Part shown: piece after piece, positions 1 to 64,000 of the stretch | Numbering within the stretch: position 1 is the first letter of the stretch | How the letters are laid out: each line of letters opens with the position of its first letter | Assembly: GCF_026965535.1 (NCBI RefSeq) | Contig: NZ_CP114039.1 | Location: 8,163,461 to 8,227,460 of the forward strand | Length of the DNA stretch: 64,000 bases | Direction: 5' to 3' | Source of the DNA: Corallococcus sp. NCRR | Lineage (GTDB): Bacteria > Myxococcota > Myxococcia > Myxococcales > Myxococcaceae | Position numbers and translations under genes: made by a program | The notes under the pieces: generated by a model | What the model was told of the DNA's origin: nothing | What the model saw: only the letters and a program-made list of their open reading frames with translations | Database searches by the model: none

Positions 1-140
1 AAGGGCTACGGCCTGGCGACGGTGGGCGCCATCTGCGCGATGTACACGCTGACGCCCGGCTGTTTCATTGGCGTGCCGGTGGCGGTGTGGATGCTCTTCA
101 CGCTGCGCCGTGACGGCGTGCGCGAGGCCTTCGCACCATG
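1..140 (+). CDS. 3' end of an upstream ORF (hydrophobic C-terminus); partial, start outside window
   Basis: Frame-1 translation KGYGLATVGAICAMYTLTPGCFIGVPVAVWMLFTLRRDGVREAFAP runs into TGA at 138-140 and overlaps the ATG of the next gene (ATGA). Not in the ORF track because it is under 60 aa. Confidence 0.3.
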
Positions 141-1193
141 AACCCGCGCGCCGTCCGCACGGTGCGTTTCCTGCTCACGGGCCTGGGCAACGTGGGCGTG
201 CCGCTCTTGGAGATCCTCCAGTCTCGCGCGTCGCTCCTGATGGAGCGCTACCGGCTGGAGCTGCTGCCGGTGGGACTGGCGGACTCGGGCGGCGCGGCGG
301 TGTCGCCGCATGGGTTGGACCTCGGGGCGGTGCTCGCGGTGAAGCGGGCGCGGCACTCCGTGGCGTCGCTGCCGGTGGTGGGGCGGCCGGGGATGAGCGG
401 GCGCGACCTGGTGCGCGAGGTGAAGGCGGACCTCCTGTTGGAGGCCACGCCCACGAGCTTCCAGGACGGGCAGCCCGGGTTGGACATCACGCGGGACGCG
501 CTGATGCGGGGCATGGCGGCGGTGCTCGCGAGCAAGGGGCCGCTGGTGCTGGGGTTCCGGGAGCTGGCTTCCTTGAGCGACCTGGAGTCGCCGGGCCGAC
601 CTCCCCTGCGCTTCAGCGCGGCGGTGGGCGCGTCGATGCCGCTGGTGAACGTGGGCCGCAGGGATCTGGCGCTGGGGAAGCTGGGCCGGTTCGAGGGCGT
701 GCTCAACAGCACCAGCCACCTGCTCTTGTGCCGCATGGCGGAGGGCAGGACGTACGAGGCCGCGCTGGCGGAGGCGCAGGCGCTGGGCATCGCGGAGACG
801 GACCCGACGCTGGACGTGGACGGCTGGGACACGGCGGGCAAGCTGGTCATCCTGGCCAACGCGGTGATGCGCGTGCCCACGACGCTGAAGGACGTGTCCG
901 TGACGGGGATGCGAGGCGTGACGCGCGCGGACCTGGACGCGGCGAAGGCGAAGGGCGGCCAGGTGCTGCTGCTGGCGCGCGGCGAGCCCGTGGGCGCGGA
1001 GAAGTGGGAGTGGAGCGTGCGGCCCACCGCCGTGGACGCGTCCCATCCCCTGGCCCGGCTGGGCGCGATGGAGATGGGCGCGGTGTTCCGCAGTGATTTG
1101 CACGGCGTGAACACCGTCATCAACGGTGAGCAGGGCGCGCGGGGCACGGGCGCGGCGATGTTGAAGGACGTGCTCGAAATCTTTCCGGACTGA
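138..1193 (+). CDS. hom: homoserine dehydrogenase (short form, no ACT domain)
   Basis: 351-aa ORF. N-terminal Rossmann motif LTGLGNVG. DVDGWDTAGKLVILANAV matches the conserved Hom catalytic-domain signature (D.DG.D.A.K..ILA). High GC3 codon usage. Confidence 0.8.
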   Translation: MNPRAVRTVRFLLTGLGNVGVPLLEILQSRASLLMERYRLELLPVGLADSGGAAVSPHGLDLGAVLAVKRARHSVASLPVVGRPGMSGRDLVREVKADLLLEATPTSFQDGQPGLDITRDALMRGMAAVLASKGPLVLGFRELASLSDLESPGRPPLRFSAAVGASMPLVNVGRRDLALGKLGRFEGVLNSTSHLLLCRMAEGRTYEAALAEAQALGIAETDPTLDVDGWDTAGKLVILANAVMRVPTTLKDVSVTGMRGVTRADLDAAKAKGGQVLLLARGEPVGAEKWEWSVRPTAVDASHPLARLGAMEMGAVFRSDLHGVNTVINGEQGARGTGAAMLKDVLEIFPD

Positions 1194-1294
1194 GGGACGG
1201 GGCATCACGGGACTCGGGGTGGATGTGCGAAGCTCCTGGGTCCCACCGGCGTGGACCCGACACGCCGTTCCCCCCGAGGTGCACCGTGAAGCTG

Positions 1295-1585
1295 ATGCGA
1301 CGCTCCGTCCTCCCGAAGATGGCTTCCCTCCTGATGTTGTTCGCGGCGCCCGCCTTCGCGGTGGAAGACACCCAGGTTTCCTCGGTGCAGGCGCCCGTCG
1401 AGGAGGGAGATACGTGCTCCGTCTGCGGCCCTGCTCCCTGCTGCGTGGTGCTCTGGACGGCGTGGTGCGGCTGCCCGTTCGCCAGCACCGCCAGCGTCGA
1501 GACTGAAGCCCCCGCGGAGGAGCTCCTGGCGTGTGCGCCCCAGAGCCAGCCGCGGACGGCTCCCGAGCAGAGCCAGTCGCTGTAG
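1295..1585 (+). CDS. small secreted cysteine-rich protein (about 97 aa)
   Basis: MRRSVLPKMASLLMLFAAPAFA is a signal-peptide-like N-terminus (start ATG about 1295, upstream GTG also possible). Mature part has 8 Cys (CSVCGPAPCCVVLWTAWCGCPF). No homolog recognised. Confidence 0.4.
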   Translation: MRRSVLPKMASLLMLFAAPAFAVEDTQVSSVQAPVEEGDTCSVCGPAPCCVVLWTAWCGCPFASTASVETEAPAEELLACAPQSQPRTAPEQSQSL

Positions 1586-1634
1586 TTCCTGTCCGCGCGG
1601 CCCCCGGACGGAACAGGTCCGGGGGCGTCGCACC

Positions 1635-2591
1635 TCATCCGCGAGTCGCGGCCAGGAGCCGCGTCAGGAGCGGCGCCACCAGTTCCTCGCCGCGTAGCTG
1701 GGAACGCCAGCGGTGCGGAATGCCGTTCACGCCGAAGATGAGTCCCGCGATGCCGCCCGCCACGCAGGCCGTGGTGTCCGTGTCGTGGCCCAGCCGGATG
1801 GCGGATTTGACGATCTCTTCGTAGGTCTTCCCGTTCGCGACGCAGGCCCGTGCGGAGCGCAGGCAATCCACGACATAGCCTCCGCCCGTCCCCGGTGCCG
1901 GGTCATCCGGGCGGATGTGGGCTTCCAGTTCTTCCCGCTGTGGGAAGCCCTCCACGTACAGGTCGCGGAACGTGGCCACGGCGTCGGCCCAGGGGTCCGC
2001 CGCGCCTTCCAGAATGCGGCGGGCCCAAAGGCAGTACAGCGCGCAGCAAACCTGGGCGCGCACATGGCCATGCGTGACGCGAGACTGCGCCATGGCATCC
2101 GATACGAGCGCCGCGTCCTTGCCCTTGTGCCACAGGGCCAATGGCAACACACGCATCAGTGAGCCATTGCCATTGTCCATCGTGCCGTTGGGGCCCGCGA
2201 GCATCGCCGGCGTGCCGTCACGCAACCGGCGCAGGGCAGTGCTGGTCTGGATGCCCACGTCGAACACGTCGCCGTCCACGGCGAGGTAACCCCAGTCCTG
2301 CCAGTTCACCAGCCGCCGGCCCAGGTCCTCGCAGTCGAGCCGCTTCTGATACGTCAGCGAGTCCAGGAGGCACAGCGCATGGGCGCCATCGTCCGACCAG
2401 GTGCCCGGGGGGACCCTGTCATGCGCGCGGTTGAAGCCCGGCGGCGGGTCGTACTCGATGGCCTCCGGAGCTGGGATTTGCTCCGGCCGATGGAACTCGT
2501 AGGGCACCCCGAGCGCATCGCCAATGAGCAATCCATACACCCCTCCCGCAATGCGCTCCTCGCGACTCACCATGTCCCAGCCTCCCAGCAT
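1635..2591 (-). CDS. ADP-ribosylglycohydrolase family protein (ARH/DraG-like)
   Basis: 318 aa. Motifs typical of the ARH fold: GGVYGLLIGDALGVPYEF near the N-terminus, TWSDDGAHALCL, and HDTDTTACVAGGIAGLIFG near the C-terminus (metal-binding Asp/Thr clusters). Sits 34 bp downstream of the caspase-like/HTH gene on the same strand. Confidence 0.8.
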   Translation of the reverse strand: MLGGWDMVSREERIAGGVYGLLIGDALGVPYEFHRPEQIPAPEAIEYDPPPGFNRAHDRVPPGTWSDDGAHALCLLDSLTYQKRLDCEDLGRRLVNWQDWGYLAVDGDVFDVGIQTSTALRRLRDGTPAMLAGPNGTMDNGNGSLMRVLPLALWHKGKDAALVSDAMAQSRVTHGHVRAQVCCALYCLWARRILEGAADPWADAVATFRDLYVEGFPQREELEAHIRPDDPAPGTGGGYVVDCLRSARACVANGKTYEEIVKSAIRLGHDTDTTACVAGGIAGLIFGVNGIPHRWRSQLRGEELVAPLLTRLLAATRG

Positions 2592-2625
2592 AGTGTACCA
2601 TGGACACCATCGACGTGTCTTGGTC

Positions 2626-4296
2626 TCACTTGGGAGGTGGCGGGAACTGGTCCGCCAGGGCTTTCATGCCGGCCTCCATGTAGACCCGCTTCCACCGGAG
2701 CAGGTCTTCCACGGGCACACCCGCTCGCCGGGCCACGTCGCCTTCGTACTCTGTTCCGGCGAGCAGGCGGATGACGGCGTCGGCCATGCCGCCGGCTCCT
2801 GCGAGGTCCCTGCCAGGCGGGAGGGTCTCCGGTCGTGCCAAGGACATCGTCGTCACGGATCCAGCGAGTGGCAGCCGGACCGCGGGATCCCCCAGCAGGA
2901 TGTATCCCGCGAGGTCATGCCTCAGCATCCACAGGTGCGCGAGGTCCACGGGATTCACCGCGCTGTCTCGCCCCGAGCGGCGCGCGAACTCCTCCTGATC
3001 ATAGAGCGTCGTCAGCTCCATGTTGGCCAGGTTGAAGGAGCGAAGGAGCGCGCTCAACCCCACTCCGGCTCGGCTGCCTTCCACCAGGGAGCTCAGCAGG
3101 CCCATGAAGCGCGACGGCCGGTCGCGGGCCAGGCAGGTCATGTCCTGGAACGAATAGGTCCAGGCCAGGTCCACGTGCCCCATCACCGCCAGCGGGCCCT
3201 GGGGATTGGCGAGCGCGGCCTGGGGCAGCGCGGCGACAAAGGGACGCTCGCCCTCGCGCGGAAGTGATTCCAGCAATCGCTCGAGCCGGCCTGGGTACTC
3301 ACCCGCCTCGCGCAACCGCGACAACCACGCGTGATAGGCACTGCGAGAGGGCGTGCCCGCGCTGAAACAGGCGAAGTAGAACCAGAAGCCCCCTGGGAGA
3401 AAGGCGGTGGAGGCCAGGTCCGACGCCTCCAGCGTCCCCTGCCCTCCCAGGCTCATGGCCCCCTGGCGCGCGCGCTGCTCCCCCACGGAAGCCCAACCCC
3501 GACGCGGGGCGCCCAGCCCATGGCTCAGGGTGAAGAGCATGGAGGGATGCGGCGACGCCACCTGTCCGAGCAATTCCCCCAGCGACCAGGCCCCGGGCTC
3601 ACCGAGCTCACATGGGACCTCCGCGCGAAGAAGGCCCTCCTCCTGCCGCGTGCGGAGGCTCCTGAAACTGGGGGCCATCAGCGCCTGATAGCCCACGGTG
3701 GTCGCGGGCGTTCCATCGTGGGCCGTGAAGAGGAGCGTGCGGGCCCGCTGCTCGGGCGCGGGCGTGCGACTCCAACGCAACACCTTGTCCACATAGGCCT
3801 CATAGCCCGCGTCCGAACCAAAGGTGAGCCGGCCCGTGAAGCCTCCCGCGCCGAGCATCTGCTGAAGCTCGAAGGACACCTGGTCGAAGTCGCCCAGCAT
3901 CAACAGGAAGGCGGGCTGCTCCGTCTCGGACGCGTCCTCGTCGCGCAGCACGGAGTCCATCCACCGGACCGCCTGGATCCCATCCATCCCCGGGGGAACG
4001 CGATACACGCGCACCGGTGCGCCCTGCTCCTCCGCACGCAGTGCGCACAGAGGAGCGATGAGGGCCAGCAGCCGGTCCCCCAGCGGCCCTTCGGGGACCA
4101 CCACCCCCCAACGTTGGTCTGGCAATGAATTGGGGTCCCGGTCCGGGCGGAGCAGCACGTCCTCGGATGAGGCCCTCCCCGCCTCCTCCCGAGGCGCCTC
4201 GGGCCGAGGCTGATGGGAGGCCGCATCCAGGGGGAGGGCTTCCTCCAGCACCGGCCGGCGGTCATTGGCGTGGCTCAACAGCAGTTCGAAGTCCAT
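2626..4296 (-). CDS. caspase-like (CHAT/peptidase C14-type His-Cys dyad) protein with C-terminal helix-turn-helix
   Basis: 556 aa from ATG at 4294-4296 (MDFELLLSH; the track ORF extends further 5' but overlaps the promoter elements). Candidate catalytic His in LFTLSHGLG (aa ~259) and Cys in FWFYFACFSAG (aa ~310), in caspase order. C-terminal GDVARRAGVPVEDLLRWKRVYMEAG resembles IS3/HTH_23-type DNA-binding helices. Confidence 0.55.
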   Translation of the reverse strand: MDFELLLSHANDRRPVLEEALPLDAASHQPRPEAPREEAGRASSEDVLLRPDRDPNSLPDQRWGVVVPEGPLGDRLLALIAPLCALRAEEQGAPVRVYRVPPGMDGIQAVRWMDSVLRDEDASETEQPAFLLMLGDFDQVSFELQQMLGAGGFTGRLTFGSDAGYEAYVDKVLRWSRTPAPEQRARTLLFTAHDGTPATTVGYQALMAPSFRSLRTRQEEGLLRAEVPCELGEPGAWSLGELLGQVASPHPSMLFTLSHGLGAPRRGWASVGEQRARQGAMSLGGQGTLEASDLASTAFLPGGFWFYFACFSAGTPSRSAYHAWLSRLREAGEYPGRLERLLESLPREGERPFVAALPQAALANPQGPLAVMGHVDLAWTYSFQDMTCLARDRPSRFMGLLSSLVEGSRAGVGLSALLRSFNLANMELTTLYDQEEFARRSGRDSAVNPVDLAHLWMLRHDLAGYILLGDPAVRLPLAGSVTTMSLARPETLPPGRDLAGAGGMADAVIRLLAGTEYEGDVARRAGVPVEDLLRWKRVYMEAGMKALADQFPPPPK

Positions 4297-4310
4297 GCGA
4301 CAGGGTCCCT

Positions 4311-4326
4311 TGCCACTTCCCTGCCA
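4311..4326 (-). promoter_or_regulatory. candidate sigma-54 (-24/-12) promoter for the caspase-like/HTH + ARH operon
   Basis: Minus-strand reading TGGCAG-ggaag-TGGCA (GG-N10-GC spacing). Only ~13 nt to the annotated ATG, so either the TSS is at the start codon or this element is weaker than the others. Confidence 0.3.
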
Positions 4327-4369
4327 CCCGGCTCGCGGCCCGGGTCCTCCAGGCCGTCTGGCTTCTTTT

Positions 4370-4399
4370 GACGCGCAAATACCTGTCACTGACGCGTCA
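4370..4399. promoter_or_regulatory. 10-mer array D (TGACGCGCAA ... TGACGCGTCA, 20-bp phasing): putative enhancer/UAS
   Basis: TGACGCGCAA at 4370-4379 and the palindromic TGACGCGTCA at 4390-4399, with CTGTCAC between. Same 10-mer family as arrays at 8641, 28521 and 30326. Lies ~45 bp upstream of the GG-N10-GC element. Confidence 0.45.
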
Positions 4400-4695
4400 G
4401 GGTTTCCCGTGATGCGGACGCCTCCGCTGAGCCGCCACTGGCACGGCGCCAGCAGTGGCGCCCTCGCGGTGAAGGCATTGGCGGCAGGAAAGCGAGGCAA
4501 ACAGATGCGCCGGGAAGATCAGCAACAGGGTCGGCGATCCACCTGGGTTGGAGACACCCCGCCGACCCGGCGGGGGCGGACGAGCCCCCGTTTGTCGTCT
4601 GGCCCCTCAAGGGAGCAGCCTCGACCTGATAGTCTTTGTGTCAACACTGTCCACGACGTGCGCTTGCGGAGGCACGTGGGCACTGAGGACCGCCA

Positions 4696-7600
4696 ATGCA
4701 TGAGAGGTACGAGGAAGAGCTGCGCGTCGCGCAAGCCCGGGGAGTGGTGTCCCCCGAGGAGGCCGAAGCGCTGCTCGCGGAGGGTCGGCGCGCGGGACGC
4801 GACCCTCTGGCGCGCCTCGTGGAGGACGGCGTGATCTCCGAGGAGACACTCGCCGCGATCCGGGCCACGGCGCGCGATGAGGTGACGCCTCATGTCCCGC
4901 CTCCCGCCCCCCTGGAGCAGGCGAGGGAAACGCCTCCGCAGGCCGACGGCACCACCTTCACCCGCCACCCCAGCCCCGAGGCGGCGCAGCCTCCGGCGCA
5001 AGAGCCGGCCTTCCCCGTCCCGGGCTGGGAGCGGTACCAGCCCGTGCGCTTCCTGGGACAGGGCGGCATGGGCCGGGTCTATCTGGCGTACGACCCGCTG
5101 CTGCGGCGCCACGTCGCGCTCAAGTTCGTGCGGGGCGAGGACCCCGAGCTCGTGCGCCGCTTCGGCGCCGAGGCCCAGGCCCAGGCCCGCGTGGAACATG
5201 AGAGGGTTTGCAAGGTGTATGAAGTGGGCGAGGTCCGGGGCCAGCCCTTCATCGCCATGCAGTACATCCAGGGACGGCCCCTGCTGGAGGTGGCCCGGGA
5301 GCTCTCCGTGGAGCAGACGGTGAAGGTGGTGCAGCAGGCCACCGAGGGCGTGCACGCGGCCCACCGCGCCGGACTCATCCACCGTGACATCAAGCCCTCC
5401 AACATCCTCGTCGAGCGCGGCGAGGATGGGCAGTGGAAGCCCTACGTCATGGACTTCGGGCTGGCGCGTGACTGGCAGCGGGAGCACACCGTCACCGGCA
5501 CGGTCCTGGGCACCGTGCATTACATGGCCCCCGAGCAGGCCCGCGGCGATGTGCATCAACTGGACAGGCGCGCGGATGTCTACAGCCTCGGCGCCACGCT
5601 CTATGTCCTGCTCACGGGCAAGACGCCCATCCCGGGGAACAACAACCTGGAGGTGCTCGCGAAGCTGGCCACGCAGGATCCGCGCCCGCTGCGCGAGCTG
5701 AACAAGAACGTCCCCTCGGACCTGGAGGCCATCGTCCTCAAGTGCCTGGAGCGCGAACCCGCGGCTCGGTACGACTCGGCGCGGGCGCTGTCCGAGGACC
5801 TGGAGCGATTCCTCAACGGGGAGCCCGTGAAGGCCCGCGCGGTGGGCCACTGGTACCGGCTGCGCAAGCGGGCTCGCAAGCACCGGGCGCTCGTCGCCAT
5901 GGCCTCGGTGACGCTGGTGCTGGTGTGTCTGGCCATGGGCCAGGTGGTGCTCACCCGCCGGCACCTGGGCATGCGCGAGAACCTGGCGCGCCGCTTCGCC
6001 GAGCTGTCGTCGGAGGTCGAATACAACGCCCGGCTCATGACCATCAGCCGCCTGCACGACACGAGCGCCGAGCGGCAGCTCCTGCGTGAGAAGCTGAAGG
6101 ACATTGAACGGGAGATGCAGGCGGGCGGCGAGCCGGCCCTGGGCCCCGGGCACTATGCGCTGGGAAAGGGCTGGCTGGATCTGGGCGAGCCCGCCAGGGC
6201 CCGCGAACACCTGGAGGCCGCCTGGCAGTCTGGCTTCCAGCAGCCGCGCGTCGCCTCCGCGATGAGCCTGGCCCTGGGCCAGCTCTACAACCTCCAACTG
6301 CGCGGCGAACAGCTCGCGGGGGATCAGCTGCTGGGCGCACCCGCGCCGGAGCAGCTCAAGGCCCGCCGCGACGAGCTGGCGCGGCGGTACCGGGACCCGG
6401 CGCTCTTCTGGCTGCGCCAGAGCCAGGACGCGCTCGTCCTTCCCGCCGAGTACATGTCCGCGCTCCTGGCCTTCTACGAGGAGCGCTCCGACGAGGCCCT
6501 GCTCCGGCTCGACGCGCTCGGCCAGCGGCTGCCCTGGTTCTACGAAGCCCTCAAGCTGCGGGGCGACATCCTCTTCCGGCGCGCGATGGTGCGTTGGGAT
6601 GGCGGCGGACGCACGCCGGAGGAGCGCGCACTGGTCCAGGCCGACCTGGAAGCAGCCCGCCGGAGCTACGTCCAGGTCGCGGACACCGCCCAGAGCTGGC
6701 CCGAGGCGCACTACGCGCTCGCCGCCGTGGAGGTGGAGGCGATCTCCATGGACCTCTACGACGCGCAGGCGCGCGCGGAGCATGCCCGGCGCGCGTTCGA
6801 GCACCTCGCGCGCGCACTCAAGGCCGCGCCGGACCATGCCCCGTCCTGGGCCCTGCAGGCCACGCTCCACCGGAACCTCGCCCGCCTGGGGCCGGCCACC
6901 GACGCGGAGGCGTCGCTGCGCAAGGCGACGGACTCGGCCCGACGCGCCCTGGAGCTCGCCCCCTCGAACCTGCTGGCGCGCAAGGAGCTGGGCATGGACC
7001 TCTGGGCCCTGGCCGCGCATCGCCAGTCACAGGGGTTGGATCCGCGCGAGGCGCTCGCGAAGGCCCTCGAAGTCCTGGAGAGCGTCGCCCCCGCGGACCG
7101 GGACTATTACATCCACCATGCGCTGGCCCTCACGTTCATGACCTGGGCGGACCACGAGGAGCAGCTCCACCTGGACGCCCGGGACCACCGCGACAGGGCC
7201 ATTGAAGCCTTTCAGAAGGTGCTCGGTCTCGCGGGCCGATACCAGGCGGCATGGAACAACCTGGCCGCGCAGTACTACCAGCGCGCCTCGGCCCCGGGTG
7301 CGCTCACGGTGGACGAGGATCTGGGCCAGGCCGAGCAGGCGCTGAAGAAGAGCCTGGCGCTCAATCCCCGGAGCGTGGCGGCCCACTTCCAGACCGGCCG
7401 GCTCCAGCTGTTCCGGGCCCAGCGCCTGCGTGACAGGGACGCGGATCCGCGCCCGGCGTTGGCGGCGGTGCGCGAAGCCTGCCGGTTGGGATTGGCCATC
7501 AACCCCCGGATCGAGAACTTCTCCTTCCTCGAAGGTCTGGCGTTCATGGACGAGGCCCGGGACGCCTGGGAACGCGGCGAGTCTCCCCTCCCCCTGATTG

Positions 7601-8259
7601 AGCAGGCGCGGCACTCCTTCGAGAGGGCCCGCTCCGTGGCGCCCGAGAGCGCCGACGCCTACAACAACCTCTCGCACCTGCATGCGACGGGCGCCGTGTA
7701 TCAGCAAGCGCTGGGGCAGGACCCATCGCCGAGCCTTCAGGCCGCGGTGCAGGCGTCCCGAGAGGCCCTGAAGCGAGCCCCCGAGCAGTGCCTCGCCCTG
7801 AGCAACCTGGGACGTGCCCTGCGCCTCCAGGCAACGGCCTTGATGGACACCCGGAGGGACCCGGGCGTCCCCCTGTCCAAGGCCCTGGGGGCCCTTCAAC
7901 AGGCCATCGCGCATGCCCCCGGCGACAAGGACGCCACGCTCTATCTGGCGGAGGCCCAGGCGCTCCGGGCCCGTTGGCGGAAGGCGGACAGGGATTTCGA
8001 GGAGGCGGCTCGAACGTATCAGTCGGCCCTCTCACTGAGCGGTGGCTCCCTGGACTTCCGCCTGGCGCTGGCCCACTTCTATCGGGAATGGGCCGCGTGG
8101 AGGCAGCAGTCCGGTCTGGACGCGAGCGGTCTCATCGAACAGGGACTGCTGCGGGTGGGTGAGGTCCTGGAGGCCCGCCCCTCCTGGGCCGAGGCCCAGG
8201 CCCTGCGGGCGAATCTTCAGCTGCTCCAGAACCCATTCCGCGCGGAGTCGGTCCGGTAA
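4696..8259 (+). CDS. Ser/Thr protein kinase with transmembrane segment and long TPR-like C-terminal region
   Basis: 1187 aa. Hanks kinase motifs GQGGMGRVY, VALK, HRDIKPSNIL, DFGLA, APE. Hydrophobic segment ALVAMASVTLVLVCLAMGQVVL after the kinase domain. Remainder is alpha-helical repeat-rich (TPR-like). Confidence 0.9.
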   Translation: MHERYEEELRVAQARGVVSPEEAEALLAEGRRAGRDPLARLVEDGVISEETLAAIRATARDEVTPHVPPPAPLEQARETPPQADGTTFTRHPSPEAAQPPAQEPAFPVPGWERYQPVRFLGQGGMGRVYLAYDPLLRRHVALKFVRGEDPELVRRFGAEAQAQARVEHERVCKVYEVGEVRGQPFIAMQYIQGRPLLEVARELSVEQTVKVVQQATEGVHAAHRAGLIHRDIKPSNILVERGEDGQWKPYVMDFGLARDWQREHTVTGTVLGTVHYMAPEQARGDVHQLDRRADVYSLGATLYVLLTGKTPIPGNNNLEVLAKLATQDPRPLRELNKNVPSDLEAIVLKCLEREPAARYDSARALSEDLERFLNGEPVKARAVGHWYRLRKRARKHRALVAMASVTLVLVCLAMGQVVLTRRHLGMRENLARRFAELSSEVEYNARLMTISRLHDTSAERQLLREKLKDIEREMQAGGEPALGPGHYALGKGWLDLGEPARAREHLEAAWQSGFQQPRVASAMSLALGQLYNLQLRGEQLAGDQLLGAPAPEQLKARRDELARRYRDPALFWLRQSQDALVLPAEYMSALLAFYEERSDEALLRLDALGQRLPWFYEALKLRGDILFRRAMVRWDGGGRTPEERALVQADLEAARRSYVQVADTAQSWPEAHYALAAVEVEAISMDLYDAQARAEHARRAFEHLARALKAAPDHAPSWALQATLHRNLARLGPATDAEASLRKATDSARRALELAPSNLLARKELGMDLWALAAHRQSQGLDPREALAKALEVLESVAPADRDYYIHHALALTFMTWADHEEQLHLDARDHRDRAIEAFQKVLGLAGRYQAAWNNLAAQYYQRASAPGALTVDEDLGQAEQALKKSLALNPRSVAAHFQTGRLQLFRAQRLRDRDADPRPALAAVREACRLGLAINPRIENFSFLEGLAFMDEARDAWERGESPLPLIEQARHSFERARSVAPESADAYNNLSHLHATGAVYQQALGQDPSPSLQAAVQASREALKRAPEQCLALSNLGRALRLQATALMDTRRDPGVPLSKALGALQQAIAHAPGDKDATLYLAEAQALRARWRKADRDFEEAARTYQSALSLSGGSLDFRLALAHFYREWAAWRQQSGLDASGLIEQGLLRVGEVLEARPSWAEAQALRANLQLLQNPFRAESVR

Positions 8260-8268
8260 AAACAGACA

Positions 8269-8299
8269 GGGGCACGGCGTCGTTTGAACGCCGTGCCCC
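8269..8299. terminator. GC-rich hairpin between convergent genes (putative bidirectional intrinsic terminator)
   Basis: GGGGCACGGCG-tcgtttgaa-CGCCGTGCCCC is an 11-bp perfect stem. It starts 10 nt after the kinase TAA and ~20 nt from the stop of the convergent small ORF. No U-tract, which is common in high-GC genomes. Confidence 0.5.
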
Positions 8300-8318
8300 G
8301 GGTTGCCCTGTCAGCGGT

Positions 8319-8519
8319 TCACGGCTGGTACACGGACCCCGCGAAGCCTTCGATCTTGGGGTTGGTGGTATCCGTGACGTTGCCGGCGGTGCCGGTGTCG
8401 TCATCGTCGAAAGGCAGGGGCTTGCGCTGGACCGGGGCGCGCGCGGGCGGGGGCGGAACGGGCGCGGGGGGCTGCTCGCGGTCCTGAGAGGGATTGCACT
8501 GCATTTCGGGTCGACTCAT
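8319..8519 (-). CDS. small hypothetical protein (67 aa), Pro-rich N-terminus, acidic DDDD patch
   Basis: MSRPEMQCNPSQDREQPPAPVPPPPARAPVQRKPLPFDDDDTGTAGNVTDTTNPKIEGFAGSVYQP. GAGG Shine-Dalgarno 8 nt upstream of the ATG. The longer track ORF (to 8597) would overlap its own sigma-54 promoter, so the downstream ATG is preferred. Confidence 0.3.
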   Translation of the reverse strand: MSRPEMQCNPSQDREQPPAPVPPPPARAPVQRKPLPFDDDDTGTAGNVTDTTNPKIEGFAGSVYQP

Positions 8520-8585
8520 CGGAATGCCTCGCGTGAACGGGGGTTGGCAGGCCCGGGGGTTCGCGAGCCTGTCGCCGACACATTC

Positions 8586-8601
8586 AGCAATGCGCATGCC
8601 G
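8586..8601 (-). promoter_or_regulatory. candidate sigma-54 promoter (GGCAT-N5-TTGCT)
   Basis: Minus-strand reading cGGCATGcgcaTTGCTgaa fits the TGGCAC-N5-TTGCW consensus (GG and GC exactly 10 nt apart). Lies 40 bp downstream of array C and ~65 nt upstream of the small-ORF ATG. Confidence 0.5.
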
Positions 8602-8640
8602 ACCGACTTCCCAGGTAGGGCGGTCCGCTCGTCGCGAAAC

Positions 8641-8690
8641 TTGCGCGTCAGCGCTGACGCTTGCGCGTCAACTGGCGCGCAAGCGCGTCA
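8641..8690. promoter_or_regulatory. 10-mer array C: three TTGCGCGTCA-type units at exact 20-bp phasing (putative sigma-54 enhancer/UAS)
   Basis: TTGCGCGTCA at 8641-8650, TTGCGCGTCA at 8661-8670, aaGCGCGTCA at 8681-8690. Inverted half copies (GCTGACGC, GCGCGC) sit between them, giving the local palindrome GCGCGTCAGCGCTGACGC. The array overlaps the stop codon of the EBP gene. Confidence 0.5.
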
Positions 8691-10322
8691 GTCCTCCTCC
8701 AGCCCCAGCTCCCGGACACGCCGCTGGAGCGCGCGAACGGAGACCTCCAGGCGCTGGGACATCAGCTCCAGGTCGCCCTTGCAGTCGCGGTAGCTCTCGC
8801 GGATCTGCTCGACGCTCAGGTCCTTGGCCGTGCGGGCCTGGGAGCTCTTCTTCATCAGGTTGTAGAGCGAGGCGCGGGTGATGCCGAGCTGGTTCGACGC
8901 GGCCGCCAGGTCCCAGCCGTGTTCGCGCAGCGCGATCATCATCTCCTCCTCGGAGACTTCGGAGGGCTTGCGGCGCGACTCCACCGGCGCCTTCTCGGGG
9001 GATGCGGGGACCGGGATGGGAGCAATCAGCTCCTTCTCCAGTTGGGGATCCACCTGGAGGCTCGGCTGGCCCCGGCTGCTGATGATGAGCTGGCGCGTGA
9101 CGTTGCGCAGCTGCCGGATGTTGCCGGGCCACGGGTGGCGCACCAGGCGGGACGCCAGCGACGTCGGCAGCCAGGGCTCGGCCGAGGGGTCGGGATCCTC
9201 CAGCCGCCAGCGCTCTCCGAGCGCCTCCAGCTCCAGCCGGGCGAAGTGCATCAAGAGGAGGCCCAGGTCCTCGCGGCGCTCGCGCAAGGGGGGAAGCTGG
9301 ATGCCGTACCCCGCCAGCCGGTGCATGAGCGGCGCCTTGAAGGTTCCCTGCTGGATCTGCACCTCCAGGTGCGCATCCGTGGCGGCCACCAGCCGCACGT
9401 TGAGCTTCACGGGGGTGCGGCTGCCCACCGGATACATCTCGCCGGTCTCCAGCACCCTCAGGAGCAGCGCCTGCACCTCGGGGGAGGCCTCGGCCACCTC
9501 GTCCAGGAAGAGCGTGCCTCCCTGGGCGGCGCGGAAGAAGCCCTCGCGGGACTGGGTGGCCCCCGTGTAGGCGCCACGCTCGGCGCCGAAGAGCTCGGCG
9601 GCGGCCAGCTCCTTGGGGATGGAGCCCAGGTTCACGCTGATGAAGGGGCCCTTCTGCCGGCGGCCGTGCTGGTGGAGCGCGCGTGCCACCAGCTCCTTGC
9701 CCGTGCCCGTCTCGCCCCGGATGAGCACCGGCACGTCCAGGTCCGCCACTTGCAAAACCTGTCGGCGCACGCGGCGGACGGCCGCGCTCTGCCCCACCAT
9801 GCCCAGCTCATCCGCTTCCGTCTTCTCGACGGGCTCCACCAGATGGAGCAGCAACACCACGCGCTCGGCCAGCTCCAGCGTGACGCCCAAAGCCAACGCC
9901 TGGGGGCTCAATTCGCGCTCACCGGAAAGAGGCTCTCCGTCCACGAGCACCGGTGAGCTGCTCCCCGCAACCAGCCGCACCCCGCCGGAGCGTCCCGGGA
10001 CCAGGCGCAACGGCTTGCGGCTCAGGAAGGGGTCCGCCAGCGGCAGCCCCAGGAGGGAGCCGGGGCGCGCGAAGTTCGGCTCCGTGCGGGAGAGGGCCAC
10101 CTCCCGGCCCGTCAGGAGCTCGCGGAGCAACACCTGCTCGCCGCTGCGCTGGATCTTCAGGTGGGAGATCAGGGTCAGGGCAGGAACAAGGCCTGCCGCC
10201 GCCGGAGCGCCGTGCCGCGGCTGCCGGGTGAGCGTGGAGATGTCTTCCAACGAGTGCCCTCCGCTTTGTGCGCCGCCGTCACACAGACCGCTCGACCAGT
10301 ACTTCAACGGCCTGTCCCCCAT
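8688..10322 (-). CDS. sigma-54-dependent transcriptional activator (bEBP) with N-terminal FHA-like domain and C-terminal HTH
   Basis: Central AAA+ sigma-54 interaction domain: Walker A GETGTGKE, GAFTGA-loop variant ERGAYTGAT, ELFG, DEV, RQLRNV arginine finger region. N-terminal VLVDGEPLSGEREL / LRLVPGRSGGVRLV looks FHA-like. C-terminal NQLGITRASLYNLMKK is a Fis-type HTH. Start is uncertain (track ORF to 10361; MGDRP at ~10322). Confidence 0.85.
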   Translation of the reverse strand: MGDRPLKYWSSGLCDGGAQSGGHSLEDISTLTRQPRHGAPAAAGLVPALTLISHLKIQRSGEQVLLRELLTGREVALSRTEPNFARPGSLLGLPLADPFLSRKPLRLVPGRSGGVRLVAGSSSPVLVDGEPLSGERELSPQALALGVTLELAERVVLLLHLVEPVEKTEADELGMVGQSAAVRRVRRQVLQVADLDVPVLIRGETGTGKELVARALHQHGRRQKGPFISVNLGSIPKELAAAELFGAERGAYTGATQSREGFFRAAQGGTLFLDEVAEASPEVQALLLRVLETGEMYPVGSRTPVKLNVRLVAATDAHLEVQIQQGTFKAPLMHRLAGYGIQLPPLRERREDLGLLLMHFARLELEALGERWRLEDPDPSAEPWLPTSLASRLVRHPWPGNIRQLRNVTRQLIISSRGQPSLQVDPQLEKELIAPIPVPASPEKAPVESRRKPSEVSEEEMMIALREHGWDLAAASNQLGITRASLYNLMKKSSQARTAKDLSVEQIRESYRDCKGDLELMSQRLEVSVRALQRRVRELGLEED

Positions 10323-10349
10323 CAAGCCGTCTTCGTCCGAGGCCCCTCC

Positions 10350-11255
10350 ATGAAATCCCAAATCTCACATGCAGTGTGGCCGGGGTCCGCGAGCGCCCTG
10401 GTGCTCGCGCTCCTGATGACGTCCTCGGCGGTGGCGCAAGAAGGCCCGGAGGGGTTCAGGGTCGGGGTGCCCGTGACCCAGAACCCATACGTCACGGCGG
10501 TCGCCACCCTCTATGAGCAGACCCGGTACGAGGAGGCGCTCTCCAAGGTGGAGAAGGCGCTCGAATGGCCCACCAACGGTCCGCGCGAGGTGCTCTTCCT
10601 CAAGCTGATGAAAGGCGTGCTCCAGGCGGAGCTTGGCCAGGGCGGCGCGCTGGAGTCCTTCAACGAGGCCCTGGCGCTGGACGCGCAGGCCGCGCTGCCC
10701 GTCCGTCCGTCCTGGCGATTGCGCAAGCTCTTCGAGCAGGCACGCAACTCCGTGGGCCTCGCCGTGAACGAGGAGCAGCTGACCGAGGATTGGGAGCCAA
10801 GTCTTGTCCCGTGGATTCCTCCCCCCAGGCGGCTGGGGCTGAGCGTGAGCCTGCGCGGCGAGGTGGATGTGCTGGGGCTCGGCACCGCCTTCACCGGGAC
10901 TCCGGCCGTGGGTGTGAACTACAGCTGGGAGCGCGAAGGCTGCGCGCTGACGCTGCTGACGCAGGCCTCCCCCGGGCTCAGGGCCGAGGTGCAGTTCCAT
11001 CCGCTCCTCATGGGATGGGTTCGGCCCTACGCCAGGGCCGGCACCACAGCGTTCTTTCGCGTGAGGAATGAACAAGGGGACGGCCACACCTTCCTGGGGG
11101 GGATGAGCGGCCGGGTGGCCGCCGGGCTGGATTGGCAGTGGAGCTCCAGGATGTATGCCTTTTCAGAAGTGGCCTACGAACGCTTCGTCATCGGCTCCGA
11201 TCGCTACAGGCCGGACTCGGTGCTGTTCTCATTGGGCGTGGGGCTGTTTCCCTGA
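10350..11255 (+). CDS. secreted hypothetical protein (signal peptide)
   Basis: MKSQISHAVWPGSASALVLALLMTSSAVAQ is a signal peptide with an AxA cleavage site, followed by a 270-aa domain of unknown function. Divergent from the EBP gene. Confidence 0.5.
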   Translation: MKSQISHAVWPGSASALVLALLMTSSAVAQEGPEGFRVGVPVTQNPYVTAVATLYEQTRYEEALSKVEKALEWPTNGPREVLFLKLMKGVLQAELGQGGALESFNEALALDAQAALPVRPSWRLRKLFEQARNSVGLAVNEEQLTEDWEPSLVPWIPPPRRLGLSVSLRGEVDVLGLGTAFTGTPAVGVNYSWEREGCALTLLTQASPGLRAEVQFHPLLMGWVRPYARAGTTAFFRVRNEQGDGHTFLGGMSGRVAAGLDWQWSSRMYAFSEVAYERFVIGSDRYRPDSVLFSLGVGLFP

Positions 11256-11288
11256 ACCGCAGACAAAGACTCCCGCTACGCAAAGACC

Positions 11289-14200
11289 ATGTTCTCACCA
11301 TCAAGAATCGCAGCAGAATCAATCTCAAGAATCATCATCCTCTCAACCCTGATGCACCTGGCATGCGGGACACCGCCGGGTCAGGGCGAAGCACTGCACA
11401 CGAAGGAGATGGCCGCACCCCTCCAGGCCGCGGGCGATGGGTCGTGGAGCGTCACGGGCGCCATGACCACGGCTCGCTACAATCACACTGCAACGCTATT
11501 GCCTTCAGGCAAGGTGCTGGTCACGGGAGGGAATGCGTCCCGCGAAATGCCCTCCTTTGAAGCGATCCTCGACAGCGCGGAGTGGTACGACCCGGCTACG
11601 GGGACGTGGAGCCTGACCAGGCCAATGGCTACGGCCCGCGTGGGCCACACGGCGACGCTGCTGCCTTCGGGCAAGGTGTTGGTTTCCGGAGGCGAGAACC
11701 TCTTTAACGGCACTCTCAAAAGCGCGCAGTTGTACGACCCGGATACGGGAAGGTGGAGTTCGACAGGGTCAATGGTCAGTGCTCGTTACGACCACACGGC
11801 AACGTTATTGCCTTCAGGCAAGGTGCTGGTCTCTGGAGGCAGCGGTCGAGTCAGCGAAGCACTCAGCAGCGCGGAAGTGTACGACCCAGTTACAGAGAAG
11901 TGGACCGTGACGGGCTCGATGGCCTCGCACCGCGCTTTGCACAAAGCAACACGGCTCCTTTCAGGCAAGGTGCTGGTCACCGGAGCTGCGGCGGCGGAGA
12001 TATACGACCCGGATACGGGGAAGTGGAGTCAAACCGAGCCAATAAACACGGCGCGCTACGAGCACGCCGCAGTGCTGTTGCCCTCAGGCAATGTGCTGGT
12101 TTCTGGTGGCTGTTGCTATATCACCAGCGCGGAGGTCTACAACCCGGAGACCGGGAAGTGGAGCACAACGGGCTCTCTGGCCATCGACCGTTATGACCAC
12201 GCGAACGAGTTATTACCCACGGGCCTCGTGCTGGCCGCTGGCGGTGACAATATCGAAAGCGCGGAACTCTATGACCCCACCGCAGGGACCTGGCACCCCG
12301 TTGGCTCAATGATCACGACTCGCAGGCGTCATACGGCGACGCTGTTGCGCTCAGGCAAGGTGCTTATCGCCGGAGGCTTTGACTTCCTGACAGGTTCACT
12401 CTCCAGCGCAGAGCTATACAATGCATCCACTTCAGCGGTCACCAATCCATCCAATGGGTTATCAACCAGCAGCAACCGACCTGCTTATCGGGGGCTGGTG
12501 GGACTAGTCAGCGCCGTCACAGTGATTGTGGACGGGGTCCCGGTTGGCACCACGAATGCCAATACCTTGGGTGAGTGGACCCTCAATCAACCTGTCGCTC
12601 TGCGAGACGGCTACCACACGGTGATGGCACGAGTCATCGATGCAGTGGACAACGCCCCTGTCGACTCGATCAGCAACTTTTTCTTGGTGGATGCCACCCC
12701 ACCGGCGCCCCCTGTGCTCACGACTCCTGTCGCCAATTCCATGACCAGTGGCCAACCAACATATAGCGGGACAGCGGAGGCCAGGAGCACCGTCATCGTG
12801 ATTGTAAACGGCATCTTGGCGGGAGCCACGATGGCCGACATCACAGGGAGGTGGAGTTTCGTGCCGCCCACGCGCCTGCCGGATGGCAACCACAGGGTGT
12901 ATGCACGAGCGATGGATACGGTCGGCAACACCGGCATCTATTCGAACACCCATTTCTTCACGGTGGATGCCACTCCTCCAATCGCCCCGGAAATCACCAT
13001 TCCTTCCAATGGACTCATAACCAACAACAACGAGCCAACCTACAGCGGTTCGGCGGAGGCATTCAGTACCGTCGCCGTGTTCGTGGACGGAGTTCAGGTC
13101 GACAATACGAGGGCCGATACCGCAGGAAAGTGGACCCTGACGCAGCCTGGAGCGCTGCAGGACGGCAGTCACGTGGTGAAGGCACGAGCGACGGATGCCG
13201 TTGGCAACACGAGTGCCGAATCGAACATCCGCGGTTTCATGGTGGATACCATCCCGCCAACTGCTCCGGAAATCATCGCTCCTTCCAACGGATTGATGAT
13301 CCACAACAACCGTCCCACCTATAGCGGGCAAGCAGAGCCAGCCAGCAGCGTCATTGTGTTCGTGGACGGATTCCAGATTGGCGCCACGACTCCCAACGTT
13401 TCAGGGGAATGGAGCATCTTGCAGCCTGATGCTTTGCAGGACGGAAGCCATCAGGTGCAGGCACGAGCGATGGACGCCGCCGGCAATACCGGCATCAATC
13501 CCAGGACCCATGCTTTCACAGTGGACACCCGCCCTCCGGCAACTCCAGAAATCACATTTCCCATTACCGGAATGACAACCAACATCCGCCTGCCAACCTA
13601 TATCGGCCTGGCCGAAGAGGGCAGCACTGTCACCGTGTTCGTGGACGGAGAGCCGATCGGCGACATGAAAGCCGATACTTCGGGGCGGTGGAGAATCACC
13701 CAACCTGAGACCTTGCAGGACGGCAGCCATCTGGTGAAGGCACGAGCAATGGATGCAGTTGGCAACGCCAGTGCCGATTCGAAGACCCACGCTTTCACAG
13801 TCGATGCCGCCCCTCCGGCTGCTCCAGGAATCATCACTCCCGCAAATGGATCGGCCTCCAACAACTCCCGACCGTTCTATCGTGGTGTGGCAGAGGTAGC
13901 CAGCCTCGTGACCGTGTTCGTGGATGGGGTTCAGCTTGGCAGCACGGCGGCTACGACCTCGGGCGAGTGGAGCCTCGCACAGCCTGAGGCATTGCAGGAC
14001 GGCAGCCATATGGTGAAGGCACACGCAATGGATGCAGTCGGCAACAGCAGCGCTGAGTCCAAAACCCACGTGTTCGTCGTGGATGCAACGCCTCCGATCG
14101 CACCCGAGATCACCACTCCGTCAGCCGGATTGACCATCCGCGACAACCAACCCACCTTTAGCGGTCTGGCGGAGGCTGGCAGCACCGTCGCCGTGCTCGT

Positions 14201-15029
14201 GGACGACGTTCAGATCGGCACCACGAATGCCAACTCCCTGGGCCAATGGAGCATCGCGCAACCTGAGGCTCTGCGGGACGGCGGCCATACAGTGAGGGGA
14301 CGAACCAGCGACGTCTCCGGCAACACCAGTGCTGATTCCAACACCCACGCATTCGTCGTGGATGCCACGCCTCCAGGCGCGCCGGAGATCGCCGCTCCCC
14401 TGGCCGGATTGACCACCTACGACAACCGGCCCTCCTATAGCGGGTTGGCGGAGGCTGGCAGCACCGTCGCCGTATTCGTGGACGACGTACAGATTGGCAC
14501 CATGGATGCCACCCCCCTGGGGCAATGGAGTATCGCGCAGCCTGAGGCCCTTCAGGATGGCAGCCATACGGTGAAGGCACGCGCCACTGACGCGGTGGGC
14601 AATACCGGCCCAGAATCGAACAGCAACACCTTCATGGTCGCGTACAGCGCGCCTTTGGCCCCGCTGGTTACCACCCCCCCCAACAACTCGGCGATCGCCA
14701 AGAATCCGCCAACTTATGGCGGAACGGCGGATGCAGGCATCACCGTCATTGTCATCGTTGATGGAACGTCGCGGGGCACGACCACGGCCGATGCATCAGG
14801 CCGTTGGAGCTTCACGCCTGAGATGACGTTGGTCGCTGGATCGCACACGGTGCTGGCCCGAGCAGTCAATGCAGCGGGGAAATTCAGTGCCGACTCCAAC
14901 ACCCACACGTTCACGATACGGAGGAGTCATTACGGCTGGGGCTGCGCCGCCGCCCCTGCCCTTCCTGCGACCTGGGTCCTGCTCGCGCTCACCTGGGTCC
15001 TGCGCGGCCGGCGGCTCAAGACGCCATGA
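11289..15029 (+). CDS. giant surface protein: Kelch-type beta-propeller repeats + ~10 tandem Ig-like domains + MYXO-CTERM sorting signal
   Basis: 1246 aa. N-terminal repeats of the ARY.HTATLLPSGKVLV.GG type (Kelch/galactose-oxidase-like). Then ~95-aa units TPP.AP.I..P.NGL....N.PTYSG.AE..STV.VFVDGVQ.G.T.A...G.W...QP.ALQDGSH.VKARA.DAVGNTS..S..H.F.VDA repeated ~10 times. C-terminus GWGCAAAPALPATWVLLALTWVLRGRRLKTP is Cys-containing motif + hydrophobic helix + Arg-rich tail (MYXO-CTERM). Possible lipobox LMHLAC near the N-terminus. Confidence 0.8.
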   Translation: MFSPSRIAAESISRIIILSTLMHLACGTPPGQGEALHTKEMAAPLQAAGDGSWSVTGAMTTARYNHTATLLPSGKVLVTGGNASREMPSFEAILDSAEWYDPATGTWSLTRPMATARVGHTATLLPSGKVLVSGGENLFNGTLKSAQLYDPDTGRWSSTGSMVSARYDHTATLLPSGKVLVSGGSGRVSEALSSAEVYDPVTEKWTVTGSMASHRALHKATRLLSGKVLVTGAAAAEIYDPDTGKWSQTEPINTARYEHAAVLLPSGNVLVSGGCCYITSAEVYNPETGKWSTTGSLAIDRYDHANELLPTGLVLAAGGDNIESAELYDPTAGTWHPVGSMITTRRRHTATLLRSGKVLIAGGFDFLTGSLSSAELYNASTSAVTNPSNGLSTSSNRPAYRGLVGLVSAVTVIVDGVPVGTTNANTLGEWTLNQPVALRDGYHTVMARVIDAVDNAPVDSISNFFLVDATPPAPPVLTTPVANSMTSGQPTYSGTAEARSTVIVIVNGILAGATMADITGRWSFVPPTRLPDGNHRVYARAMDTVGNTGIYSNTHFFTVDATPPIAPEITIPSNGLITNNNEPTYSGSAEAFSTVAVFVDGVQVDNTRADTAGKWTLTQPGALQDGSHVVKARATDAVGNTSAESNIRGFMVDTIPPTAPEIIAPSNGLMIHNNRPTYSGQAEPASSVIVFVDGFQIGATTPNVSGEWSILQPDALQDGSHQVQARAMDAAGNTGINPRTHAFTVDTRPPATPEITFPITGMTTNIRLPTYIGLAEEGSTVTVFVDGEPIGDMKADTSGRWRITQPETLQDGSHLVKARAMDAVGNASADSKTHAFTVDAAPPAAPGIITPANGSASNNSRPFYRGVAEVASLVTVFVDGVQLGSTAATTSGEWSLAQPEALQDGSHMVKAHAMDAVGNSSAESKTHVFVVDATPPIAPEITTPSAGLTIRDNQPTFSGLAEAGSTVAVLVDDVQIGTTNANSLGQWSIAQPEALRDGGHTVRGRTSDVSGNTSADSNTHAFVVDATPPGAPEIAAPLAGLTTYDNRPSYSGLAEAGSTVAVFVDDVQIGTMDATPLGQWSIAQPEALQDGSHTVKARATDAVGNTGPESNSNTFMVAYSAPLAPLVTTPPNNSAIAKNPPTYGGTADAGITVIVIVDGTSRGTTTADASGRWSFTPEMTLVAGSHTVLARAVNAAGKFSADSNTHTFTIRRSHYGWGCAAAPALPATWVLLALTWVLRGRRLKTP
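12684..14679 (+). repeat. intragenic tandem repeats (~285-bp units encoding Ig-like domains, ~10 copies)
   Basis: Near-identical codon strings recur (e.g. gcacgagc.atggatgc.g..ggcaacac.ag.gc.ga.tc.aa.acccac). Protein-level periodicity is ~95 aa. Confidence 0.7.
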
Positions 15030-15092
15030 GCCGTTGCCTCCCCACGTCTGCTCCTCGCGGGCGTGGGTCCTCGCGGGCTTCGTTGGAACGCG
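15028..15092. repeat. noncoding fossil copy of the 3' end of the CHAT-STAND gene (direct repeat partner of 18506..18566)
   Basis: gagccgttgcctccccacgtctgctcctcgcgggcgtgggtcctcgcgggcttcgttgga versus gagctgttgccgtccccacgtctgctcttcgcgggcgtgggcctcgcgggcttcgtcgag (18506-18566): ~6 mismatches plus a 1-nt indel over ~60 bp. Here it lies immediately after the TGA of the + strand Kelch-Ig gene, in the convergent intergenic gap. Confidence 0.6.
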
Positions 15093-15119
15093 AGCCCGGC
15101 GCGTACAGAGACTCGCGGC

Positions 15120-18100
15120 TCAGACTGGGTTCCTGGGCTGACGCCTGCGAAAGAACAGGGCCAGGGTCACCAAGGCCCAACTGGCAGGCAGCGCAGGGGC
15201 AGTGGCGCAACCCAAACCGAAATGGCTCCCTGGGATCGTGAATGCGTACTCGCTGGAGCGCAAGCTGGTGTTGCCGGCCTCATCCGTGGCGGTGGTCACC
15301 ACCAGGTGGCGGCCTTCCGCCAAATCTGTCGCCAGGGTGAGGTTCCAGTTCCCTGCCTCATCCATCTGGGCTGTTCCCATCAGGAGGCCATCCAGCCACA
15401 CCGTGACGGTGCTCCCCGGCTCCGCCACTCCGCCGAGGGTGGGCTTCCGGGTGTTGGCGACGGCTCCAGGCGAGTGCACCTCTGGCGCCGCGGGCGGCAT
15501 GGTATCCACCGTGAAGGAATGAACGGGTGAGCCCGTGCTGGTATTGCCCCATGCGTCCGTGGCGGTGGCGACCGCCTGATGCAATCCCTCGGACAGCGCC
15601 GCGACTGGGGTGACGAGCCAGCCTCCCGCGGAGTTCGTCTGCGCCTTGCCTGCCTCGACGCCATCCAGCCACACCCTCACGGTGCTACCCATCTCCGCCG
15701 TGCCTCCAATGGCGGGATTCTGGGTGTTGATCAGGGTCCCAGGTGCCATCACTTCGGGTGCCGCGGGCGCCACGGAGTCGACCGTGAAGGCGCAGGCCAT
15801 GGGAGGGCTGACATTGCCCGCGAGGTCGGTCGCAGTGATTTCAGCGGAATGGAGCCCTTGGGGCAGCGCCGTGGCGGAGGGCACACTCCAGGCTCCTGCT
15901 TCGTCCGTCAAGGTCGTCCCAATCCATGTTTCATTGAGATTCACCGTCACCGTACTGCCAGGCTCCGCCGTGCCGCGGTAGGAGGGGCGGGTCTCACGGG
16001 TGGTGGATCCATTGGCTGGAGTAAGGACCACAGGGGCCGCTGGCGGCGTGGTATCCACCGTGAACGTGCGGGTGCTGGATCCGAAAACGATGTTGCCCAC
16101 GGCATCCGTCACCCTGGGGGTCACGGAGTGGGAGCCATCAACCAGCGCCACGGGTTGCGTGAACTCCCATGCTCCCGAGACCTGGGCCACCGTGGCTCCC
16201 ACGAACGTGTCATCCACCCACAGCAGGAGGGTGCTGCCCGGCTCCGCCCTGCCGCTGTAGGTGGGACGGAGATTCGGGGTGATGAAGCCGTTGTCGGGAG
16301 TGAGGATCGCCGGGGCTGCTGGCGGAGTGGCATCCCCCGCGAGTTCGTACAACTCCGCGCTGTCCTTGCGTGAATAGCCTCCAGCGACCAGCACCTTGCC
16401 GGGGGGCAACAGGGTCGCCGTGTGCTTGTAGCGTGGCTCGGCCATGGAGTCCGTCACACTCCACGTCCCCGCAGCCGGGTCGTAGACCTCCGCGCTGGCA
16501 AGAGTACCACCTGCGTTCCTGCCTCCAGCGACCAGCACCTTGCCGAAGGGCAACAACGTCGCCGTATGCTCCTGCCGTGCCGTGGTGAGTGAGCCCGTGG
16601 AACTCCATCCTCCCGTCGCCGGGTCGTAGAGTTCCGCGCTGCCTTGGACACTGCCCCGGCCTCCGCCTCCGGCGACCAGCACCTGGCCGGAGGCCAACAG
16701 CGTCGCAGTGTGTTTATAGCGTGCCGTGGTGAGTGAGCCCGTGGAACTCCATGTTCCCGTAGACGGGTCGTAGAGCTCCGCGATAGCGCTAAAGCTGATT
16801 CCAGCTTTCCAGCCTCCGGCGACCAGCACCTTCCCGGAGTCCAACAGCGTCGCCGTGTGGTTCACGTGTTCGCTGGTCATGGCGCCCGCGGAACTCCACT
16901 TTTCCGTCGCCGGGTCAAAGACCTCCGCGTTGACGCGGAAGACATTCTGGAACCAGCCCCCAGCAACCAGCACCTTGCCGGAGTCCAACAGCGTTGCCGT
17001 GTGTCCTGTGCGTGCTTCGGCCAGGGGAGCCACGGAACGCCATTTTTCTGTCACCGGGTCATAGACCTCCGCGCTGGCGTCGCCCGGGCCCCCGCCTCCG
17101 ACGACCAGCACCTTGCCGGAGTCCAACAGCGTCGCGGTGTGTTCGTAGTGTGCCGTGGGCATGGAGCCCGCGGGACTCCACTGCCCGGTCGTCGGGTCGT
17201 AGAGCTCCGCGCTGACGAGGGCGCCGACACCTGCGCCAAAGCCTCCGGCGACCAGCACCTTGCCGGAGTCCAACGTCGTCGCCGTGTGGCCCCAACGTGT
17301 CGTGGCCATGGAGGCCGTGGGACGCCACTTCCCCGCCGCGGGTTCGTAATCCTCCGTGGCGACGAGCGTACCGTCTGGGATTTCGCCTCCGGCGACCAGC
17401 ACCTTGCCGGAGACCAACAGCGTCGCCGTATGGTGGAAGCGCGCCGAGGCAAGAGAGCCCGTGGGGCTCCAGCCGCCCGTCGCCGGGTCGTAGACCTCCG
17501 CGCTGACAAGGGGGCTTTGGCCCCAGCCACCAGCGACCAGCACCTTGCCGGAGGCCAACAGCGTCGCCGTGAAGTCCGCGCGTGCCCCGGCCATGGAGCC
17601 CGTGAGACTCCATGCTCCCGTCGCCGGGTCGTAGACCTCCGCGTTGGCGCTGTCTGGCCCCCAGCCTCCGGCGACCAACACCTTGCCGGAGGCCAAGAGC
17701 GTCGCTGTGTGGGAGGAGCGTCCCGCGGTCATGGAGCCCGTGAGACGCCACGTCCCCGTTATCGGCTCGTAGACCTCCGCGCTGGCGACCAAGCGGCCTG
17801 GGCCCACATCCCCGCCCGCGACCAGCACCTTGCCGGAGGGGAGAAGCGTCGCCGTGAAGTCAGCGCGCGCCGAACCCATGGGGTCCGTGAGACGCCACGT
17901 CCCCGTCGTCGGGTCGTAGACCTCCGCGCTGACAAGGGGGCTTGGGTCCCTGCCACCAGCGACCAGCACCTTGCCGGAGGGGAGAAGCGTCGCCGTGTGC
18001 TCGTAGCGCGCCGTGGCCATGTCGCCCGTGGGACTCCACTGCCCGGTCGCCGGGTCGTAGACCTCCGCGCTGACGAGGGCGCCGCCATCTGCGCCAATGC

Positions 18101-18485
18101 CTCCGGAGACCAGCACCTTGCCAGAGGGCAAGAGCGTTGCCGTGTGGTGGTAGCGAGCCGCGGCCATGGCGCCCGTGGAACTCCACCTCTTCGTCGTCGG
18201 GTCGTAGACCTCCGCGCTGGTGCTGTCTGCCCCGCTGCCGCCGGAGACCAGCACCTTGCCGGAGGGCAACAGCGTCGCCGTGTGGTGGGTGCGTGCCACG
18301 GCCATCGCATCCCTGGAGTTCCACAGTCCGGGGGTCGTGGTTTGGAACGCTTGGGTTTCAGACGCCTTGCGACGCGGTTCTTTGTCGCGGTGCTGTGACA
18401 CCTCACCGCACGCCAGTGACAACAGCGCGGTTCCCAGGAACAGCAGCGCAATCACTTCCAATTTCGCACTTGGAACAGGTGCCAT
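15120..18485 (-). CDS. Kelch-repeat + Ig-like-repeat lipoprotein with MYXO-CTERM (paralog of 11289..15029, convergent)
   Basis: 1121 aa. N-terminal signal MAPVPSAKLEVIALLFLGTALLSLACG with lipobox LSLAC. ~12 Kelch-like repeats (ARY/HHTATLL.SGKVLVAGG). 5 Ig-like units (TPPAAP...GTAEPGSTV.V.L.....G..........ATD.AGN). C-terminal SHFGLGCATAPALPASWALVTLALFFRRRQPRNPV is MYXO-CTERM. GAGGG 6 nt upstream of the ATG, only 10 bp after the stop of the CHAT-STAND gene. Confidence 0.8.
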   Translation of the reverse strand: MAPVPSAKLEVIALLFLGTALLSLACGEVSQHRDKEPRRKASETQAFQTTTPGLWNSRDAMAVARTHHTATLLPSGKVLVSGGSGADSTSAEVYDPTTKRWSSTGAMAAARYHHTATLLPSGKVLVSGGIGADGGALVSAEVYDPATGQWSPTGDMATARYEHTATLLPSGKVLVAGGRDPSPLVSAEVYDPTTGTWRLTDPMGSARADFTATLLPSGKVLVAGGDVGPGRLVASAEVYEPITGTWRLTGSMTAGRSSHTATLLASGKVLVAGGWGPDSANAEVYDPATGAWSLTGSMAGARADFTATLLASGKVLVAGGWGQSPLVSAEVYDPATGGWSPTGSLASARFHHTATLLVSGKVLVAGGEIPDGTLVATEDYEPAAGKWRPTASMATTRWGHTATTLDSGKVLVAGGFGAGVGALVSAELYDPTTGQWSPAGSMPTAHYEHTATLLDSGKVLVVGGGGPGDASAEVYDPVTEKWRSVAPLAEARTGHTATLLDSGKVLVAGGWFQNVFRVNAEVFDPATEKWSSAGAMTSEHVNHTATLLDSGKVLVAGGWKAGISFSAIAELYDPSTGTWSSTGSLTTARYKHTATLLASGQVLVAGGGGRGSVQGSAELYDPATGGWSSTGSLTTARQEHTATLLPFGKVLVAGGRNAGGTLASAEVYDPAAGTWSVTDSMAEPRYKHTATLLPPGKVLVAGGYSRKDSAELYELAGDATPPAAPAILTPDNGFITPNLRPTYSGRAEPGSTLLLWVDDTFVGATVAQVSGAWEFTQPVALVDGSHSVTPRVTDAVGNIVFGSSTRTFTVDTTPPAAPVVLTPANGSTTRETRPSYRGTAEPGSTVTVNLNETWIGTTLTDEAGAWSVPSATALPQGLHSAEITATDLAGNVSPPMACAFTVDSVAPAAPEVMAPGTLINTQNPAIGGTAEMGSTVRVWLDGVEAGKAQTNSAGGWLVTPVAALSEGLHQAVATATDAWGNTSTGSPVHSFTVDTMPPAAPEVHSPGAVANTRKPTLGGVAEPGSTVTVWLDGLLMGTAQMDEAGNWNLTLATDLAEGRHLVVTTATDEAGNTSLRSSEYAFTIPGSHFGLGCATAPALPASWALVTLALFFRRRQPRNPV

Positions 18486-18495
18486 ATGACTGCCC

Positions 18496-21400
18496 TCACG
18501 ATTTGAGCTGTTGCCGTCCCCACGTCTGCTCTTCGCGGGCGTGGGCCTCGCGGGCTTCGTCGAGCCGCTCGCCGAGGTAGCGCTGGCGCTGCCGGACCTC
18601 CAGGCTCGCGCTGGTCAATTGGCGAAGCTGCTCCCGCAGTGAGTTGCCCCCCAGCTTCCACACGCGCGCGCTGCCATCGGTGGCGGCGATGGCCAGCATG
18701 TCTCCTCCGGGGCTGAAGACCGCTCCTGTCACGCGGTCCCCATTGCCGCTGAGCACCAGGGATTCACCGCTCCCGTCCGTGGGCCACACCTGCACGGTGC
18801 CATCTCCGGCGGCGTTCACCACCCACGTGCCTCGGGGATGAAACCGGGCGGTGTGTCCCCGGACCATGACGGCCTCTCCCCTCCCCTCGGCGGACCACAC
18901 GCGCACCGTCCGGTCCTGGGAGGCGGTCAACACGTGGGCCCCGTCCTGGCTGAACTCCACGCTCACCAGCGCCTGCTCATGCCCGCGGAGCACCATCGGC
19001 TCACCCCGGCCGTCCGCGCGCCACACCCGCGCCGTCCCATCCCAGGAGGCCGTCGCCACGCGCTCACCGTCCGGACTGAACACCGCCGCCACCACCCGGC
19101 CCGAGTGGCCCTGGAGCACCACCGGCTCGCCCTGTCCGTCCGCGCGCCACACCCGCGCCGTCCCGTCATCCGAGGCCGTCACCACCCGCTGGCCGTCCGG
19201 GCTGAACACCGCGGTCCGGAGGAACTGCGTGTGCCCCTGGAGCACCACGGGCTCGCCCTGGCCGTCCGCGCGCCACACCCGCGCTGTCGCATCCCACGAG
19301 GCCGTCACCACCCGTTCACCCTCCGGGCTGAACGCCGCCGCCACCACCCGGCCCGTGTGGCCCTGGAGGACCACGTGCTCGCCCGGACCGTCCGCGCTCC
19401 ACACGCGCGCCGTTCCGTCATCCGAGGCCGTCACCACCCGCTGCCCGTCCGGGCTGAACGCCACCGTCCGGACCTCCGCCCGGTGCCCCTTGAACTCCAC
19501 CAGGTCCATGCCGCTGCGCAGGCACCAGAGCCGCGCCGTGCCATCCGCGTGGCCGGTCGCCAGGAGATCCTCCCAGGGGCTGAATGCCAGGGATTGCACT
19601 GTCCCCGCGCGGCGCTGGAGCGTGAGCGCCCGCGGCTGTGTCCGCCAGCGCCACACGCGCGCGGTGCCATCGCGGGAGGCCGTCACCACCTGCTCCCCGT
19701 CCGAGCTGAAGCTCGCGGAGAACACCTCATCCGTGTGTCCCCGCAGCTCCGCGGACAGGCCCCCTCCTTCCGTGCTTCGCACCCTCGCGGTGCCATCCCG
19801 GGAGGCCGTCAGCACCCAACGCCCATCCGGGCTGAAGGCCACCGAGAGGATCTCCCCCCCGTGCCCCGCGAGGCGCATCGCCCCGCCCTTCCCGTCCGCC
19901 CGCCACAGGCGGACCATCCCATCCGCGTGCGCGCTCACCACCAGCCCTCCATCCGGGCTGAAGGCCACCGCGTTGACGAAGCCGGAGTCGCTGCGCAGCA
20001 GGATGGGATCGTCCCGGCCCTCCACGCGCCAGATGCGCACCGTGCCATCCACCGAGGCCGTGGCCACCTGCGTCCCATTCGGACTGAAGACCGCGGCGCG
20101 CAGCTCGCCCGGATGGGCCAGCACCGCCAACACGCCCCGTCCATCCGTGTGCCACACCCTCGCCGTTCCATCGCGCGAGGCCGTCACCACCCGCTCGCCG
20201 GTTGAATCGAAGGTCGCGGCCACCAGGCCCTGTGAGTGGCCCTGGAGCACGATGGGCAGGCCCGTCCCATCCGCCCGCCGCACGCGCGCCGTCCCATCCC
20301 GCGAGGCGGTCACCACCCGTTGACCATCCGGGCTGAACGCCACCATCACCACCTCCGCCAGGTGCCCCGTCAGCACCTCCGGCCCGCCTCCGCCCTCCAC
20401 GGGCCACACGTGCGCGGTCCGATCCGCGGAGCCCATCACCACCCGCTGCCCGTCCGGGCTGAACGCCACGGCCAGCACCTCTCCGCCTTGACCTTCGAGC
20501 ACCTTCGGCAGGCCCGTTCCATCCGCTCGCCACACGCGCGCGGTCCCATCGCTCGATGCTGTCGCCACCCACCGGCCGTCCGCGCTGAGCGTCGCGGCTC
20601 GAACCTGCCCCCGATGTCCTCGCAACACCGCCGAGGCGATGGGCTGCTGGAACACCTCCAGGGCCGTCTGCGTCCAGGACAGGTGCTGCTCGGGCTCGCG
20701 CACCTCCAGCAACACCAACAGGGCGGCCGTGGGATCCTCTCGCCTCAACTTGTCGGCGACGATCAACCGCGCGAAGTCCTGCAATTGCTCCTGCTGCCGG
20801 CGAGCCTCCCGCGCCAGGGTGCTGGCCATCTCCTGACTCGCGTCGATGAACAACCGCATCTGCTCATCCAGCTCACCCGGATGGGTTTGACGCAGCTCCA
20901 ATGCGTCCTCCAGATGCCGGCCCCGCAGGAGACGCTCCCCGGAGGGTGCGGTCCGCGGGTGCGACCGCCAGGCCTCCGCCCCCGTGCGCAGCTCGTTCCG
21001 CTTGCGCTGGAGCGCCTGCGCCTCGCGGATCCATTCACCCAGGGGGCTCCAGTGGCGCAGCAGCGCTTCGTGTGCCACCTCGATGAAGACCTCGCCCCCG
21101 TCCCCCTTTCCAAGCACCAGGACCCGGCCCTCCAACAGCCGGCCCAGCGCGACATCGAAAGCGCGGCGCGCCTCCACGTCCCGGGGCTGGATGCGCGCCC
21201 GGCCCACGCGCTGCGAGGTGAACGGCGCCGCGCCGTCGCGCATGTCGACCAGCTCCACGAACAGCTGGCGCACCTGGTGCCGCTCCTCTTCCCCCAAGCC
21301 CAGGTACAGCCGGTCCAGTTCCTGGGCCAGCGCCCCGGCCACTCCGTCCAGGGCCTGATAGGCGCCGTGCTTGAGCCACCGGCCATCCCGCAGCCGCCAC

Positions 21401-23175
21401 AGCCGCTCCAGCGTGTGCGCCAGCAGTGGCAGTCCCCCGGGTTGGCGCTCCACGTCCTGGAGGAGCCGCTCCGTGAGCCCCACCTCCAGCAGGATGCCCT
21501 GTTGCCACGAGGGACGTTCGATGGCCTCGCGCAGCTCGACCGCCGTCATCTCCGGAACCAGGAGCAGGCGCTCTCCCTCGAAGAGCACCGCGTCCAGCCG
21601 GGGGCCGTCCGCGCCCAGGCGGACCTCGGCGCAACGAGCGAGGTAATCCATCCGCAACGTCGCGAGCACCACCGTGCCCCGCTCGCGGGCCTGCGAGGCG
21701 TCCCACAGCGCGCGCATCAACTCCGCGCGCGCCTCCTCCTCCAGCAGGGTGAACGCCTCATCCAGCGGATCCACCACCACGAGCCGGTGCTTGCCCGGAG
21801 AAGCCTTCACGGCGCGGACCGTCTCCAGCGTCCCCGCGTCCCCCGCGCGCAACCGGGTGATCTCCCAACGCTCAGGCGGCAACGTGGGCAGCAGCCCGGC
21901 CCGCAGCAGCGAGGACTTGCCGCTGCCGGAGACCCCGGCCATGACCTGGAGCGCCGGAAGCTGTCCCGCCGCGGCGGCCTCCAACCGCTGGCGCAGCGTC
22001 TGCCGCAGCGGCTCGCGTCCGAAGAAGCGTCGTTCATCGCCGGGCTCGAAGGGCCGCAGGCCGCAATACGGCTGGAAGATGAAGGGACGCAGGTCCGGTC
22101 CATCTCCCGCGCGGGCGTAGAGTTGGAGCGAACAGCCATCCATCCGCGCCCCTTCGAGCCGCAGCGCCCCGCGAGCCACGGCCAGTGACTGCTCCAGGGA
22201 AGCGTGGCGTCCGAGCAGCTCGCCATAGAGCGCGCGGGTGAAGATGACGGACCCCACCTTGGAGAAAGGCAGACGCGAGGCGACCACCGCGGAGAGGCCC
22301 GCGCGGTGCAGCTCGCGAGCAGGGCTGCCCAGGTGGTTGCCGGGGAGCCCCGAGTCGCCGCCACGGCAGGCGCACAGCACGACCATGCGCAGACGCCCCG
22401 CATGCGGTTCGAGCGCCGCGCGCAACGAGGCCGCATCCACCACGTCCAGCTCCCCCTCCCGGCGCGAGGAGTTCCAGGCGAGTCCATACGCCCCGGGCTC
22501 CGATGGAACGCCATGGCACAAGAGGTGGAGCGAGGCGATGGGCTCCTCGCTGGACCGCAGCGCCTGTTCGAGCGAAGCGAGGCTCACGTGGGGAAGCACG
22601 TCCCGTTTCGGATCAAAGGCATACCCCGCCCTGGCGCAGGCCTCTGTCAGGGCGCGCTGGTGCGCCGCCGCGGGCACATCCCCTGCCCACGCGAAGAGGA
22701 TGCGGCCTCCAGCGGGCGGCGGAGAGGGCCGCGGTGGGTGGGTCTTCGAGCCGGGGCGCTCGTAGCAGACGGTGCAGCCCTCCAGGTCGCTGAGCGCCTG
22801 GCCCGTGCTCTCCAGCGCGAGCAACTCCCACGGGAGCACGCACAGCTCCGCGGGCTCCAACCGCAGGGTGAGCCGCACCGTCCCGCCGTCCGACAGCGCC
22901 TGCCGCAATCGCTGCTCATCCTGCGCCCAGCCCAGCGGCATCAGGAACGCGCGCAGCAGCTCCCCCAACCGCTGGGCCGTGTTGGGGCTGGGCCGGCTGG
23001 AGCCCAGGTTGGCCAGGTCGTCCAGTGCGTGGTTCCAGGGGAAGGAGGCCCGCTTGGAGGTGCCCTCCTCTTCCAATCGCAGATAGTCCCGGGGCTGGAA
23101 GAGGAAGCGATCCGCGTCGCGCGTGCGCTCGCCGGAGACGAGGTGGAGCGTGAGTTCCAGGGGACCGAAGGCCAT
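18496..23175 (-). CDS. CHAT (caspase-like) - STAND NTPase - WD40 repeat protein
   Basis: 1559 aa. CHAT-type dyad: His in SLHLLCHGV (aa ~221), Cys in RMVVLCACRGG (aa ~269). Linker PYCGLRPFEPGDERRFFGRE, then Walker A GVSGSGKSSLLRAGLLP (aa ~414), Walker B LVVVDPLDEAF, and a long helical (winged-helix/HETHS-like) arm. From aa ~830, ~14 WD40 repeats (GH...V..A.FS.DG..V.TAS.DGTARVW). Confidence 0.85.
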   Translation of the reverse strand: MAFGPLELTLHLVSGERTRDADRFLFQPRDYLRLEEEGTSKRASFPWNHALDDLANLGSSRPSPNTAQRLGELLRAFLMPLGWAQDEQRLRQALSDGGTVRLTLRLEPAELCVLPWELLALESTGQALSDLEGCTVCYERPGSKTHPPRPSPPPAGGRILFAWAGDVPAAAHQRALTEACARAGYAFDPKRDVLPHVSLASLEQALRSSEEPIASLHLLCHGVPSEPGAYGLAWNSSRREGELDVVDAASLRAALEPHAGRLRMVVLCACRGGDSGLPGNHLGSPARELHRAGLSAVVASRLPFSKVGSVIFTRALYGELLGRHASLEQSLAVARGALRLEGARMDGCSLQLYARAGDGPDLRPFIFQPYCGLRPFEPGDERRFFGREPLRQTLRQRLEAAAAGQLPALQVMAGVSGSGKSSLLRAGLLPTLPPERWEITRLRAGDAGTLETVRAVKASPGKHRLVVVDPLDEAFTLLEEEARAELMRALWDASQARERGTVVLATLRMDYLARCAEVRLGADGPRLDAVLFEGERLLLVPEMTAVELREAIERPSWQQGILLEVGLTERLLQDVERQPGGLPLLAHTLERLWRLRDGRWLKHGAYQALDGVAGALAQELDRLYLGLGEEERHQVRQLFVELVDMRDGAAPFTSQRVGRARIQPRDVEARRAFDVALGRLLEGRVLVLGKGDGGEVFIEVAHEALLRHWSPLGEWIREAQALQRKRNELRTGAEAWRSHPRTAPSGERLLRGRHLEDALELRQTHPGELDEQMRLFIDASQEMASTLAREARRQQEQLQDFARLIVADKLRREDPTAALLVLLEVREPEQHLSWTQTALEVFQQPIASAVLRGHRGQVRAATLSADGRWVATASSDGTARVWRADGTGLPKVLEGQGGEVLAVAFSPDGQRVVMGSADRTAHVWPVEGGGGPEVLTGHLAEVVMVAFSPDGQRVVTASRDGTARVRRADGTGLPIVLQGHSQGLVAATFDSTGERVVTASRDGTARVWHTDGRGVLAVLAHPGELRAAVFSPNGTQVATASVDGTVRIWRVEGRDDPILLRSDSGFVNAVAFSPDGGLVVSAHADGMVRLWRADGKGGAMRLAGHGGEILSVAFSPDGRWVLTASRDGTARVRSTEGGGLSAELRGHTDEVFSASFSSDGEQVVTASRDGTARVWRWRTQPRALTLQRRAGTVQSLAFSPWEDLLATGHADGTARLWCLRSGMDLVEFKGHRAEVRTVAFSPDGQRVVTASDDGTARVWSADGPGEHVVLQGHTGRVVAAAFSPEGERVVTASWDATARVWRADGQGEPVVLQGHTQFLRTAVFSPDGQRVVTASDDGTARVWRADGQGEPVVLQGHSGRVVAAVFSPDGERVATASWDGTARVWRADGRGEPMVLRGHEQALVSVEFSQDGAHVLTASQDRTVRVWSAEGRGEAVMVRGHTARFHPRGTWVVNAAGDGTVQVWPTDGSGESLVLSGNGDRVTGAVFSPGGDMLAIAATDGSARVWKLGGNSLREQLRQLTSASLEVRQRQRYLGERLDEAREAHAREEQTWGRQQLKS

Positions 23176-23193
23176 GGCGGGTCCGCTCCCGGG

Positions 23194-24738
23194 TCAGGCC
23201 ACGAGCAACCGCTCCCGGAAGTAGCGGCGGTACAGCTCACAGCGCGGCAGCACGGCGGTCCCCTCCTGGCGCACCAGCCCCGCGCTCCTCAGACGGATGA
23301 ACACATCTTCGCTCGTACAGGCGCCGCGCTGGAGCACCTCGCGAAGCCCGGCCTTGAGCTGTGATTGGCTGCTCAGCCGGAAGAGCAGGTTGCGCAGGTG
23401 GTCTCCGAACGGCCCCCGGTCCTCCGCCACCTGGGAGAAGAGCTCCGCCACGCCCAGGCTGCCGCTGGCCACCAGGTACAGGGCCTTGCGGACGAGGTAG
23501 GGATGCCCTCCCAACAGGGTGAAGAGCTCCTGGGCCTGCTGCGCGCTCAACGGCGAGCCATGCCGCTGGTTGAGGTCCACCACCTGCGCCGCGGCGAAGT
23601 CGTCCAGCTCCACGGTCTGCCCCACGTTGAAGGGCGACTGCGTCATGTTCTTGATGAAGAGGAAGGGCTCCGTCGAGGTGACCAGGACGATGCTGAGCTT
23701 CTTCCACACCGGCGTGGTGGGCAGCGCGCGGTTGTTGTGCCAGCTGCGCAGCATGCCGAAGAAGTCCGTGCCGAAGGGAATCTCGAAGAGGGTCTCCACT
23801 TCGTCCAATCCCAGCACCAGCGGCGCATCCAACGACCGCAGGATGTGGCCGCTCATGTAAAGGCCGCAGCGCTGGCTGCTGCCCATGGGCTTCTGCCAGT
23901 ACGCCTCCACCTGGTCGGTGAGGCCGAGTTGCTCCCCCAGCGAGCTGCAGAAGCGCTGGAAGAAGAGATCCGGATTGCGGAGCGAGCTGGAGTCGAACTC
24001 CTGGAGCGACAGGTAGGCCACGCGCTTGCCCGCGGTGAGCGCGCCCGCCATGCCCCGCATGAGCAGGGAGCTCTTGCCCATCTGCCGGGCGCCCTTGATG
24101 GTGATGGTCGCCCCCTGCTTGTGCGCGACTGCCTTCATCACCGTCGCGTCCGCACCACGCACGACATAGAAGGCCGACTGGGTGTCCATGGCGCCCTCCA
24201 GGGGCTCGTCCAGTTCGAGCGGTGCCGAAGGAAGCGGCGGCCGCAGCGGAGGGGACGCGGGTTCGGCGGGTGGCACGTCGCGGGAGGCCGGCTTCGTGGC
24301 GGGCAGCGCGGATTCGGGCAGCGCGGATCCGCTCATGGCCCGGGCGAGCTGTTCGAGCAGCCGCGGGGTGTCCTCGGGCCCCTCCCAGAGCGCCCAGTTG
24401 ATGGGGCCCAGGTAGCTGCTCAGGGGCGATGGAAGCCGTTCGTGGTACGCGACCCGGATGGGGAGGAGGACGGGCTTGCCGTACTGCGCATGCTGCTGAT
24501 GCGCCAGCTCGATCTCCATGCGCGCCATCTCGCTGTTGACGGAGAACGGCGACAGCAGCGTGATGAAGAAGTCCGCCTGGCGGATCTCCGCGCCAATCCG
24601 CTCCGCCCACCGTTCACCCACCACCATGGAGGTGTCGATGAACACCTCGTGGGACGCCTGGAGCGCCCGGTAGAGGGCATTGGAGAGGTCCTGGTCCGGC
24701 GTGACGTCGCGCTTGTAACTGATGAAGACACGGGCCAT
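23194..24738 (-). CDS. TIR domain + AAA-like NTPase protein
   Basis: 514 aa from ATG at 24736-24738. N-terminal MARVFISYKRDVTPDQDLSNALYRAL...VFIDTSMVVGERW...NSEMARMEIELA is a TIR fold (FISYxR, catalytic-Glu-like WxxxE context). Central KGARQMGKSSLL P-loop and DEVETLFEIPFGTDFFGMLRSWHN (AAA-like / PF14516-type). The track ORF extends 40 codons further 5', which is rejected because TIR domains are N-terminal. Confidence 0.8.
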   Translation of the reverse strand: MARVFISYKRDVTPDQDLSNALYRALQASHEVFIDTSMVVGERWAERIGAEIRQADFFITLLSPFSVNSEMARMEIELAHQQHAQYGKPVLLPIRVAYHERLPSPLSSYLGPINWALWEGPEDTPRLLEQLARAMSGSALPESALPATKPASRDVPPAEPASPPLRPPLPSAPLELDEPLEGAMDTQSAFYVVRGADATVMKAVAHKQGATITIKGARQMGKSSLLMRGMAGALTAGKRVAYLSLQEFDSSSLRNPDLFFQRFCSSLGEQLGLTDQVEAYWQKPMGSSQRCGLYMSGHILRSLDAPLVLGLDEVETLFEIPFGTDFFGMLRSWHNNRALPTTPVWKKLSIVLVTSTEPFLFIKNMTQSPFNVGQTVELDDFAAAQVVDLNQRHGSPLSAQQAQELFTLLGGHPYLVRKALYLVASGSLGVAELFSQVAEDRGPFGDHLRNLLFRLSSQSQLKAGLREVLQRGACTSEDVFIRLRSAGLVRQEGTAVLPRCELYRRYFRERLLVA

Positions 24739-24752
24739 GGGGCTCTTTCCAG

Positions 24753-27700
24753 TCACTGGGTCAGGGGCAGGCGCGAACACGTTTGTCGATAGGGAGCGAC
24801 CTCGCGCACATCCGCGGGCCACTCCTCGGGCTTCAGGTTGCGGGGTAACAACAGACACGCGAGCTCAATCCAATCCGAGGCCCGGACAGGCCACAGGCGC
24901 GCGACACCGTCATCGCTGGCGGTGGCCACGCGGGTGCCATCCGGGCTGAAGGCCACCGCGCGCACCCGCTTCTCGACGGGCAGGCTCGCCAGCCGGCGGC
25001 CGGTGGCGGCCTCCCACAGGCGCGCCGAGCCATCCTCGCTGGCGGTGATCAGCAGCCCGCCATCCGGGCTGAAGGCCACGGAGGTGACCGTGTTGTCATG
25101 CTGCAATTGCTGCCGCTCCTGGCCCGTGGCGACGTCCCAGACGCGCGCCTTGCTGTCCTCACTGGCGGTCACCAGACTCAGGCCATCCGGGCTGAAGGCC
25201 AGCGCGGTGACCACCAGGCCATGCTGGAGGGGACTTCCCAGCGGCTCGCCGGTGGCCACGCTCCACAACCGCGCGGTGTTGTCATCACCGGCCGTGGCGA
25301 GACGGGTCCCGTCCGGACTGAAGGCCACGATGCGCGCGGCATGCTTCAGTGGCGGGACCCGGCTCGCGCCGGAGCGCGTATCCCAGAGCCGGATGAGGCC
25401 CTCGTCGCCGGACGTGGCCAGCACCCCGCCGTCCGGGCTGAAGGCCACCGAGTCAACGCCCTCCGCATGCTCCAACCGCACCCGCTCGTGGCCCGTGGCC
25501 ACCTCCCAGAGGCGCGCGGTGTGGTCCTCGCTGGCGGTGGCCACGAGCGTGCCATCCGGGCTGAAGGCCACGTCCATGACCCTGCCGGCGTGAGGCAGGC
25601 GCATCAGCAGCGCGCCATCCGACACGCGCCACACGCGGGCGACCTTGTCCGCACCGGCGGTGACCACGCGCGTGCCGTCCGGGCTGAAGGCGACGTCCAG
25701 GACCCGGCCGTCGTGCACCAGGGGTGGCCCCGAAGGTTCGCCCGTGTCCGCGCGCCAGAGCGATGCGGCCTTGCCTTCCGTGGCGGTCGCCAGCAGCCGG
25801 CCGTCCGGACTGAAGGCCAGTTGGGTGACGGCCGTCTCATGGGGAAGCTGGACGAGCGGAGGACCGGGAGCGAGGGCCCAGAGGAGCGCGAGTCCACCCT
25901 CGGTGGCGGTCACCAGTTGCCTGCCATCCGGGCTGAACGCCACGGCGTTGACGCGGCTCTTGTGGGGCAGGAGCACCTGCTGCTTCCCCGTGGCCGCGTT
26001 CCACAGGCGGACGGTCTTGTCCTCGCTGGCGGTGGCCACGAGCGCGCCGTCCGGGCTGAAGGCCACGGAGGTGACGGCCTTGTCATGTCGCAGGGCCATC
26101 AACTCCCGGCCGGAGGCGAGCTCCCAGAGCCGCGCGAGCTTGTCCTCGCCGGCCGTGGCCACGAGCGCACCGTCCGGGCTGACGGCCACCGACATGATGC
26201 GGGTCTTGTGTTGCAGGATCTTCCCCACCCGCTTGCCGGTCTCCGCGTCCCACGTGCGCGCCGCCTTGTCCGCGCCCGCGGTGATGAGCGTCCTGCCATC
26301 CGGGCTGAAGGCCACTGACAGGACGCGGCTGCGGTGTTCGAGCGGCTCACCGAGGGCCAAGCCCGTGGCGGTGCTCCAGATGCGCACGAACCGGTCCTCG
26401 CCAGCCGTGGCCACGCGGGTGCCGTCCGGGCTGAAGGCCACGGCGTTGATGCCGCCGTCGTGGCGCGCGGAGGTCATCCGGGACGTCCAGGTCCGCGTGT
26501 CCCACAGGCGCGTGGTGCCATCGTCACTGGCGGTGGCGGCCATCCGGCCGTCGCGGCTGAAGGCCACCGCGGTGACCACGTCGTCATGGCGAAGCACCTG
26601 CCGCTGATAGCCGGCGTAGCCCATGGGGATCTCCCAGAGGCGCGCGGTGTGGTCCTCCCCCGCGGTGAGGACCTGGGTCCCATCCGGGCTGAAGGCGACC
26701 GCCAGGACGTTGCCCTCGTGCTCCATCCGGGTGGTCAGGGGGTGGCGAAGCTGGACGAGTGAGCGGATGAGGGAGTCCATGGCCTCGGGAGAGCCATGGA
26801 GCCGCACCGCCTCCGTGGAGAGCGCGGTGCTGACCGTCAGGTTCGACGAGGCACTGCGGAGCGTGGCGTCCGCCTTGTTCATGAAGACGTAGGAGGCCGC
26901 CTCGCGCAGCCGCAGCGCGGTCTCGTCTTTCGCCTGGGCGATCTCCCGCTCCGCCTGCGCCTTCTTCTCCTGCGCCTGCCGCGCCTCCGCCTGCAGCCAG
27001 CGCGCCTCCTCGCGGAAGCGTTCGGCCTCCTGCCTGGACTTCTGGGCCTCCGCCCGCGCGTTCCTCTCGATGCGCGTGGCCTCTTCCTGCGCGGCGGTCG
27101 CGCGCGCCACGATGGTCTCCGCCTCCTTCTCCGCCAGGGACCGGGCCTTCTCCGCGCCGTCCCGGAGCCGCTGGGCGCGGTCCCGCTCCGTGACGGCCGC
27201 ATTGCGAGCACGCTCGGTCTCCGCGAGCCGCGCGTACAGGAGCAGCGAGGCGGGCAGCAGCACGATGAAGCCCGCGATCACCAATCCCAGCGCGGCCAGC
27301 CGGACTACGCGCCAGTCCACCGGCAGTTGGTTGCGCGCCCACGGCACGGTGAAGACGCGCTCGTAGATGGAGTTTCGCACCCGCAGCAGGTCACCCTCGC
27401 GGCGCACCACGCCCGACAGCTTGAGGTGTGACTTCACCAGCGAGCGTTCTTCGTCGAGCACCCGCCGGCCGCGCCGGATGTCCTGGTAGGTCCTGAGGAC
27501 GCGCTCCGGATCCGGCGCGCGGCGGGTCAGCATGTCGCGGACGAAGACCAGGTTGTTGTCCTGGAAGCTGCGCTCCGCGAAGAAGGTGCGCTCCATCACC
27601 TGCTGCGTGGACTCGCGCGTCCAGAGCGCGCCGTCCGTCAGCCGGTAGTGGTCCACCAGGGCCTGACACAGCCGCTGCGTGAGATAGGGATGGCCGCCGG

Positions 27701-28427
27701 TCCATTCCAGCACCCACTCCAGGACCTGCAGCCCCGTCTCGATCGAGTCCCCCAGCCCGCGCGCCAGCGGCTCGGCTTCCTCCAGGGCGAAGTCCGTCAA
27801 CTCCACCCGCTGCCCCAGGTTGAAGGGCGTGCGCTTCTCGTCCTGGATGAGGTCTCCCGGGGTCGCCACGCCCACGAGCACGAACGAGATGCGCAGCAGC
27901 TCCGGGTTGCTGGCCCGGGCGTTGTAGAGGTAGCGGATGGCCGCGTAGAAGTCGTCCGTGAAGCCCATCCCCAGCGTGGTGTCGATCTCGTCCACGAAGA
28001 TGGTCACGCGCTCCCGGACCTCGACGACCACCACTTCTTCCAGGAAGCGGGTCAGCCGCTGCACGGGGCCTTGTCCGGCATGGCGGCTCCACCACTCGGA
28101 CGCGTCCGTGTGCAGCTCGAGCTGCTCCTGGATGACGACCAGCAGTCCCACGTACCACTGCTCCGCCGTCACCTGTTTGCCAATGCGGGTCAGGTCGATG
28201 ATGACCGAGCGGATGCCCTCTTCGTAGAGCTGCTCCGCAGTGCGAACCATCAGGCTGGACTTGCCCATCTGCCGGGCCGTCAGCACGAACGCGAAGGTCC
28301 CCGCCCGGCACAGCTCGACCATCTCCTGGTCCGCGCGCCGGGCCAGGTACACACCGCCGCCCGCCTGCACCGTGCCACCGACGGTGAAGAGGCTCGAATC
28401 GTTCAAGCTTGGGATGTTGTCGAGCAC
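24753..28427 (-). CDS. AAA-like NTPase - TM segment - coiled coil - WD40 repeat protein
   Basis: 1224 aa, GTG start at 28427 (in-frame TGA 7 codons upstream). N-terminal domain homologous to the middle domain of the TIR gene (LTARQMGKSSLMVR, FVDEIDTTLGMGFTDDFYAAIRYLYNAR). Hydrophobic helix LAALGLVIAGFIVLLPASLLLY. ~110-aa Glu/Arg/Ala-rich coiled coil (ERARNAAVTERDRAQRLRDGAEKAR...). ~15 WD40 repeats to the C-terminus. Confidence 0.8.
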   Translation of the reverse strand: MLDNIPSLNDSSLFTVGGTVQAGGGVYLARRADQEMVELCRAGTFAFVLTARQMGKSSLMVRTAEQLYEEGIRSVIIDLTRIGKQVTAEQWYVGLLVVIQEQLELHTDASEWWSRHAGQGPVQRLTRFLEEVVVVEVRERVTIFVDEIDTTLGMGFTDDFYAAIRYLYNARASNPELLRISFVLVGVATPGDLIQDEKRTPFNLGQRVELTDFALEEAEPLARGLGDSIETGLQVLEWVLEWTGGHPYLTQRLCQALVDHYRLTDGALWTRESTQQVMERTFFAERSFQDNNLVFVRDMLTRRAPDPERVLRTYQDIRRGRRVLDEERSLVKSHLKLSGVVRREGDLLRVRNSIYERVFTVPWARNQLPVDWRVVRLAALGLVIAGFIVLLPASLLLYARLAETERARNAAVTERDRAQRLRDGAEKARSLAEKEAETIVARATAAQEEATRIERNARAEAQKSRQEAERFREEARWLQAEARQAQEKKAQAEREIAQAKDETALRLREAASYVFMNKADATLRSASSNLTVSTALSTEAVRLHGSPEAMDSLIRSLVQLRHPLTTRMEHEGNVLAVAFSPDGTQVLTAGEDHTARLWEIPMGYAGYQRQVLRHDDVVTAVAFSRDGRMAATASDDGTTRLWDTRTWTSRMTSARHDGGINAVAFSPDGTRVATAGEDRFVRIWSTATGLALGEPLEHRSRVLSVAFSPDGRTLITAGADKAARTWDAETGKRVGKILQHKTRIMSVAVSPDGALVATAGEDKLARLWELASGRELMALRHDKAVTSVAFSPDGALVATASEDKTVRLWNAATGKQQVLLPHKSRVNAVAFSPDGRQLVTATEGGLALLWALAPGPPLVQLPHETAVTQLAFSPDGRLLATATEGKAASLWRADTGEPSGPPLVHDGRVLDVAFSPDGTRVVTAGADKVARVWRVSDGALLMRLPHAGRVMDVAFSPDGTLVATASEDHTARLWEVATGHERVRLEHAEGVDSVAFSPDGGVLATSGDEGLIRLWDTRSGASRVPPLKHAARIVAFSPDGTRLATAGDDNTARLWSVATGEPLGSPLQHGLVVTALAFSPDGLSLVTASEDSKARVWDVATGQERQQLQHDNTVTSVAFSPDGGLLITASEDGSARLWEAATGRRLASLPVEKRVRAVAFSPDGTRVATASDDGVARLWPVRASDWIELACLLLPRNLKPEEWPADVREVAPYRQTCSRLPLTQ

Positions 28428-28457
28428 GCCGTCAGAGCCCCTTTCTCAGGCGCTAAG

Positions 28458-28473
28458 AGCAAGCTCTGGGCCA
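28458..28473 (-). promoter_or_regulatory. candidate sigma-54 promoter of the NTPase/TIR/CHAT operon (TGGCCC-N5-TTGCT)
   Basis: Minus-strand reading cTGGCCCagagcTTGCTctt, with GG and GC 10 nt apart. ~30 nt to GTG, with AAGGGG Shine-Dalgarno between. Array A lies 48 bp upstream. Confidence 0.5.
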
Positions 28474-28520
28474 GTCCGCGTGCCCTGCGGGGGCACCGGT
28501 CATCGAGCGGACGGATGGGC

Positions 28521-28556
28521 GCTGACGCGCAAATGACGCGTCAGTTGCGCGTCAGC
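28521..28556. promoter_or_regulatory. 10-mer array A: perfect 36-bp palindrome of three 10-mers at 11-bp phasing (putative enhancer/UAS)
   Basis: GCTGACGCGCAA-a-TGACGCGTCA-g-TTGCGCGTCAGC. Outer units are reverse complements of each other and the centre unit is self-palindromic (contains an ACGCGT core). Confidence 0.55.
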
Positions 28557-28581
28557 GGAGCACGGTCGCCAGGCTGCCCGG

Positions 28582-30135
28582 CTACGGGAGAGGCGGCGCG
28601 GGGATGGAGCGGTCCGAAGTGGGCTCGCCCAATAGCAAAAGCAGTTCCGCTCGCCGGTTCTCGCCCCGTCCTGCCTGTGTGCCATTGGAGCCCAAAGGCC
28701 GACGTGCCCCGAGGCCTCGGGCTTCCAACCGGTGCGCCGGGACGCCCTTGCGCAGCAGGTAGTCACGCACCGCCTCCGCGCGGGCCAGGGACAGGCGCTG
28801 GTTGGAGGCGGAGGAACCTTCCGCGTCCGTGTGCCCTTCAATGACGACGCGCTCCACTTCTGGATGCTCGATGAGCACCCGAGCGACCTGATCCAGCACG
28901 CGCGAGCGGTCCGGCAGCGTCGTCACGCCGACCTCGAAGAAGACCTGACCGTGGAGGATGAGGCGCTCGCGGGTCAGGGTGACGAGCGGGTCACCCGTCT
29001 CGGGGCAACCGCCATGCTCCCGGGTCCCCTTCTCGTGGATGCAGGCGTCGAGCACGTCCACGACGCCGTCCCCATCCGTGTCGGTCTCGGTGGCTGACGG
29101 CTCCGGCGTGGGAGGCTCGGGAGGTGGGGGTTCGGAAGGCGTGGGCTCGGGCTCGAGCTGGGGCTCGGCGGGAGCACGCGGCAGGCCCGTGACGAGCTCG
29201 TAGACGATGTTCTCCGGGGGCGGACGCGGCGGCTTGTCGAAGAGCAACAGGGCTACTCCCGCGAGCACCCGGAAGCGGGGCACCCCGGGCTCCGAGCCCA
29301 GCCCCGCCCCCCCCATGGCGAAGAACTCCCACGGACGGACGGGGGCGTAGCGCAGACCGCCCAGCAGCTCGCCGCTGACGCGCTGCTGCCGAAAGGAGTA
29401 GGCGCCCAACGCGGACACCTCCGCGCGGAAGGCGTACCCCACCGTCAGCCCCGCGCCTGCCCGCAGCTCGTTGCCCACGCCGTTAAGGCCCTCCACGCTG
29501 GAGTCGGACACCGACCGACGAAGGAGCACACCCAGCTCCAGTGCTGGAGCCACGGCCCCCCACCGCTTGCCCATCATGACGCGGCCCTGGCCGCGGACGC
29601 CCCGGTCACGGGCAAGCGCGCCCGAACCGCCCACGGGCAACCGCATGTCCAGGTCGAGCGCCAGGTGGAAGGCCTCGGGAGCGGAGGTCCCCAGCAAGCC
29701 GAACCGGGCCGCGAGCCGTGGCGCCCCGAGCCCGCTGTGTGAAGGCGATGCGATGGACAGCGAGGTGCTCAGGTCCGCGCCGCTCTGGTGGATGACGCCC
29801 GGAAGCTGGGCCTGGAGCTCCAACCAGGGCAGCACGCCAACGGCCAGCGACACCAGTCCGGTGGTCCGGGACAGGACGAGCGAGGGCTCCAGCAAGCCGT
29901 TCGCGATCCTCAAAGGGGAGTGCTGGTAGTGCGCCATCAAGGAGATGCGCAGCGCTCCGGGCGCAAGCAACTCACCATTCCCGAGCGCCAGGGGCCCCAG
30001 TCCCGGATTGGGGTCCAGGCGCTCCAGGGAGAACGTGGGCAGGGCCGTGGCGTCCTGGGCCCGCGCGGGGGTGGCGAGCAGCAACAGCCCCAGCGCGGCC
30101 GCGCCACGCGCACATCGGTGCCAGACCGGACCCAT
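28582..30135 (-). CDS. OmpA-family protein (C-terminal OmpA/peptidoglycan-binding domain), Pro-rich linker
   Basis: Signal peptide MGPVWHRCARGAAALGLLLLATPARAQ (ATG 30133-30135; alternative ATG 30153 or in-frame GTG 30228 inherited from the duplicated leader). Pro/Glu linker PEPTPSEPPPPEPPTPEP, thrombospondin-type TDTDGDGVVD. C-terminal OmpA signature VVIEGHTDAEGSSASNQRLSLARAEAVRDYL. Confidence 0.8.
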   Translation of the reverse strand: MGPVWHRCARGAAALGLLLLATPARAQDATALPTFSLERLDPNPGLGPLALGNGELLAPGALRISLMAHYQHSPLRIANGLLEPSLVLSRTTGLVSLAVGVLPWLELQAQLPGVIHQSGADLSTSLSIASPSHSGLGAPRLAARFGLLGTSAPEAFHLALDLDMRLPVGGSGALARDRGVRGQGRVMMGKRWGAVAPALELGVLLRRSVSDSSVEGLNGVGNELRAGAGLTVGYAFRAEVSALGAYSFRQQRVSGELLGGLRYAPVRPWEFFAMGGAGLGSEPGVPRFRVLAGVALLLFDKPPRPPPENIVYELVTGLPRAPAEPQLEPEPTPSEPPPPEPPTPEPSATETDTDGDGVVDVLDACIHEKGTREHGGCPETGDPLVTLTRERLILHGQVFFEVGVTTLPDRSRVLDQVARVLIEHPEVERVVIEGHTDAEGSSASNQRLSLARAEAVRDYLLRKGVPAHRLEARGLGARRPLGSNGTQAGRGENRRAELLLLLGEPTSDRSIPAPPLP

Positions 30136-30261
30136 CCGTGCATCTTCCGTCATGTCGCGCTCGGGGCGAAGGGGAATGGCGGGGTGCGGCATCCGGCGGG
30201 TCGCAGCCAGACGGATGTCGTTGAGCACGCCGTCAGAGCCGCCTCGTCCGTGGGCTCCAAG

Positions 30262-30277
30262 AGCACACTCCGGGCCA
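30262..30277 (-). promoter_or_regulatory. candidate sigma-54 promoter for the ompA-like gene (TGGCCC-N5-GTGCT)
   Basis: Minus-strand reading cTGGCCCggagtGTGCTctt. Same position within repeat B as the gene-12 promoter within repeat A. Confidence 0.45.
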
Positions 30278-30325
30278 GCCCACGTGCCGACCAGAGGGCT
30301 TCAGGCATCGCGCGACCGGATGGCC

Positions 30326-30361
30326 GCTGATGCGCAACTGACGCGTCAGTTGCGTGTCAGC
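30326..30361. promoter_or_regulatory. 10-mer array B (near-palindrome, 11-bp phasing) in divergent intergenic region
   Basis: GCTGATGCGCAA-c-TGACGCGTCA-g-TTGCGTGTCAGC, with 2 mismatches relative to perfect two-fold symmetry. Flanked by a minus-strand GG-N10-GC ~50 bp to the left and a plus-strand TGGCAC-N5-GTGCA ~68 bp to the right. Confidence 0.55.
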
Positions 30362-30429
30362 GCCGAAGGAAGCGGGAGGCGCCGCGGGCCATCACCACCG
30401 CCGTCCTCTGCTGGCGCTCCCGCACTGAT

Positions 30430-30445
30430 TGGCACCCTGGGTGCA
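30430..30445 (+). promoter_or_regulatory. candidate sigma-54 promoter for the large surface lipoprotein gene (TGGCAC-N5-GTGCA)
   Basis: tTGGCACcctggGTGCAaag has a perfect -24 hexamer and conserved -12 GC. ~60 nt to the ATG at 30505. Confidence 0.55.
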
Positions 30446-30504
30446 AAGCAATGCCTGGCCGCCTGCTCCACAGGCGATGCCCAAACCCTAGCGGAGCGCC
30501 CCGG

Positions 30505-33500
30505 ATGCGCCGACTCCAGTCATTGCTTGCCCTGAGTCTGTCTTTCCTTGTCGCTTGCGCCCCGGTGGCACCGGACGCTCCTGACTCGGCCAGCGAAGCC
30601 TCGCAAACGCACGCCCTGGATTTGACCCGTACCTTTGATACCACGGTGTCTTGGACCGGTGCTTCGAGGTGCTCGACCTGCAACAGCCAGTACTATGCCT
30701 GTTCAGACAACACGGGGAACTGGAACAACGGGGTCCAGGAGTTCGCGGACCCGGTTCCTGCTGGTTGGGTCGTCACGGGTGCGAAGGTGACGGTCGGCGT
30801 CCGGGGCTACGATGGTGGGCTCATGACCGTGCTGCTGAACGATCAGGCTCTGGGAAGCTTCAATCCTGCGCTCACCTCGGTCTTCGATTGCCACAGCTGC
30901 CAGACGCAGGTCTTCAGCCGCACCTGGTCCGATCCGAAGGGGATGCCCGGATACCAGTATCGGGGCAAGAACTCCCTCAAACTGCAGACGGACAAGACCA
31001 ACTGCGTAGCTTCCGCGACGATCACGTTGACCGCGGCACGGCCACTCCTTCAGTACAGCGCCAGCAGTCTGCCCTTCGGCGCTGTCTCGCTGGGCACATC
31101 CAGCACCCAGACCGTGACCCTGACCAACACAGGCGATACACGTCTTGTCATTGAAAAACCCAGCGTCCCCCCGCCATTCACGCTCGCGGTGGTGGCCGAT
31201 CCCCTCGTCATCAACACTGGAAGCAGCGTGAACCTGAGCGTAACGTTCACCCCCAAGGAGGAGAGCTACGCCTCCGGAATGCTGTCGTTCCAAAGTAGTG
31301 ACCCCGACCTCCCGCATGTCGGGATCTCGCTGCAGGGCACGGGAGGCCTCGCCCGGCTCTCGGTCAATCCCACCGCTCTCGATTTCGGGGCGGTGCGGGT
31401 TGGAACGACCAGCAGCAAGTCAGTTTTCCTGAAGAATTCAGGGTCCCTCCCGATCGTCCTCTCCTCCGTCTCCACCCGGTCCCCCTTTTCGGTCGACGGA
31501 GTGCCTCCAGAGGGCCTCATCCTAAAGCCGAATGAAGTCCATTCACTCACGGTGTCTTTCACTGCATCGGCTGGAGTTTCCACCGAGGCCTTGCATGTCC
31601 AATCGACCCCATTCGCCGAGATTGCATTGCGTGGAAAGGGAATCGAATCCTCCATCGCTATGGCAACCTCTTCGATGGACTTCGGCATCCACTCAGTGGA
31701 AGGCCAATCCATCATAAAATCGCTCACGGTATTCAACCAAGGGCAGGCCGACCTCTTCATCCAAAGCGTCAGCGTCAAGCCCCCCTTTACAGTGAAAACC
31801 GCCCCCACCCTGACCATCAAGGCACAGGGCAAAGCGGAACTACAGCTCGCCTACAGCCCCCAGGAGGGTCAGGCGAACGACAAGCTCATCCTCAAGAGCG
31901 ATGACCTGCGGACTCCGGAGTTGCAGATTGACCTCACGGCAACGGGAGTGAAGGGCGAAGCGCTTGAGATTACAATGCCTGACGGTGGCCTTGATTTCGG
32001 CAAGCAGGATGTCCATGCCCCAAGCCCCCCTCGGATCCTGACTCTCAAGAACACGGGACCCGCGACGCTCGTCGTTGAGCCCATCCAGGCCCCCACTGGA
32101 TACTCCGTAACCCCGGCCGACCGTCGCGCACTCGCACCAGGAACCGCAGTCCCTCTCCAGGTGACGTTCGAGCCGACATCCATCGGCCAATTCACCCATG
32201 ATCTCACAATTACAACAGATGGCCCAGGAGGGGGGGCCCAGTCGCAACCGCTCAACGGACAGGGAGCCGAAGCCGATCTGAAAGCCTATCCTGCCGCGCT
32301 GTCGTGGTTGGACGCCGGGGTGGAGGTGGGAGACACCAGTAGCCCATTGACGCTGACGCTCGCCAATGAAGGCGAAGAGGGACTCACCATCAACACCGTC
32401 GCGGTGGAGGGGCCGTTCTCCCTGCAGGCTCCGTCATTCCCAAAGACATTGGGGCCCAATTCCGCACTCCCCCTGACGGTCACCTTCAAGCCCGCGGCCC
32501 GTGGGAATGCGTCCGGATTGCTTCGGGTGTTCTTGGCGACGCACAAGCCCCCCATGGTCGTGAAACTCCACGGCACCGGATTCCAGGCGGCCCCCCGAAT
32601 CTCCCATGCCATCCTGGATTTTGGAGGGCAGCGGCTCTCCACAACGAGCGCACCGCTTGAGATGACGCTGTTCAACACCGGAACCGCGAACCTCCTCGTG
32701 ACGGCGGTGAATGTGACGGGGCCCTTCTCGGTTTCGGAACTCACCCCGGGAGTCCAGATCGTGCCGGGAGGCAAACACCCCATCCGAGCGACCTACAAGC
32801 CTGTCGAGGCGGGGGCGGAGAGCGGGATGCTGGAAATCCAGGGTGGGCTTCCGGGTCCCGTCCAGGTAGTGCTGCGGGGCGCGGGGACCACGGCGTCGCT
32901 CGAATCCTCCGTCACGGCGGTGTCCTTTGGTTCGCAGGACATGGGCACCACGCAGCACCGGGCCGTGGAGTTGCTCAATACGGGCACGAGCCCCGTCACC
33001 GTTTCCAGGCTCGACCGCTCGGAAGGATTCTCCATCTCAGGCCTGCCCCTGCCCCACGAGCTGACGCCCGGCGAGAGACATCACTTCCACGTGAGCTTCA
33101 CGCCGGCCCGGGCAGGCGATCATTCCGGGTCGCTTGCGCTGTTCCACGACGCCTCCCCGTCACCGCTCACGATCGCGGTACAGGGTACTGGCGTGGCGGA
33201 GGCAATGACGGTGACACCAGGCTCCATCGCGTTCGGCAACCAGCGGGTGAATACCTCCAGCGAGTCCATTCCCCTGGAAATCACCAACACCGGCAGCGCT
33301 CCCGTAACCGTGGCCGTGGAGTCCTCCGACACCGCCTTCCAGGTGGACACTCGCGGGGTCGCGGCCCCCATGCCTGCGGGAGGCCGGGCCACCGTCGAGG
33401 TGGCGTTCCGCCCGACGCAATCTGGTCCAGTGCGTGGCGAACTCCGCGTCGTGCCGAGCGGGAACGGACTCGCCCCAACCGTCGTTCTCGTAGAGGGCTC

Positions 33501-33750
33501 CGGCGAGGCCATCACCGTGGAGGGAAGCGGCTGCTCCGCAGGAGGGCCCGGCGGAGTCTGGATGCTGGCGGCATGGACGTTGGCGATGCGGATGACCAGG
33601 GGCAGGCGCGGGGCAGGGATTCGCGGAGCAGCGCAGTTATTAGAGAGGCGGCGCGGAGGAGGCGGGCGGGCTCGGGTTCGCCCAGAGTCAGTCGCAACTC
33701 GACGCGACGGTCCGCCCTCTGACCTGTCTATGTTCCATTGGAGCCGCTAG
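30505..33750 (+). CDS. large surface lipoprotein with ~9 choice-of-anchor-D-like beta-sandwich repeats and an internal MYXO-CTERM-like motif
   Basis: Lipoprotein signal MRRLQSLLALSLSFLVACAP. Cys-rich N-terminal domain. Repeated ~95-aa modules (L.FG.V.VG..S...V.L.N.G...L.I.S......F.......L.P.....L.V.F.P...G.....L.I.S.DP..P...I.L.G.G). GSGCSAGGPGGVWMLAAWTLAMRMTRGRR at aa ~1015-1043 resembles MYXO-CTERM, but the ORF continues ~55 codons beyond it. Confidence 0.75.
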   Translation: MRRLQSLLALSLSFLVACAPVAPDAPDSASEASQTHALDLTRTFDTTVSWTGASRCSTCNSQYYACSDNTGNWNNGVQEFADPVPAGWVVTGAKVTVGVRGYDGGLMTVLLNDQALGSFNPALTSVFDCHSCQTQVFSRTWSDPKGMPGYQYRGKNSLKLQTDKTNCVASATITLTAARPLLQYSASSLPFGAVSLGTSSTQTVTLTNTGDTRLVIEKPSVPPPFTLAVVADPLVINTGSSVNLSVTFTPKEESYASGMLSFQSSDPDLPHVGISLQGTGGLARLSVNPTALDFGAVRVGTTSSKSVFLKNSGSLPIVLSSVSTRSPFSVDGVPPEGLILKPNEVHSLTVSFTASAGVSTEALHVQSTPFAEIALRGKGIESSIAMATSSMDFGIHSVEGQSIIKSLTVFNQGQADLFIQSVSVKPPFTVKTAPTLTIKAQGKAELQLAYSPQEGQANDKLILKSDDLRTPELQIDLTATGVKGEALEITMPDGGLDFGKQDVHAPSPPRILTLKNTGPATLVVEPIQAPTGYSVTPADRRALAPGTAVPLQVTFEPTSIGQFTHDLTITTDGPGGGAQSQPLNGQGAEADLKAYPAALSWLDAGVEVGDTSSPLTLTLANEGEEGLTINTVAVEGPFSLQAPSFPKTLGPNSALPLTVTFKPAARGNASGLLRVFLATHKPPMVVKLHGTGFQAAPRISHAILDFGGQRLSTTSAPLEMTLFNTGTANLLVTAVNVTGPFSVSELTPGVQIVPGGKHPIRATYKPVEAGAESGMLEIQGGLPGPVQVVLRGAGTTASLESSVTAVSFGSQDMGTTQHRAVELLNTGTSPVTVSRLDRSEGFSISGLPLPHELTPGERHHFHVSFTPARAGDHSGSLALFHDASPSPLTIAVQGTGVAEAMTVTPGSIAFGNQRVNTSSESIPLEITNTGSAPVTVAVESSDTAFQVDTRGVAAPMPAGGRATVEVAFRPTQSGPVRGELRVVPSGNGLAPTVVLVEGSGEAITVEGSGCSAGGPGGVWMLAAWTLAMRMTRGRRGAGIRGAAQLLERRRGGGGRARVRPESVATRRDGPPSDLSMFHWSR

Positions 33751-33873
33751 GGGCTGTCCCTGATCTCCGGTCCGAAAATTCAACCTGCTGGATCGGACAT
33801 CGGGATTGGCCCCGGCTTCGGCGGGGGGCATCAGGAGGTTTCCAGCCAGCGCCAGGTATGATCAACGCTGGCC

Positions 33874-34035
33874 GTGCGCCGACATGAACTGAGCGATGCC
33901 GAGTGGAGCCGCATTGAGCCCTTGCTGGGCTCGCGCAGCGGCCCTCCCTCGAAGCGCGGGGACCGCGACTTCATCAACGCCGTCGTCTGGCGCGTGAAGA
34001 CGGGCGTGCAGTGGCGCGACCTGCCCGAGCGATAG
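33874..34035 (+). pseudogene. truncated IS5-family (DUF4096-type N-terminus) transposase remnant
   Basis: GTG-initiated MRRHELSDAEWSRIEPLLGSRSGPPSKRGDRDFINAVVWRVKTGVQWRDLPER* (54 aa) matches the conserved N-terminus of IS5/ISL2-group transposases, which normally run ~250 aa. Premature stop, and the downstream frames do not continue the transposase. Confidence 0.6.
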
Positions 34036-34262
34036 TGAAGTTCAGGGAGGCCATTGGGGGCAGTGTGGCCGCCAGCTTGAATGGGGCCGTCATGCTCATG
34101 CCTATGACGTGGGTAAGCATCGCCGCAGGGCTCGAAAGGCGACGTCAATTGCGGTTTGAATCATGCGGTCGCTTTTTACTGTCCCTCCGTTAGAGGGAGG
34201 GTAGCTCGCCAGAGTCAGATCTTGTCATTCCGAATCGCTGCGCCACTCAAAAGGAGACACCC

Positions 34263-44021: not shown

Positions 44022-45257
44022 ATGAACGACGTCCAGCGATTCGGGCCATACCGCGTCCTGCGGGACATCGGCGAAGGCGGCATGGGGCGCGTCTCGCTCG
44101 CGGAGCGCGAGGGCTGGGAAGCGCCGGTCGTCCTCAAGCGCATCCACTCCGAGCACGCCGCCGACGTCCGCTTCCGCCGCCGCCTGCTGCGGGAGGCGGA
44201 GGTCGCCGCCGGACTGCATCACGTCAACGTGGTGCGCGTGCTGGAGACGGGCGTCATCGACGACCAGGTGTACCTGTCCATGGAGTACGTCGCGGGCTCC
44301 AGCCTCGCGCATGTCCATGCGGCCAGCCGGCCGGAGCTGCTGCCGCTGGGCCCCATCCTGGATGCCATTGCCCAGGCGTGTGACGGACTCGCGTACGTGC
44401 ACCGCTTCGTCAACCCGGAGTCGGGCAAGTGGATGGAGCTCATCCACCGCGACGTGTCCCTGGACAACCTTCTCCTGTCCTACACCGGCACGGTGAAGAT
44501 CGCGGACTTCGGCATCGTGAAGACGTCCGAAGGCACGCAGACGACGTCCGGCGTGGTGATGGGGAAGCTGGCGTACATGTCCCCGGAGCAGATCCGCGAC
44601 GACGTCCTGGACGCGCGCGCGGACCTGTACTCGCTGGGCGTCTGTCTTTATGAGCTGCTCGCCGGACGCCGTCCATTCCCCATCCAGCGCGGCCGTTCGG
44701 TGATGGAGTCGGTGCTGTATGACGCTCCGCCGCCGCTCACGCCGCAGCGTCCGGGGATTCCCGCGTCGCTGGTGTCGCTGGTGGAAGCGCTGCTCGCCAA
44801 GGACCGCCAGGGCAGGCCCACGGAGGCCACCGCGGTGGCGAAGGAGCTCCGCGCGGAGCTGGCCCGGCTGGGCGAGTCCCCGCTCTTCCCGTCCCGGCTG
44901 ATGGAGCCCCCGACCGGCGTCCCGGCGAAGCCCCGGAGGCTCCGCCCGGCCCTGCCCGAGCCGCCCTCTCCCGAGCCCACGGAGGTGATGAAGCCGGAGG
45001 CGCTGCCCACCCTGCCCCTGGAGCCCGCGCCCCCACAACATTCGGAGGTGCCGACCCAGGCGCTGAGGCCGCGGCGCCCCGTGTCCCAGCCGCCGGAGCC
45101 CGCTCCCGTGAAGGAGCAGGCCCGGCTCCCGGAACCCGTGAAGCGGTTCCGGTCCTCCGAGGAGCCGCCACCGTCCCCACAGGCGCCGTGGCTCAAGTGG
45201 GTGGCCGTGTCCGTGGCGGGGAGCCTGCTCGCCGCGGCGGCCTGGTGGTGGAGCTGA
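44022..45257 (+). CDS. Ser/Thr protein kinase with Pro-rich linker and C-terminal TM anchor
   Basis: 411 aa. GEGGMGRV, VLKRI, HRDVSLDN (atypical catalytic loop), DFGIVK, SPEQ. C-terminal WLKWVAVSVAGSLLAAAAWWW hydrophobic segment. Confidence 0.85.
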   Translation: MNDVQRFGPYRVLRDIGEGGMGRVSLAEREGWEAPVVLKRIHSEHAADVRFRRRLLREAEVAAGLHHVNVVRVLETGVIDDQVYLSMEYVAGSSLAHVHAASRPELLPLGPILDAIAQACDGLAYVHRFVNPESGKWMELIHRDVSLDNLLLSYTGTVKIADFGIVKTSEGTQTTSGVVMGKLAYMSPEQIRDDVLDARADLYSLGVCLYELLAGRRPFPIQRGRSVMESVLYDAPPPLTPQRPGIPASLVSLVEALLAKDRQGRPTEATAVAKELRAELARLGESPLFPSRLMEPPTGVPAKPRRLRPALPEPPSPEPTEVMKPEALPTLPLEPAPPQHSEVPTQALRPRRPVSQPPEPAPVKEQARLPEPVKRFRSSEEPPPSPQAPWLKWVAVSVAGSLLAAAAWWWS

Positions 45258-45698
45258 TCAGCAGCCGCAGGTCCCGCTGAAGGCGTACTGATATTGATAT
45301 TCCGTGTGCGTGTAGGTGCCGGACGCGTCGAAGCACACGCGATAGCTGGACTGCAGGTTGGACAGGCCCGGCTTGCCGCGCTGGTAGGGATAGCTGCCAT
45401 CGTCACACGGCGGAGGGAGGGTCTCGGGCCCGCCCCCACCCGCGAGGGAACGGGTATTGACCGCCATCGGATCACCCTCGCAATACCAGTAGTAGCCACA
45501 GGTGCGGTTGTCCGTACAAATCTGCTCGCCCGTGTTGCTCCACTCGGACCAGGTCGCGCACGAGCCGAGCGCGGCCTCCGCCGTGGCGAGCGACGCCTCC
45601 TCGGCCGCGGCCTCCTCGGCCGTCATGGGCCCCCCACACGCAGTCAACGCCAGACCCGTGCAGACGCCTACGACGCGCAGCAATGAAAATCCAGACAT
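45258..45698 (-). CDS. small Cys-rich lipoprotein (146 aa), tandem paralog 1
   Basis: Signal + lipobox VGVCTGLALTACGG. Conserved with its upstream neighbour: TAEEA..LATAEAAL, W..WSNTG, C.YYWYCE, YTHTEYQY. Confidence 0.5.
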   Translation of the reverse strand: MSGFSLLRVVGVCTGLALTACGGPMTAEEAAAEEASLATAEAALGSCATWSEWSNTGEQICTDNRTCGYYWYCEGDPMAVNTRSLAGGGGPETLPPPCDDGSYPYQRGKPGLSNLQSSYRVCFDASGTYTHTEYQYQYAFSGTCGC

Positions 45699-45938
45699 GA
45701 TGGGGACTCCTTGTCCGAGGGGGCACCGTCATGGCGCCCGGCCATCAGACAGGAATTCACATTAGACAATCCCGGCATGCCAGACCAGCACAGGCCTTTC
45801 AACAGCCCTCCGACAAGACCCGTCCGTTCAAAAGGCGGCAAATCCATCGGCCTGCAATCCATTGCTTCATGACTCCATGATTGCGCCACGTCGATTTGCC
45901 GCCCTGCACAATGCCTTTCTTGACGCCGTCCGCCAGCG

Positions 45939-46364
45939 TCAGCAGTTGATGCAACTGCTGGCGTAGTTCCGGTATTGATATTCCGTGTGCGTGTAGTTGA
46001 GGGCCTCGTCGTAGCAAGCCCGGTACTGGAACTGGTAACGCATCATGCCGGAATTGACGTACGGGACGGCCACCTGGCCCGCGGGGCACACCGGCGGCCT
46101 CTGCTGGGGTCCATCATCGAGGGACGGAGCGTCGTCCGCCTTCAGCCTCGGCTCACAAACCCAGGTGGTCCCACAGTCTGGATTGGACAAACACCTGACC
46201 ACACCGGTGTCACTCCATCCCACCCAATCGCCACACGTGATCAGCGCGGCCTCCGAGGTGGCCAGCGTCGTCTCCCCGGCGGTGGCCTCCTCGTGCGTCA
46301 TCGCTCCACCGCACGCCGTCAATGCCAGCCCCGTGCACAGCAGCAACGCGACTCCAGGCTTCAT
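45939..46364 (-). CDS. small Cys-rich lipoprotein (141 aa), tandem paralog 2
   Basis: MKPGVALLLCTGLALTACGG lipobox (ATG at ~46364; the track ORF starts 18 codons earlier). Shares LATSEAAL, WVGWSDTG, TTWVCE and YTHTEYQY blocks with paralog 1. Upstream leader regions are also similar (ggcaccgtcatggcgcccggcc / gccggcatggcgcccggcc). Confidence 0.5.
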   Translation of the reverse strand: MKPGVALLLCTGLALTACGGAMTHEEATAGETTLATSEAALITCGDWVGWSDTGVVRCLSNPDCGTTWVCEPRLKADDAPSLDDGPQQRPPVCPAGQVAVPYVNSGMMRYQFQYRACYDEALNYTHTEYQYRNYASSCINC

Positions 46365-46509
46365 GGATGACTCCCTGGTCCGAGGAGGACGCCGGCATGG
46401 CGCCCGGCCTTCCGACAAGGCCTCATGTTAGGCAATCCGGATTTCCCAGACAATTCCATGTCTTCACGGCAATTCCGTCAATAACGGCCAAATCCAATGA
46501 CTGTGAGAC

Positions 46510-49425
46510 TCAGCGACTGGCAATCCATTGCTTCACCTGTGCCAGCTCGCGTCGCATCATGGAGCCGCCCTGGGTGAAGCCTTCCTCGGCCTTCTTCGCG
46601 AGCGTCATCGCCCGTGCATGCTCCGCCGGCTGACTCCAGAGCGCCTGCGCGAGCGCGAAGTGCGTCATCGCCGCGTCCATCGGGTTCCAGCCCAGCGGCG
46701 CCAGCACCCGCTCCGACGTCTCCAGCAAGTCACGCGCGCTGTCGCCCTGCCCCAGCAGGAAGTACGCGAGCCCCAGCGCCGTGCGGCTGTGGATGGTCCG
46801 CGCATGGTCCGCGCCCAGCGCGCGCGACTTGGACTCCAGCGCCGCGCGCAAGAGCGGCACCGCTTCCTTCGGACGGCCCTGCGCCACCATCAACCGCCCC
46901 ACGTCCTCCTCCAGGGTCTCCACCGCGAACTCGTCCGGCGGCAGCACCTTGCGCTGGAGCGCCAGTCCTTCCTGGAAGTGCGCGAGCGCGTCCGCGTCCC
47001 GCTCCAGACGCTCCTCCGCGCCCGCCAGGGCCTTCAGCGAATCAATTGCCTCGCGGCTCTCCGCGCCAAAGCCCTGACGCATGCCCTCCAGCGCCTGCCG
47101 GTGCAGCGCGAGCGCCCGGTCCGGCGCACCCAACGACTCCTGCACCAGCGCGATGTCGTGGAGCAGCAGCAATGTCTGGGAATTGAGCGGCCCCAGCGTC
47201 TGCTGCCGCAGCGTGTACGCGCGCTGCAACCACTCCAGCGCCTTGGGCAGGTTTCCCGCATCCTGCTCCGCGAAGCCCAGGTTGATGAGCGGGCCCACGA
47301 GCAGCGGATGCACCGGCCCCAGCCGCTCCTCGTAGATGGCGAGCGCCTTCTGGTACAGCGCGGTGCCCTCCGCCCTCCTGCCCTGGCGCAGCATCACCAT
47401 GCCCAGGTTGTTGTAGACCTTCGCGGTGTCCACGTGCATGGGCCCCAGGGTGCGCTCGCGCAGCGCCAGGGCCCGCGTGTAGTGCTCCGCCGCCGCGTCG
47501 AGCGCTGCCTCGTTCATCGCGAGGATGCCCTCGTGGTTGGCGAGCCGCCCCTCCAGGTCCGGCGCGGAGCCCAGCCGTTCGATGAGCGCGTGCGCCTGGG
47601 CGCTCCACAGGTGGGCCTCGGGGAACCACTCGGGGTCCCCGCTCAGCCCGAGCACCAGCTCCGTGGCCACCTGGAGCGCCACTTCGTCATGCCGTCCCGC
47701 CGTGGCGGCGGCCATGGCCTCGTGCCACGTGGCCCGCGCGTCGCGCGACTGGCTCATGCGGTGGTGCGCCCAGCCCAGCGCGTGGAGCGCCTCCGCCTCC
47801 ACCGGCCGGTAGTGCGTCGCGTGCGCCGCCTCCACGGCCGCCCTGGCCACGGGCACCGCCTGCGAGTAGCGGCCCGTGTCGAGCAGCGCCTGCGCATGCG
47901 CCACGTCCTGGCGCACCGCCTCCACGCGGGCGCGCGCCGTCGGGTCCTCCGGAGGCGGTACCGTGGCGGACAGCGCCTCCACGTTCGCGCAGCCGGACAC
48001 GCCACGCAGCGAGTCCACTGCTTCCGCGCTGCGCTGCACCAGCGCCACATCCGCGTGCGCCAGCTCCGTGCTCAGCGCGTCCACCGCGCGCAGGCGCCGG
48101 TCCAGGCACGACATGCGCAGCGCGAGGTGCGCCTCCGGCTGCTCTCCCGTCACGCGCGTGGCCTCGCAGGCCTGGCGGTGCATGCGGCTCCACTCCGACG
48201 CGTACGCATCCAGCGCGCGCTCCACCCGCTCGAATGCACCGTCCGCGTCGCTCGCGCCGCTCTTCTCGAAGGCCTCCGCCACCGCCGCCTTCTGCGCGGG
48301 GCCCCACACGCGGGCGAACAGCTTGGGCGCGCCGCTGCACGGCGTGGGACGCACCCACGCCACGCCCACGCCCAGGAAGAGCCCGGCCACCACCGCGATG
48401 GAGCGGCCCGCGAGCTTCTTGCGTCCCGCCTCCGGGTCGCGCTCCAGCGCCGCCAGCAGCGCCTCCATGGACGCGAAGCGCTGCTCCGGCGCCACCGCCA
48501 GGCCTTGCGCCAGCACGCGGTGCACCCAGCCTGGAACGGACGGATGCGCGGGCGGCTCCAGCTCCACCCGGGGCACCACCGCGCCCTGGGGCGCCCGCTG
48601 CGAATCCAGCAGGGTGACGGCCATGCGCCGCAGCGTCCCCTCCTCGAAGGGGCGCTGGCCGGTGAGCGCTTCGTAGACGGACACGCAATAGCTGAACTGG
48701 TCCGCTCTCGCGTCCGGGCCCCGCCCCGCGTACTGCTCCGGCGCCATGTACGCGGGCGTCCCCACCAGCGCGCCCGTCGCCGTGAGGCGCGTGTCGAGCG
48801 GCCCCTCCAACAGCGCCGCCGGAGGCACCGCGGGCCCGGCCTCCGTGCCCACGCCCGCGTCGGACGCGATGCCGAAGTCCGTCACCCAGACGCCGCCGTC
48901 CCGGCCCAGGAGCACGTTGTCTGGCTTGAAGTCGCGGTGCACCAACCCCGCCGCGTGCGCCGCCGCGAGCCCCTGCCCCATCGCCCGGCACACCGCCAGC
49001 ACCTGTCTTTGGGGATGCGGTCCCTCGCGCAGCCACTGCCGCAGCGTGCCGCCCTCCACCCGCGCCATGGCGATGAACACCCGTCCGTCGTGCGTGCCCA
49101 CGTCATGCACCGTGAGCACGTTCGGATGGGACAGGCGCGCCATGGCCTGGGCCTCGCGCACCAGCCGCAGCGCGCGGGCGTCCTCCTCCTCGTCCGGCAG
49201 ACGCCGCTCGTGCAGCAGCTTGATGGCGACGGTGCGGCGCAGCTCCGGGTCGAAGGCTTCAAAGACTTCGCCCATGCCGCCCTTGCCCAGCCGCGCCAGC
49301 AAGACATAGCGGCCCACGCGCGTCGCGTGGAGCGGACGCTCCGGCGCGCTGGAGTCACCCGTCGGGTGGCCTGTATTCGGCGCCTGGGAACCGGTGTCTT
49401 CAGTAGGCCGGGAGGTCTTCATCAC
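46510..49425 (-). CDS. Ser/Thr protein kinase with TM segment and TPR-repeat C-terminal region
   Basis: 971 aa. GKGGMGEVF, VAIKLL, HRDFKPDNVLL, DFGIA, APEQ. Hydrophobic IAVVAGLFLGVGVAWV. Then TPR-like repeats (ALHALGWAH..., LYQKALAIYEERLG, ...). Confidence 0.85.
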   Translation of the reverse strand: MMKTSRPTEDTGSQAPNTGHPTGDSSAPERPLHATRVGRYVLLARLGKGGMGEVFEAFDPELRRTVAIKLLHERRLPDEEEDARALRLVREAQAMARLSHPNVLTVHDVGTHDGRVFIAMARVEGGTLRQWLREGPHPQRQVLAVCRAMGQGLAAAHAAGLVHRDFKPDNVLLGRDGGVWVTDFGIASDAGVGTEAGPAVPPAALLEGPLDTRLTATGALVGTPAYMAPEQYAGRGPDARADQFSYCVSVYEALTGQRPFEEGTLRRMAVTLLDSQRAPQGAVVPRVELEPPAHPSVPGWVHRVLAQGLAVAPEQRFASMEALLAALERDPEAGRKKLAGRSIAVVAGLFLGVGVAWVRPTPCSGAPKLFARVWGPAQKAAVAEAFEKSGASDADGAFERVERALDAYASEWSRMHRQACEATRVTGEQPEAHLALRMSCLDRRLRAVDALSTELAHADVALVQRSAEAVDSLRGVSGCANVEALSATVPPPEDPTARARVEAVRQDVAHAQALLDTGRYSQAVPVARAAVEAAHATHYRPVEAEALHALGWAHHRMSQSRDARATWHEAMAAATAGRHDEVALQVATELVLGLSGDPEWFPEAHLWSAQAHALIERLGSAPDLEGRLANHEGILAMNEAALDAAAEHYTRALALRERTLGPMHVDTAKVYNNLGMVMLRQGRRAEGTALYQKALAIYEERLGPVHPLLVGPLINLGFAEQDAGNLPKALEWLQRAYTLRQQTLGPLNSQTLLLLHDIALVQESLGAPDRALALHRQALEGMRQGFGAESREAIDSLKALAGAEERLERDADALAHFQEGLALQRKVLPPDEFAVETLEEDVGRLMVAQGRPKEAVPLLRAALESKSRALGADHARTIHSRTALGLAYFLLGQGDSARDLLETSERVLAPLGWNPMDAAMTHFALAQALWSQPAEHARAMTLAKKAEEGFTQGGSMMRRELAQVKQWIASR

Positions 49426-49566
49426 TCCCAGCCTACCCCGAACCCGCCTTTCCCCATTATCCGCGCCTGCCTACCTGCTCCGGGTTGTGGCTGTCACAAT
49501 GGCCAATGGCAGACATTGCACAGCGGGCGCGTGCGTGGGCATGGGCGGTTGGTTATAGCGGCGCCC

Positions 49567-50529
49567 ATGCCCACCCTCCTCCTCAGCGCCAGGGACCTGC
49601 GCGGCCTCTACACCGTCGAGCTCGGACTGGAAGCCGTCGAGCGTGCCTTCCTGGCCCATGGCCGCGGCGACGCGCTCATGCCTCCCAAGGTGTACCTGTC
49701 CCTGCCGAAGCACGACGGCGACTTCCGCGCCATGCCCGCGTTCCTCGACGGCGCGGCCGGCGTGAAGTGGGTCAACGCCCATCCCCAGAACCCGCGCAAG
49801 CACGGGCTGCCCACGGTGCGCGCCGTGTATGTGCTCAGCGATCCGGACACCGCGTCCCCGCTGGCCATCCTGGACGGAACTCTGCTCACCGCATGGCGCA
49901 CCGGCGCCGCTGGCGGCATCGCGTCCAAGTATCTGGCCAGGAAGCAGCCCCGCACGCTGGGGCTCGTGGGCTGCGGCGTGCAGGCGCGCGTCCTCATCGA
50001 CGCGCACCGCGCCCTGTTCGGGGATCTGGAGCTGCTGCTCGCGGACGTGTCCGCCCCCGCCGCGGAGGCCCTCCAGAAGGAGAAGGGCGGCCGCGTGGTG
50101 AGCCTCCAGGAGGCCTCCGGCGCGGACATCGTCTGCTCCGCCACGCCCGCGCGCGCCCCGGTGGTCCGCCGTGAATGGGTCCAGGCCGGCGCCCACATCA
50201 ACGCCATGGGCGCGGATGCCCCCGGCAAGCAGGAGCTGGACCCGCGCCTGCTCGTCGAAGGGCGCGTCTTCATCGACGACCCGGATCAGGCGCTCCACTC
50301 CGGCGAGGTCAACGTCCCGCTGCACGACGGGCTCATCCAGGCCGAGCAGCTCGCCGGCACCCTGGGAGAGGTCATCGCCGGCCGCAAACCCGGCCGCACC
50401 GGCACCGAGGTCACCGTCTTCGACTCCACCGGCCTCGCCGTACAGGACGTGGCCCTGGCCCGCGCGCTCTACGACGTCGCCCTGGCGAAGGGCGTGGGGC
50501 AGAAGTTCGCTTTGGTCGACGAAGCCTGA
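49567..50529 (+). CDS. ornithine cyclodeaminase / mu-crystallin family protein
   Basis: 320 aa. LGLVGCGVQA Rossmann motif, INAMGADAPGKQELD, and overall OCD/mu-crystallin pattern. Only the 3' third of the 1333-aa track ORF is genuine. Confidence 0.8.
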   Translation: MPTLLLSARDLRGLYTVELGLEAVERAFLAHGRGDALMPPKVYLSLPKHDGDFRAMPAFLDGAAGVKWVNAHPQNPRKHGLPTVRAVYVLSDPDTASPLAILDGTLLTAWRTGAAGGIASKYLARKQPRTLGLVGCGVQARVLIDAHRALFGDLELLLADVSAPAAEALQKEKGGRVVSLQEASGADIVCSATPARAPVVRREWVQAGAHINAMGADAPGKQELDPRLLVEGRVFIDDPDQALHSGEVNVPLHDGLIQAEQLAGTLGEVIAGRKPGRTGTEVTVFDSTGLAVQDVALARALYDVALAKGVGQKFALVDEA

Positions 50530-50612
50530 TGCCCGTATCCCACCCGGTACGTCCTCCCCGCGGGGACGACCCCGGGGGACACACGGGTGCGGCGCTGTGA
50601 GGAAAAAAGAGA

Positions 50613-50649
50613 GCGCTCGCCGGCACCTTGGAGTTTTACCGGCGAGCGC
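50613..50649. terminator. stem-loop downstream of the OCD-family gene (possible terminator or RNA structure)
   Basis: GCGCTCGCCGG-caccttggagttttac-CCGGCGAGCGC is an 11-bp stem with a large 15-16-nt loop, preceded by an AAAAAAG run. Lies in a 545-bp ORF-free interval. Confidence 0.3.
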
Positions 50650-51074
50650 CCCGGGCCTCGTGCCGACTGGCAGGGCCTCGTAAAGTCGCGGCGGATGTGG
50701 AGCGGCCCTCGGGCCTGTCCACGCCACCTTCATGTTTCCTGCCGTCCGCCCCGCGTCCCGTGTTCCGGGCCCCGCGCTCGGCGTCCGTTTCCTTCAAAAA
50801 CCCCTGCGTTCCAGCGGTGATTCCTGCCCCGTCTGATCCGCCACACCCAGGGTGAGCACGCTTGCCTCTTCCGGCAATGCCCGAGGCGCCATTACCACGC
50901 CTTGCCCATCAATCTCCACGAAAATCGAGCTATTCCCATCTATAACCTGCACACACGCAGGGCCTGCGGGAAAGCCGCCTCCCCATTTCTACGAACGCGC
51001 CCGCCCCCAATTGCTGAGGACGGGCGTGGATTATCCGGATCGGTCTGACACTTCCCTGCCCCGGGGGGCGGGTT

Positions 51075-52229
51075 TCAGCCTGGGGGCAGTCCTGCCACCT
51101 GGCGGTACAGCGCGTCATGCCGGCGCACCATCTTCTCCAGGGACAGCTCGCGGGCGACGAAGCCCCGGGCGGCCTTGCCCATCTTGTGGGCCTCCTGGGG
51201 GTTGGCCAGCAGCCGGCGGAAGGCCTGGGCCAGCTGGGCGGGCCGCTCCGGCTCCACCACCAGGCCCCGCTCGCCGTCCTGGATGAGGTCCGGATTGCCG
51301 CCCACCCGGGTCACCACCATGGGCAGCCCGGCCGCCATGCCCTCCATCACCGCGTTGGACATGCCCTCCGCCGTGGAGCACAGGACGCCGAAGGTGGCCT
51401 GCCCGTAGAGGGCCGGCACGTCCGTGCGGTGTTTGAGGAAGTGCACCCCGTCCGCCACCCCCAGTTCGTGCGCCATCTTCTCCAGCGCCGGCCGGCGGGG
51501 CCCGTCCCCCACGAACCACGCGTTCAGCTTCGTCCCCTCATGACGCAGCATGGCAAGGGCGAGCAGCAGGTCCTCCTGCCGCTTCACGGGGTGGTTCATG
51601 TTGGCCACGTGGATGACCGTGGGCGCGCCGCGGGTGTCGGGCAGCGTGTCCTTGAGCCCCTCCGCCGCTCTCGCGTCGAAGCGCTGGAGGTCCAGGCCGT
51701 TGTGGATGACGGAGATGCGCGATTCGGGCAGCCCCTCCTCGTGGATGAGCAGCTGGCGGATGGCCTCCGCGTTGGCGATGACGTGATCCGCCATGCGCGT
51801 CATCTGCGCGTGCAGCAGGCGGCGGGCCTTGCCCTGCCAGTGGGACAGGTCCAACCGGCCGACGATGACCTTCGCGCCCGCGAGCTTCGCGGCCGGCACC
51901 GCGATGATGCTGGAGTAGAAGTCGTGCACGTGCACCAACTGCACGCGGTTCGCCTTGAGCCACCGGGACATCCGGTGGATCTGCATCAGCGTGTTGGGCT
52001 GCACGAGCGAGCCCTTGAGGGAGAACACCTCCGGCGCGTGCCCCAGCTTCCAGACCGAACCCATCAAGGGCCCGGCGTCCTCCAACACAGACACCTGCAA
52101 CTGATAGCTGGAGGGCAGGCCTCGCAGCAGCTCCAGCACCTGGACCTCGGTGCCGCCAATGTGGAACGACCGGGTGAACTGCACCAGACGGAGGGGCTCC
52201 TGCCCCAGCCGCGCATCCTCACGCCGCAT
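51075..52229 (-). CDS. glycosyltransferase family 1 (GT4-type)
   Basis: 384 aa. N-terminal GT-B domain (FTRSFHIGGTEVQVLEL). C-terminal EGMSNAVMEGMAAGLPMVVTRVGGNPDLI nucleotide-sugar binding motif (E-x7-E). Confidence 0.8.
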   Translation of the reverse strand: MRREDARLGQEPLRLVQFTRSFHIGGTEVQVLELLRGLPSSYQLQVSVLEDAGPLMGSVWKLGHAPEVFSLKGSLVQPNTLMQIHRMSRWLKANRVQLVHVHDFYSSIIAVPAAKLAGAKVIVGRLDLSHWQGKARRLLHAQMTRMADHVIANAEAIRQLLIHEEGLPESRISVIHNGLDLQRFDARAAEGLKDTLPDTRGAPTVIHVANMNHPVKRQEDLLLALAMLRHEGTKLNAWFVGDGPRRPALEKMAHELGVADGVHFLKHRTDVPALYGQATFGVLCSTAEGMSNAVMEGMAAGLPMVVTRVGGNPDLIQDGERGLVVEPERPAQLAQAFRRLLANPQEAHKMGKAARGFVARELSLEKMVRRHDALYRQVAGLPPG

Positions 52230-53502
52230 GCCCAGACCCCTCCCACGTGGCCACCGGCGAAGGGTTCATCGCCGGCTGCCTCCCCACCGCCAGGGCGCGC
52301 TCCCGTGCCTGCGCGATGCGATGCGCGCTCGCGGCCAGGCCGAAGAGCACGTAGCAATGCGCGGACAGGATGTAGCCCGAGAACAAATCACAGACGAGGT
52401 AGCCCGCCACGGACGCCAGGAGGGCGCGTGCCAGCCATCCCATCTCCGGGTCCGAGGACGCGGCCGCCGCCCCACCCACGGCCCCCCCCGAGAACACCAG
52501 GAAGCACAGGAGGCCAATCCACCCGAGCTCCCCGATGACGTCGAGGAAGATGTTGTGCGCCACGTAGGCGCGGTGCGCCTCCGGCGGCGCGTACTGGAAC
52601 CAGGCGTAGCGGAAGCCGCCCGCGCCCACGCCGAGCAGCGGCTTGTCCAGGCTCATGCGGCTGGCCACCTGCCACGCGTAGACGCGGCCCATGGCGGACG
52701 CGTCCTCGTGGAACGACGCCACCGTCTCGTTGCGCTGCCAGAAGCTCTTGGGCGCGAACACCGCCAGGCCCGCGACGAACACCGTGCCCAGCACGATGGC
52801 CTGCATGCGGCGCTTCTCACGGATGGCCCACATGGCCATCGCCAGGGACAGGCCGATGAAGCCGCCGCGCGAGTGCGACAGCACGATGGCGATGACCGCC
52901 AGCACCGCGGACGCCGCGCACAGCAGGCGGAACACCCACGGGGTGCTCTTGCGCGCGATGAACGCCACCGCGAGCGGCACCACCAGCACCATGTTCATGG
53001 CCATGTGGTTGGGGTCCGCGTACACGCCGACCCAGCGCGAACGGAAGCCCTCCACCATGTTCTCGCCGACGATGTACCAGTTGATGACGCCAATGGACGT
53101 CACGATGGCGCCCAGCACCATGGCGCCGCACACCACCGCCAGCCGCTTGGGCGTGGTGATGACGTTGACGAGCGTCAGGTAGATGGCCGTGAGCTTGAGC
53201 AGCTCCACGCCCTGGAAGCGCGTCACCTCCGGGTTCACGCTCCACGCCACCGAGCAGAACGCCAGCGACGAGAACGCCAAGAGCGCGATGCCCCGCGCGC
53301 CGTCGAAGAAGATGGGCTCCGCCCTGCCGATGCGGCGCATCACCATCAGGCCCGCGCCCAACCCTGAAGTCAGCAGCGCGAGCCGCAGCGGCTCCAGCGC
53401 GGGGATCCACTCACCCGGCACCGCGTACATCACCGCCGCGAACCCCGCGAGCATGTAGAAAGCCAGTACGTCGCGACGCTGCTCCACCGCGCCCGGTCCC
53501 AT
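52219..53502 (-). CDS. O-antigen ligase/polymerase (Wzy_C-like) polytopic membrane protein
   Basis: About 10 predicted TM helices. LSHSRGGFIGL loop motif typical of Wzy_C/O-antigen ligase domains. Overlaps the GT1 gene by 11 bp (operon). Confidence 0.65.
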   Translation of the reverse strand: MGPGAVEQRRDVLAFYMLAGFAAVMYAVPGEWIPALEPLRLALLTSGLGAGLMVMRRIGRAEPIFFDGARGIALLAFSSLAFCSVAWSVNPEVTRFQGVELLKLTAIYLTLVNVITTPKRLAVVCGAMVLGAIVTSIGVINWYIVGENMVEGFRSRWVGVYADPNHMAMNMVLVVPLAVAFIARKSTPWVFRLLCAASAVLAVIAIVLSHSRGGFIGLSLAMAMWAIREKRRMQAIVLGTVFVAGLAVFAPKSFWQRNETVASFHEDASAMGRVYAWQVASRMSLDKPLLGVGAGGFRYAWFQYAPPEAHRAYVAHNIFLDVIGELGWIGLLCFLVFSGGAVGGAAAASSDPEMGWLARALLASVAGYLVCDLFSGYILSAHCYVLFGLAASAHRIAQARERALAVGRQPAMNPSPVATWEGSGHAA

Positions 53503-53718
53503 GTACGCCACCCCTTCGCTGTCGGTCGCTCGTCCCGTCACACGCGTGCCCCTGGCCCTCGTGGAATTCCGTTGCCGTGCGCGAACCACGGTTCGCGAAC
53601 AGCTAGCGGGCGAGGGGCAAAGCAGCGCGCGTGCCAGAGGATGGCAACGCGGGAGGCCTGTATCTTCGGGAGGTTGCGCGCCCGCCCGCGACCGCCGGGC
53701 CGGGCAAGGCTGAAAAAC

Positions 53719-55380
53719 CTACGGGACCGGAGCGCTCTCCATCGGTAGGACCGCGGAGGCGATCAGGTCCAGGCGCCCCTCGCGCAGCCACGCCGGCCCC
53801 AGCTCCGACAAAAGGCGCGCCAGCGTGACGTTCACCACCCGACGCAGCTCCTCGCGCGCCGCTTCCGGCACCTCGGGCGAAAGCGCCGCCACCGCGCGCT
53901 CCGCCGCGCTCGGGCGCAGGCGGGGCGCCTCCGGGGTGCCTTCGAAGAGGCGCTGGCCCAGCTCCACCGTGCGCCCCAGCGGCACGGGCCGCACGTCCAC
54001 GCGCTCCTCCAGCACGGCCATGCCCACCACGGCCGCCCACAGCCGCTCCACGCCCAGCACGTCCAGCGACACGCCGAAGCGCGCCAGCACGGTGTGCGCC
54101 GCGTCCTCGGAGCCGCCCAGGAGCGCGCCCAGCGCCGCCACCTGGCCCTCCGCGCGCGCGAGCAGCGCCTCCGAACCGGCCACCTCCCGCAGCGAACGGA
54201 ACGGGACGGCTTCCGCGCCTGGGACGCGCAGCGCCCTGCGGGGACGCTTGCGGCGCAGGGCCTCCAGCGCGGCGGCCTCCTCCGGGAGCACCAGCGGCAC
54301 GTCGTCCAGCTTCACGAAGGGCACCTTGAAGAGGCGGTCCGCGCGGTACTTGAGCTGGAGCGTCAGCGTGAAGCCCACCTGGAAGACGCGGCGCAGGGGC
54401 GTGTCGCGCAGCGCCTCCGGGGCCTTCGCCGGGTCGCCGCCCGTCAGGTGCTCCAGGCCCAGAGACAGGTAGTCGCGCACCCACTCGCCCACGCGGCGCA
54501 CGGCGTCCAGGTCGCCCGGGTCGCACAGCTCCGCGACGAGGACGGCGTTGGCCACCTCGCGCAGCTCGTCCTCCGCGTTCATCCGCTCCACGTCGGACAG
54601 GTCCCGGAAGGCCGCCTCCAGGTAGTCCACGTGGCCGCCGGCGGCGGTGAGCGCGGGCGTCCCCGGTCCGGTGGGGCGCGGCGGCACGTCCACGCGGCTG
54701 AAGAGCGCGAGCGCGTCCTCCAGCGACGGGAAGCCCAGGTCGGACAGGCGCGCGCGGCGGAACTGGAACGCGGTCTCCTCCAGCTCGGAGGGGATCTCCC
54801 AGCGCACCGCTTCGAAGAGGCGCACCGCTTCGAAGGGGTTCTCCGCGATCAGATCATTGAGGAGCGCGCGCATGGCGGACATCTCGATGCCCTCCACCTT
54901 CAGCTCCACCAGGTAGCGGCCCTCCGGGGTCTCCAGCGTCACGCCCTGCGGGTTGACGTCCGGGTTCTCCTCCAGGTCGTGGACGACGGTGAACTCCTTG
55001 AGGAGCGTCTCCACCACCTCCAGGTCCACCGCGTGCACCTTGCGCAGGAAGTCCTCCTGCTCGTCGCCGCGCGCGGCGCGCAGCCAGGTGAGGACGGCGT
55101 GCGGGTCCAGCTTGTCCTTCGCCCAGCCGCCCAGGTCCACGAAGGTGCGGAACTGCGCGGGCGACGCCAGCTGCACGAGCTCCGTCATGTCCGCCAGCCC
55201 CACCTCCTGGATGGTGACGTAGAGGTCCTCCGCGGGCAGCGAGCGCACCAGCGCGGGCGTGTCCTCCGCGTCGTAGAGCGCCGCCACCCGCTGGCGCGGG
55301 GACAGGCGCATCAACCGCTGACGCTCCTCGCGAGGCGCGAGGGGCGAAACACCACCGTTCGTCTTGCCGTTCTGGGACAC
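53719..55380 (-). CDS. hypothetical protein (553 aa, acidic, helical)
   Basis: Long high-GC3 ORF. No motif recognised. Confidence 0.5.
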   Translation of the reverse strand: MSQNGKTNGGVSPLAPREERQRLMRLSPRQRVAALYDAEDTPALVRSLPAEDLYVTIQEVGLADMTELVQLASPAQFRTFVDLGGWAKDKLDPHAVLTWLRAARGDEQEDFLRKVHAVDLEVVETLLKEFTVVHDLEENPDVNPQGVTLETPEGRYLVELKVEGIEMSAMRALLNDLIAENPFEAVRLFEAVRWEIPSELEETAFQFRRARLSDLGFPSLEDALALFSRVDVPPRPTGPGTPALTAAGGHVDYLEAAFRDLSDVERMNAEDELREVANAVLVAELCDPGDLDAVRRVGEWVRDYLSLGLEHLTGGDPAKAPEALRDTPLRRVFQVGFTLTLQLKYRADRLFKVPFVKLDDVPLVLPEEAAALEALRRKRPRRALRVPGAEAVPFRSLREVAGSEALLARAEGQVAALGALLGGSEDAAHTVLARFGVSLDVLGVERLWAAVVGMAVLEERVDVRPVPLGRTVELGQRLFEGTPEAPRLRPSAAERAVAALSPEVPEAAREELRRVVNVTLARLLSELGPAWLREGRLDLIASAVLPMESAPVP

Positions 55381-55419
55381 GGCGGGGGTGCTACCACAGC
55401 GGGAGCGGCCCCGGCAGCC

Positions 55420-56040
55420 TCAGACGCGGGTGGCCTTGCCGAAGGTGTCCAGCAGCGTGCCCCACACGTCCTCCACGCCCAGCTTCTCCGTGGAGGAGAA
55501 CGGGATGACCGCCTCGCGGGGCAGCTCCAGCTGCTCCGCCAGCTTGTGCAGCCGGGGCTTGCGCTGCGCCTTCGTCAGCCGGTCCACCTTGGTGGCCACG
55601 ACGAGGATGCGGCGGTTGTGCTCCTGGAGGTAGTCCAGCGTCTGCAGGTCCTCCGGCGTGGGCCCCACCTCCGCGTCGATGATGCTCACCACCACCTCCA
55701 ACCGGTGCCGGTTCTTGAGGTAGGAGGTGATCATCGCCTGCCACTGGGCCTTGTCCGCCTTGCTCGCCTTGGCGAAGCCGTAGCCGGGCAGGTCCGCCAG
55801 GCGCACCGTGTGGCGCACGCCGTCGCGGTCCAGGTCCACGTCGAAGAAGTTGAGCGTGCGGGTGCGCCCCGGCGTGTTGGACACGCGCACCAGCTTCCGC
55901 CGGTTCGTCAGGGCGTTGATCATGGACGACTTGCCGACGTTGGAGCGGCCCACGAAGGCCACCTCCGCGGCGTGGTCCGTGGGCAGCCCCTTGAGCTCCA
56001 CGGCGGTGGTGACGAAACGGGAGTCGAGGATCTTGATCAA
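55420..56040 (-). CDS. engB: ribosome biogenesis GTP-binding protein YsxC/EngB
   Basis: 206 aa. G1 GRSNVGKSS, G3 DLPGYG, G4 TKVD. Overall EngB length and order. Confidence 0.85.
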   Translation of the reverse strand: MIKILDSRFVTTAVELKGLPTDHAAEVAFVGRSNVGKSSMINALTNRRKLVRVSNTPGRTRTLNFFDVDLDRDGVRHTVRLADLPGYGFAKASKADKAQWQAMITSYLKNRHRLEVVVSIIDAEVGPTPEDLQTLDYLQEHNRRILVVATKVDRLTKAQRKPRLHKLAEQLELPREAVIPFSSTEKLGVEDVWGTLLDTFGKATRV

Positions 56041-56051
56041 GCGGAGGTCAC

Positions 56052-56561
56052 TTACTTCTTCGCCGTGGCCGGAGCCGGCGTGGAGGGGGCCGCGTCCGCG
56101 CGGGTCTGCTTGCGGGCGCGTTCGGCGGACCAGTGGTCGATGGCCTTCAGCGCTTCCTTGAAGTCGAACGGGCGCAGGGACGGCGAGGACGCGTCATGGC
56201 AGGTGCGGCACTGCTTCTCCGACGGGTCCACCAGCCCCACCAGCCGCGCCAACTCCGGGTCCTTCATCACATAGGACGGCGAGTAGTACTGCCCGCCGCC
56301 ATGGCACGTCTCACAGGTGACGGCCGCCAGCTGCTGCTCGGCCTGGTCCGGCGCGTGGCAGGACAGACACCGCGCGTCCTTCTTCTGGGTGTCCGCCAGC
56401 GTCTCCGTCGCCCGGGCGTGCTTGGACTTCATCCACGCGTCGTACGCCTCCGGGTGGCAGCCCTTGCAGCTGTCGGGGCCCGTGAAGTCCGCGGCGCCGG
56501 CGAGGCCGCCGGAGACGGCGAGCAGGAGGGCGGAAAAGACCCGGAAGGCACGAGAAGACAT
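56052..56561 (-). CDS. periplasmic tetraheme c-type cytochrome
   Basis: Signal peptide MSSRAFRVFSALLLAVSGGLAGA. Four CxxCH motifs (CKGCH, CLSCH, CETCH, CRTCH) in 169 aa. The track ORF is artificially extended 5' to 57773. Confidence 0.75.
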   Translation of the reverse strand: MSSRAFRVFSALLLAVSGGLAGAADFTGPDSCKGCHPEAYDAWMKSKHARATETLADTQKKDARCLSCHAPDQAEQQLAAVTCETCHGGGQYYSPSYVMKDPELARLVGLVDPSEKQCRTCHDASSPSLRPFDFKEALKAIDHWSAERARKQTRADAAPSTPAPATAKK

Positions 56562-56696
56562 GCCTTGAGCACGTAGCAGAGGCCCCTGGAGGGGGCAAGG
56601 CGTCTCGTTCGTGATTGAATACCGGGTGGACAGGTGCGTGGCTTGAGGTAACGGACCTTGAGGCGCGCCTGCCTGATCCGCTAGGGAGGAGTCGAG

Positions 56697-57179
56697 ATGC
56701 GGACCCCCGTGATTGCCGTCCTGTTCGCCGTTGCCGTCGCTGTCGTCTCCCTGCCTGCTTCCGCCAAGCCGTGGCAGGGCATCGAGCCCGGGAGCTCCAA
56801 GAAGGAGGAGGTCCTGAAGAAGTTCGGGGAGCCTTCCCGGACCATGAGCCAGGACGGCAAGGAGATATTGGCCTACTTCGCCAAGGAGGCCATCAAGGGC
56901 ACCACCCAGGCCCAGTTCAAGGTGGACCCGGCCACGCAGCTGGTGGAGCGCATCGACGTGTTCCCCGGGCCCGTCATCGAGAAGGACACCATCGAGAACA
57001 GCTACGGCCCCGCGTGCCCGGCCGGCGCCATGCCCGCCACGCCCTGCTACCTGCGCAAGCTGACGGACGACTTCCGCACCTACTTCCTCTACGTGAAGCT
57101 GGGCGTGGCCATCTTCTTCAACGAGGACGGCAAGACGGTGCAGTCCTTCGTCTTCACCACGCCCAAGGCCGCGAAGTAG
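56697..57179 (+). CDS. secreted hypothetical protein (160 aa)
   Basis: Signal peptide MRTPVIAVLFAVAVAVVSLPASA. Confidence 0.5.
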   Translation: MRTPVIAVLFAVAVAVVSLPASAKPWQGIEPGSSKKEEVLKKFGEPSRTMSQDGKEILAYFAKEAIKGTTQAQFKVDPATQLVERIDVFPGPVIEKDTIENSYGPACPAGAMPATPCYLRKLTDDFRTYFLYVKLGVAIFFNEDGKTVQSFVFTTPKAAK

Positions 57180-57182
57180 CCC

Positions 57183-57779
57183 GTGCACGTCTTCGGCCTG
57201 ACGGGCGGCATCGCCTCCGGCAAGAGCACCGTGAGCCGGATGCTGCGGGAGCTGGGCGCGCGCGTGCTGGACGCGGACGTGCTCGCCCGCGAGGTGGTGG
57301 AGCCCGGCACCCCCGGCCTGAAGCGCATCGATGAGCGCTTCCCCGGCGTGGTGGGCCCCGACGGCCGCCTGGACCGGGTGAAGCTGGGCGCGCACATCTT
57401 CGCGAACGCCCAGGAGCGGGCCGCCCTCAACGCCATCGTGCACCCGGAGGTGCGCGCCCTCTTCCTCCAGAAGCTCCAGGCGCTGGAGGCCGAAGGCGTC
57501 ACCCACGCCGTCTACGACGTGCCGCTGCTCATCGAAACGGGCCTGCACACGGCCATGGAGGGCGTGGCCGTGGTGTGGGTGCCGCGCGAGGTGCAGAAGG
57601 CGCGGCTGATGACCCGCGACGGGCTCACCGCGGACCAGGCGGAGGCGCGGCTCGGGGCGCAGATGCCGCTGGACGACAAGCGCGCGCACGCGACGTGGGT
57701 CATCGACAACAGCGGAACCCCGGAGGCCACCCGTCCCCAGGTGGAAGCGGTGTGGCGGGCGATGCTCGCGCAAGGCTGA
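57183..57779 (+). CDS. coaE: dephospho-CoA kinase
   Basis: 198 aa. P-loop GLTGGIASGKST at the extreme N-terminus and overall CoaE length. GTG start. Confidence 0.8.
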   Translation: MHVFGLTGGIASGKSTVSRMLRELGARVLDADVLAREVVEPGTPGLKRIDERFPGVVGPDGRLDRVKLGAHIFANAQERAALNAIVHPEVRALFLQKLQALEAEGVTHAVYDVPLLIETGLHTAMEGVAVVWVPREVQKARLMTRDGLTADQAEARLGAQMPLDDKRAHATWVIDNSGTPEATRPQVEAVWRAMLAQG

Positions 57780-57802
57780 CGGGCGGTTATGCTGCGCCGC
57801 GC

Positions 57803-58972
57803 ATGAGCGAGACGTCGAAGACGCGGCAGGGCCCTGGCACCTACTTCATCACCGGCTACCCGGGCTTCATCGGCAAGCGGCTGGTGGAGCACATCGCGCG
57901 GGAGGACCCGAAGGGGCACATCTACGCGCTGGTGCAGCCCAAGGCCTTCAAGGAGGCGCAGGCGCTCGCGGCGAAGGTGAAGGGCGCGCGCGTGGAGCTG
58001 CTCACCGGTGACGCGGTGGACATGCACCTGGGCCTGTCCGGCGAGGAGTACCAGCGCCTGTGCGAGCGGGTGACGGACATCTTCCACCTGGCCGCCGTGT
58101 CGCAATTGGGGGTCCCCAAGGAGACCGCGTGGCGCGTGAACGTGGACGGCACGCGCAACCTGCTGGAGCTGGCGCGCGACTGCGAGAACCTCTCCCGCTT
58201 CAGCCACTTCTCCACCTGCTACGTGTCCGGCGACCGCGTGGGCGTCATCGCCGAGGACGAGCTGGACCGGGGCCAGTCCTTCCGCAACGCCTATGAGGAG
58301 ACGAAGTTCCAGGCGGAGCGGCTGGTGCAGCGCGCCTCCGCCACCCTCCCGGTCACCATCTTCCGTCCGTCCAGCGTGGTGGGCGACTCGCGCACGGGCG
58401 AAATCGATCGCTTCGAGGGCCCCTACTACCTGGGCATCCTGCTCGTCACCTCCCCGCTGGTGGTGCCGCTGCCCCTGCCGGGCAACGGCGTGGCGCCGCT
58501 CAACGTCGTGCCGGTGGACTTCGTGGTGGAGGCGGTGTGGCGCCTGTCGCGTGACGCAAGAGCGAAGGGGCGCACCTTCCACCTGGTGGACCCCAACCCC
58601 ATGAGCGCGCGGCGCGTGTACGAGCTCATCGCGGAGAAGTCCCACAAGCGGCTGCCGCGCTTCAACCTGTCCGCGCGCGCCGCGGACGTGATGCTGCGGC
58701 TGCCCGTGCTGGAGAAGCTGGCCCGGCCCCAGCGCGCCGCCATCAGCTACGTGAACCACCTGGCCATCTACAACTGCCACAACACGCTGGAGCTGCTCGA
58801 CGGCACCGGCGTGCGCTGCCCGCCGCTGTCGTCGTACCTGGATCAGCTCGTCGCCTACGTGCGTGAACAGTACAAGCAGCGCAAGGAGGGCGCGGAGATC
58901 GAGGACCCGCTGGACCACGGTCCCCTGCCCTCTTCGGATGACGCCGCGCCGCCGCCGCGCTCGCGCCGCTGA
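57803..58972 (+). CDS. NAD(P)-dependent epimerase/dehydratase (extended SDR) family protein
   Basis: 389 aa. Rossmann ITGYPGFIGKRLVEHI. Catalytic YxxxK context NAYEETKFQAE. The track ORF starts further 5' at 57575. Confidence 0.75.
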   Translation: MSETSKTRQGPGTYFITGYPGFIGKRLVEHIAREDPKGHIYALVQPKAFKEAQALAAKVKGARVELLTGDAVDMHLGLSGEEYQRLCERVTDIFHLAAVSQLGVPKETAWRVNVDGTRNLLELARDCENLSRFSHFSTCYVSGDRVGVIAEDELDRGQSFRNAYEETKFQAERLVQRASATLPVTIFRPSSVVGDSRTGEIDRFEGPYYLGILLVTSPLVVPLPLPGNGVAPLNVVPVDFVVEAVWRLSRDARAKGRTFHLVDPNPMSARRVYELIAEKSHKRLPRFNLSARAADVMLRLPVLEKLARPQRAAISYVNHLAIYNCHNTLELLDGTGVRCPPLSSYLDQLVAYVREQYKQRKEGAEIEDPLDHGPLPSSDDAAPPPRSRR

Positions 58973-59515
58973 GCAGGGTTTGGGTCCGCAGGCAAGGGGC
59001 GGCGCGGCACGTGTTTCACGCTCGCGTCCGCCTGGCTGCTACGGCTTATTCCAGACTGCCAATTGTTACTGGGTTGCTAACGCAAAGTTACGCGGGCCCC
59101 CTCTTTTCAACGAAACAGTGTCCTGGTTAGCATGCGCTCCCACTGAAGCCGGCGCGGTGAAGACAACCGCGCCTGGAAGAGTGGGTTGGAGAGCAGCGCT
59201 TGCCGGAGACCGTTGACAGTCGATTCGGATGGGCCGCCCCGGGTTCGGGTGTGGCGCCCCGGCTGTCCAGCCTGTCGCGGCGCTGCGCCCCCGCCCTGAG
59301 CGCCTCGCGCGTCCCGCCTTTCCACGCTGAGAGCCCCGCGCACGCCGCCCATGCGACCTGGGGCGTTGGGCAGCGTTTCCTATCGGGCTGTCGTCCACCC
59401 GCGGCCCGCCATCCGTAAGGAGCGGCCCGCCTCCCCCGGCGGGCTTCTCCTCGTGCAGTCGTCGTCTCTCGCAGTCCCCTCGTCCGGCAGTACATCACCC
59501 CCAAGAAGGAAGGCG

Positions 59516-62500
59516 CATGCGTCTCAGGGAAAAGCTGTTGACCAGCCTGCTGCTGGTGCCCATCGCGGGTACCAGCGCGTGGGCCAAGGAGCGGTCGAAC
59601 TACGACGCGTTCCTGGAGCAGCGGGACTCCCGCTCTCTCGCCGTGGATTCGAACACGGCGGTGTCCCGCGGGCTTCGCATCGAGCAGACCGAGCAGCGGC
59701 TCGGCGTGCCTACGTTCGCCTGGGCGACGCAGGACGGCGCGCAGTCCAAGTCCGTCATCCGCTCCGGCATGACGGCGGAGAGCGCGGCGCGCGCGCACCT
59801 GCAGGCCGTGGCGGACAACTACCGCCTGACGCGTGACGATGTCGCGGGCGCCAACCTGCGCTCGCTGCACAACACCGGCAAGGGCGCCATCATCGCGACC
59901 TTCAACCAGTCGGTGGGTGGCATCCCCGTCTTCCGCAACGAGATCAAGGTCGTCATGGGCCAGGACCTGCGCCTGGTGGCCGTGAGCGGCTACCTGGCCC
60001 CGTCCGAGCTGGCGCTCTCCGCCCGCACCAAGGCGCGCGCCGGCTTCAACCTGGGCGCCGCGGAAGCGGTGTCCGGCGCGTTCCAGGACCTGACGGGCTC
60101 CGGCACGCAGGCCACGTCGTTCATCAACGCGGGCACGAAGGGTGACTTCACCTTCTTCGAGCTGGCCCCCGCCGCGAAGTCCGCGCTGCCGCAGGACCTG
60201 GCCGTCCCGGCCCGCGCCCGGCAGGTGTACTTCATGCTGGCCGGCAACCTGGAGCCGGCCTGGTACGTGGAAGTGAACGCCGGCCCCAAGGCCGCGCGCT
60301 CCAGCCAGTACTTCGGCTACGTGGTCTCCGCGGCCACCGGCAAGGTGCTCTTCCGCAGCGACCTGACCGCGGACGCCGGCGCGGCGTTCACGTACAAGGT
60401 CTGGGCGGACCAGGCGGCCCCGTTCATCCCGGAGGACGGTCCCCAGGGCAACGACGCGACCCCGCACCCCACGGGCACGCGCGACGGCTACCAGGCCCCG
60501 CTGAACCGCCCGGCGCACGACATCACCCTGGCCAACAGCCCCTACAGCAAGAACGACCCCTGGCTGCCGGCCAACGCCACGCAGACCACGGGTAACAACG
60601 TGGATGCGTACGCGGACCTGAACGCGCCGGACGGCTTCCAGCCCGGCACGAACGACCTCCGCGCGGAGACGACGAGCGAGAACACCTTCGCGTACGTCTA
60701 CGACACGACCAAGAGGCCGGGCTCCAGCCCCGAGCAGATCAAGGCCTCGGTGGTGAACCTGTTCTACGTGAACAACTTCCTGCACGACTGGTTCTACGAC
60801 GCGGGCTTCGACGAGGCCTCGGCCAACGCCCAGGCGTTCAACTTCGGCCGTGGCGGCGTGGAGGGCGACCCCATCCAGGCCCAGGCGCAGGACTACGGCG
60901 GCCGCAACAACGCGAACATGAGCACGCCGGCGGACGGTGCGTCCCCGCGCATGCAGATGTACGTGTTCGACGGCACGCCCGAGCTGTCCGTGACGGCTCC
61001 CGCGACCCTGGCCGGTGTCTACGAGGCCGGCTCCGCGAGCTACGGCAAGCAGGCGTACGAAGTGACCGGTGAGATCCAGATCCCGGAGACCAACAAGGAC
61101 GGCTGCGCCGCGTTCCCCGCGGGCACCTTCACCGGGAAGATCGCCCTCATCGACCGCGGGACGTGCAACTTCGTCGTGAAGTCGCTCAACGCGCAGAACG
61201 GTGGCGCCATCGCCACGGTCATCGCGAACAACACGGCCGGCAGCACCATCAGCATGGGCGGCAACAACGTGGATGACGCCAAGGTCACCACGCCGTCCCT
61301 GATGATCACCCTGGACGCGGCCAACGCGTGGAAGGCCGCGGCGGCGACCAGCCCGGTGTCCGTGAAGTTCCTGCGCACGCCGGACCAGGACCGCGACGGC
61401 ACGCTCGACAACGGCATCATCGCGCACGAGTGGGGTCACTACATCAGCAACCGCCTCATCGGTAACGCCGCGGGCCTGAGCAACAACCAGGGCCGCTCGA
61501 TGGGCGAGGGCTGGGGCGACTTCCACGCCATGCTGATGCAGGTCCGCGAGTCCGACCGCAACGTTGCGGGCAACAACAACTGGCAGGGCGTCTACAGCAC
61601 CGCCGGTTATGTCACCAGCGGTGGCAAGAACCAGGGCTACTACTACGGCATCCGTCGCCTGCCCTACTCGACGGACATGAGCAAGAACGGCTACACGTTC
61701 CGGCACATCGCCAACTTCACCGCCCTGCCCAACGAGCTGGCGACGGCGTCCACCGCCAACAACGCCGAAGTCCACAACAGCGGTGAGGTGTGGGCCACGG
61801 CGCTGTGGGAGTGCTACGCGAGCCTGCTGAACGCGCACCCGTTCGCGGAAGCGCAGGACCGCATGAAGAAGTACCTGGTCGCGGCCTACAAGGCGACGCC
61901 GAACGCGCCGACCTTCACGGAAGCGCGTGACGCGGTGCTGGCCGTCGCGCTCGCGAGCGACCCGGCGGACTACCAGCGCTTCGTGGCGGCCTTCGCCAAG
62001 CGCGGCCTCGGCTTCGGCGCCAAGTCGCCGGACCGCGACGCGTTCGACCACATCGGCGTGACGGAGAGCTTCTCCGCGGGCGGCAACCTGGAGGTCACCA
62101 GCATCACGCTGACCGACGGCATCGCCGGCTGCGACCACGACGGCATCCTGGACATCGGCGAGCAGGGTGAGCTGAAGATCACCGTGCGCAACGTGGGCGG
62201 CAACGGGCTGAGCTCCTTCTCCGGCACCGTCAGCAGCACCAGCACCACGGCGACGCTGGAGTTCCCGAACGGCGGCGCGATCAACGTCCCCGCCCTGTCG
62301 CGCGGTGCTTCCGCCACGGTCACCGTGCCCGTCAACGTCACCGCGGTGTCCGGTACGCCCGCGCGCGCCGGCATCAAGGTCGCCTTCGACTCCACGGAGA
62401 TCCCGGCGGCGGCGAAGACGGCGACGTTCGACCCGCGCATCAACTACGACAACGTCCCCACCACCAGCAACACGGAGACGTTCGAGTCCGGGCTGACCGG

Positions 62501-64000
62501 TTGGACGGTGTCGCAGAACCTGTCGTCCTCGGGCGACTGGACGCTGTCCGGCTCGACGGCCAACCGCTACGCGCACGGCAAGGACCCGGGCACGATCGCG
62601 GAGACCACCATCACCAGCCCCTGGCTGACGGTGGATGACGCGGCCGACTTCGTCATGAGCTACAACTACCGCCACTCCTTCGAGTTCGACTCCAACGCCT
62701 CCTACGACGGCGCGGTGCTCGAGTTCACGGTGGACGGCATCGACTGGATCGACCCGTGGGACCTGTACCCGGTGGTGGACGCGGATCCGGGCTACGTGGA
62801 CTACATCGCCGCGGGCGGTGGCAACCCCCTGGAAGACCGCGCCGCGATGGCGCAGGTGAGCGCGGGCTTCCCGGCCTTCACGTCCGCGAGCATCAACTTC
62901 GGGACCTTCTTCCCCGACCTGGAGCTCAAGAACGTCCGCTTCCGCTTCCGCATCGGCGGTGACGTGGCGGTCGGCGGGTACGGCCTGGACATCGACAACG
63001 TGAAGTTCGAGGGCGCCACGGCGGTGTTCTCGGACCAGGCGGATCAGCCGGCCTCCGCGGGCGCGTGCAACGTGCCTCCGGTGGCCAACGCGGGTCCGTC
63101 GCGCGTGGGCACGGCGGCGGTCGCCGAGGGCACGCTCGTCAACGGCGTCCTCAACCGCAACACCATCACCCTGAACGGCACGGGCAGCTTCGACCCGGAC
63201 GCCGCCGTGGGTGACGCGCTCACCTACAGCTGGACGCAGACCGGTGGCGCCACGCCCGTCTCCCTGACGGGTGCGGACACGGCGACGCCGAGCTTCGTGG
63301 CGGACGTGGACTACACGGACACCCTCACCTTCCAGCTCGTCGTCACCGACGCGTCCGGCAAGGCGAGCGCCCCGAAGACGGTGGACATCCAGGTCAACAA
63401 CGTGAACCAGCCCCCGGTGGCCGCCGCCACCGCGCCGGCCACGGTGAACGAGGGTGACACGAACGTGACGCTGGACGCCTCCGGCTCCACCGACGCGGAC
63501 GTGATCCACGCGAACACGCTGACGTTCTCCTGGGCCCAGACGAGCCCCGCTTCGCCCAAGCCCACGCTGACCAACGCCACCAAGGCGAAGGCGACGTTCA
63601 CGGCTCCGGAAGTGACGGCGGACACGCAGCTGAACTTCACGGTCACCGTGACGGACAGCAGCGGCGCGAAGTCCACCAAGTCCGTCGCCGTGACGGTGAA
63701 GAACGTGGACCGCGCCCCGGTGGCCAACGCCGGCGCGGACATCGACGCGGATGCGCGCTCCACGGTGACGCTGGCCGGCACGGGCACGGATCCGGACGGC
63801 ACGGCGGTCACCTACCTGTGGGAGCAGACGGCCGGTGACGCGGTGACGCTGACCGGCGCGGACACGGCGACGGCGACCTTCACGGCGCCGGACGTCAACG
63901 CCGCCAAGGAGCTCACCTTCAAGTTCACGGTGTCCTCGGGCGGCCAGTCGGCGTCCGACCTGGTCAACGTGACGGTGCGCAAGGCCAACCGCCACCCGGT
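59516..64000 (+). CDS. secreted M36 (fungalysin-type) zinc metalloprotease with FTP propeptide, PA domain and C-terminal PKD/Ig-like repeats; 3' end outside window
   Basis: Not in the ORF track (no in-window stop) but evident on + strand frame 2. AAGGAAGG Shine-Dalgarno, ATG at ~59516. Signal MRLREKLLTSLLLVPIAGTSAWA. HEWGH zinc motif (IIAHEWGHYISNRL) with downstream GEGWGDF. PA domain (IALIDRGTCNFVVKSLNAQNGGAIATVIANN). Repeated ~95-aa modules toward the end (VANAGPSRVG..., PPVAAATAPATVNEGD..., APVANAGADIDADARS...). Continuous open frame for ~1495 codons to the window edge. Confidence 0.85.

Follow-up and report, generated by a model that had tools for sequence, protein, structure and literature searches.

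The gene at 2626–4296 of the window (the whole 64,000-nucleotide stretch of Corallococcus sp. NCRR analysed here) is predicted to encode a gingipain-type cysteine protease of clan CD (the caspase superfamily) that carries a helix-turn-helix (HTH) at its C-terminus; this kind of HTH-fused protease is hitherto uncharacterised. From sequence and by analogy, it is on balance probably the second protease of a relay initiated by a CHAT protease and controlled by a kinase, an enhancer-binding protein (EBP) and sigma-54. This role is suggested because members of the family adjoin, overlap or are fused with CHAT proteases, and a metallophosphoesterase (MPE) is often next to them. An earlier note on this DNA had described the gene as a caspase-like protease with an HTH, in an operon with an ADP-ribosylglycohydrolase (ARH). 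That observation is confirmed, and the interpretation placed on it is partly supported.

Protease identity and fold

Both the protease and the ARH reading frames are present as first described, and a GC3 of 0.81–0.83 favours coding (Table 1). The earlier note placed a His (LSHG)/Cys (FACFSAG) dyad at His259 and Cys310, and the codons bear this out. Conservation in orthologues, whose lack it had named as a refutation, also went in its favour, as both residues, together with Asp194 and a GDP at 469–471, are invariant in 20 homologues of 47–75% identity. As in family C25, the His (SHG) precedes the Cys (AC) with Asp194 as the acidic third residue, and the motifs match E152, H211, C244 and FGDP of RgpB one by one, using a verified RgpB sequence. 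The AF2 model (pLDDT 80.4) points to a gingipain-type two-subdomain alpha/beta (caspase-haemoglobinase) fold. Peptidase_C25 matches 19 of the 20 family members at E ≤ 0.01 (best 1.5e-8); the window protease itself reaches 17.8 bits against PF01364, under the 23-bit cut-off, and the family profile finds RgpB in the PDB as a weak match (E 0.18). As to whether the domain is CHAT or C14, the assignment to clan CD stands, but the protein is neither: a CHAT domain (PF12770) was rejected on Pfam and fold, and a caspase/metacaspase C14 identity, including PCaspase, on fold and sequence. No PADLOC or NCBIfam model covers the family.

The reference enzymes of family C25, RgpB and Kgp of Porphyromonas gingivalis (PDB 4ief, 1cvr, 4rbm), are virulence proteases destined for secretion, each built with a large N-terminal prodomain, with Ig-like domains and with a C-terminal domain for type IX secretion. 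The window protease, 13–15% identical to them, has neither that prodomain nor the secretion domain, ends instead in the HTH, and shows no obvious counterpart of the RgpB Asp163-type S1 residue. Its N-terminus (MDFELLLSHANDRRPVLEE), as read from the sequence, lacks a hydrophobic signal segment, and the protein is therefore presumably cytoplasmic. The short leader (residues 1–45) is disordered in the predicted structure (pLDDT <50), yet it opens with a motif in which E4, L5, L6, L7, A10 and P15 are almost invariant among homologues, and which, in a search of every six-frame ORF from the window and from 77 related loci, is confined to the protease family.

A linker of ~20 residues joins the protease domain to an HTH of the IS3/HTH_28 type. 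Its pLDDT is below 50 at residues 481–498, where the alignment is heavily gapped and lengths vary. The HTH claimed in the earlier note is also borne out: three helices are modelled (501–513, 518–525 and 529–550), with block-mean pLDDT of 81–90 over residues 501–540, and a three-helix domain of HTH_28/IS3 type is predicted at the profile level in the family, where HTH_28 (Pfam) matches 15 of 20 members (best E 8e-8). The window HTH fragment alone matches HTH_Tnp_1 at E 6e-4 and 20.4 bits, below the 24.1-bit cut-off. Among the family genes in related loci, 59 of 81 carry the HTH and about a quarter do without it.

Table 1. Features of the window, with positions counted from its first letter
Feature	Position	Strand	Remarks
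ADP-ribosylglycohydrolase (ARH)	1635..2573	-	312 aa from ATG 2573; conserved flank gene outside island
Intergenic stem	2574..2640	-	-33.1 kcal/mol, z -2.4; no T-run
Strain-variable DNA	2624..28589		~26 kb, missing from C. exiguus; blastn and junction alignment
Protease-HTH gene	2626..4296	-	556 aa; gingipain-like (C25, clan CD), C-terminal HTH, predicted
C-terminal HTH with long helix after it	2647..2796	-	residues 501-550
Disordered linker, variable length	2797..2862	-	residues 479-500, protease to HTH
Protease domain	2863..4131	-	residues 56-478; invariant columns, RgpB motif match, Peptidase_C25
Cys310 (FACFSAG) codon	3367-3369	-	codon checked
His259 (LSHG) codon	3520-3522	-	codon checked
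Asp194 codon	3715-3717	-	protease domain
N-terminal motif M-x-x-ELLL-x-HADD-x-RP-x-L	4243..4296	-	residues 1-18
Sigma-54 (-24/-12) promoter of protease gene	4311..4326	-	TGGCAGGGAAGTGGCA, GG-N10-GC; conserved in L001-L005
UAS (upstream activating sequence) of protease gene	4369..4399		two TGACGCGTCA-type palindromes, 21 bp apart; conserved in L001-L005
Ser/Thr kinase	4696..8259	+	divergent from protease gene; Pkinase 8.4e-43, TPR families
Hairpin/T-run terminator of 66-aa ORF	about 8258-8299		
66-aa ORF	8319..8519	-	RKPLPFDDDD motif; conserved with same cassette in L082, L001
Sigma-54 promoter of 66-aa ORF	8586-8601		
Triple UAS of 66-aa ORF	8641-8682		
Sigma-54 EBP	8688..10361	-	FHA-fold N-terminus, AAA+, Fis-type HTH; candidate TGACGCGTCA binder
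Operon AAA_35-WD40 / TIR-AAA_35 / CHAT-nSTAND1-WD40	18496..28427	-	Pfam
TIR-AAA_35 gene	23194-24858		19 kb from protease, in STAND operon
Sigma-54 promoter of this operon	28458-28473		motif scan
Triple UAS of this operon	28523-28554		motif scan
OmpA-family gene	28582..30228	-	
Sigma-54 promoter of OmpA-family gene	30262-30277		
UAS of OmpA-family gene	about 30326-30359		

The ADP-ribosylglycohydrolase and the island junction

The gene after the protease is an ARH, as the earlier note had it: it covers 287 of 287 profile positions of PF03747 (2.8e-70), carries the family motifs GTWSDD and GHDTDT, and has structural relatives in the PDB (8za7, 2cwc, Tri1 (6dre) and DraG), and its NCBIfam scores for Tri1 and DraG stay under the equivalog cut-offs. 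The gap of 34 bp given for the two genes holds if the ARH starts at ATG 2591. ATG 2573, which makes it 52 bp, is favoured because of the orthologue length of 312 aa and a GGGAGG Shine-Dalgarno; the CCUCCC that pairs with this GGGAGG in the intergenic stem comes from the protease gene's 3′ end.

The proposal of a functional operon of protease-HTH and ARH, in which the ARH reverses or processes ADP-ribose signals from the TIR protein of the regulon, has some points on its side. The genes lie on the same strand, 34–52 bp apart with no T-run terminator between them, the TIR-AAA_35 gene stands behind the same UAS/sigma-54 cassette, and the ARH has its family motifs intact and matches ARH, DraG and Tri1 structures. 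Synteny, however, largely refutes this model, and we regard it as highly improbable. At related protease loci an ARH occurs in none of 77, and the closest orthologues have an MPE in its place. ARH identity follows taxonomy in myxobacteria, from 95% in C. exiguus down to 72% in M. xanthus, and the gene keeps a fixed position beside MTHFR/glycine-cleavage genes with or without the protease; in Corallococcus it also adjoins homoserine dehydrogenase, protease present or not. In C. exiguus (L080) the OmpA-like gene is joined straight to the ARH and the 26-kb island is absent (blastn: 2–544 = window 29135–28590; 558–3188 = window 2623–1), with the same ~50 bp upstream of the ARH as in the window. 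The ARH genes of M. xanthus and Archangium have no UAS and no sigma-54 promoter, which also speaks against the suggested ADP-ribose loop of ARH and TIR. The ARH is thus a vertically inherited, housekeeping-type flank of a variable FolD-ARH hotspot, and it adjoins the protease by the chance position of the island junction, not as a partner; co-transcription by read-through from the protease gene is possible in this strain.

The protease is the last gene of this ~26-kb island, which also holds the kinase, the 66-aa ORF, the EBP, two Kelch/Big_13 genes, and the CHAT-nSTAND1-WD40, TIR-AAA_35 and AAA_35-WD40 genes. The last ~8 protease codons are unlike those of orthologues, apparently due to the junction. 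With its altered 3′ end and missing MPE, the window copy could be a remnant.

Sigma-54 promoter and regulon

The repeat array and GG-N10-GC seen upstream of the protease in the earlier note proved to be conserved. In the five closest orthologous loci (L001–L005) the sigma-54 promoter lies at −29 to −14 from the protease ATG and the UAS palindromes at −112/−90, a spacing that is fixed where the flanking sequence has diverged, far beyond chance. In the window the palindrome-like 10-bp sites are at 4369–4378 and 4390–4399. The predicted transcription start is ~3 nt before the ATG, and the mRNA is therefore predicted to be nearly leaderless. With its fixed-position GG-N10-GC, its inverted repeats and a candidate cognate EBP close by, this is a putative sigma-54 promoter with UAS. 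The UAS is also found in L068, beside an EBP of 46% identity, and every locus with a UAS cluster either carries this EBP lineage or is L004 or L005, whose contigs end before the expected EBP position.

Past its kinase domain the divergent kinase has a single hydrophobic span (ALVAMASVTLVLVCLAMGQVVL) and then a TPR-rich C-terminal part of ~770 aa. Orthologues of 60–71% identity occupy the same position in L001–L003, where the gene order EBP-kinase-protease is kept. The EBP has an FHA fold at its N-terminus, too divergent for the Pfam FHA model. The window holds four UAS/sigma-54 cassettes, ahead of the protease, the 66-aa ORF, the TIR/CHAT operon and the OmpA-like gene; the claim that protease and TIR/CHAT operon have the same enhancer motif is upheld, and they have the same promoter type. 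The OmpA-like cassette is identical at 127 of 177 positions to the one at 28400–28570. The OmpA-family protein also has weak similarity to TraB. In such a circuit the membrane Ser/Thr kinase would signal via phospho-threonine to the FHA-domain EBP, which would bind the TGACGCGTCA palindromes and switch on the cassette-bearing promoters together. From these shared elements we infer that the protease, the 66-aa ORF, the TIR/CHAT operon and the OmpA-like gene form one kinase/EBP/sigma-54 regulon. The literature searched holds no description of such an EBP regulon (protease-HTH, 66-aa ORF, TIR/CHAT-STAND) or of the TGACGCGTCA site.

Association with CHAT proteases and metallophosphoesterases

Joint encoding of a CHAT protein and a second clan-CD protease is seen at the family level. 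Of 66 loci, 36 have a CHAT gene no more than 8 kb away, and in 21 it is directly adjacent, with 18 same-strand pairs among the adjacent cases. CHAT genes are numerous in myxobacterial genomes, and a part of this adjacency may be background. Four proteins are C25-CHAT fusions (P0306, P0395, P0326 and P0338); these and other HTH-less family members retain the catalytic set. The kinds of CHAT protein tied to the family are CHAT-nSTAND1-WD40, the CHAT-SAVED effector of CBASS and DdvA-like TPR-CHAT anti-sigma factors, and some family members sit in CBASS/CRISPR islands. In L028 a CHAT-STAND gene directly follows and overlaps the C25-like gene, a pair homologous to that of the window; the CHAT-STAND proteins of L028 and the window share 42% identity over 1,644 aa. 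The window CHAT gene, at 18496–23175, is 14 kb from the protease, not adjacent, but island and promoter cassette are common to both.

An MPE gene directly follows the protease in five of the eight closest relatives (L001, L002/L082, L004, L007 and L008). Sixteen cases have it immediately adjacent in the same orientation, in 26 of 81 it lies at most three genes off, and c9-c3-MPE-C25 operons occur in Sorangium and Minicystis. The window contains no homologue of the MPE, of c3 or of c9 (a PG-binding protein).

Proposed mechanism and alternatives

We propose a conflict or programmed-death system built on a CHAT-initiated proteolytic relay. A sensor-coupled CHAT protease would activate the C25-like protease, which would go on to cut targets further down the relay; ancestrally, this substrate may have been the neighbouring MPE, a latent effector. 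The part of the HTH would be to tether the enzyme to DNA or, freed once the linker is cut, to serve as a transcriptional regulator. Activation might run from CHAT to C25 or the other way round.

HTH-bearing components often autoregulate defence operons, and the protein could instead be mainly a transcription factor whose protease domain is a self-cleaving or sensor module of the LexA/CI kind, with no cascade. Besides this commonness of autoregulation, the HTH in 59 of 81 family genes and the flexible linker between the domains fit such a role, but about a quarter of the family and the CHAT-fused forms keep the catalytic set without an HTH. In addition, the upstream alignment shows no conserved operator-like repeat near the promoter besides the EBP sites, and the strong linkage to CHAT and MPE would be left unaccounted for; we consider this reading quite unlikely. 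Circuits of kinase, EBP and sigma-54 are classically developmental in myxobacteria, and a low probability is likewise given to a role of the module outside anti-phage immunity, whether in development, in kin discrimination or in envelope stress. FHA-EBP/kinase/sigma-54 control is typical of M. xanthus development, the OmpA-family gene with its TraB resemblance has the same cassette, and no PADLOC model matches the protease; against this, family members lie inside CBASS/CRISPR islands, and a strain-variable island with TIR and CHAT-STAND genes is typical of conflict systems.

A somewhat larger, still minor, chance goes to the C25-like protease activating a linked effector (MPE, c3 or c9), with the cascade reversed or lacking and the CHAT proteins as parallel effectors. 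The 16 adjacent same-strand MPE genes, the 26 of 81 within three genes and the Sorangium and Minicystis operons argue for it, as does the protease-effector logic described in PMC12642450. It does not account for the CHAT-STAND fusions, however, and the window is without the linked effectors that it calls for.

Comparison with known systems

The mechanistic precedent for a CHAT protein activating a second protease, as the CHAT-initiated relay would have it, is the type III-B CRISPR system of Haliangium ochraceum, in which SAVED-CHAT cleaves and activates PCaspase (10.1101/2023.06.23.546230; Science 2024). That myxobacterial cluster, too, encodes a CHAT protease alongside a second clan-CD protease, and it also contains a Ser/Thr kinase and a transcription factor. 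PCaspase is analogous and not homologous at the family level, because it is annotated as C14 with H79/C146. The window also differs in having no SAVED domain, cyclase or CRISPR, and its transcription-factor element is fused to the protease, where the PCaspase system has a separate sigma factor.

A report on the M. xanthus DdvS-DdvA operon in a CBASS/CRISPR-Cas island lists “a putative C25-type peptidase” and reports no function for it (PMC11506125). Locus L041 (Myxococcus sp.) has the layout of that published gene list, with an ECF sigma factor, a DdvA-like TPR-CHAT anti-sigma factor, a 232-aa protein, a C25-like protein 49% identical to the window protease, CHAT-SAVED, CD-NTase and E1/E2. By this gene list, the DdvS-DdvA peptidase evidently belongs to the same family. 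Its subfamily, at 470 aa, has no HTH and relies on an ECF sigma factor for expression, whereas the window protease is under predicted control of sigma-54 and an EBP.

Type IV Thoeris is a compact two-gene system with a protease activated by N7-cADPR (10.1101/2024.10.24.620036), and the window regulon likewise has a TIR and a clan-CD protease. Membership was rejected, as the window has no such two-gene system: its TIR comes fused with an AAA_35 STAND module, in an operon 19 kb off, where the adjacent protease is CHAT. In contrast to Thoeris IV, nothing points to ligand binding by the C25-like protein. On the window, PADLOC returns a weak ThsB-like match for the TIR and leaves the protease without any.

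The MPE is listed, uncharacterised, among protease-associated modules in prokaryotic defence in PMC12642450. The closest orthologues resemble these modules in the order protease then MPE, a gene that the window lacks. A figure legend in that paper gives the adjacent protease as trypsin, and C25, CHAT and helix-turn-helix are absent from the part of the text covered.

FHA-domain EBPs are an established M. xanthus class, according to PMC12288465, which cites Jelsbak et al. 2005 (PMC549468). The window shares with that class an FHA-AAA+-HTH_8 protein beside a Ser/Thr kinase, sigma-54 promoters and upstream palindromes.

Fold and catalytic residues

Bacterial immunity is increasingly found to use caspase-family proteases as executioners, with PCaspase, type IV Thoeris and Craspase as examples, and to our knowledge all characterised executioners of this family so far are of the C14 or CHAT type. 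The 556-aa protease of the window had been described in the earlier note as caspase-like and fused to a C-terminal helix-turn-helix (HTH), and everything that the note described is present: His259 (LSHG) and Cys310 (FACFSAG) were checked and lie at the residues it gave. When 20 homologues (47-75% identity to the window protein) were aligned, both residues proved invariant, as did Asp194 and the GDP motif at 469-471. In Pfam, the window protein alone gave sub-threshold matches to Peptidase_C25 (17.8 bits) and HTH_Tnp_1 (15.6 bits). Across the alignment, Peptidase_C25 was matched by 19 of 20 members (best E 1.5e-8) and HTH_28 by 15 of 20 (best E 8e-8), which supports the protease-HTH fusion.

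The earlier note had asked whether the protease domain is of the CHAT or the C14 type. In the fold comparison gingipain RgpB scored 26.2 (300 residues aligned) and Kgp 25.3, followed by separase (about 15), the CHAT proteins Csx29, SAVED-CHAT and DdvA (12-14), legumain (about 11), and caspases and metacaspases (8-10). Because the gingipains rank top, we assign the domain to family C25 rather than to either alternative, and membership of clan CD stands. At the level of motifs, the family keeps the order of RgpB, whose ASAE152GG, YTGH211G, DVAC244 and VFGDPS (verified on PDB chains 4ief and 1cvr) correspond in turn to TAHD194GT, LSH259G, FAC310 and LLGDPA. PDB searches with the single sequence and with a profile returned nothing significant, RgpB reaching only E 0.18. 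Unlike gingipains, which carry a signal segment, a large prodomain and a secretion domain, the window protease has none of the three, and no hydrophobic N-terminal signal segment was found in it.

The protein is 100% identical to the NCBI entry 'MULTISPECIES: hypothetical protein [unclassified Corallococcus]', and database names for the family are generic (C25 peptidase, gingipain domain, HTH domain) with no reported function. For the protease, the metallophosphoesterase and the recurrent neighbour c3, no model exists in PADLOC or NCBIfam, and exact-sequence look-ups for the window protein and the library protein P0015 returned no contigs. Our literature search found the family mentioned only as an uncharacterised M. 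xanthus operon member, and found no description of a systematic link to CHAT or of a regulon of kinase, FHA-domain enhancer-binding protein (EBP) and sigma-54. Two further candidates were rejected. The family is not PCaspase, which is annotated as C14 with H79/C146, and neither the N-terminal motif nor the HTH serves as an adaptor common to the neighbours in the manner of effector-associated domains, since both are confined to the C25-like family.

Genomic partners of the protease family

The gene map of the window was drawn from third-position G+C and Pfam, and in the comparison loci ORFs were called and clustered and the recurrent ones identified by Pfam.

Features around the protease gene (window positions)
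Feature	Position	Strand	Remark
Homoserine dehydrogenase	138-1193	+	third-position G+C, Pfam
Small Cys-rich ORF	1223-1585	+	between homoserine dehydrogenase and ARH
ADP-ribosylglycohydrolase (ARH)	1635-2591	-	Pfam; ATG 2573 preferred as start
Predicted stem	2574-2640		between protease gene and ARH
Protease-HTH, 556 aa	2626-4296	-	
Sigma-54 promoter of protease gene	within 4297-4326		
Ser/Thr kinase with TPRs	4696-8259	+	divergent
Conserved 66-aa ORF	8319-8519	-	
Sigma-54 promoter of 66-aa ORF	8586-8601		
Triple UAS of 66-aa ORF	8641-8682		TGACGCGCAA-type
Sigma-54 EBP	8688-10361	-	
Two Kelch/Big_13 genes			between EBP and operon
Operon AAA_35-WD40, TIR-AAA_35, CHAT-nSTAND1-WD40	28427-18496	-	
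OmpA-family gene	28582-30228	-	

A calcineurin-like metallophosphoesterase comes directly after the protease gene in L001, L002/L082, L004, L007 and L008, five of the eight closest relatives. No homologue of it was found in the window, whose protease copy has lost this partner and shares its island and enhancer with the CHAT-STAND/TIR operon. The invariant residues and the promoter are all retained in the window copy.

Using a CHAT profile built in the present analysis, we found a CHAT gene within 8 kb in 36 of 66 loci and immediately adjacent in 21, giving 18 same-strand pairs. These CHAT genes are of three types: CHAT-nSTAND1-WD40, CHAT-SAVED adjoining a CD-NTase, and DdvA-like zf-HC2/TPR/CHAT anti-sigma factors with an ECF sigma factor. 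For example, the CHAT-nSTAND1-WD40 gene of L028 overlaps the preceding C25-like gene, and its product shares 42% identity across 1,644 residues with the window protein at 18496-23175. Locus L041 reads ECF sigma, DdvA-like, a 232-aa protein, C25-like, CHAT-SAVED, CD-NTase and E1/E2, a layout that resembles a published M. xanthus island (PMC11506125).

An exhaustive profile search gave 1,323 clusters at 50% identity (E<=1e-30). Fused forms comprise C25-like-CHAT-nSTAND1-WD40 (P0306), C25-like-CHAT-AAA_16 (P0395), C25-like-CHAT (P0326) and CHAT-nSTAND1-C25-like (P0338). In these putative single polypeptides, which may be gene-calling fusions, the C25-like domain stands either before or after the CHAT and STAND NTPase modules; they would be Rosetta-stone evidence of a functional link. 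An HTH is present in 59 of 81 family genes of the loci and in none of the fused forms scanned. Together, this indicates that cytoplasmic proteases of the gingipain type form a large family whose members repeatedly lie beside a CHAT protease or are fused to one.

In Sorangium and Minicystis loci (L013, L059, L066 and others) an operon of c9, c3, metallophosphoesterase and C25-like protease recurs. The neighbour c9 has a C-terminal PG_binding_1 domain, and c3, of ~400 aa, shows by eye a Cys…His pattern like that of NlpC/P60; the operon thus hints at cell-wall-directed effectors.

A possible protease relay

Two precedents lead us to favour a relay. Once activated by cA3, SAVED-CHAT cuts and switches on PCaspase, a second protease of clan CD; the PCaspase cluster further contains genes for a sigma factor, an inhibitor and a Ser/Thr kinase (10.1101/2023.06.23.546230). 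In the protease-effector modules of a further report, site-specific cleavage unleashes latent effectors, and a metallophosphoesterase is among the protease-associated modules (PMC12642450). PCaspase and the window protease are alike in logic but not in family, because PCaspase is a C14 enzyme. By analogy, a sensor-coupled CHAT protease would act on the C25-like protease and this in turn on downstream targets, which ancestrally would have been the metallophosphoesterase encoded next to it. The HTH would have one of two roles: anchoring the protease on DNA, or acting as a regulator once a cut in the variable linker has freed it.

On the other hand, the cascade may run in the opposite direction, the protease may be a stand-alone self-cleaving regulator, or its role may be developmental rather than immune. 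It is possible, if on balance doubtful, that myxobacteria have a second, unrecognised type of protease cascade, one in which a sensor-coupled CHAT protease, linked to a STAND, SAVED or anti-sigma module, switches on a cytoplasmic executioner of the gingipain type that bears its own DNA-binding domain. If this cascade is real, a single cut would set proteolysis going and at the same time free or remove a transcription factor. In this lineage, transcription of the whole arsenal (protease, TIR-STAND, CHAT-STAND and the acidic 66-aa peptide) would then be primed from the cell's exterior through a receptor Ser/Thr kinase, the FHA-domain EBP and sigma-54. The family offers a candidate two-protease cascade and a protease-transcription-factor fusion.

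Sigma-54 promoter and palindrome cassette

Aligned with three orthologous loci, the intergenic region upstream of the protease gene has diverged nearly throughout, except for two elements: TGGCA(G/A)GGAA(G/A)TGGCAA, ending ~13 nt before the protease ATG, and two TGACGCGTCA-type palindromes. In a scan of all loci, each of the five closest orthologues (L001-L005) has the promoter exactly at -29 and palindromes at -112 and -90; the promoter there spans -29 to -14 from the ATG, as in the window. A Polyangium locus (L068) has a similar arrangement and a 46%-identical EBP. Palindrome clusters were found only in loci with this EBP lineage, apart from L004 and L005, where the contig stops short of the expected EBP position; the order EBP, kinase, protease is kept in L001-L003, where the EBP is 79-83% identical. 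A sigma-70 promoter scan found nothing. The predicted control region upstream of the protease gene is real.

Two or three palindromes followed by GG-N10-GC form a cassette with four copies in the window, before the protease gene, the 66-aa ORF, the AAA_35-WD40/TIR/CHAT-STAND operon and the OmpA-like gene. The shared enhancer proposed for the protease and the TIR gene is thereby supported. A regulon of kinase, FHA-domain EBP and sigma-54 with a clear 10-bp putative operator (TGACGCGTCA) would make the TIR/CHAT-STAND genes inducible rather than constitutive.

The -12 GC of the protease promoter lies at -16/-15 from the ATG and the predicted start ~3 nt upstream of it, which predicts an essentially leaderless sigma-54 transcript; the start codon itself is beyond doubt, since the N-terminal residues are conserved family-wide. 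The other three cassettes of the window have ordinary leaders, unlike that of the protease. A duplication at the start of the AAA_35-WD40 gene and the OmpA-like gene (28400-28570 and 30200-30370; 127 of 177 positions identical) takes in the upstream activating sequence (UAS), the sigma-54 promoter and the first codons. A direct repeat, GCGACAGGGT (three copies; 6 observed vs 1 expected), was rejected as an enhancer, being derived post hoc and not conserved in orthologues.

The 66-aa ORF product is acidic and proline-rich, with the motif RKPLPFDDDD, and might serve the module as a small regulator, as an inhibitor or as a substrate. Within 8258-8682, the ORF also has a hairpin/T-run terminator that it shares with the convergent kinase gene, and L082 and L001 carry the same ORF and cassette.

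ARH and the variable island

The earlier note had seen in TIR and ARH, placed in one regulon, a hint of an ADP-ribose loop. This attractive story is not supported and is corrected here: searched by tblastn with the ARH protein, none of the 77 related protease loci gave a match (up to 8 kb of flank on each side), ARH homologues follow taxonomy, the synteny of ARH is fixed, and ARH lies outside the block that C. exiguus lacks. Identity falls from 95% in C. exiguus to 80% in C. terminator, 78% in Pyxidicoccus, 72% in M. xanthus, about 70% in Archangium and 65-67% in Stigmatella and Melittangium. The MTHFR/glycine-cleavage cluster is always beside ARH, and in Corallococcus homoserine dehydrogenase too. 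Neither the palindromes nor the GG-N10-GC element were found in the ARH upstream regions of M. xanthus and Archangium. ARH, to judge from its genomic context, is a bystander.

The 34-bp gap reported between the two genes holds from ATG 2591, but ATG 2573 is indicated as the true ARH start because the orthologues are of 312 aa and a GGGAGG Shine-Dalgarno sequence is present. None of four terminator-like hits lies between the genes, and no T-run terminator was found there; read-through from the protease gene into ARH is possible and is no evidence of partnership. In the stem predicted in this interval (-33 kcal/mol, z -2.4), the ARH Shine-Dalgarno is paired to CCUCCC. A stem here and at 545-615 of the C. 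exiguus ARH locus (L080) sequesters GGGAGG, its CCUCC-containing partner being the end of the upstream gene (protease in the window, OmpA in C. exiguus), and may exert translational control of ARH.

In the set compared (the window with L078, L080, L083 and L084), the distance from FolD to ARH is about 0.9 kb in C. terminator, about 1 kb in M. xanthus, ~6 kb in Pyxidicoccus and ~34.5 kb in the window, where FolD lies at 37157, and these differences mark 2573-37157 as a variable hotspot. The sequence of C. exiguus aligns with window 29135-28590, where the OmpA-like gene has its 3' end, and resumes after 13 bp with window 2623-1; thus 2624-28589 is absent in C. exiguus, and ARH with ~50 bp of upstream sequence lies outside this block. 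The protease C-terminus reads …ALADQFPPPPK, whereas orthologues end in …ALAELRSLG, and it is similar to …PAPPPPQ, the end of OmpA in C. exiguus; the junction apparently crosses the final codons of the protease gene. Both ends of this indel bear proline-codon tails (PPPPK* and PAPPLP*), which suggests microhomology.

Elsewhere in the window, the small Cys-rich ORF has a signal-peptide-like N-terminus and no Pfam match, and C. exiguus has a 99-aa gene called at the same place. The OmpA-family protein is weakly similar to TraB, an outer-membrane exchange protein, at a score far below the threshold (NCBIfam 1.1e-32, 113 bits vs a cut-off of 700). Two patches of low G+C, 34001-36401 (0.507, around a 712-aa ORF at 34263-36401 without a Pfam match) and 12001-14000 (0.594, inside a Kelch/Big_13 gene), stand in a window of ~70% G+C, which suggests recently acquired DNA.

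Follow-up and report, generated by a model that had tools for sequence, protein, structure and literature searches.

A TIR domain, a caspase-like domain, STAND and AAA-like NTPases and WD40 repeats are encoded side by side in a 64,000-nucleotide stretch of Corallococcus sp. NCRR DNA (hereafter the window; Table 1), which raises the question of whether these genes form one signalling machine and, if so, what it senses and what it does. The three genes, A, B and C, are closely packed on the minus strand with gaps of 14 nt (A–B) and 18 nt (B–C), each gap carrying a purine-rich ribosome-binding site, and a search between them found neither sigma-70-like promoters nor terminators. These features bear out the co-transcribed operon proposed in the first-pass annotation, whose tight spacing stands although its values of 15 and 19 bp were each off by one. 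B starts at an ATG (MARVFISYKRD) in agreement with the N-terminus of all homologs; a longer open reading frame from a GTG at 24858 was rejected as an over-extension, as homologous N-termini fit the ATG start instead. The Kelch/Ig-repeat lipoprotein gene after C is possibly co-transcribed with C in this genome, no terminator having been found between the two, and its homologs in loci L001 and L003 lie on the opposite strand; it is outside the conserved module.

Table 1. Features of the operon and its surroundings (positions in the window)
Feature	Position (nt)	Strand	Basis or remark
Gene A, predicted membrane-spanning sensor subunit	24753..28427	−	1224 aa, GTG start
A, AAA_35 NTPase	27351-28376	−	Pfam
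A, transmembrane helix	27231-27305	−	Hydropathy, flank charges
A, long single helix	26796-27230	−	AF2
A, ~15 WD40 repeats (two beta-propellers)	24852-26747	−	Pfam
Gene B, predicted effector subunit	23194..24738	−	514 aa
B, TIR domain	24379-24729	−	Followed by disordered linker
B, AAA_35 NTPase	23212-24198	−	
Gene C	18496..23175	−	1559 aa
C, caspase-like CHAT	22159-22908	−	Pfam; PADLOC SAVED_CHAT
C, nSTAND1 NTPase	20953-22071	−	Pfam
C, ~15 WD40 repeats	18676-20628	−	Pfam
Kelch/Ig-repeat lipoprotein gene	15120..18485	−	10 nt downstream of C; lipobox LSLAC
Sigma-54-like −24/−12 element TGGCCCAGAGCTTGCT	28458-28473	−	31 nt upstream of A's GTG
TGACGCG / CGCGTCA half-site array (GCTGACGCGCAA-CTGACGCGTCAT-TTGCGCGTCAGC)	28521..28556	−	Sequence read
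Sigma-54 enhancer-binding protein (Sigma54_activat + HTH_8)	8688..10361	−	Pfam, 198 bits

Protein domains, membrane topology and upstream region

Pfam assigns to protein A an AAA_35 NTPase (aa 18–359, 102.6 bits, cut-off 27) and 15 WD40 matches, separated by a transmembrane segment (aa ~375–399, Kyte–Doolittle 2.6) that, in the AF2 model (helices 372–421 and 429–544), runs on into a helix of ~115–116 residues. Protein B joins a TIR_2 domain with a flavodoxin-like TIR fold (PF13676, aa 4–120, 67.6 bits, cut-off 28) to an AAA_35 module (PF14516, aa 181–509, 346.7 bits, cut-off 27), which has conserved Walker A/B, TPFNxG and GHPYL motifs in common with that of A at a sequence identity of only ~26% between A and B. 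Protein C carries a CHAT domain (PF12770, aa 90–339, 57 bits, cut-off 24; PADLOC SAVED_CHAT, 6.4e-34) N-terminal and 15 WD40 matches C-terminal to an nSTAND1 NTPase (PF20703, aa 369–741, 263.7 bits, cut-off 27.1). Pfam, with hydropathy and AF2 for A, agrees with the domains called at first pass: an AAA-like NTPase, transmembrane helix, coiled coil and ~15 WD40 repeats in A; a TIR domain and the same type of NTPase in B; and a His–Cys CHAT domain, a STAND NTPase and WD40 repeats in C.

The catalytic motifs of the TIR, CHAT and NTPase domains are all intact. In B, E75 (within SxxSEMxxxEI) is kept by all 20 homologs compared, which come from four phyla, and, judged by this motif, would be the equivalent of SARM1 E642, the catalytic glutamate of NAD+-cleaving TIRs. 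The dyad of C is invariant in 20 homologs and consists of His221 (H221–G222), as previously proposed, and Cys270, not Cys269; its Walker A GxGKSS (417–422) and Walker B D469 are likewise invariant, and in A the RQxGKSS, DEID and GHPYL motifs (Walker A, Walker B and the last) are conserved in 73 homologs. The layouts of A-type and B-type proteins are complementary: B-type proteins always end at the NTPase and have N-terminal effectors, with CHAT, Pkinase, Trypsin_2, Guanylate_cyc or EAD7 preceding TIR–AAA_35 in the family, and A-type proteins carry C-terminal sensors and no effector.

A transmembrane segment directly follows the NTPase in 65 of the 73 A-type homologs, while the ~8 that lack a clear one count against reading A as a spanning sensor. 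The flanks of this segment hold 204 K/R on the N side and 149 on the C side, against 98 and 170 D/E (net +106 and −21), from which a single-pass, N-in/C-out orientation is predicted. The slot behind the helix is filled by WD40, CHASE2 (with transmembrane helices on both sides), PAN (PAN_4) or PEGA/CarboxypepD_reg domains. Together, the retained helix, the domains in the sensor slot and the flank charges suggest a position of the WD40 sensor of A outside the cytoplasm, probably in the periplasm, in contrast to the cytoplasmic sensing of Avs/bNACHT-type systems. Canonical WD40 propellers are rare in the periplasm, which counts against this placement. Of the earlier description of A as membrane-anchored, the helix survives, whereas its role as a mere anchor gives way to a predicted spanning one.

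Upstream of A, the sigma-54-like element TGGCCCAGAGCTTGCT has one mismatch to TGGCAC-N5-TTGCW; because such matches are equally frequent in the window and in shuffled sequence, the element is weak in itself and its position is the sole argument for it. A parallel search of this region for sigma-70-like promoters found none. Four half-sites at −127 to −102 relative to the start of A are candidate activator-binding sites, or else could form a terminator hairpin for the OmpA-like gene upstream. Repeated TGACGCGTCA motif arrays precede the A orthologs in two of five loci (L003 and L004), with none found in L001, L002 and L005. The enhancer-binding protein encoded 8 kb beyond C is a candidate, weakly linked regulator of the operon; its ortholog (80% identical) lies 1.4 kb downstream of C in L002. 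The 'sigma-54 promoter with a dedicated enhancer array' of the first-pass annotation is thereby scaled back to plausible sigma-54 control: both element and array are present, but matches occur at chance level and arrays at only two of the five loci.

The A/B pair across phyla

A species-level genome collection yielded 413 stretches with a relative of B, 80 loci of which were fetched and examined. An A-type AAA_35 paralog adjoins the B-type TIR–AAA_35 gene in 76 of the 80, and in the other four the B-type locus stops at or near a contig end. These neighbours are 49–65% (mostly 55–65%) identical to A, the paired reading frames often overlap or abut, and the loci span Cyanobacteria, Acidobacteriota, Chloroflexota and Myxococcota, being found mostly in Nostocales, Myxococcota and Chloroflexota and also in Blastocatellia. 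No further gene family is kept with the pair across phyla in the 80 fetched loci, and C adjoins B in 7/7 Myxococcota loci and joins the pair only in that phylum. The conserved unit is the A/B pair, in at least four phyla, to which only Myxococcota have added the caspase-STAND gene C. The tripartite module first proposed is accordingly kept together in related genomes of Myxococcota, but elsewhere the pair is the evolutionary unit.

In other lineages CHAT recurs in fusions with B, A or AAA_35, as CHAT–TIR–AAA_35 proteins in cyanobacteria and KSB1, an AAA_35...CHAT protein in Oscillochloris and a CHAT–nSTAND1–AAA_35 protein in Paraliomyxa; 8 of 66 B-family representatives carry it. TIR–AAA_35 relatives form ~2200 clusters at 50% identity, and >1100 relatives of C were found, mostly in Myxococcota. 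CHAT–nSTAND1 paralogs of C outside this operon type are stand-alone genes, so C could also act independently of A and B. The distribution is patchy, plasmids included, and patchy also within Myxococcaceae/Archangiaceae. Across myxobacterial genera the NTPase and effector domains are 74–89% conserved and the WD40 sensor regions are likewise well conserved, at 60–62% (A) and 76–79% (C), unlike the hypervariability of an arms-race sensor, which counts against an immune reading.

None of the defence-system models of PADLOC-DB v2 (Avs, bNACHT, TIR-NLR, Thoeris etc.) matched A, B or C, nor did any of its Avs or NACHT profiles, in line with the initial failure to match the operon to a described system. 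PADLOC matches were domain-level only: SAVED_CHAT, a WD40-driven HEAT-ARM_XIII and ThsB, the last weakly to B (E 2e-4, 18 bits); of the AAA_35 modules, that of B alone reached a candidate model, PDC-S01, marginally (E 0.0096). No defence island was found around the operon, whose neighbours in the window are not defence genes, no relatives were found in phage genomes, and a literature search found no paper describing the A/B pair.

Proposed mechanism and alternatives

Our preferred reading, to which we give a probability of about 0.5, is that the three proteins make up a signalling machine of the regulated cell-death or immune type, with a split STAND-like receptor at its core. A would be the sensor half, with a cytoplasmic AAA_35 NTPase, a single transmembrane helix and a helical stalk of ~17 nm carrying two WD40 propellers into the periplasm; B would be the effector half, a paralogous AAA_35 NTPase with TIR and no sensor; and C would be a self-contained caspase-like CHAT, nSTAND1 and WD40 protein that, having no transmembrane helix, would sense in the cytoplasm. 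We infer the A/B heteromer, its topology and trigger, its enzymatic outputs and its phenotype along the following lines. An envelope cue (phage attachment or injection, contact with foreign or kin cells, or envelope damage) would alter A, upon which the NTPase modules of A and B would co-oligomerize in an NTP-dependent manner and the clustered TIRs would switch on and cleave NAD+, for depletion or signal production. Either in parallel or as a later step, C would be switched on, through recruitment or through a product of the TIR (the type IV Thoeris precedent), and would cleave cellular proteins, leading to growth arrest or suicide; the fusion of CHAT to TIR in cyanobacteria argues for activation by proximity over a diffusible signal. 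The narrower proposal that the AAA_35 pair is a transmembrane 'split NLR', a STAND-type switch whose extracytoplasmic sensor on a ~17–20 nm stalk signals to a TIR-bearing, often caspase-bearing paralog, is tentative and falls somewhat short of even odds.

Much of the same evidence could come from conventional Avs/bNACHT-like abortive infection, in which cytoplasmic WD40 domains bind phage proteins, with the hydrophobic segment of A serving just to tether the complex to the inner membrane: antiviral STANDs typically follow an effector–NTPase–repeat logic with TIR and caspase-like effectors, caspase-STAND-WD40 proteins are known among bacterial STANDs (PMC13581612 / 10.64898/2026.01.04.697583), the distribution is patchy down to plasmids, and C lacks a transmembrane helix. 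We consider this unlikely, given that the mid-protein hydrophobic helix of A (21–25 residues), with its N-in/C-out flank charges, would separate the two halves across the membrane, that the equivalent slot in relatives is taken by CHASE2, PAN_4 and PEGA, and that neither an Avs/NACHT model match nor a nearby defence island was found.

The concentration of the pair in filamentous and social lineages (Nostocales, Myxococcota, Chloroflexota), the conservation of NTPase and effector domains across myxobacterial genera, the predicted extracytoplasmic sensors and the possible control by sigma-54 and an enhancer-binding protein, a mode of regulation heavily used in Myxococcus development, would all suit a non-immune social or developmental module, an envelope or cell-contact receptor for developmental lysis, kin discrimination or stress with TIR and CHAT as signalling enzymes. 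That the pair is common, too, among Blastocatellia, a group not known to be multicellular, that it is patchy within Myxococcaceae/Archangiaceae and that CHAT, trypsin, kinase, cyclase and EAD7 replace one another as effectors at the N-terminus, a hallmark of conflict systems (PMC7159879), makes this improbable too. Least credible, with only a slight chance, is the clustering of three independent NLR-like genes with neither an A/B heteromer nor coupling to C: stand-alone CHAT–nSTAND1 paralogs and a CHAT–nSTAND1–AAA_35 fusion that has no A-type neighbour would fit it, against the A/B adjacency in four phyla with often overlapping or abutting reading frames, the confinement of effectors to B and sensors to A, the short terminator-free gaps, and a trio intact in every Myxococcota locus.

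Relation to known systems

Bacterial STAND/NLR-like immunity is currently seen as single-polypeptide, cytoplasmic recognition of phage proteins. In the large, uncharacterised TIR–AAA_35 family, the effector and sensor halves belong to two different, paralogous NTPase proteins, the sensor half predicted to span the membrane. If the split-NLR reading is true, prokaryotes would have in it their first NLR-like system for extracytoplasmic cues, in operation a Toll-like receptor assembled from two STAND proteins; if topology and heteromer hold, bacterial NLR-type switches would watch the envelope or the outside, in sensor/helper pairs as in plant NLRs. Should the module serve myxobacterial social behaviour, it would offer a rare handle on regulated developmental cell death. 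The pair shows the marks of conflict systems of multicellular prokaryotes: the NTPase core stays constant while effectors and EAD adaptors change, the sensors are built of repeats, and multicellular lineages are over-represented. The pair itself is absent from the conflict-system papers of Kaur et al. 2020/2021.

The archaeal ATPases PAB2304 (2qen) and SSO1545 (2fna) are only 12–14% identical and lack TIR, transmembrane helix and WD40. Compared with Toll-like and IL-1 receptors, TIR is on a separate polypeptide, which we propose to be recruited through the paralogous NTPase modules, and the sensor is WD40 or CHASE2 instead of LRR; common descent of the whole receptor is not supported. Paired plant NLRs and TIR-NLR resistosomes (RPS4/RRS1, WRR4A) differ in using NB-ARC rather than AAA_35, and here one partner is a membrane protein and the heteromer is putative. 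In DdvA–DdvS of Myxococcus xanthus, the periplasmic TPR–CHAT domain of a single-pass membrane protein is the proposed receiver of the signal that switches on cytoplasmic antiphage systems (PMC11506125); the output there is an ECF sigma factor rather than NTPase/TIR, and the protein resembles A in general idea, without further homology. Unlike Avs1-5+ and bNACHT, effector and sensor are split over two paralogous NTPase proteins, and the sensor subunit is predicted to be membrane-spanning, with WD40 or CHASE2 in place of TPR-like repeats.

C repeats the effector–NOD–beta-propeller layout known from caspase-STAND-WD40 proteins of bacteria, from the Apaf-1/CED-4 logic of the apoptosome and from nSTAND1 proteins in multicellular bacteria (Kaur et al. 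2021, PMC8195603; PMC13581612), but here shares an operon with a TIR–AAA_35 / AAA_35–TM–WD40 pair. The repeated linkage of TIR with caspase-like domains bears on how TIR, caspase and NOD modules came together ahead of eukaryotic innate immunity. In type IV Thoeris a TIR protein and a caspase-family protease are likewise encoded together, and TIR-made N7-cADPR activates the caspase-like protease (bioRxiv 10.1101/2024.10.24.620036; PMC13243611), a tested precedent for a possible activation of C by B. No signal-binding domain was recognised in C, and in contrast to type IV Thoeris both B and C carry NTPases, of the putative STAND type in B and of the nSTAND1 family in C, in an operon with repeat sensors. 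The repeated coupling of TIR and CHAT would constitute a second, architecture-independent instance of the TIR–caspase axis recently shown for type IV Thoeris.

The A/B gene pair and its CHAT partner

A degenerate-pattern scan for relatives of gene B (TIR plus AAA_35), covering one genome per species for 185,579 species, yielded 413 stretches encoding such a relative; the best 80 of these 413 loci were fetched with 10-kb flanks and searched by tblastn with the separate domains. An A-type AAA_35 paralogue, that is, a homologue of gene A (AAA_35, transmembrane helix, long helix and WD40 repeats), adjoins the B-type gene in 76 of these 80 loci, and the remaining 4 are cut off by a contig end or stop close to one. 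The A-type neighbours are 49–65% (mostly 55–65%) identical to A residues 1–385; A and B themselves share only ~26% identity. Within this set of 80, pairs occur in Cyanobacteria (mainly Nostocales), Acidobacteriota (Blastocatellia), Chloroflexota and Myxococcota. Outside Myxococcota, B is followed by an abutting or overlapping A (divergent in a few Nostoc), and clustering of all neighbouring ORFs there gave no further cross-phylum family as a third component. Orthologues of gene C (CHAT/caspase-like, nSTAND1 and WD40) follow B in 7 of 7 Myxococcota loci and in 0 of the 73 others. The three-gene operon described in the first-pass annotation therefore holds together within Myxococcota, whereas elsewhere the conserved unit is the A/B pair.

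B-type proteins of Myxococcota and of other phyla are 51–59% identical over their full length, an unusually high value across phyla. Together with a patchy presence in Myxococcaceae/Archangiaceae and occurrences on cyanobacterial, Abditibacteriota and Chlorohelix plasmids, this suggests that the pair spread horizontally under strong constraint. M. xanthus DK1622 appears to lack the operon. Among 1.84 billion cluster representatives searched exhaustively with HMMER, 2219 clusters matched at E ≤ 1e-30; in almost all of the best 150 of these 2219 the TIR–AAA_35 unit lies at the extreme C-terminus, with 0–1000 residues ahead of it. One metagenomic sequence (P0241, 693 aa) carries two AAA_35 stretches in a single protein, which may reflect fusion of an A/B-like pair or else a frameshift or assembly error.

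Orthologues of C are 73–89% identical, domain by domain. Given that C belongs to a large, mainly myxobacterial CHAT–nSTAND1–(WD40/TPR/kinase) family with >1100 matches, and that Pyxidicoccus and Sorangium encode paralogues of it as stand-alone genes, we regard it as an autonomous protein type recruited to the pair. Chance would hardly account for this recruitment, as CHAT is linked with the pair in three further ways: as CHAT–TIR–AAA_35 fusions in many cyanobacteria and a KSB1 bacterium, as an AAA_35…CHAT fusion in an Oscillochloris A-type protein lacking the transmembrane helix (L075:3946-7158), and as CHAT–nSTAND1–(kinase)–AAA_35 single proteins in Paraliomyxa, which have no A-type neighbour. 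The protein of Paraliomyxa miuraensis (L081:8001-11978; CHAT–nSTAND1–kinase-like–AAA_35) holds two different NTPase modules per chain. Conceivably, C co-assembles with the pair and would be activated by proximity, an option favoured by the existence of direct CHAT fusions; alternatively, a nucleotide made by the TIR domain could activate the C protease. Such activation of a protease by a TIR-made nucleotide is known from type IV Thoeris (10.1101/2024.10.24.620036; PMC13243611), and no signal-binding domain was recognised in C. In Pyxidicoccus xibeiensis (L082:2173-5645), an ECF sigma factor gene and a TPR–CHAT gene adjoin a stand-alone CHAT–nSTAND1 paralogue, an arrangement that resembles DdvS/DdvA of M. 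xanthus and hints that CHAT-based envelope sensors and CHAT–STAND proteins co-localise.

Domains, layout and upstream region of the operon

Pfam searches assigned AAA_35 (PF14516; residues 18–359, 102.6 bits) and 15 WD40 matches (7e-140) to A; TIR_2 (residues 4–120, 67.6 bits) and AAA_35 (residues 181–509, 346.7 bits) to B; and CHAT (residues 90–339, 57 bits), nSTAND1 (residues 369–741, 263.7 bits) and 15 WD40 matches to C. In B, E75, the Walker A motif GARQMGKS (lysine K222) and the Walker B pair DE312-313 do not vary among 20 sequences drawn from four phyla; in C, H221-G222, C270, GxGKSS417-422 and D469 are invariant in 20 homologues; for A, 95% or more of 73 homologues keep RQxGKSS52-58 (lysine K56) and DEID146-149. 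A and B have in common the family-specific motifs T/SPFNxG and GHPYL. These matches and intact residues bear out the domains read from the sequence at first pass, apart from off-by-one details: of the proposed CHAT dyad His221/Cys269 the histidine stands and the invariant cysteine is C270, and the three minus-strand genes are indeed tightly spaced, with gaps of 14 and 18 nt, not 15 and 19. A PADLOC check of the locus matched only component parts of the trio (SAVED_CHAT for C, 6e-34; a ThsB-like TIR for B, E 2e-4; and a WD40-driven match). It gave no significant model for the AAA_35 modules of A and B, the sole match being a marginal one of B to the candidate PDC-S01 (E 0.0096), and an NCBIfam scan returned nothing above the NCBIfam cut-offs.

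Features of the window discussed in the text
Feature	Position	Strand	Description
Further exact copy of TGACGCGTCA	4390-4399
Ser/Thr protein kinase gene	4696-8259	+	Large, TPR repeats
Sigma-54 enhancer-binding protein gene	8688..10361	-	Sigma54_activat + HTH_8
Kelch/Ig giant gene, first paralogue	11289-15029	+	Kelch repeats, tandem Ig-like repeats
Kelch/Ig giant gene, second paralogue	15120-18485	-	Kelch repeats, tandem Ig-like repeats
Gene C	18496..23175	-	1559 aa
Gene B	23194..24738	-	514 aa, ATG at 24738
Gene A	24753..28427	-	1224 aa, GTG start
Sigma-54-like element TGGCCCAGAGCTTGCT	28458-28473		GG-N10-GC, one mismatch
Half-site array	28521-28556		Four TGACGCG/CGCGTCA half-sites
OmpA-like gene	28582..30228	-
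Sigma-54-like element	30262-30277	-
Further exact copy of TGACGCGTCA	30339-30348
Sigma-54-like element	30430-30445	+
1099-aa gene	30451..33750	+
712-aa ORF	34263..36401	+	In low-G+C stretch
Ser/Thr protein kinase gene	46510-49425	-	Large; PADLOC kinase models, e.g. PD-T4-6, kinase domain only
Wzy_C / O-antigen ligase family gene	52219-53589	-	Membrane protein

A mechanical ORF call would start B at a GTG (24858); this was rejected, as the ATG start (MARVFISYKRD) corresponds to the N-terminus of every homologue. Between the genes (A–B spacer, ctGGAAAGAGcccc; B–C spacer, cccGGGAGcggacccgcc) we sought sigma-70-like promoters and terminator-like hairpins and found neither; co-transcription of A, B and C is a reasonable inference. 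The G+C content of the region is ~70% throughout, and the closest B homologue, from a Corallococcus genome, is 100% identical. A Kelch/Ig-repeat lipoprotein gene begins 10 nt past C and may be co-transcribed with it in this genome; its homologues near the operon in two other genomes (L001 and L003) lie on the opposite strand, and the upstream OmpA-like gene is not conserved, so that, with neither position nor strand conserved, both neighbours were placed outside the module. This gene is the second of the two Kelch/Ig giant genes, which are convergent and encode N-terminal signal or lipoprotein sequences and hydrophobic C-terminal tails. At ~34000-36400, G+C falls sharply to 51%, against ~70% for the genome; neither Pfam nor PADLOC recognises the 712-aa ORF there, and the stretch was probably acquired recently as foreign DNA.

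The proposal of a sigma-54 promoter with a dedicated enhancer array upstream of A fared less evenly. The element lies 31 nt before the A start, with a candidate transcription start near 28445, and the half-sites form a 12-bp perfect inverted repeat around the palindrome TGACGCGTCA. Direct alignment of the regions upstream of A orthologues was uninformative; a motif scan found a comparable array with a sigma-54-like element in Hyalangium (L003) and an Archangiaceae MAG (L004), but no half-site array in L001, L002 or L005, and two-mismatch sigma-54 matches in the window are at chance level (32 versus 31 in shuffled sequence). The array might also be a terminator hairpin, since it lies 26 nt past the stop of the OmpA-like gene. 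A putative, partly conserved sigma-54 promoter is plausible. The window encodes an enhancer-binding protein with a ~187-aa N-terminal domain without assignment, an orthologue of which (80% identity) lies 1.4 kb downstream of the C orthologue in L002. One of the two further TGACGCGTCA copies, at 30339, lies between the divergently transcribed OmpA-like and 1099-aa genes, with sigma-54-like elements nearby on both strands, and the same regulator may control these two genes.

Predicted effector and sensor halves

A PDB sequence search with AAA_35 found no structure, only P-loop matches to RecA. Comparison of AAA_35 gave scores of 17.2 (~285 residues aligned) and 16.1 with the archaeal ATPases PAB2304 (2qen) and SSO1545 (2fna), 13–15 with ORC/Cdc6 proteins, 15.2 with the TIR-NLR WRR4A, 13.4–13.6 with plant resistosomes, 13.2 with MalT, 13.1 with CED-4 and 12.2 with SeAvs3. 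In profile–profile alignment with the nSTAND1 of C, the P-loop alone aligns, which rules out the C NTPase as a close relative of those of A and B; on these scores and this alignment, AAA_35 looks like a STAND/ORC-like AAA+ module. PAB2304 and SSO1545 are taken to belong to the STAND clade that Leipe et al. 2004 call 'MNS'. An 'MNS clade (Npun2340/2341 family)' is named by Kaur et al. 2021 (PMC8195603), and these two consecutive Nostoc genes may be the A/B pair itself. 'Npun2340' occurs in a single paper; literature searches gave only false positives for PF14516/AAA_35 and only a genome note for an AAA-like domain with TIR in cyanobacteria.

Classical STAND proteins are laid out as effector–NOD–sensor. 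B-family proteins end in the NTPase and carry effectors, never a sensor: TIR_2 is present in 65 of 66 diverse representatives, with extra N-terminal CHAT (8), protein kinase (5), Trypsin_2 (3) or nucleotide cyclase (2) domains. A-family proteins carry no effector and a sensor-like C-terminal region, in most of them WD40; several Nostoc relatives have CHASE2 (E 1e-58 to 1e-68) with extra transmembrane helices on both sides, others PAN_4 plus WD40, PEGA/CarboxypepD_reg or pentapeptide repeats, and still others a short domain without assignment. The two halves thus appear to be split over A and B, each retaining a NOD predicted to be active; in the simplest reading, these NODs would co-assemble. 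EAD7, known as an adaptor from the conflict systems of Kaur/Aravind (PMC7159879, PMC8195603), is also present in individual B-family proteins.

Directly after the NTPase, 65 of 73 A-type proteins have a hydrophobic segment of 21–25 residues (LAALGLVIAGFIVLLPASLLL in A, Kyte–Doolittle 2.6). Summed over these 65, the 15 residues on its N-side contain 204 K/R and 98 D/E and those on its C-side 149 K/R and 170 D/E, a positive-inside bias that predicts a cytoplasmic NTPase and an external C-terminus. The slot behind the segment holds CHASE2, PAN or PEGA-type domains in A-type relatives; CHASE2 is a sensory domain, extracytoplasmic by definition, and PAN and PEGA-type domains typically occur in proteins that are secreted or lie at the surface. 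Modelled with AF2, A(1–560) (mean pLDDT 80) has an AAA_35 core with a terminal winged-helix-like hairpin, a helix at 372–421 that includes the membrane helix and an unbroken helix at 429–544, ~17 nm long at 0.15 nm per residue, which, speculatively, could span much of the periplasm. The transmembrane helix noted at first pass is therefore supported, and 'membrane-anchored' probably understates a protein that looks like a predicted single-pass receptor with periplasmic propellers. A periplasmic location would, to our knowledge, be unusual for canonical WD40 propellers.

Possible roles and relation to known systems

A role in conflict or cell death is supported by TIR and caspase-like effectors with intact active-site residues, NOD switches, swappable effectors including an EAD adaptor, a patchy, plasmid-borne distribution and enrichment in lineages of multicellular habit, the pattern that Kaur et al. 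describe for conflict systems (PMC7159879, PMC8195603). A standard mobile antiphage island is harder to reconcile with the data: of ten ORFs around the operon in the window, PADLOC recognised none as a defence gene and matched just generic OmpA/MotB and kinase domains; no relatives appeared in the phage genomes searched; and the sensors are not hypervariable. The window's large kinase genes reflect typical myxobacterial kinase abundance and are not evidence of defence. Compared with four orthologue loci, the WD40 regions are 60–62% (A) and 76–79% (C) identical and the NTPase and effector domains 74–87%; a conserved extracytoplasmic ligand would fit better than a fast-evolving cytoplasmic target. 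Such a cue might come from a damaged envelope, from kin or prey, from some surface structure or from a conserved phage component met at entry. In M. xanthus, antiviral systems are already known to be controlled from the envelope side, through DdvA, a transmembrane anti-sigma factor with a periplasmic TPR–CHAT domain (PMC11506125).

The building blocks of the trio are all known families; TIR/caspase, STAND and WD40 domains in multicellular bacteria are an established theme of comparative genomics, of which gene C is an ordinary member. No description was found in PADLOC v2, the Kaur/Aravind papers or recent systematic screens of the combination seen here: an obligate AAA_35 paralogue pair with an effector/sensor split, a conserved transmembrane helix followed by a sensor slot of extracytoplasmic type, and CHAT joined to the pair time and again. 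Within a well-known general class, the AAA_35 pair family is large, cross-phylum and distinctive in architecture.

Follow-up and report, generated by a model that had tools for sequence, protein, structure and literature searches.

Three consecutive genes lie on the minus strand of the window, i.e., the whole 64,000-nucleotide stretch of DNA analyzed: gene A, encoding a putative sensor subunit of 1224 aa (24753..28427), gene B, encoding a putative effector subunit of 514 aa (23194..24738), and gene C, encoding a CHAT-nSTAND1-WD40 protein of 1559 aa (18496..23175). Genes A and B were delineated by open reading frames and Pfam searches, gene C by Pfam and synteny. The 14-nt spacer between A and B (24739..24752) holds the Shine-Dalgarno-like GGAAAGAG and the 18-nt spacer between B and C (23176..23193) holds GGGAG; these lengths leave no room there for a terminator. 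The promoter and terminator scan gave no signal above the shuffled background. Gene A starts with GTG, preceded by GAGAAAGGGG. The open reading frame of gene B extends over 24858..23194 and carries the motif quoted for the TIR protein in the initial annotation (KGARQMGKSSLL...DEVETLFEIPFGTDFFGMLRSWHN). Its true start is most likely the ATG at 24738 (MARVFISYKRD), located 14 nt past the stop of gene A just after the spacer motif, and not the GTG at 24858, since a start there would make the gene overlap gene A; the identical NCBI protein has 514 aa.

In the product of gene A, which carries the motif quoted for the WD40 protein in the initial annotation (TARQMGKSSLMVR...FVDEIDTTLGMGFTDDFYAAIRYLYNAR), an A-type AAA_35 module is followed by a single transmembrane helix, a stalk of charged coiled coil, and 14 WD40 blades. 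Domain searches agreed with the earlier description of this protein, also in that they revealed no effector. The module (residues 18–359, 27351..28376) comprises a nucleotide-binding domain, a helical lid, and a winged helix, and matched Pfam AAA_35 (PF14516, 'AAA-like domain') with E = 2.5e-29 and 103 bits over profile positions 4–329 of 331. The homologue alignment placed Walker A at ARQMGKSS (residues 51–58, 28254..28277), with R52, Q53, G55, K56, S57, and S58 invariant in 36 homologues, and Walker B at TIFVDEID (residues 141–149, 27981..28007), with D146 and E147 invariant. Judged from the secondary structure, R199 in KRTPFN (27831..27833) lies between beta4 and beta5, where AAA+ proteins have box VII, which makes it a candidate arginine finger. 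The transmembrane helix LAALGLVIAGFIVLLPASLLLYA (residues 377–399, 27231..27299, Kyte-Doolittle 2.58) runs on into the stalk as one AF2 helix (residues 372–419). The stalk (residues about 400–560, 26748..27230), rich in Ala, Glu, Arg, and Gln, is TolA-like in composition, with a weak match to tolA_full (E = 0.009). The WD40 part (24855..26723, Pfam WD40 E = 7e-140), in which 14 repeats were counted, corresponds to two seven-bladed propellers. Myxobacterial orthologues are 55–61% identical in the WD40 part versus 82–85% in the NTPase part, so that the sensor part evolves faster than the NTPase part; the identity of the stalk among myxobacteria is 49–58%.

In the gene B product, a disordered linker rich in Pro connects a TIR domain (TIR_2; residues 3–135, 24334..24732) to a B-type AAA_35 module at the extreme C-terminus (residues 181–509, 23212..24198). 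Only TIR_2 and AAA_35 were found by Pfam, as expected from the previous view of this protein as an effector carrier devoid of repeats. The AAA_35 match (E = 1.7e-103, 346 bits) covers profile positions 3–331 of 331, and the modules of both A and B exceed the AAA_35 gathering score of 27 bits with the full-length match required. Walker A (ARQMGKSS, residues 217–224, 24067..24090) and Walker B (LGLDEVE, residues 309–315, 23794..23814, including D312 and E313) are conserved, with GKSS and DE invariant in 39 sequences, and an invariant glutamine, Q367 in TQSPFN (23638..23640), occupies the site of the A-type arginine. In the TIR domain, the fold of which is similar to that of the SARM1 TIR, E75 (24514..24516) is invariant in 39 homologues and aligns, with a weak E-value, with the glutamate of the Cat1 TIR motif WCxxE (9mud). 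E75 is a putative catalytic residue of this domain, which is predicted to cleave NAD+. Thoeris was considered and rejected: TIR matches were sub-threshold (ThsB1 E = 2e-4 in PADLOC, ThcB4 24.8 bits vs. a cut-off of 220), and no ThsA-like gene was present within the A/B/C cluster.

Genes A and B each hold a complete AAA_35 module of about 340 residues, and the suggestion that the NTPase regions of the TIR and WD40 proteins are paralogous was confirmed. BLASTP aligned residues 222–547 of B (ORF numbering) with residues 18–359 of A at 26% identity and 44% positives over 348 columns, far past the P-loop, with E = 7e-25 as the value for the single comparison of A with B. The profile–profile comparison, built on 39 B-type and 36 A-type homologues, gave E = 5.4e-38 over 326 columns. 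Walker A and Walker B are invariant in both types. The idea that A and B might be each other's closest relatives did not hold: each is 52–63% identical to its own orthologues in cyanobacteria, Acidobacteriota, and Chloroflexota versus 26–27% to its neighbor, and across the loci the A–B identity is 22–31% versus at least 48% within the A type and at least 53% within the B type. Since the same-locus A–B pairs are no closer than the cross-locus ones (27.3% vs. 27.0% identity), recent duplication or gene conversion is ruled out and the duplication is ancient. The A-type and B-type clades separated before they spread across phyla.

Both modules have the fold known from archaeal Walker-type ATPases, ORC/Cdc6, and the nucleotide-binding domains of NLRs, in which a P-loop domain precedes a helical lid and a winged helix as in Apaf-1/CED-4, plant NLRs, and MalT; the fold searches also matched mS29/DAP3. 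No AAA_35 homologue was found by the PDB sequence search. The archaeal ATPases PAB2304 (2qen) and SSO1545 (2fna) and ORC/Cdc6 are 13–19% identical to the A/B modules, which, unlike ORC/Cdc6, have no DNA-replication context and are linked to effector and sensor domains. The SSO1545/PAB2304 fold, the mS29/DAP3 matches, and a clade name derived from two adjacent Nostoc genes suggest that the AAA_35 modules belong to the MNS clade of STAND, referred to as the 'Npun2340/2341 family' (Leipe et al. 2004, as cited in PMC8195603). Neither A nor B has the one-chain tripartite STAND layout of effector, NTPase, and sensor repeats.

An A-type gene adjoined a B-type gene in every informative locus of the 83 loci analyzed, with gaps in the pairing only at contig ends (L010, L031, and L062). 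The loci span Myxococcota, Cyanobacteria, Acidobacteriota, Chloroflexota, KSB1, and Abditibacteriota. Gene B precedes gene A in 61 loci and follows it in 5, the two being divergent in 6 others, and in most of the B-to-A loci the start of A overlaps the stop of B by 8, 35, or 4 nt (8 nt being usual). The same division of parts, with B bearing the effector, A the repeats, and both proteins an NTPase module of their own, was seen in all 72 complete pairs. The distance matrices of the partners were correlated across loci (r = 0.85), a pattern that could stem from shared inheritance alone. The search with the B module returned 9,055 protein clusters at 50% identity and 429 matching stretches in the one-genome-per-species collection; among the 150 best B-type clusters, about 140 had the module at the C-terminal end behind variable N-termini.

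Effectors and sensors are swapped among the divergent plasmid AAA_35 pairs, which all keep one rule, effector-AAA_35 adjoining AAA_35-sensor. Such pairs are CHAT-AAA_35 with AAA_35-TM-GUN4, Pkinase-AAA_35-GerE with AAA_35-TM-WD40, Trypsin-TIR-AAA_35 with AAA_35-TM-WD40-Amidase_3, and X-AAA_35 with AAA_35-HisKA-HATPase_c. The R199/Q367 split, i.e., the arginine kept in the A type only, holds in eight out of nine divergent pairs. Three natural fusions (P0340, P0289, and P0241) contain both modules in one chain, joined in P0340 by a 45-residue linker absent from ordinary pairs; as each fusion was seen once, in metagenome or short-read contigs, they could also result from assembly or frame errors.

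The maintenance of A and B together in several bacterial phyla indicates that they probably constitute a two-subunit signaling or immune receptor. The obligatory pairing, the translational overlaps, the shared pair rule, and the two-module fusions argue for a hetero-oligomerizing machine of two subunits and not for simple fission. Our main reading, to which we assign a probability of roughly 0.6, is that A and B are two subunits of one NLR-like (STAND/ORC-type) signaling machine. Protein A would act as the receptor, with the NTPase module in the cytoplasm, the helix crossing the inner membrane, and the stalk bearing two WD40 propellers outside, whereas B would be the soluble output, a TIR tethered to its own AAA_35 module. 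A ligand or an envelope event at the propellers would change the nucleotide state of the A module, and A may then nucleate a hetero-oligomer with the B module in the manner of NAIP–NLRC4 or ORC/Cdc6 paralogues. TIR domains gathered and activated at the membrane would deplete NAD+ or produce a nucleotide signal, leading to growth arrest or cell death. As the candidate arginine finger is supplied by A only, we propose that B-bound ATP is hydrolyzed only at the A-to-B interfaces, which would set or reset the assembly. The initial annotation had envisaged an NLR whose effector and sensor arms were split between two proteins cooperating via the NTPase. The cooperation is favored by the pairing, the correlated divergence, the divergent pairs, and the fusions; the origin by fission of a one-NTPase NLR is not, because each gene carries a full module and the fusions keep two.

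A more specific proposal, which we put forward tentatively, is that of a widespread Toll-like transmembrane innate pathway, in which an extracytoplasmic receptor would relay its signal through the membrane via the nucleotide-driven hetero-oligomerization of two dedicated NTPase paralogues, so that executioners of the TIR (and CHAT or trypsin) kind would cluster in the cytoplasm. The receptor would be WD40-bearing or CHASE2-, PAN-, or amidase-linked, the event sensed would be periplasmic or at the cell envelope, and phage adsorption or injection, predator attack, and non-kin contact are the candidate triggers. In Toll-like/IL-1 receptors with TIR adaptors and in PknD of M. tuberculosis, with its extracellular beta-propeller, a repeat outside the cell is connected via one helix to a cytoplasmic signaling module. 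The predicted topology of A/B is alike, as is the recruitment of a TIR adaptor by homotypic domain contact, but the homotypic domain of A/B is the NTPase module, their TIR is predicted to be an enzyme and not a scaffold, and the sensor and transmembrane parts of those receptors are not homologous to the ones of gene A. Such a pathway, if real, would be the first known NLR-type machine to perceive extracytoplasmic events, and its nucleotide-binding ring would be an example of one built obligatorily from two paralogues, of which a single one provides the arginine finger. The neighboring genes in the window encode surface proteins of the Kelch/Ig kind and a member of the OmpA family, with no obvious defense island. 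PADLOC and NCBIfam contained no family for the NTPase parts of A and B, and phage records contained no homologue; an immune role is therefore drawn by analogy.

The pair may alternatively be a general transmembrane signaling device, responding to envelope state, cell–cell contact, kin recognition, or development and not to phages, with TIR as one output of several. Some B-type outputs fit such a function, namely a Ser/Thr kinase with LuxR-type HTH (L084), TIR with GerE (P0247), and a response-regulator receiver (P0290), as do the histidine-kinase and GUN4 domains among the A-type partners, the mostly filamentous or social hosts, the surface-protein neighbors, and the lack of a PADLOC match. 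We consider this alternative somewhat unlikely, as many copies reside on plasmids, beside integrases, toxin–antitoxin genes, and NACHT or NB-ARC genes, and the commonest outputs, TIR, CHAT, trypsin, and the EAD7 adaptor, are typical of conflict systems (PMC7159879, PMC8195603).

The transmembrane segment has an equivalent in 68 of 74 A-type proteins, its hydrophobicity being conserved and its sequence not. On the basis of the charge bias around the helix and the domains following it in relatives, gene A is predicted to encode a single-pass membrane protein with WD40 propellers outside the cytoplasm. The usual location of WD40 repeats of this sequence type is the cytoplasm, and G-beta-type WD40 on STAND NTPases normally remain there, as in classical bacterial NLR-like proteins, including that of gene C. 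Hence, the helix might only tether the complex to the inner membrane face, or be mispredicted, and the WD40 part might bind an intracellular ligand. The bias in gene A itself is weak (3 K/R per flank) and 6 of the 74 A-type proteins do without the helix (AAA_35-PAS-GAF in L086 is one of them), which means that the pair does not depend on membrane insertion. A cytoplasmic WD40 part is nevertheless unlikely: a lone 23-residue uncharged helix in mid-chain must put its flanks on opposite sides, net charges of +1.86 before and −0.31 after the helix were obtained over the 74 proteins, and the arrangements found in close relatives, i.e., CHASE2-helices-kinase (CHASE2 E = 3.5e-62), PAN_4 directly before WD40, and WD40 with the peptidoglycan amidase Amidase_3, fit only outside the cytoplasm. 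PEGA or CarboxypepD_reg follow the helix in other relatives.

The pairing evidence that underlies the main reading would equally serve a model in which A is a negative regulator or guard: in the resting state, the membrane-bound A module would cap or sequester B, and a signal or the loss of A would free B to homo-oligomerize via its own AAA_35 module and fire the TIR, much as in toxin–antitoxin or guard systems. The finger arginine confined to A fits A driving hydrolysis on B and keeping it in the ADP-bound 'off' state, and P0256, with the B-type module twice in one chain, hints at possible B–B contacts. The variable C-terminal domain is the usual place of the activating sensor in NLRs, and the variable A-type C-termini resemble ligand sensors (WD40, CHASE2, PAS-GAF, GUN4, and histidine kinase), which makes the guard model quite unlikely. 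The evidence in hand fits both activation and de-repression of B by A. Simple fission of a TIR-NTPase-WD40 gene, or chance neighborhood without coupling via the NTPase, is highly improbable despite the clustering of NLR-like genes (gene C; neighboring NACHT or NB-ARC genes in L087 and L091), as fission yields one NTPase module and here there are two complete ones, the module clades split before the spread across phyla, adjacency in every informative locus is accompanied by overlapping reading frames, and the single-module TIR-AAA_35-WD40 chains looked for were encountered neither among the 240 homologues listed nor in the 83 loci, the fusions retaining both modules.

The two-subunit machine proposed here has parallels among known systems. 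In NAIP–NLRC4, plant RRS1/RPS4, and sensor/NRC helper systems, paralogous sensor and executor NLRs co-assemble via their nucleotide-binding modules, and plant paired NLR genes are often adjacent. Each eukaryotic partner is a full NLR with repeats, whereas here the executor lacks repeats and the sensor lacks an effector, and the kinship is limited to the common STAND/AAA+ fold. NLR-like proteins are viewed as single chains sensing ligands inside the cell; Avs/AVAST, bNACHT, TIR-NLR, and CHAT-nSTAND1-WD40 proteins are one cytoplasmic chain with one module, in contrast to the two chains, two modules, and membrane-spanning sensor of A/B. What would be new is a sensor subunit of an NLR-like pair that is a membrane protein with a predicted extracytoplasmic WD40 part. 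The locus points to a large uncharacterized family in which the oligomerization module was duplicated, one copy for sensors and one for effectors, with both freely exchanged between the AAA_35 pairs and the sensor often placed across the membrane. If true, bacterial immunity or signaling would be extended by a modular design of two subunits, paired/helper NLRs and receptor-plus-TIR-adaptor pathways would have a prokaryotic parallel, and asymmetric assemblies of paralogous AAA+/STAND subunits could be studied in a simple model.

Full-text literature searches (AAA_35/PF14516, with TIR or WD40; transmembrane STAND with TIR, WD40) found the pair nowhere described, the sole real mention of AAA_35 placing it among the accessory domains of sigma factors in cyanobacteria. 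The supplements of two Aravind-group papers (PMC7159879, PMC8195603) held no AAA_35, TIR+STAND+TM, or TM+WD40 entry for the pair. The closest design is the nSTAND2 two-gene system, a mobile operon whose products both carry a paralogous basal ('MNS-like') STAND module (PMC8195603, Figure 6C) and for which a toroidal hetero-multimer was predicted (Kaur, Iyer, Burroughs, Aravind 2021, eLife; PMC8195603). A/B share with it the two adjacent genes, the paralogous STAND modules, and the effector on one partner only. Membership in the nSTAND2 family was rejected by hhalign against the published alignment (B type E = 0.084, 0.7% probability; A type E = 0.0037, 8.9% probability). The nSTAND2 effector partner has lost the nucleotide-binding motifs, whereas gene B keeps Walker A and B, and the arginine finger is present on both nSTAND2 partners, unlike the arginine of the A/B pair, found on the sensor type only. 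Moreover, in contrast to A/B, nSTAND2 systems have GT4 or HEPN effectors, mainly gammaproteobacterial hosts, and no transmembrane sensor.

Gene C encodes a complete single-chain NLR-like protein with a CHAT caspase-like protease (residues 90–339), an nSTAND1 NTPase (residues 369–741), and WD40 repeats. It lies directly 3' of gene B in seven out of seven myxobacterial loci and belongs to the conserved myxobacterial cluster. Whole-region synteny as the cause of this conservation was partly rejected, because preservation extends to the A-B-C trio but not to its flanks, the OmpA gene among them. In the EACC1-caspase two-gene system, a small single-helix EACC1 protein is encoded directly 5' of the caspase-bearing gene (PMC7159879); gene C was rejected as its member, the gene 5' of it being B, 18 nt away, with no small transmembrane ORF between B and C. 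In myxobacteria, the gene C protein would probably contribute a protease arm to the A/B machine. A 126/252-nt tandem WD40 array occupies positions 18980–19588 of gene C.

The window has a G+C content of about 70% and carries three long minus-strand genes, A, B and C, that follow one another head to tail. Gene A (28427..24753, 1224 aa) encodes the AAA_35 NTPase module (residues 18-359; Pfam, E=2.5e-29), an uncharged helix of 23 residues (377-399) and, beyond it, a charged helical stretch followed by 14 WD40 blades. Gene B encodes TIR_2 and AAA_35 domains (Pfam, E=1.7e-103 for AAA_35) and most likely starts at the ATG at 24738, preceded by GGAAAGAG. CHAT, nSTAND1 and WD40 were recognized by Pfam in gene C (23175..18496, 1559 aa). 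Only 14 nt separate the A stop from this B start and 18 nt the B stop from the C start (with GGGAG ahead of the latter), and therefore there is no space for a terminator between A and B or between B and C.

The scan of one genome per species gave 429 matching stretches, 80 of which were examined together with three metagenome loci. The A-type gene adjoined the B-type gene in every examined locus with sufficient flanking sequence; the three loci without an A-type neighbor (L010, L031, and L062) were all interrupted by contig ends. The order was B-to-A in 61 loci, divergent in six and A-to-B in five, all of the latter in myxobacteria. In most B-to-A loci, the A start codon and the B stop overlap by 8 nt (overlaps of 35 or 4 nt also occur), which is a signature of translational coupling. 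The divergence of the partners across loci was correlated (r=0.85), a result that could be explained by shared inheritance alone. A and B are, with a probability of roughly 0.8, subunits of one system. The feature itself is real and conserved, and it is probably an NLR-like receptor of two subunits whose sensor spans the membrane. Among loci L009-L083, many contigs terminate within the WD40-coding portion of the A-type gene, at the downstream locus ends, and many A-type database entries are labeled "partial"; the repeats evidently break short-read assemblies, so databases probably list too few A-type proteins, and list them in truncated form.

The paralogy of the two NTPase regions, proposed in the initial annotation, was corroborated well past the P-loop: BLASTP aligned 348 columns with 26% identity (E=7e-25), and profiles of 39 B-type and 36 A-type homologues matched across 326 columns (E=5.4e-38). 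The AlphaFold2 models (pLDDT 83 for B, 80 for residues 1-420 of A), compared with solved structures, show a nucleotide-binding domain, then a helical lid, then a winged helix, with ORC/Cdc6, plant NLRs, CED-4, MalT, TnsC, mS29/DAP3, and Avs3 as the next-ranked structural matches. The sequence search of solved structures found no AAA_35 homologue. Cyanobacteria, Blastocatellia and Chloroflexi have TIR-AAA_35 proteins that share 52-56% identity with B, and AAA_35-WD40 proteins that share 55-63% with the NTPase part of A. In the alignment of 72 pairs and the window pair, identity was at least 48% for A-A and at least 53% for B-B, but only 22-31% for A-B, with 27.3% within the same locus vs 27.0% across loci. 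The idea that the two copies are mutual closest relatives had to be abandoned in the light of these values; the duplication is ancient, with no recent conversion.

The Walker A (RQxGKSS) and Walker B (DE) motifs are invariant in A type and B type alike, and among the conserved columns across pairs, 55 are identical between the types and 60 are type-specific. The box VII arginine finger of AAA+ proteins is located between strands beta4 and beta5. At this position, the A type has K-R-T-P-F-N (R199 in gene A) whereas the B type has Q-S-P-F-N (Q367 in gene B), and the contrast is kept in eight of nine divergent pairs. It seems the most suggestive of the type-specific differences. We infer that only A may be able to complete the active site of its neighbor via this candidate arginine finger, so the assembly would be asymmetric, as in ORC.

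TIR domains need oligomerization to act, as in SARM1, plant TNLs and bacterial TIR effectors. In the proposed mechanism, A would act as the receptor in the membrane and B as the executor that bears the TIR domain. A signal sensed by the propellers outside would shift the nucleotide state of the cytoplasmic module of A; A would then nucleate a hetero-oligomer with the module of B and cluster the TIR domains, leading to NAD+ loss or a nucleotide signal. Hetero-oligomerization through AAA_35 is somewhat favored. The arginine of A would drive hydrolysis in B; a rival explanation assigns A the role of an inhibitor. The odds of an immune or cell-death role are about even, the alternative being a non-immune signaling function; the neighborhood in the window is unlike a typical defense island. 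No model covering the A/B NTPase modules was found in PADLOC and no description of the pair in the literature searches. Of the systems described so far, the nSTAND2 two-gene operon comes closest: both partners have a basal STAND module, the two modules are paralogous, only one partner carries the effector, and the products are predicted to form a toroidal hetero-multimer (Kaur et al. 2021, PMC8195603). Different motifs have been lost there. Assignment of AAA_35 to the nSTAND2 family was ruled out (hhalign probability below 10%). Single-chain bacterial NLR-like proteins, paired plant and animal NLRs, ORC, and receptor-plus-TIR-adaptor pathways are analogies.

The membrane-spanning nature of the sensor is suggested by a 19-residue window of hydropathy at least 1.6 found immediately C-terminal of the module in 68 of the 74 A-type proteins; the hydrophobicity of this segment is conserved across phyla, its sequence is not. 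The mean net charge of its flanks is +1.86 on the N side and -0.31 on the C side, and N-in, C-out topology is expected because the NTPase needs cytoplasmic ATP. Among A-type relatives beside TIR-AAA_35 genes, five have CHASE2 (E=3.5e-62) after the helix, with further helices after CHASE2 and, in one, also a kinase; single relatives have PAN_4 immediately ahead of the WD40 repeats, PEGA/CarboxypepD_reg, or an N-acetylmuramoyl-L-alanine amidase following the WD40 repeats. These are extracytoplasmic domain types, and they lend independent support to the predicted location of the WD40 part of A outside the cytoplasm, which we consider moderately likely; a cytoplasmic WD40 part is the less probable alternative. 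A few A-type proteins (PAS-GAF) are soluble, and the membrane is therefore not obligatory for the pair. Among myxobacteria, gene A shows 55-61% identity in the WD40 part, 49-58% in the stalk and 82-85% in the NTPase module; hence the sensor part has been changing more rapidly than the module.

Pairing extends to distant AAA_35 genes of cyanobacterial, Chloroflexota and Abditibacteriota plasmids, with pairs in five of six inspected loci. The pattern does not vary: the effector partner has the module at the extreme C-terminus after a variable effector and scores highly with the Pfam model, whereas the low-scoring sensor partner has the module at the N-terminus before a variable sensor. The combinations are CHAT-AAA_35 with AAA_35-TM-GUN4 (L090), Pkinase-AAA_35-GerE with AAA_35-TM-WD40 of 14 blades (L084), Trypsin-TIR-AAA_35, preceded by Trypco1, with AAA_35-TM-WD40-Amidase_3 (L085), X-AAA_35 with AAA_35-HisKA-HATPase_c (L087), and TIR-AAA_35 with AAA_35-PAS-GAF (L086). 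Close B homologues all keep the TIR domain, and the N-terminal additions among the 120 listed were CHAT (about 47), EAD7 (seven), kinase (three), and trypsin (one). The B-module search of 1.84 billion cluster representatives retrieved 9,055 clusters (E<=1e-3). Of the best 150, about 140 have the module as their C-terminal end, after N-terminal extensions of 0-1170 residues. Three proteins, each from one contig, combine both module types within one chain: P0340, Trypsin-TIR-AAA_35(B)-AAA_35(A)-TM, with Trypco1 upstream and no separate A gene; P0289, X-AAA_35(B)-AAA_35(A)-ATPase_2; and P0241, AAA_35(A-like)-TIR-AAA_35(B), with an AAA_35-WD40 gene after it. Such Rosetta-stone-type evidence suggests that the A and B modules act together. 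As the fused forms retain two modules, the pair did not arise by breakage of an NLR with a single module, and simple fission, like chance adjacency of genes found side by side in every sufficiently sequenced locus, is the weakest of the rival explanations.

A cluster with four AAA_35 modules was noticed in L094 (Logan contig SRR16915454_1639147, 865-8508), comprising, in this order, a 330-aa AAA_35 protein, an AAA_35(A-like)-TIR-AAA_35(B) fusion whose A-like module has lost the arginine (KNSPF), and AAA_35-WD40 overlapping the fusion by 8 nt. The Nostoc sp. TCL26-01 plasmid (L087, 2333-11349) has two tandem AAA_35 pairs adjoining a NACHT gene, the X-AAA_35 pair being followed by CHAT-TIR-AAA_35 with a 942-aa AAA_35 protein; the regular-expression search did not find Walker A in the first B-type protein.

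The CHAT-nSTAND1-WD40 gene lies directly 3' of B in all seven myxobacterial loci, where conservation does not extend to the OmpA gene or other flanks, and in cyanobacteria CHAT is the commonest extra domain fused to B. Gene C might tentatively be viewed as a co-inherited protease arm; caspase-nSTAND1 proteins are a known class of which gene C alone is an ordinary member (PMC8195603). At 18980-19588, gene C contains WD40 blades in tandem (period of 126/252 nt, 80-88% matches) that were amplified or homogenized recently, like those of NLR sensors undergoing diversification. In gene A, the blades are far more diverged, with a single tandem row (24998-25226, 75% matches).

The palindromic element CTGACGCG-N7-CGCGTCAG occurs at 28522-28555 and 30327-30360, two overlapping copies per site (four matches vs 0.23 expected by chance), flanking the OmpA-family gene (28582..30228, minus strand) on both sides, and may represent a terminator, operator or REP-like repeat. 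The G+C content drops sharply to 0.51 at 34001-36000, compared with about 0.70 elsewhere in the window, and this stretch may be recently acquired DNA; no Pfam match was found for the 712-aa ORF at 34263..36401 (plus strand). The large surface-type or signaling neighbors, at 11289..15029 (plus), 15120..18485 (minus), 30451..33750 (plus), and 46510..49425 (minus), are two Kelch-propeller proteins with Big_13/Big_6 Ig-like domains, an ASH/HYDIN Ig-like repeat protein, and a Ser/Thr kinase with TPR.
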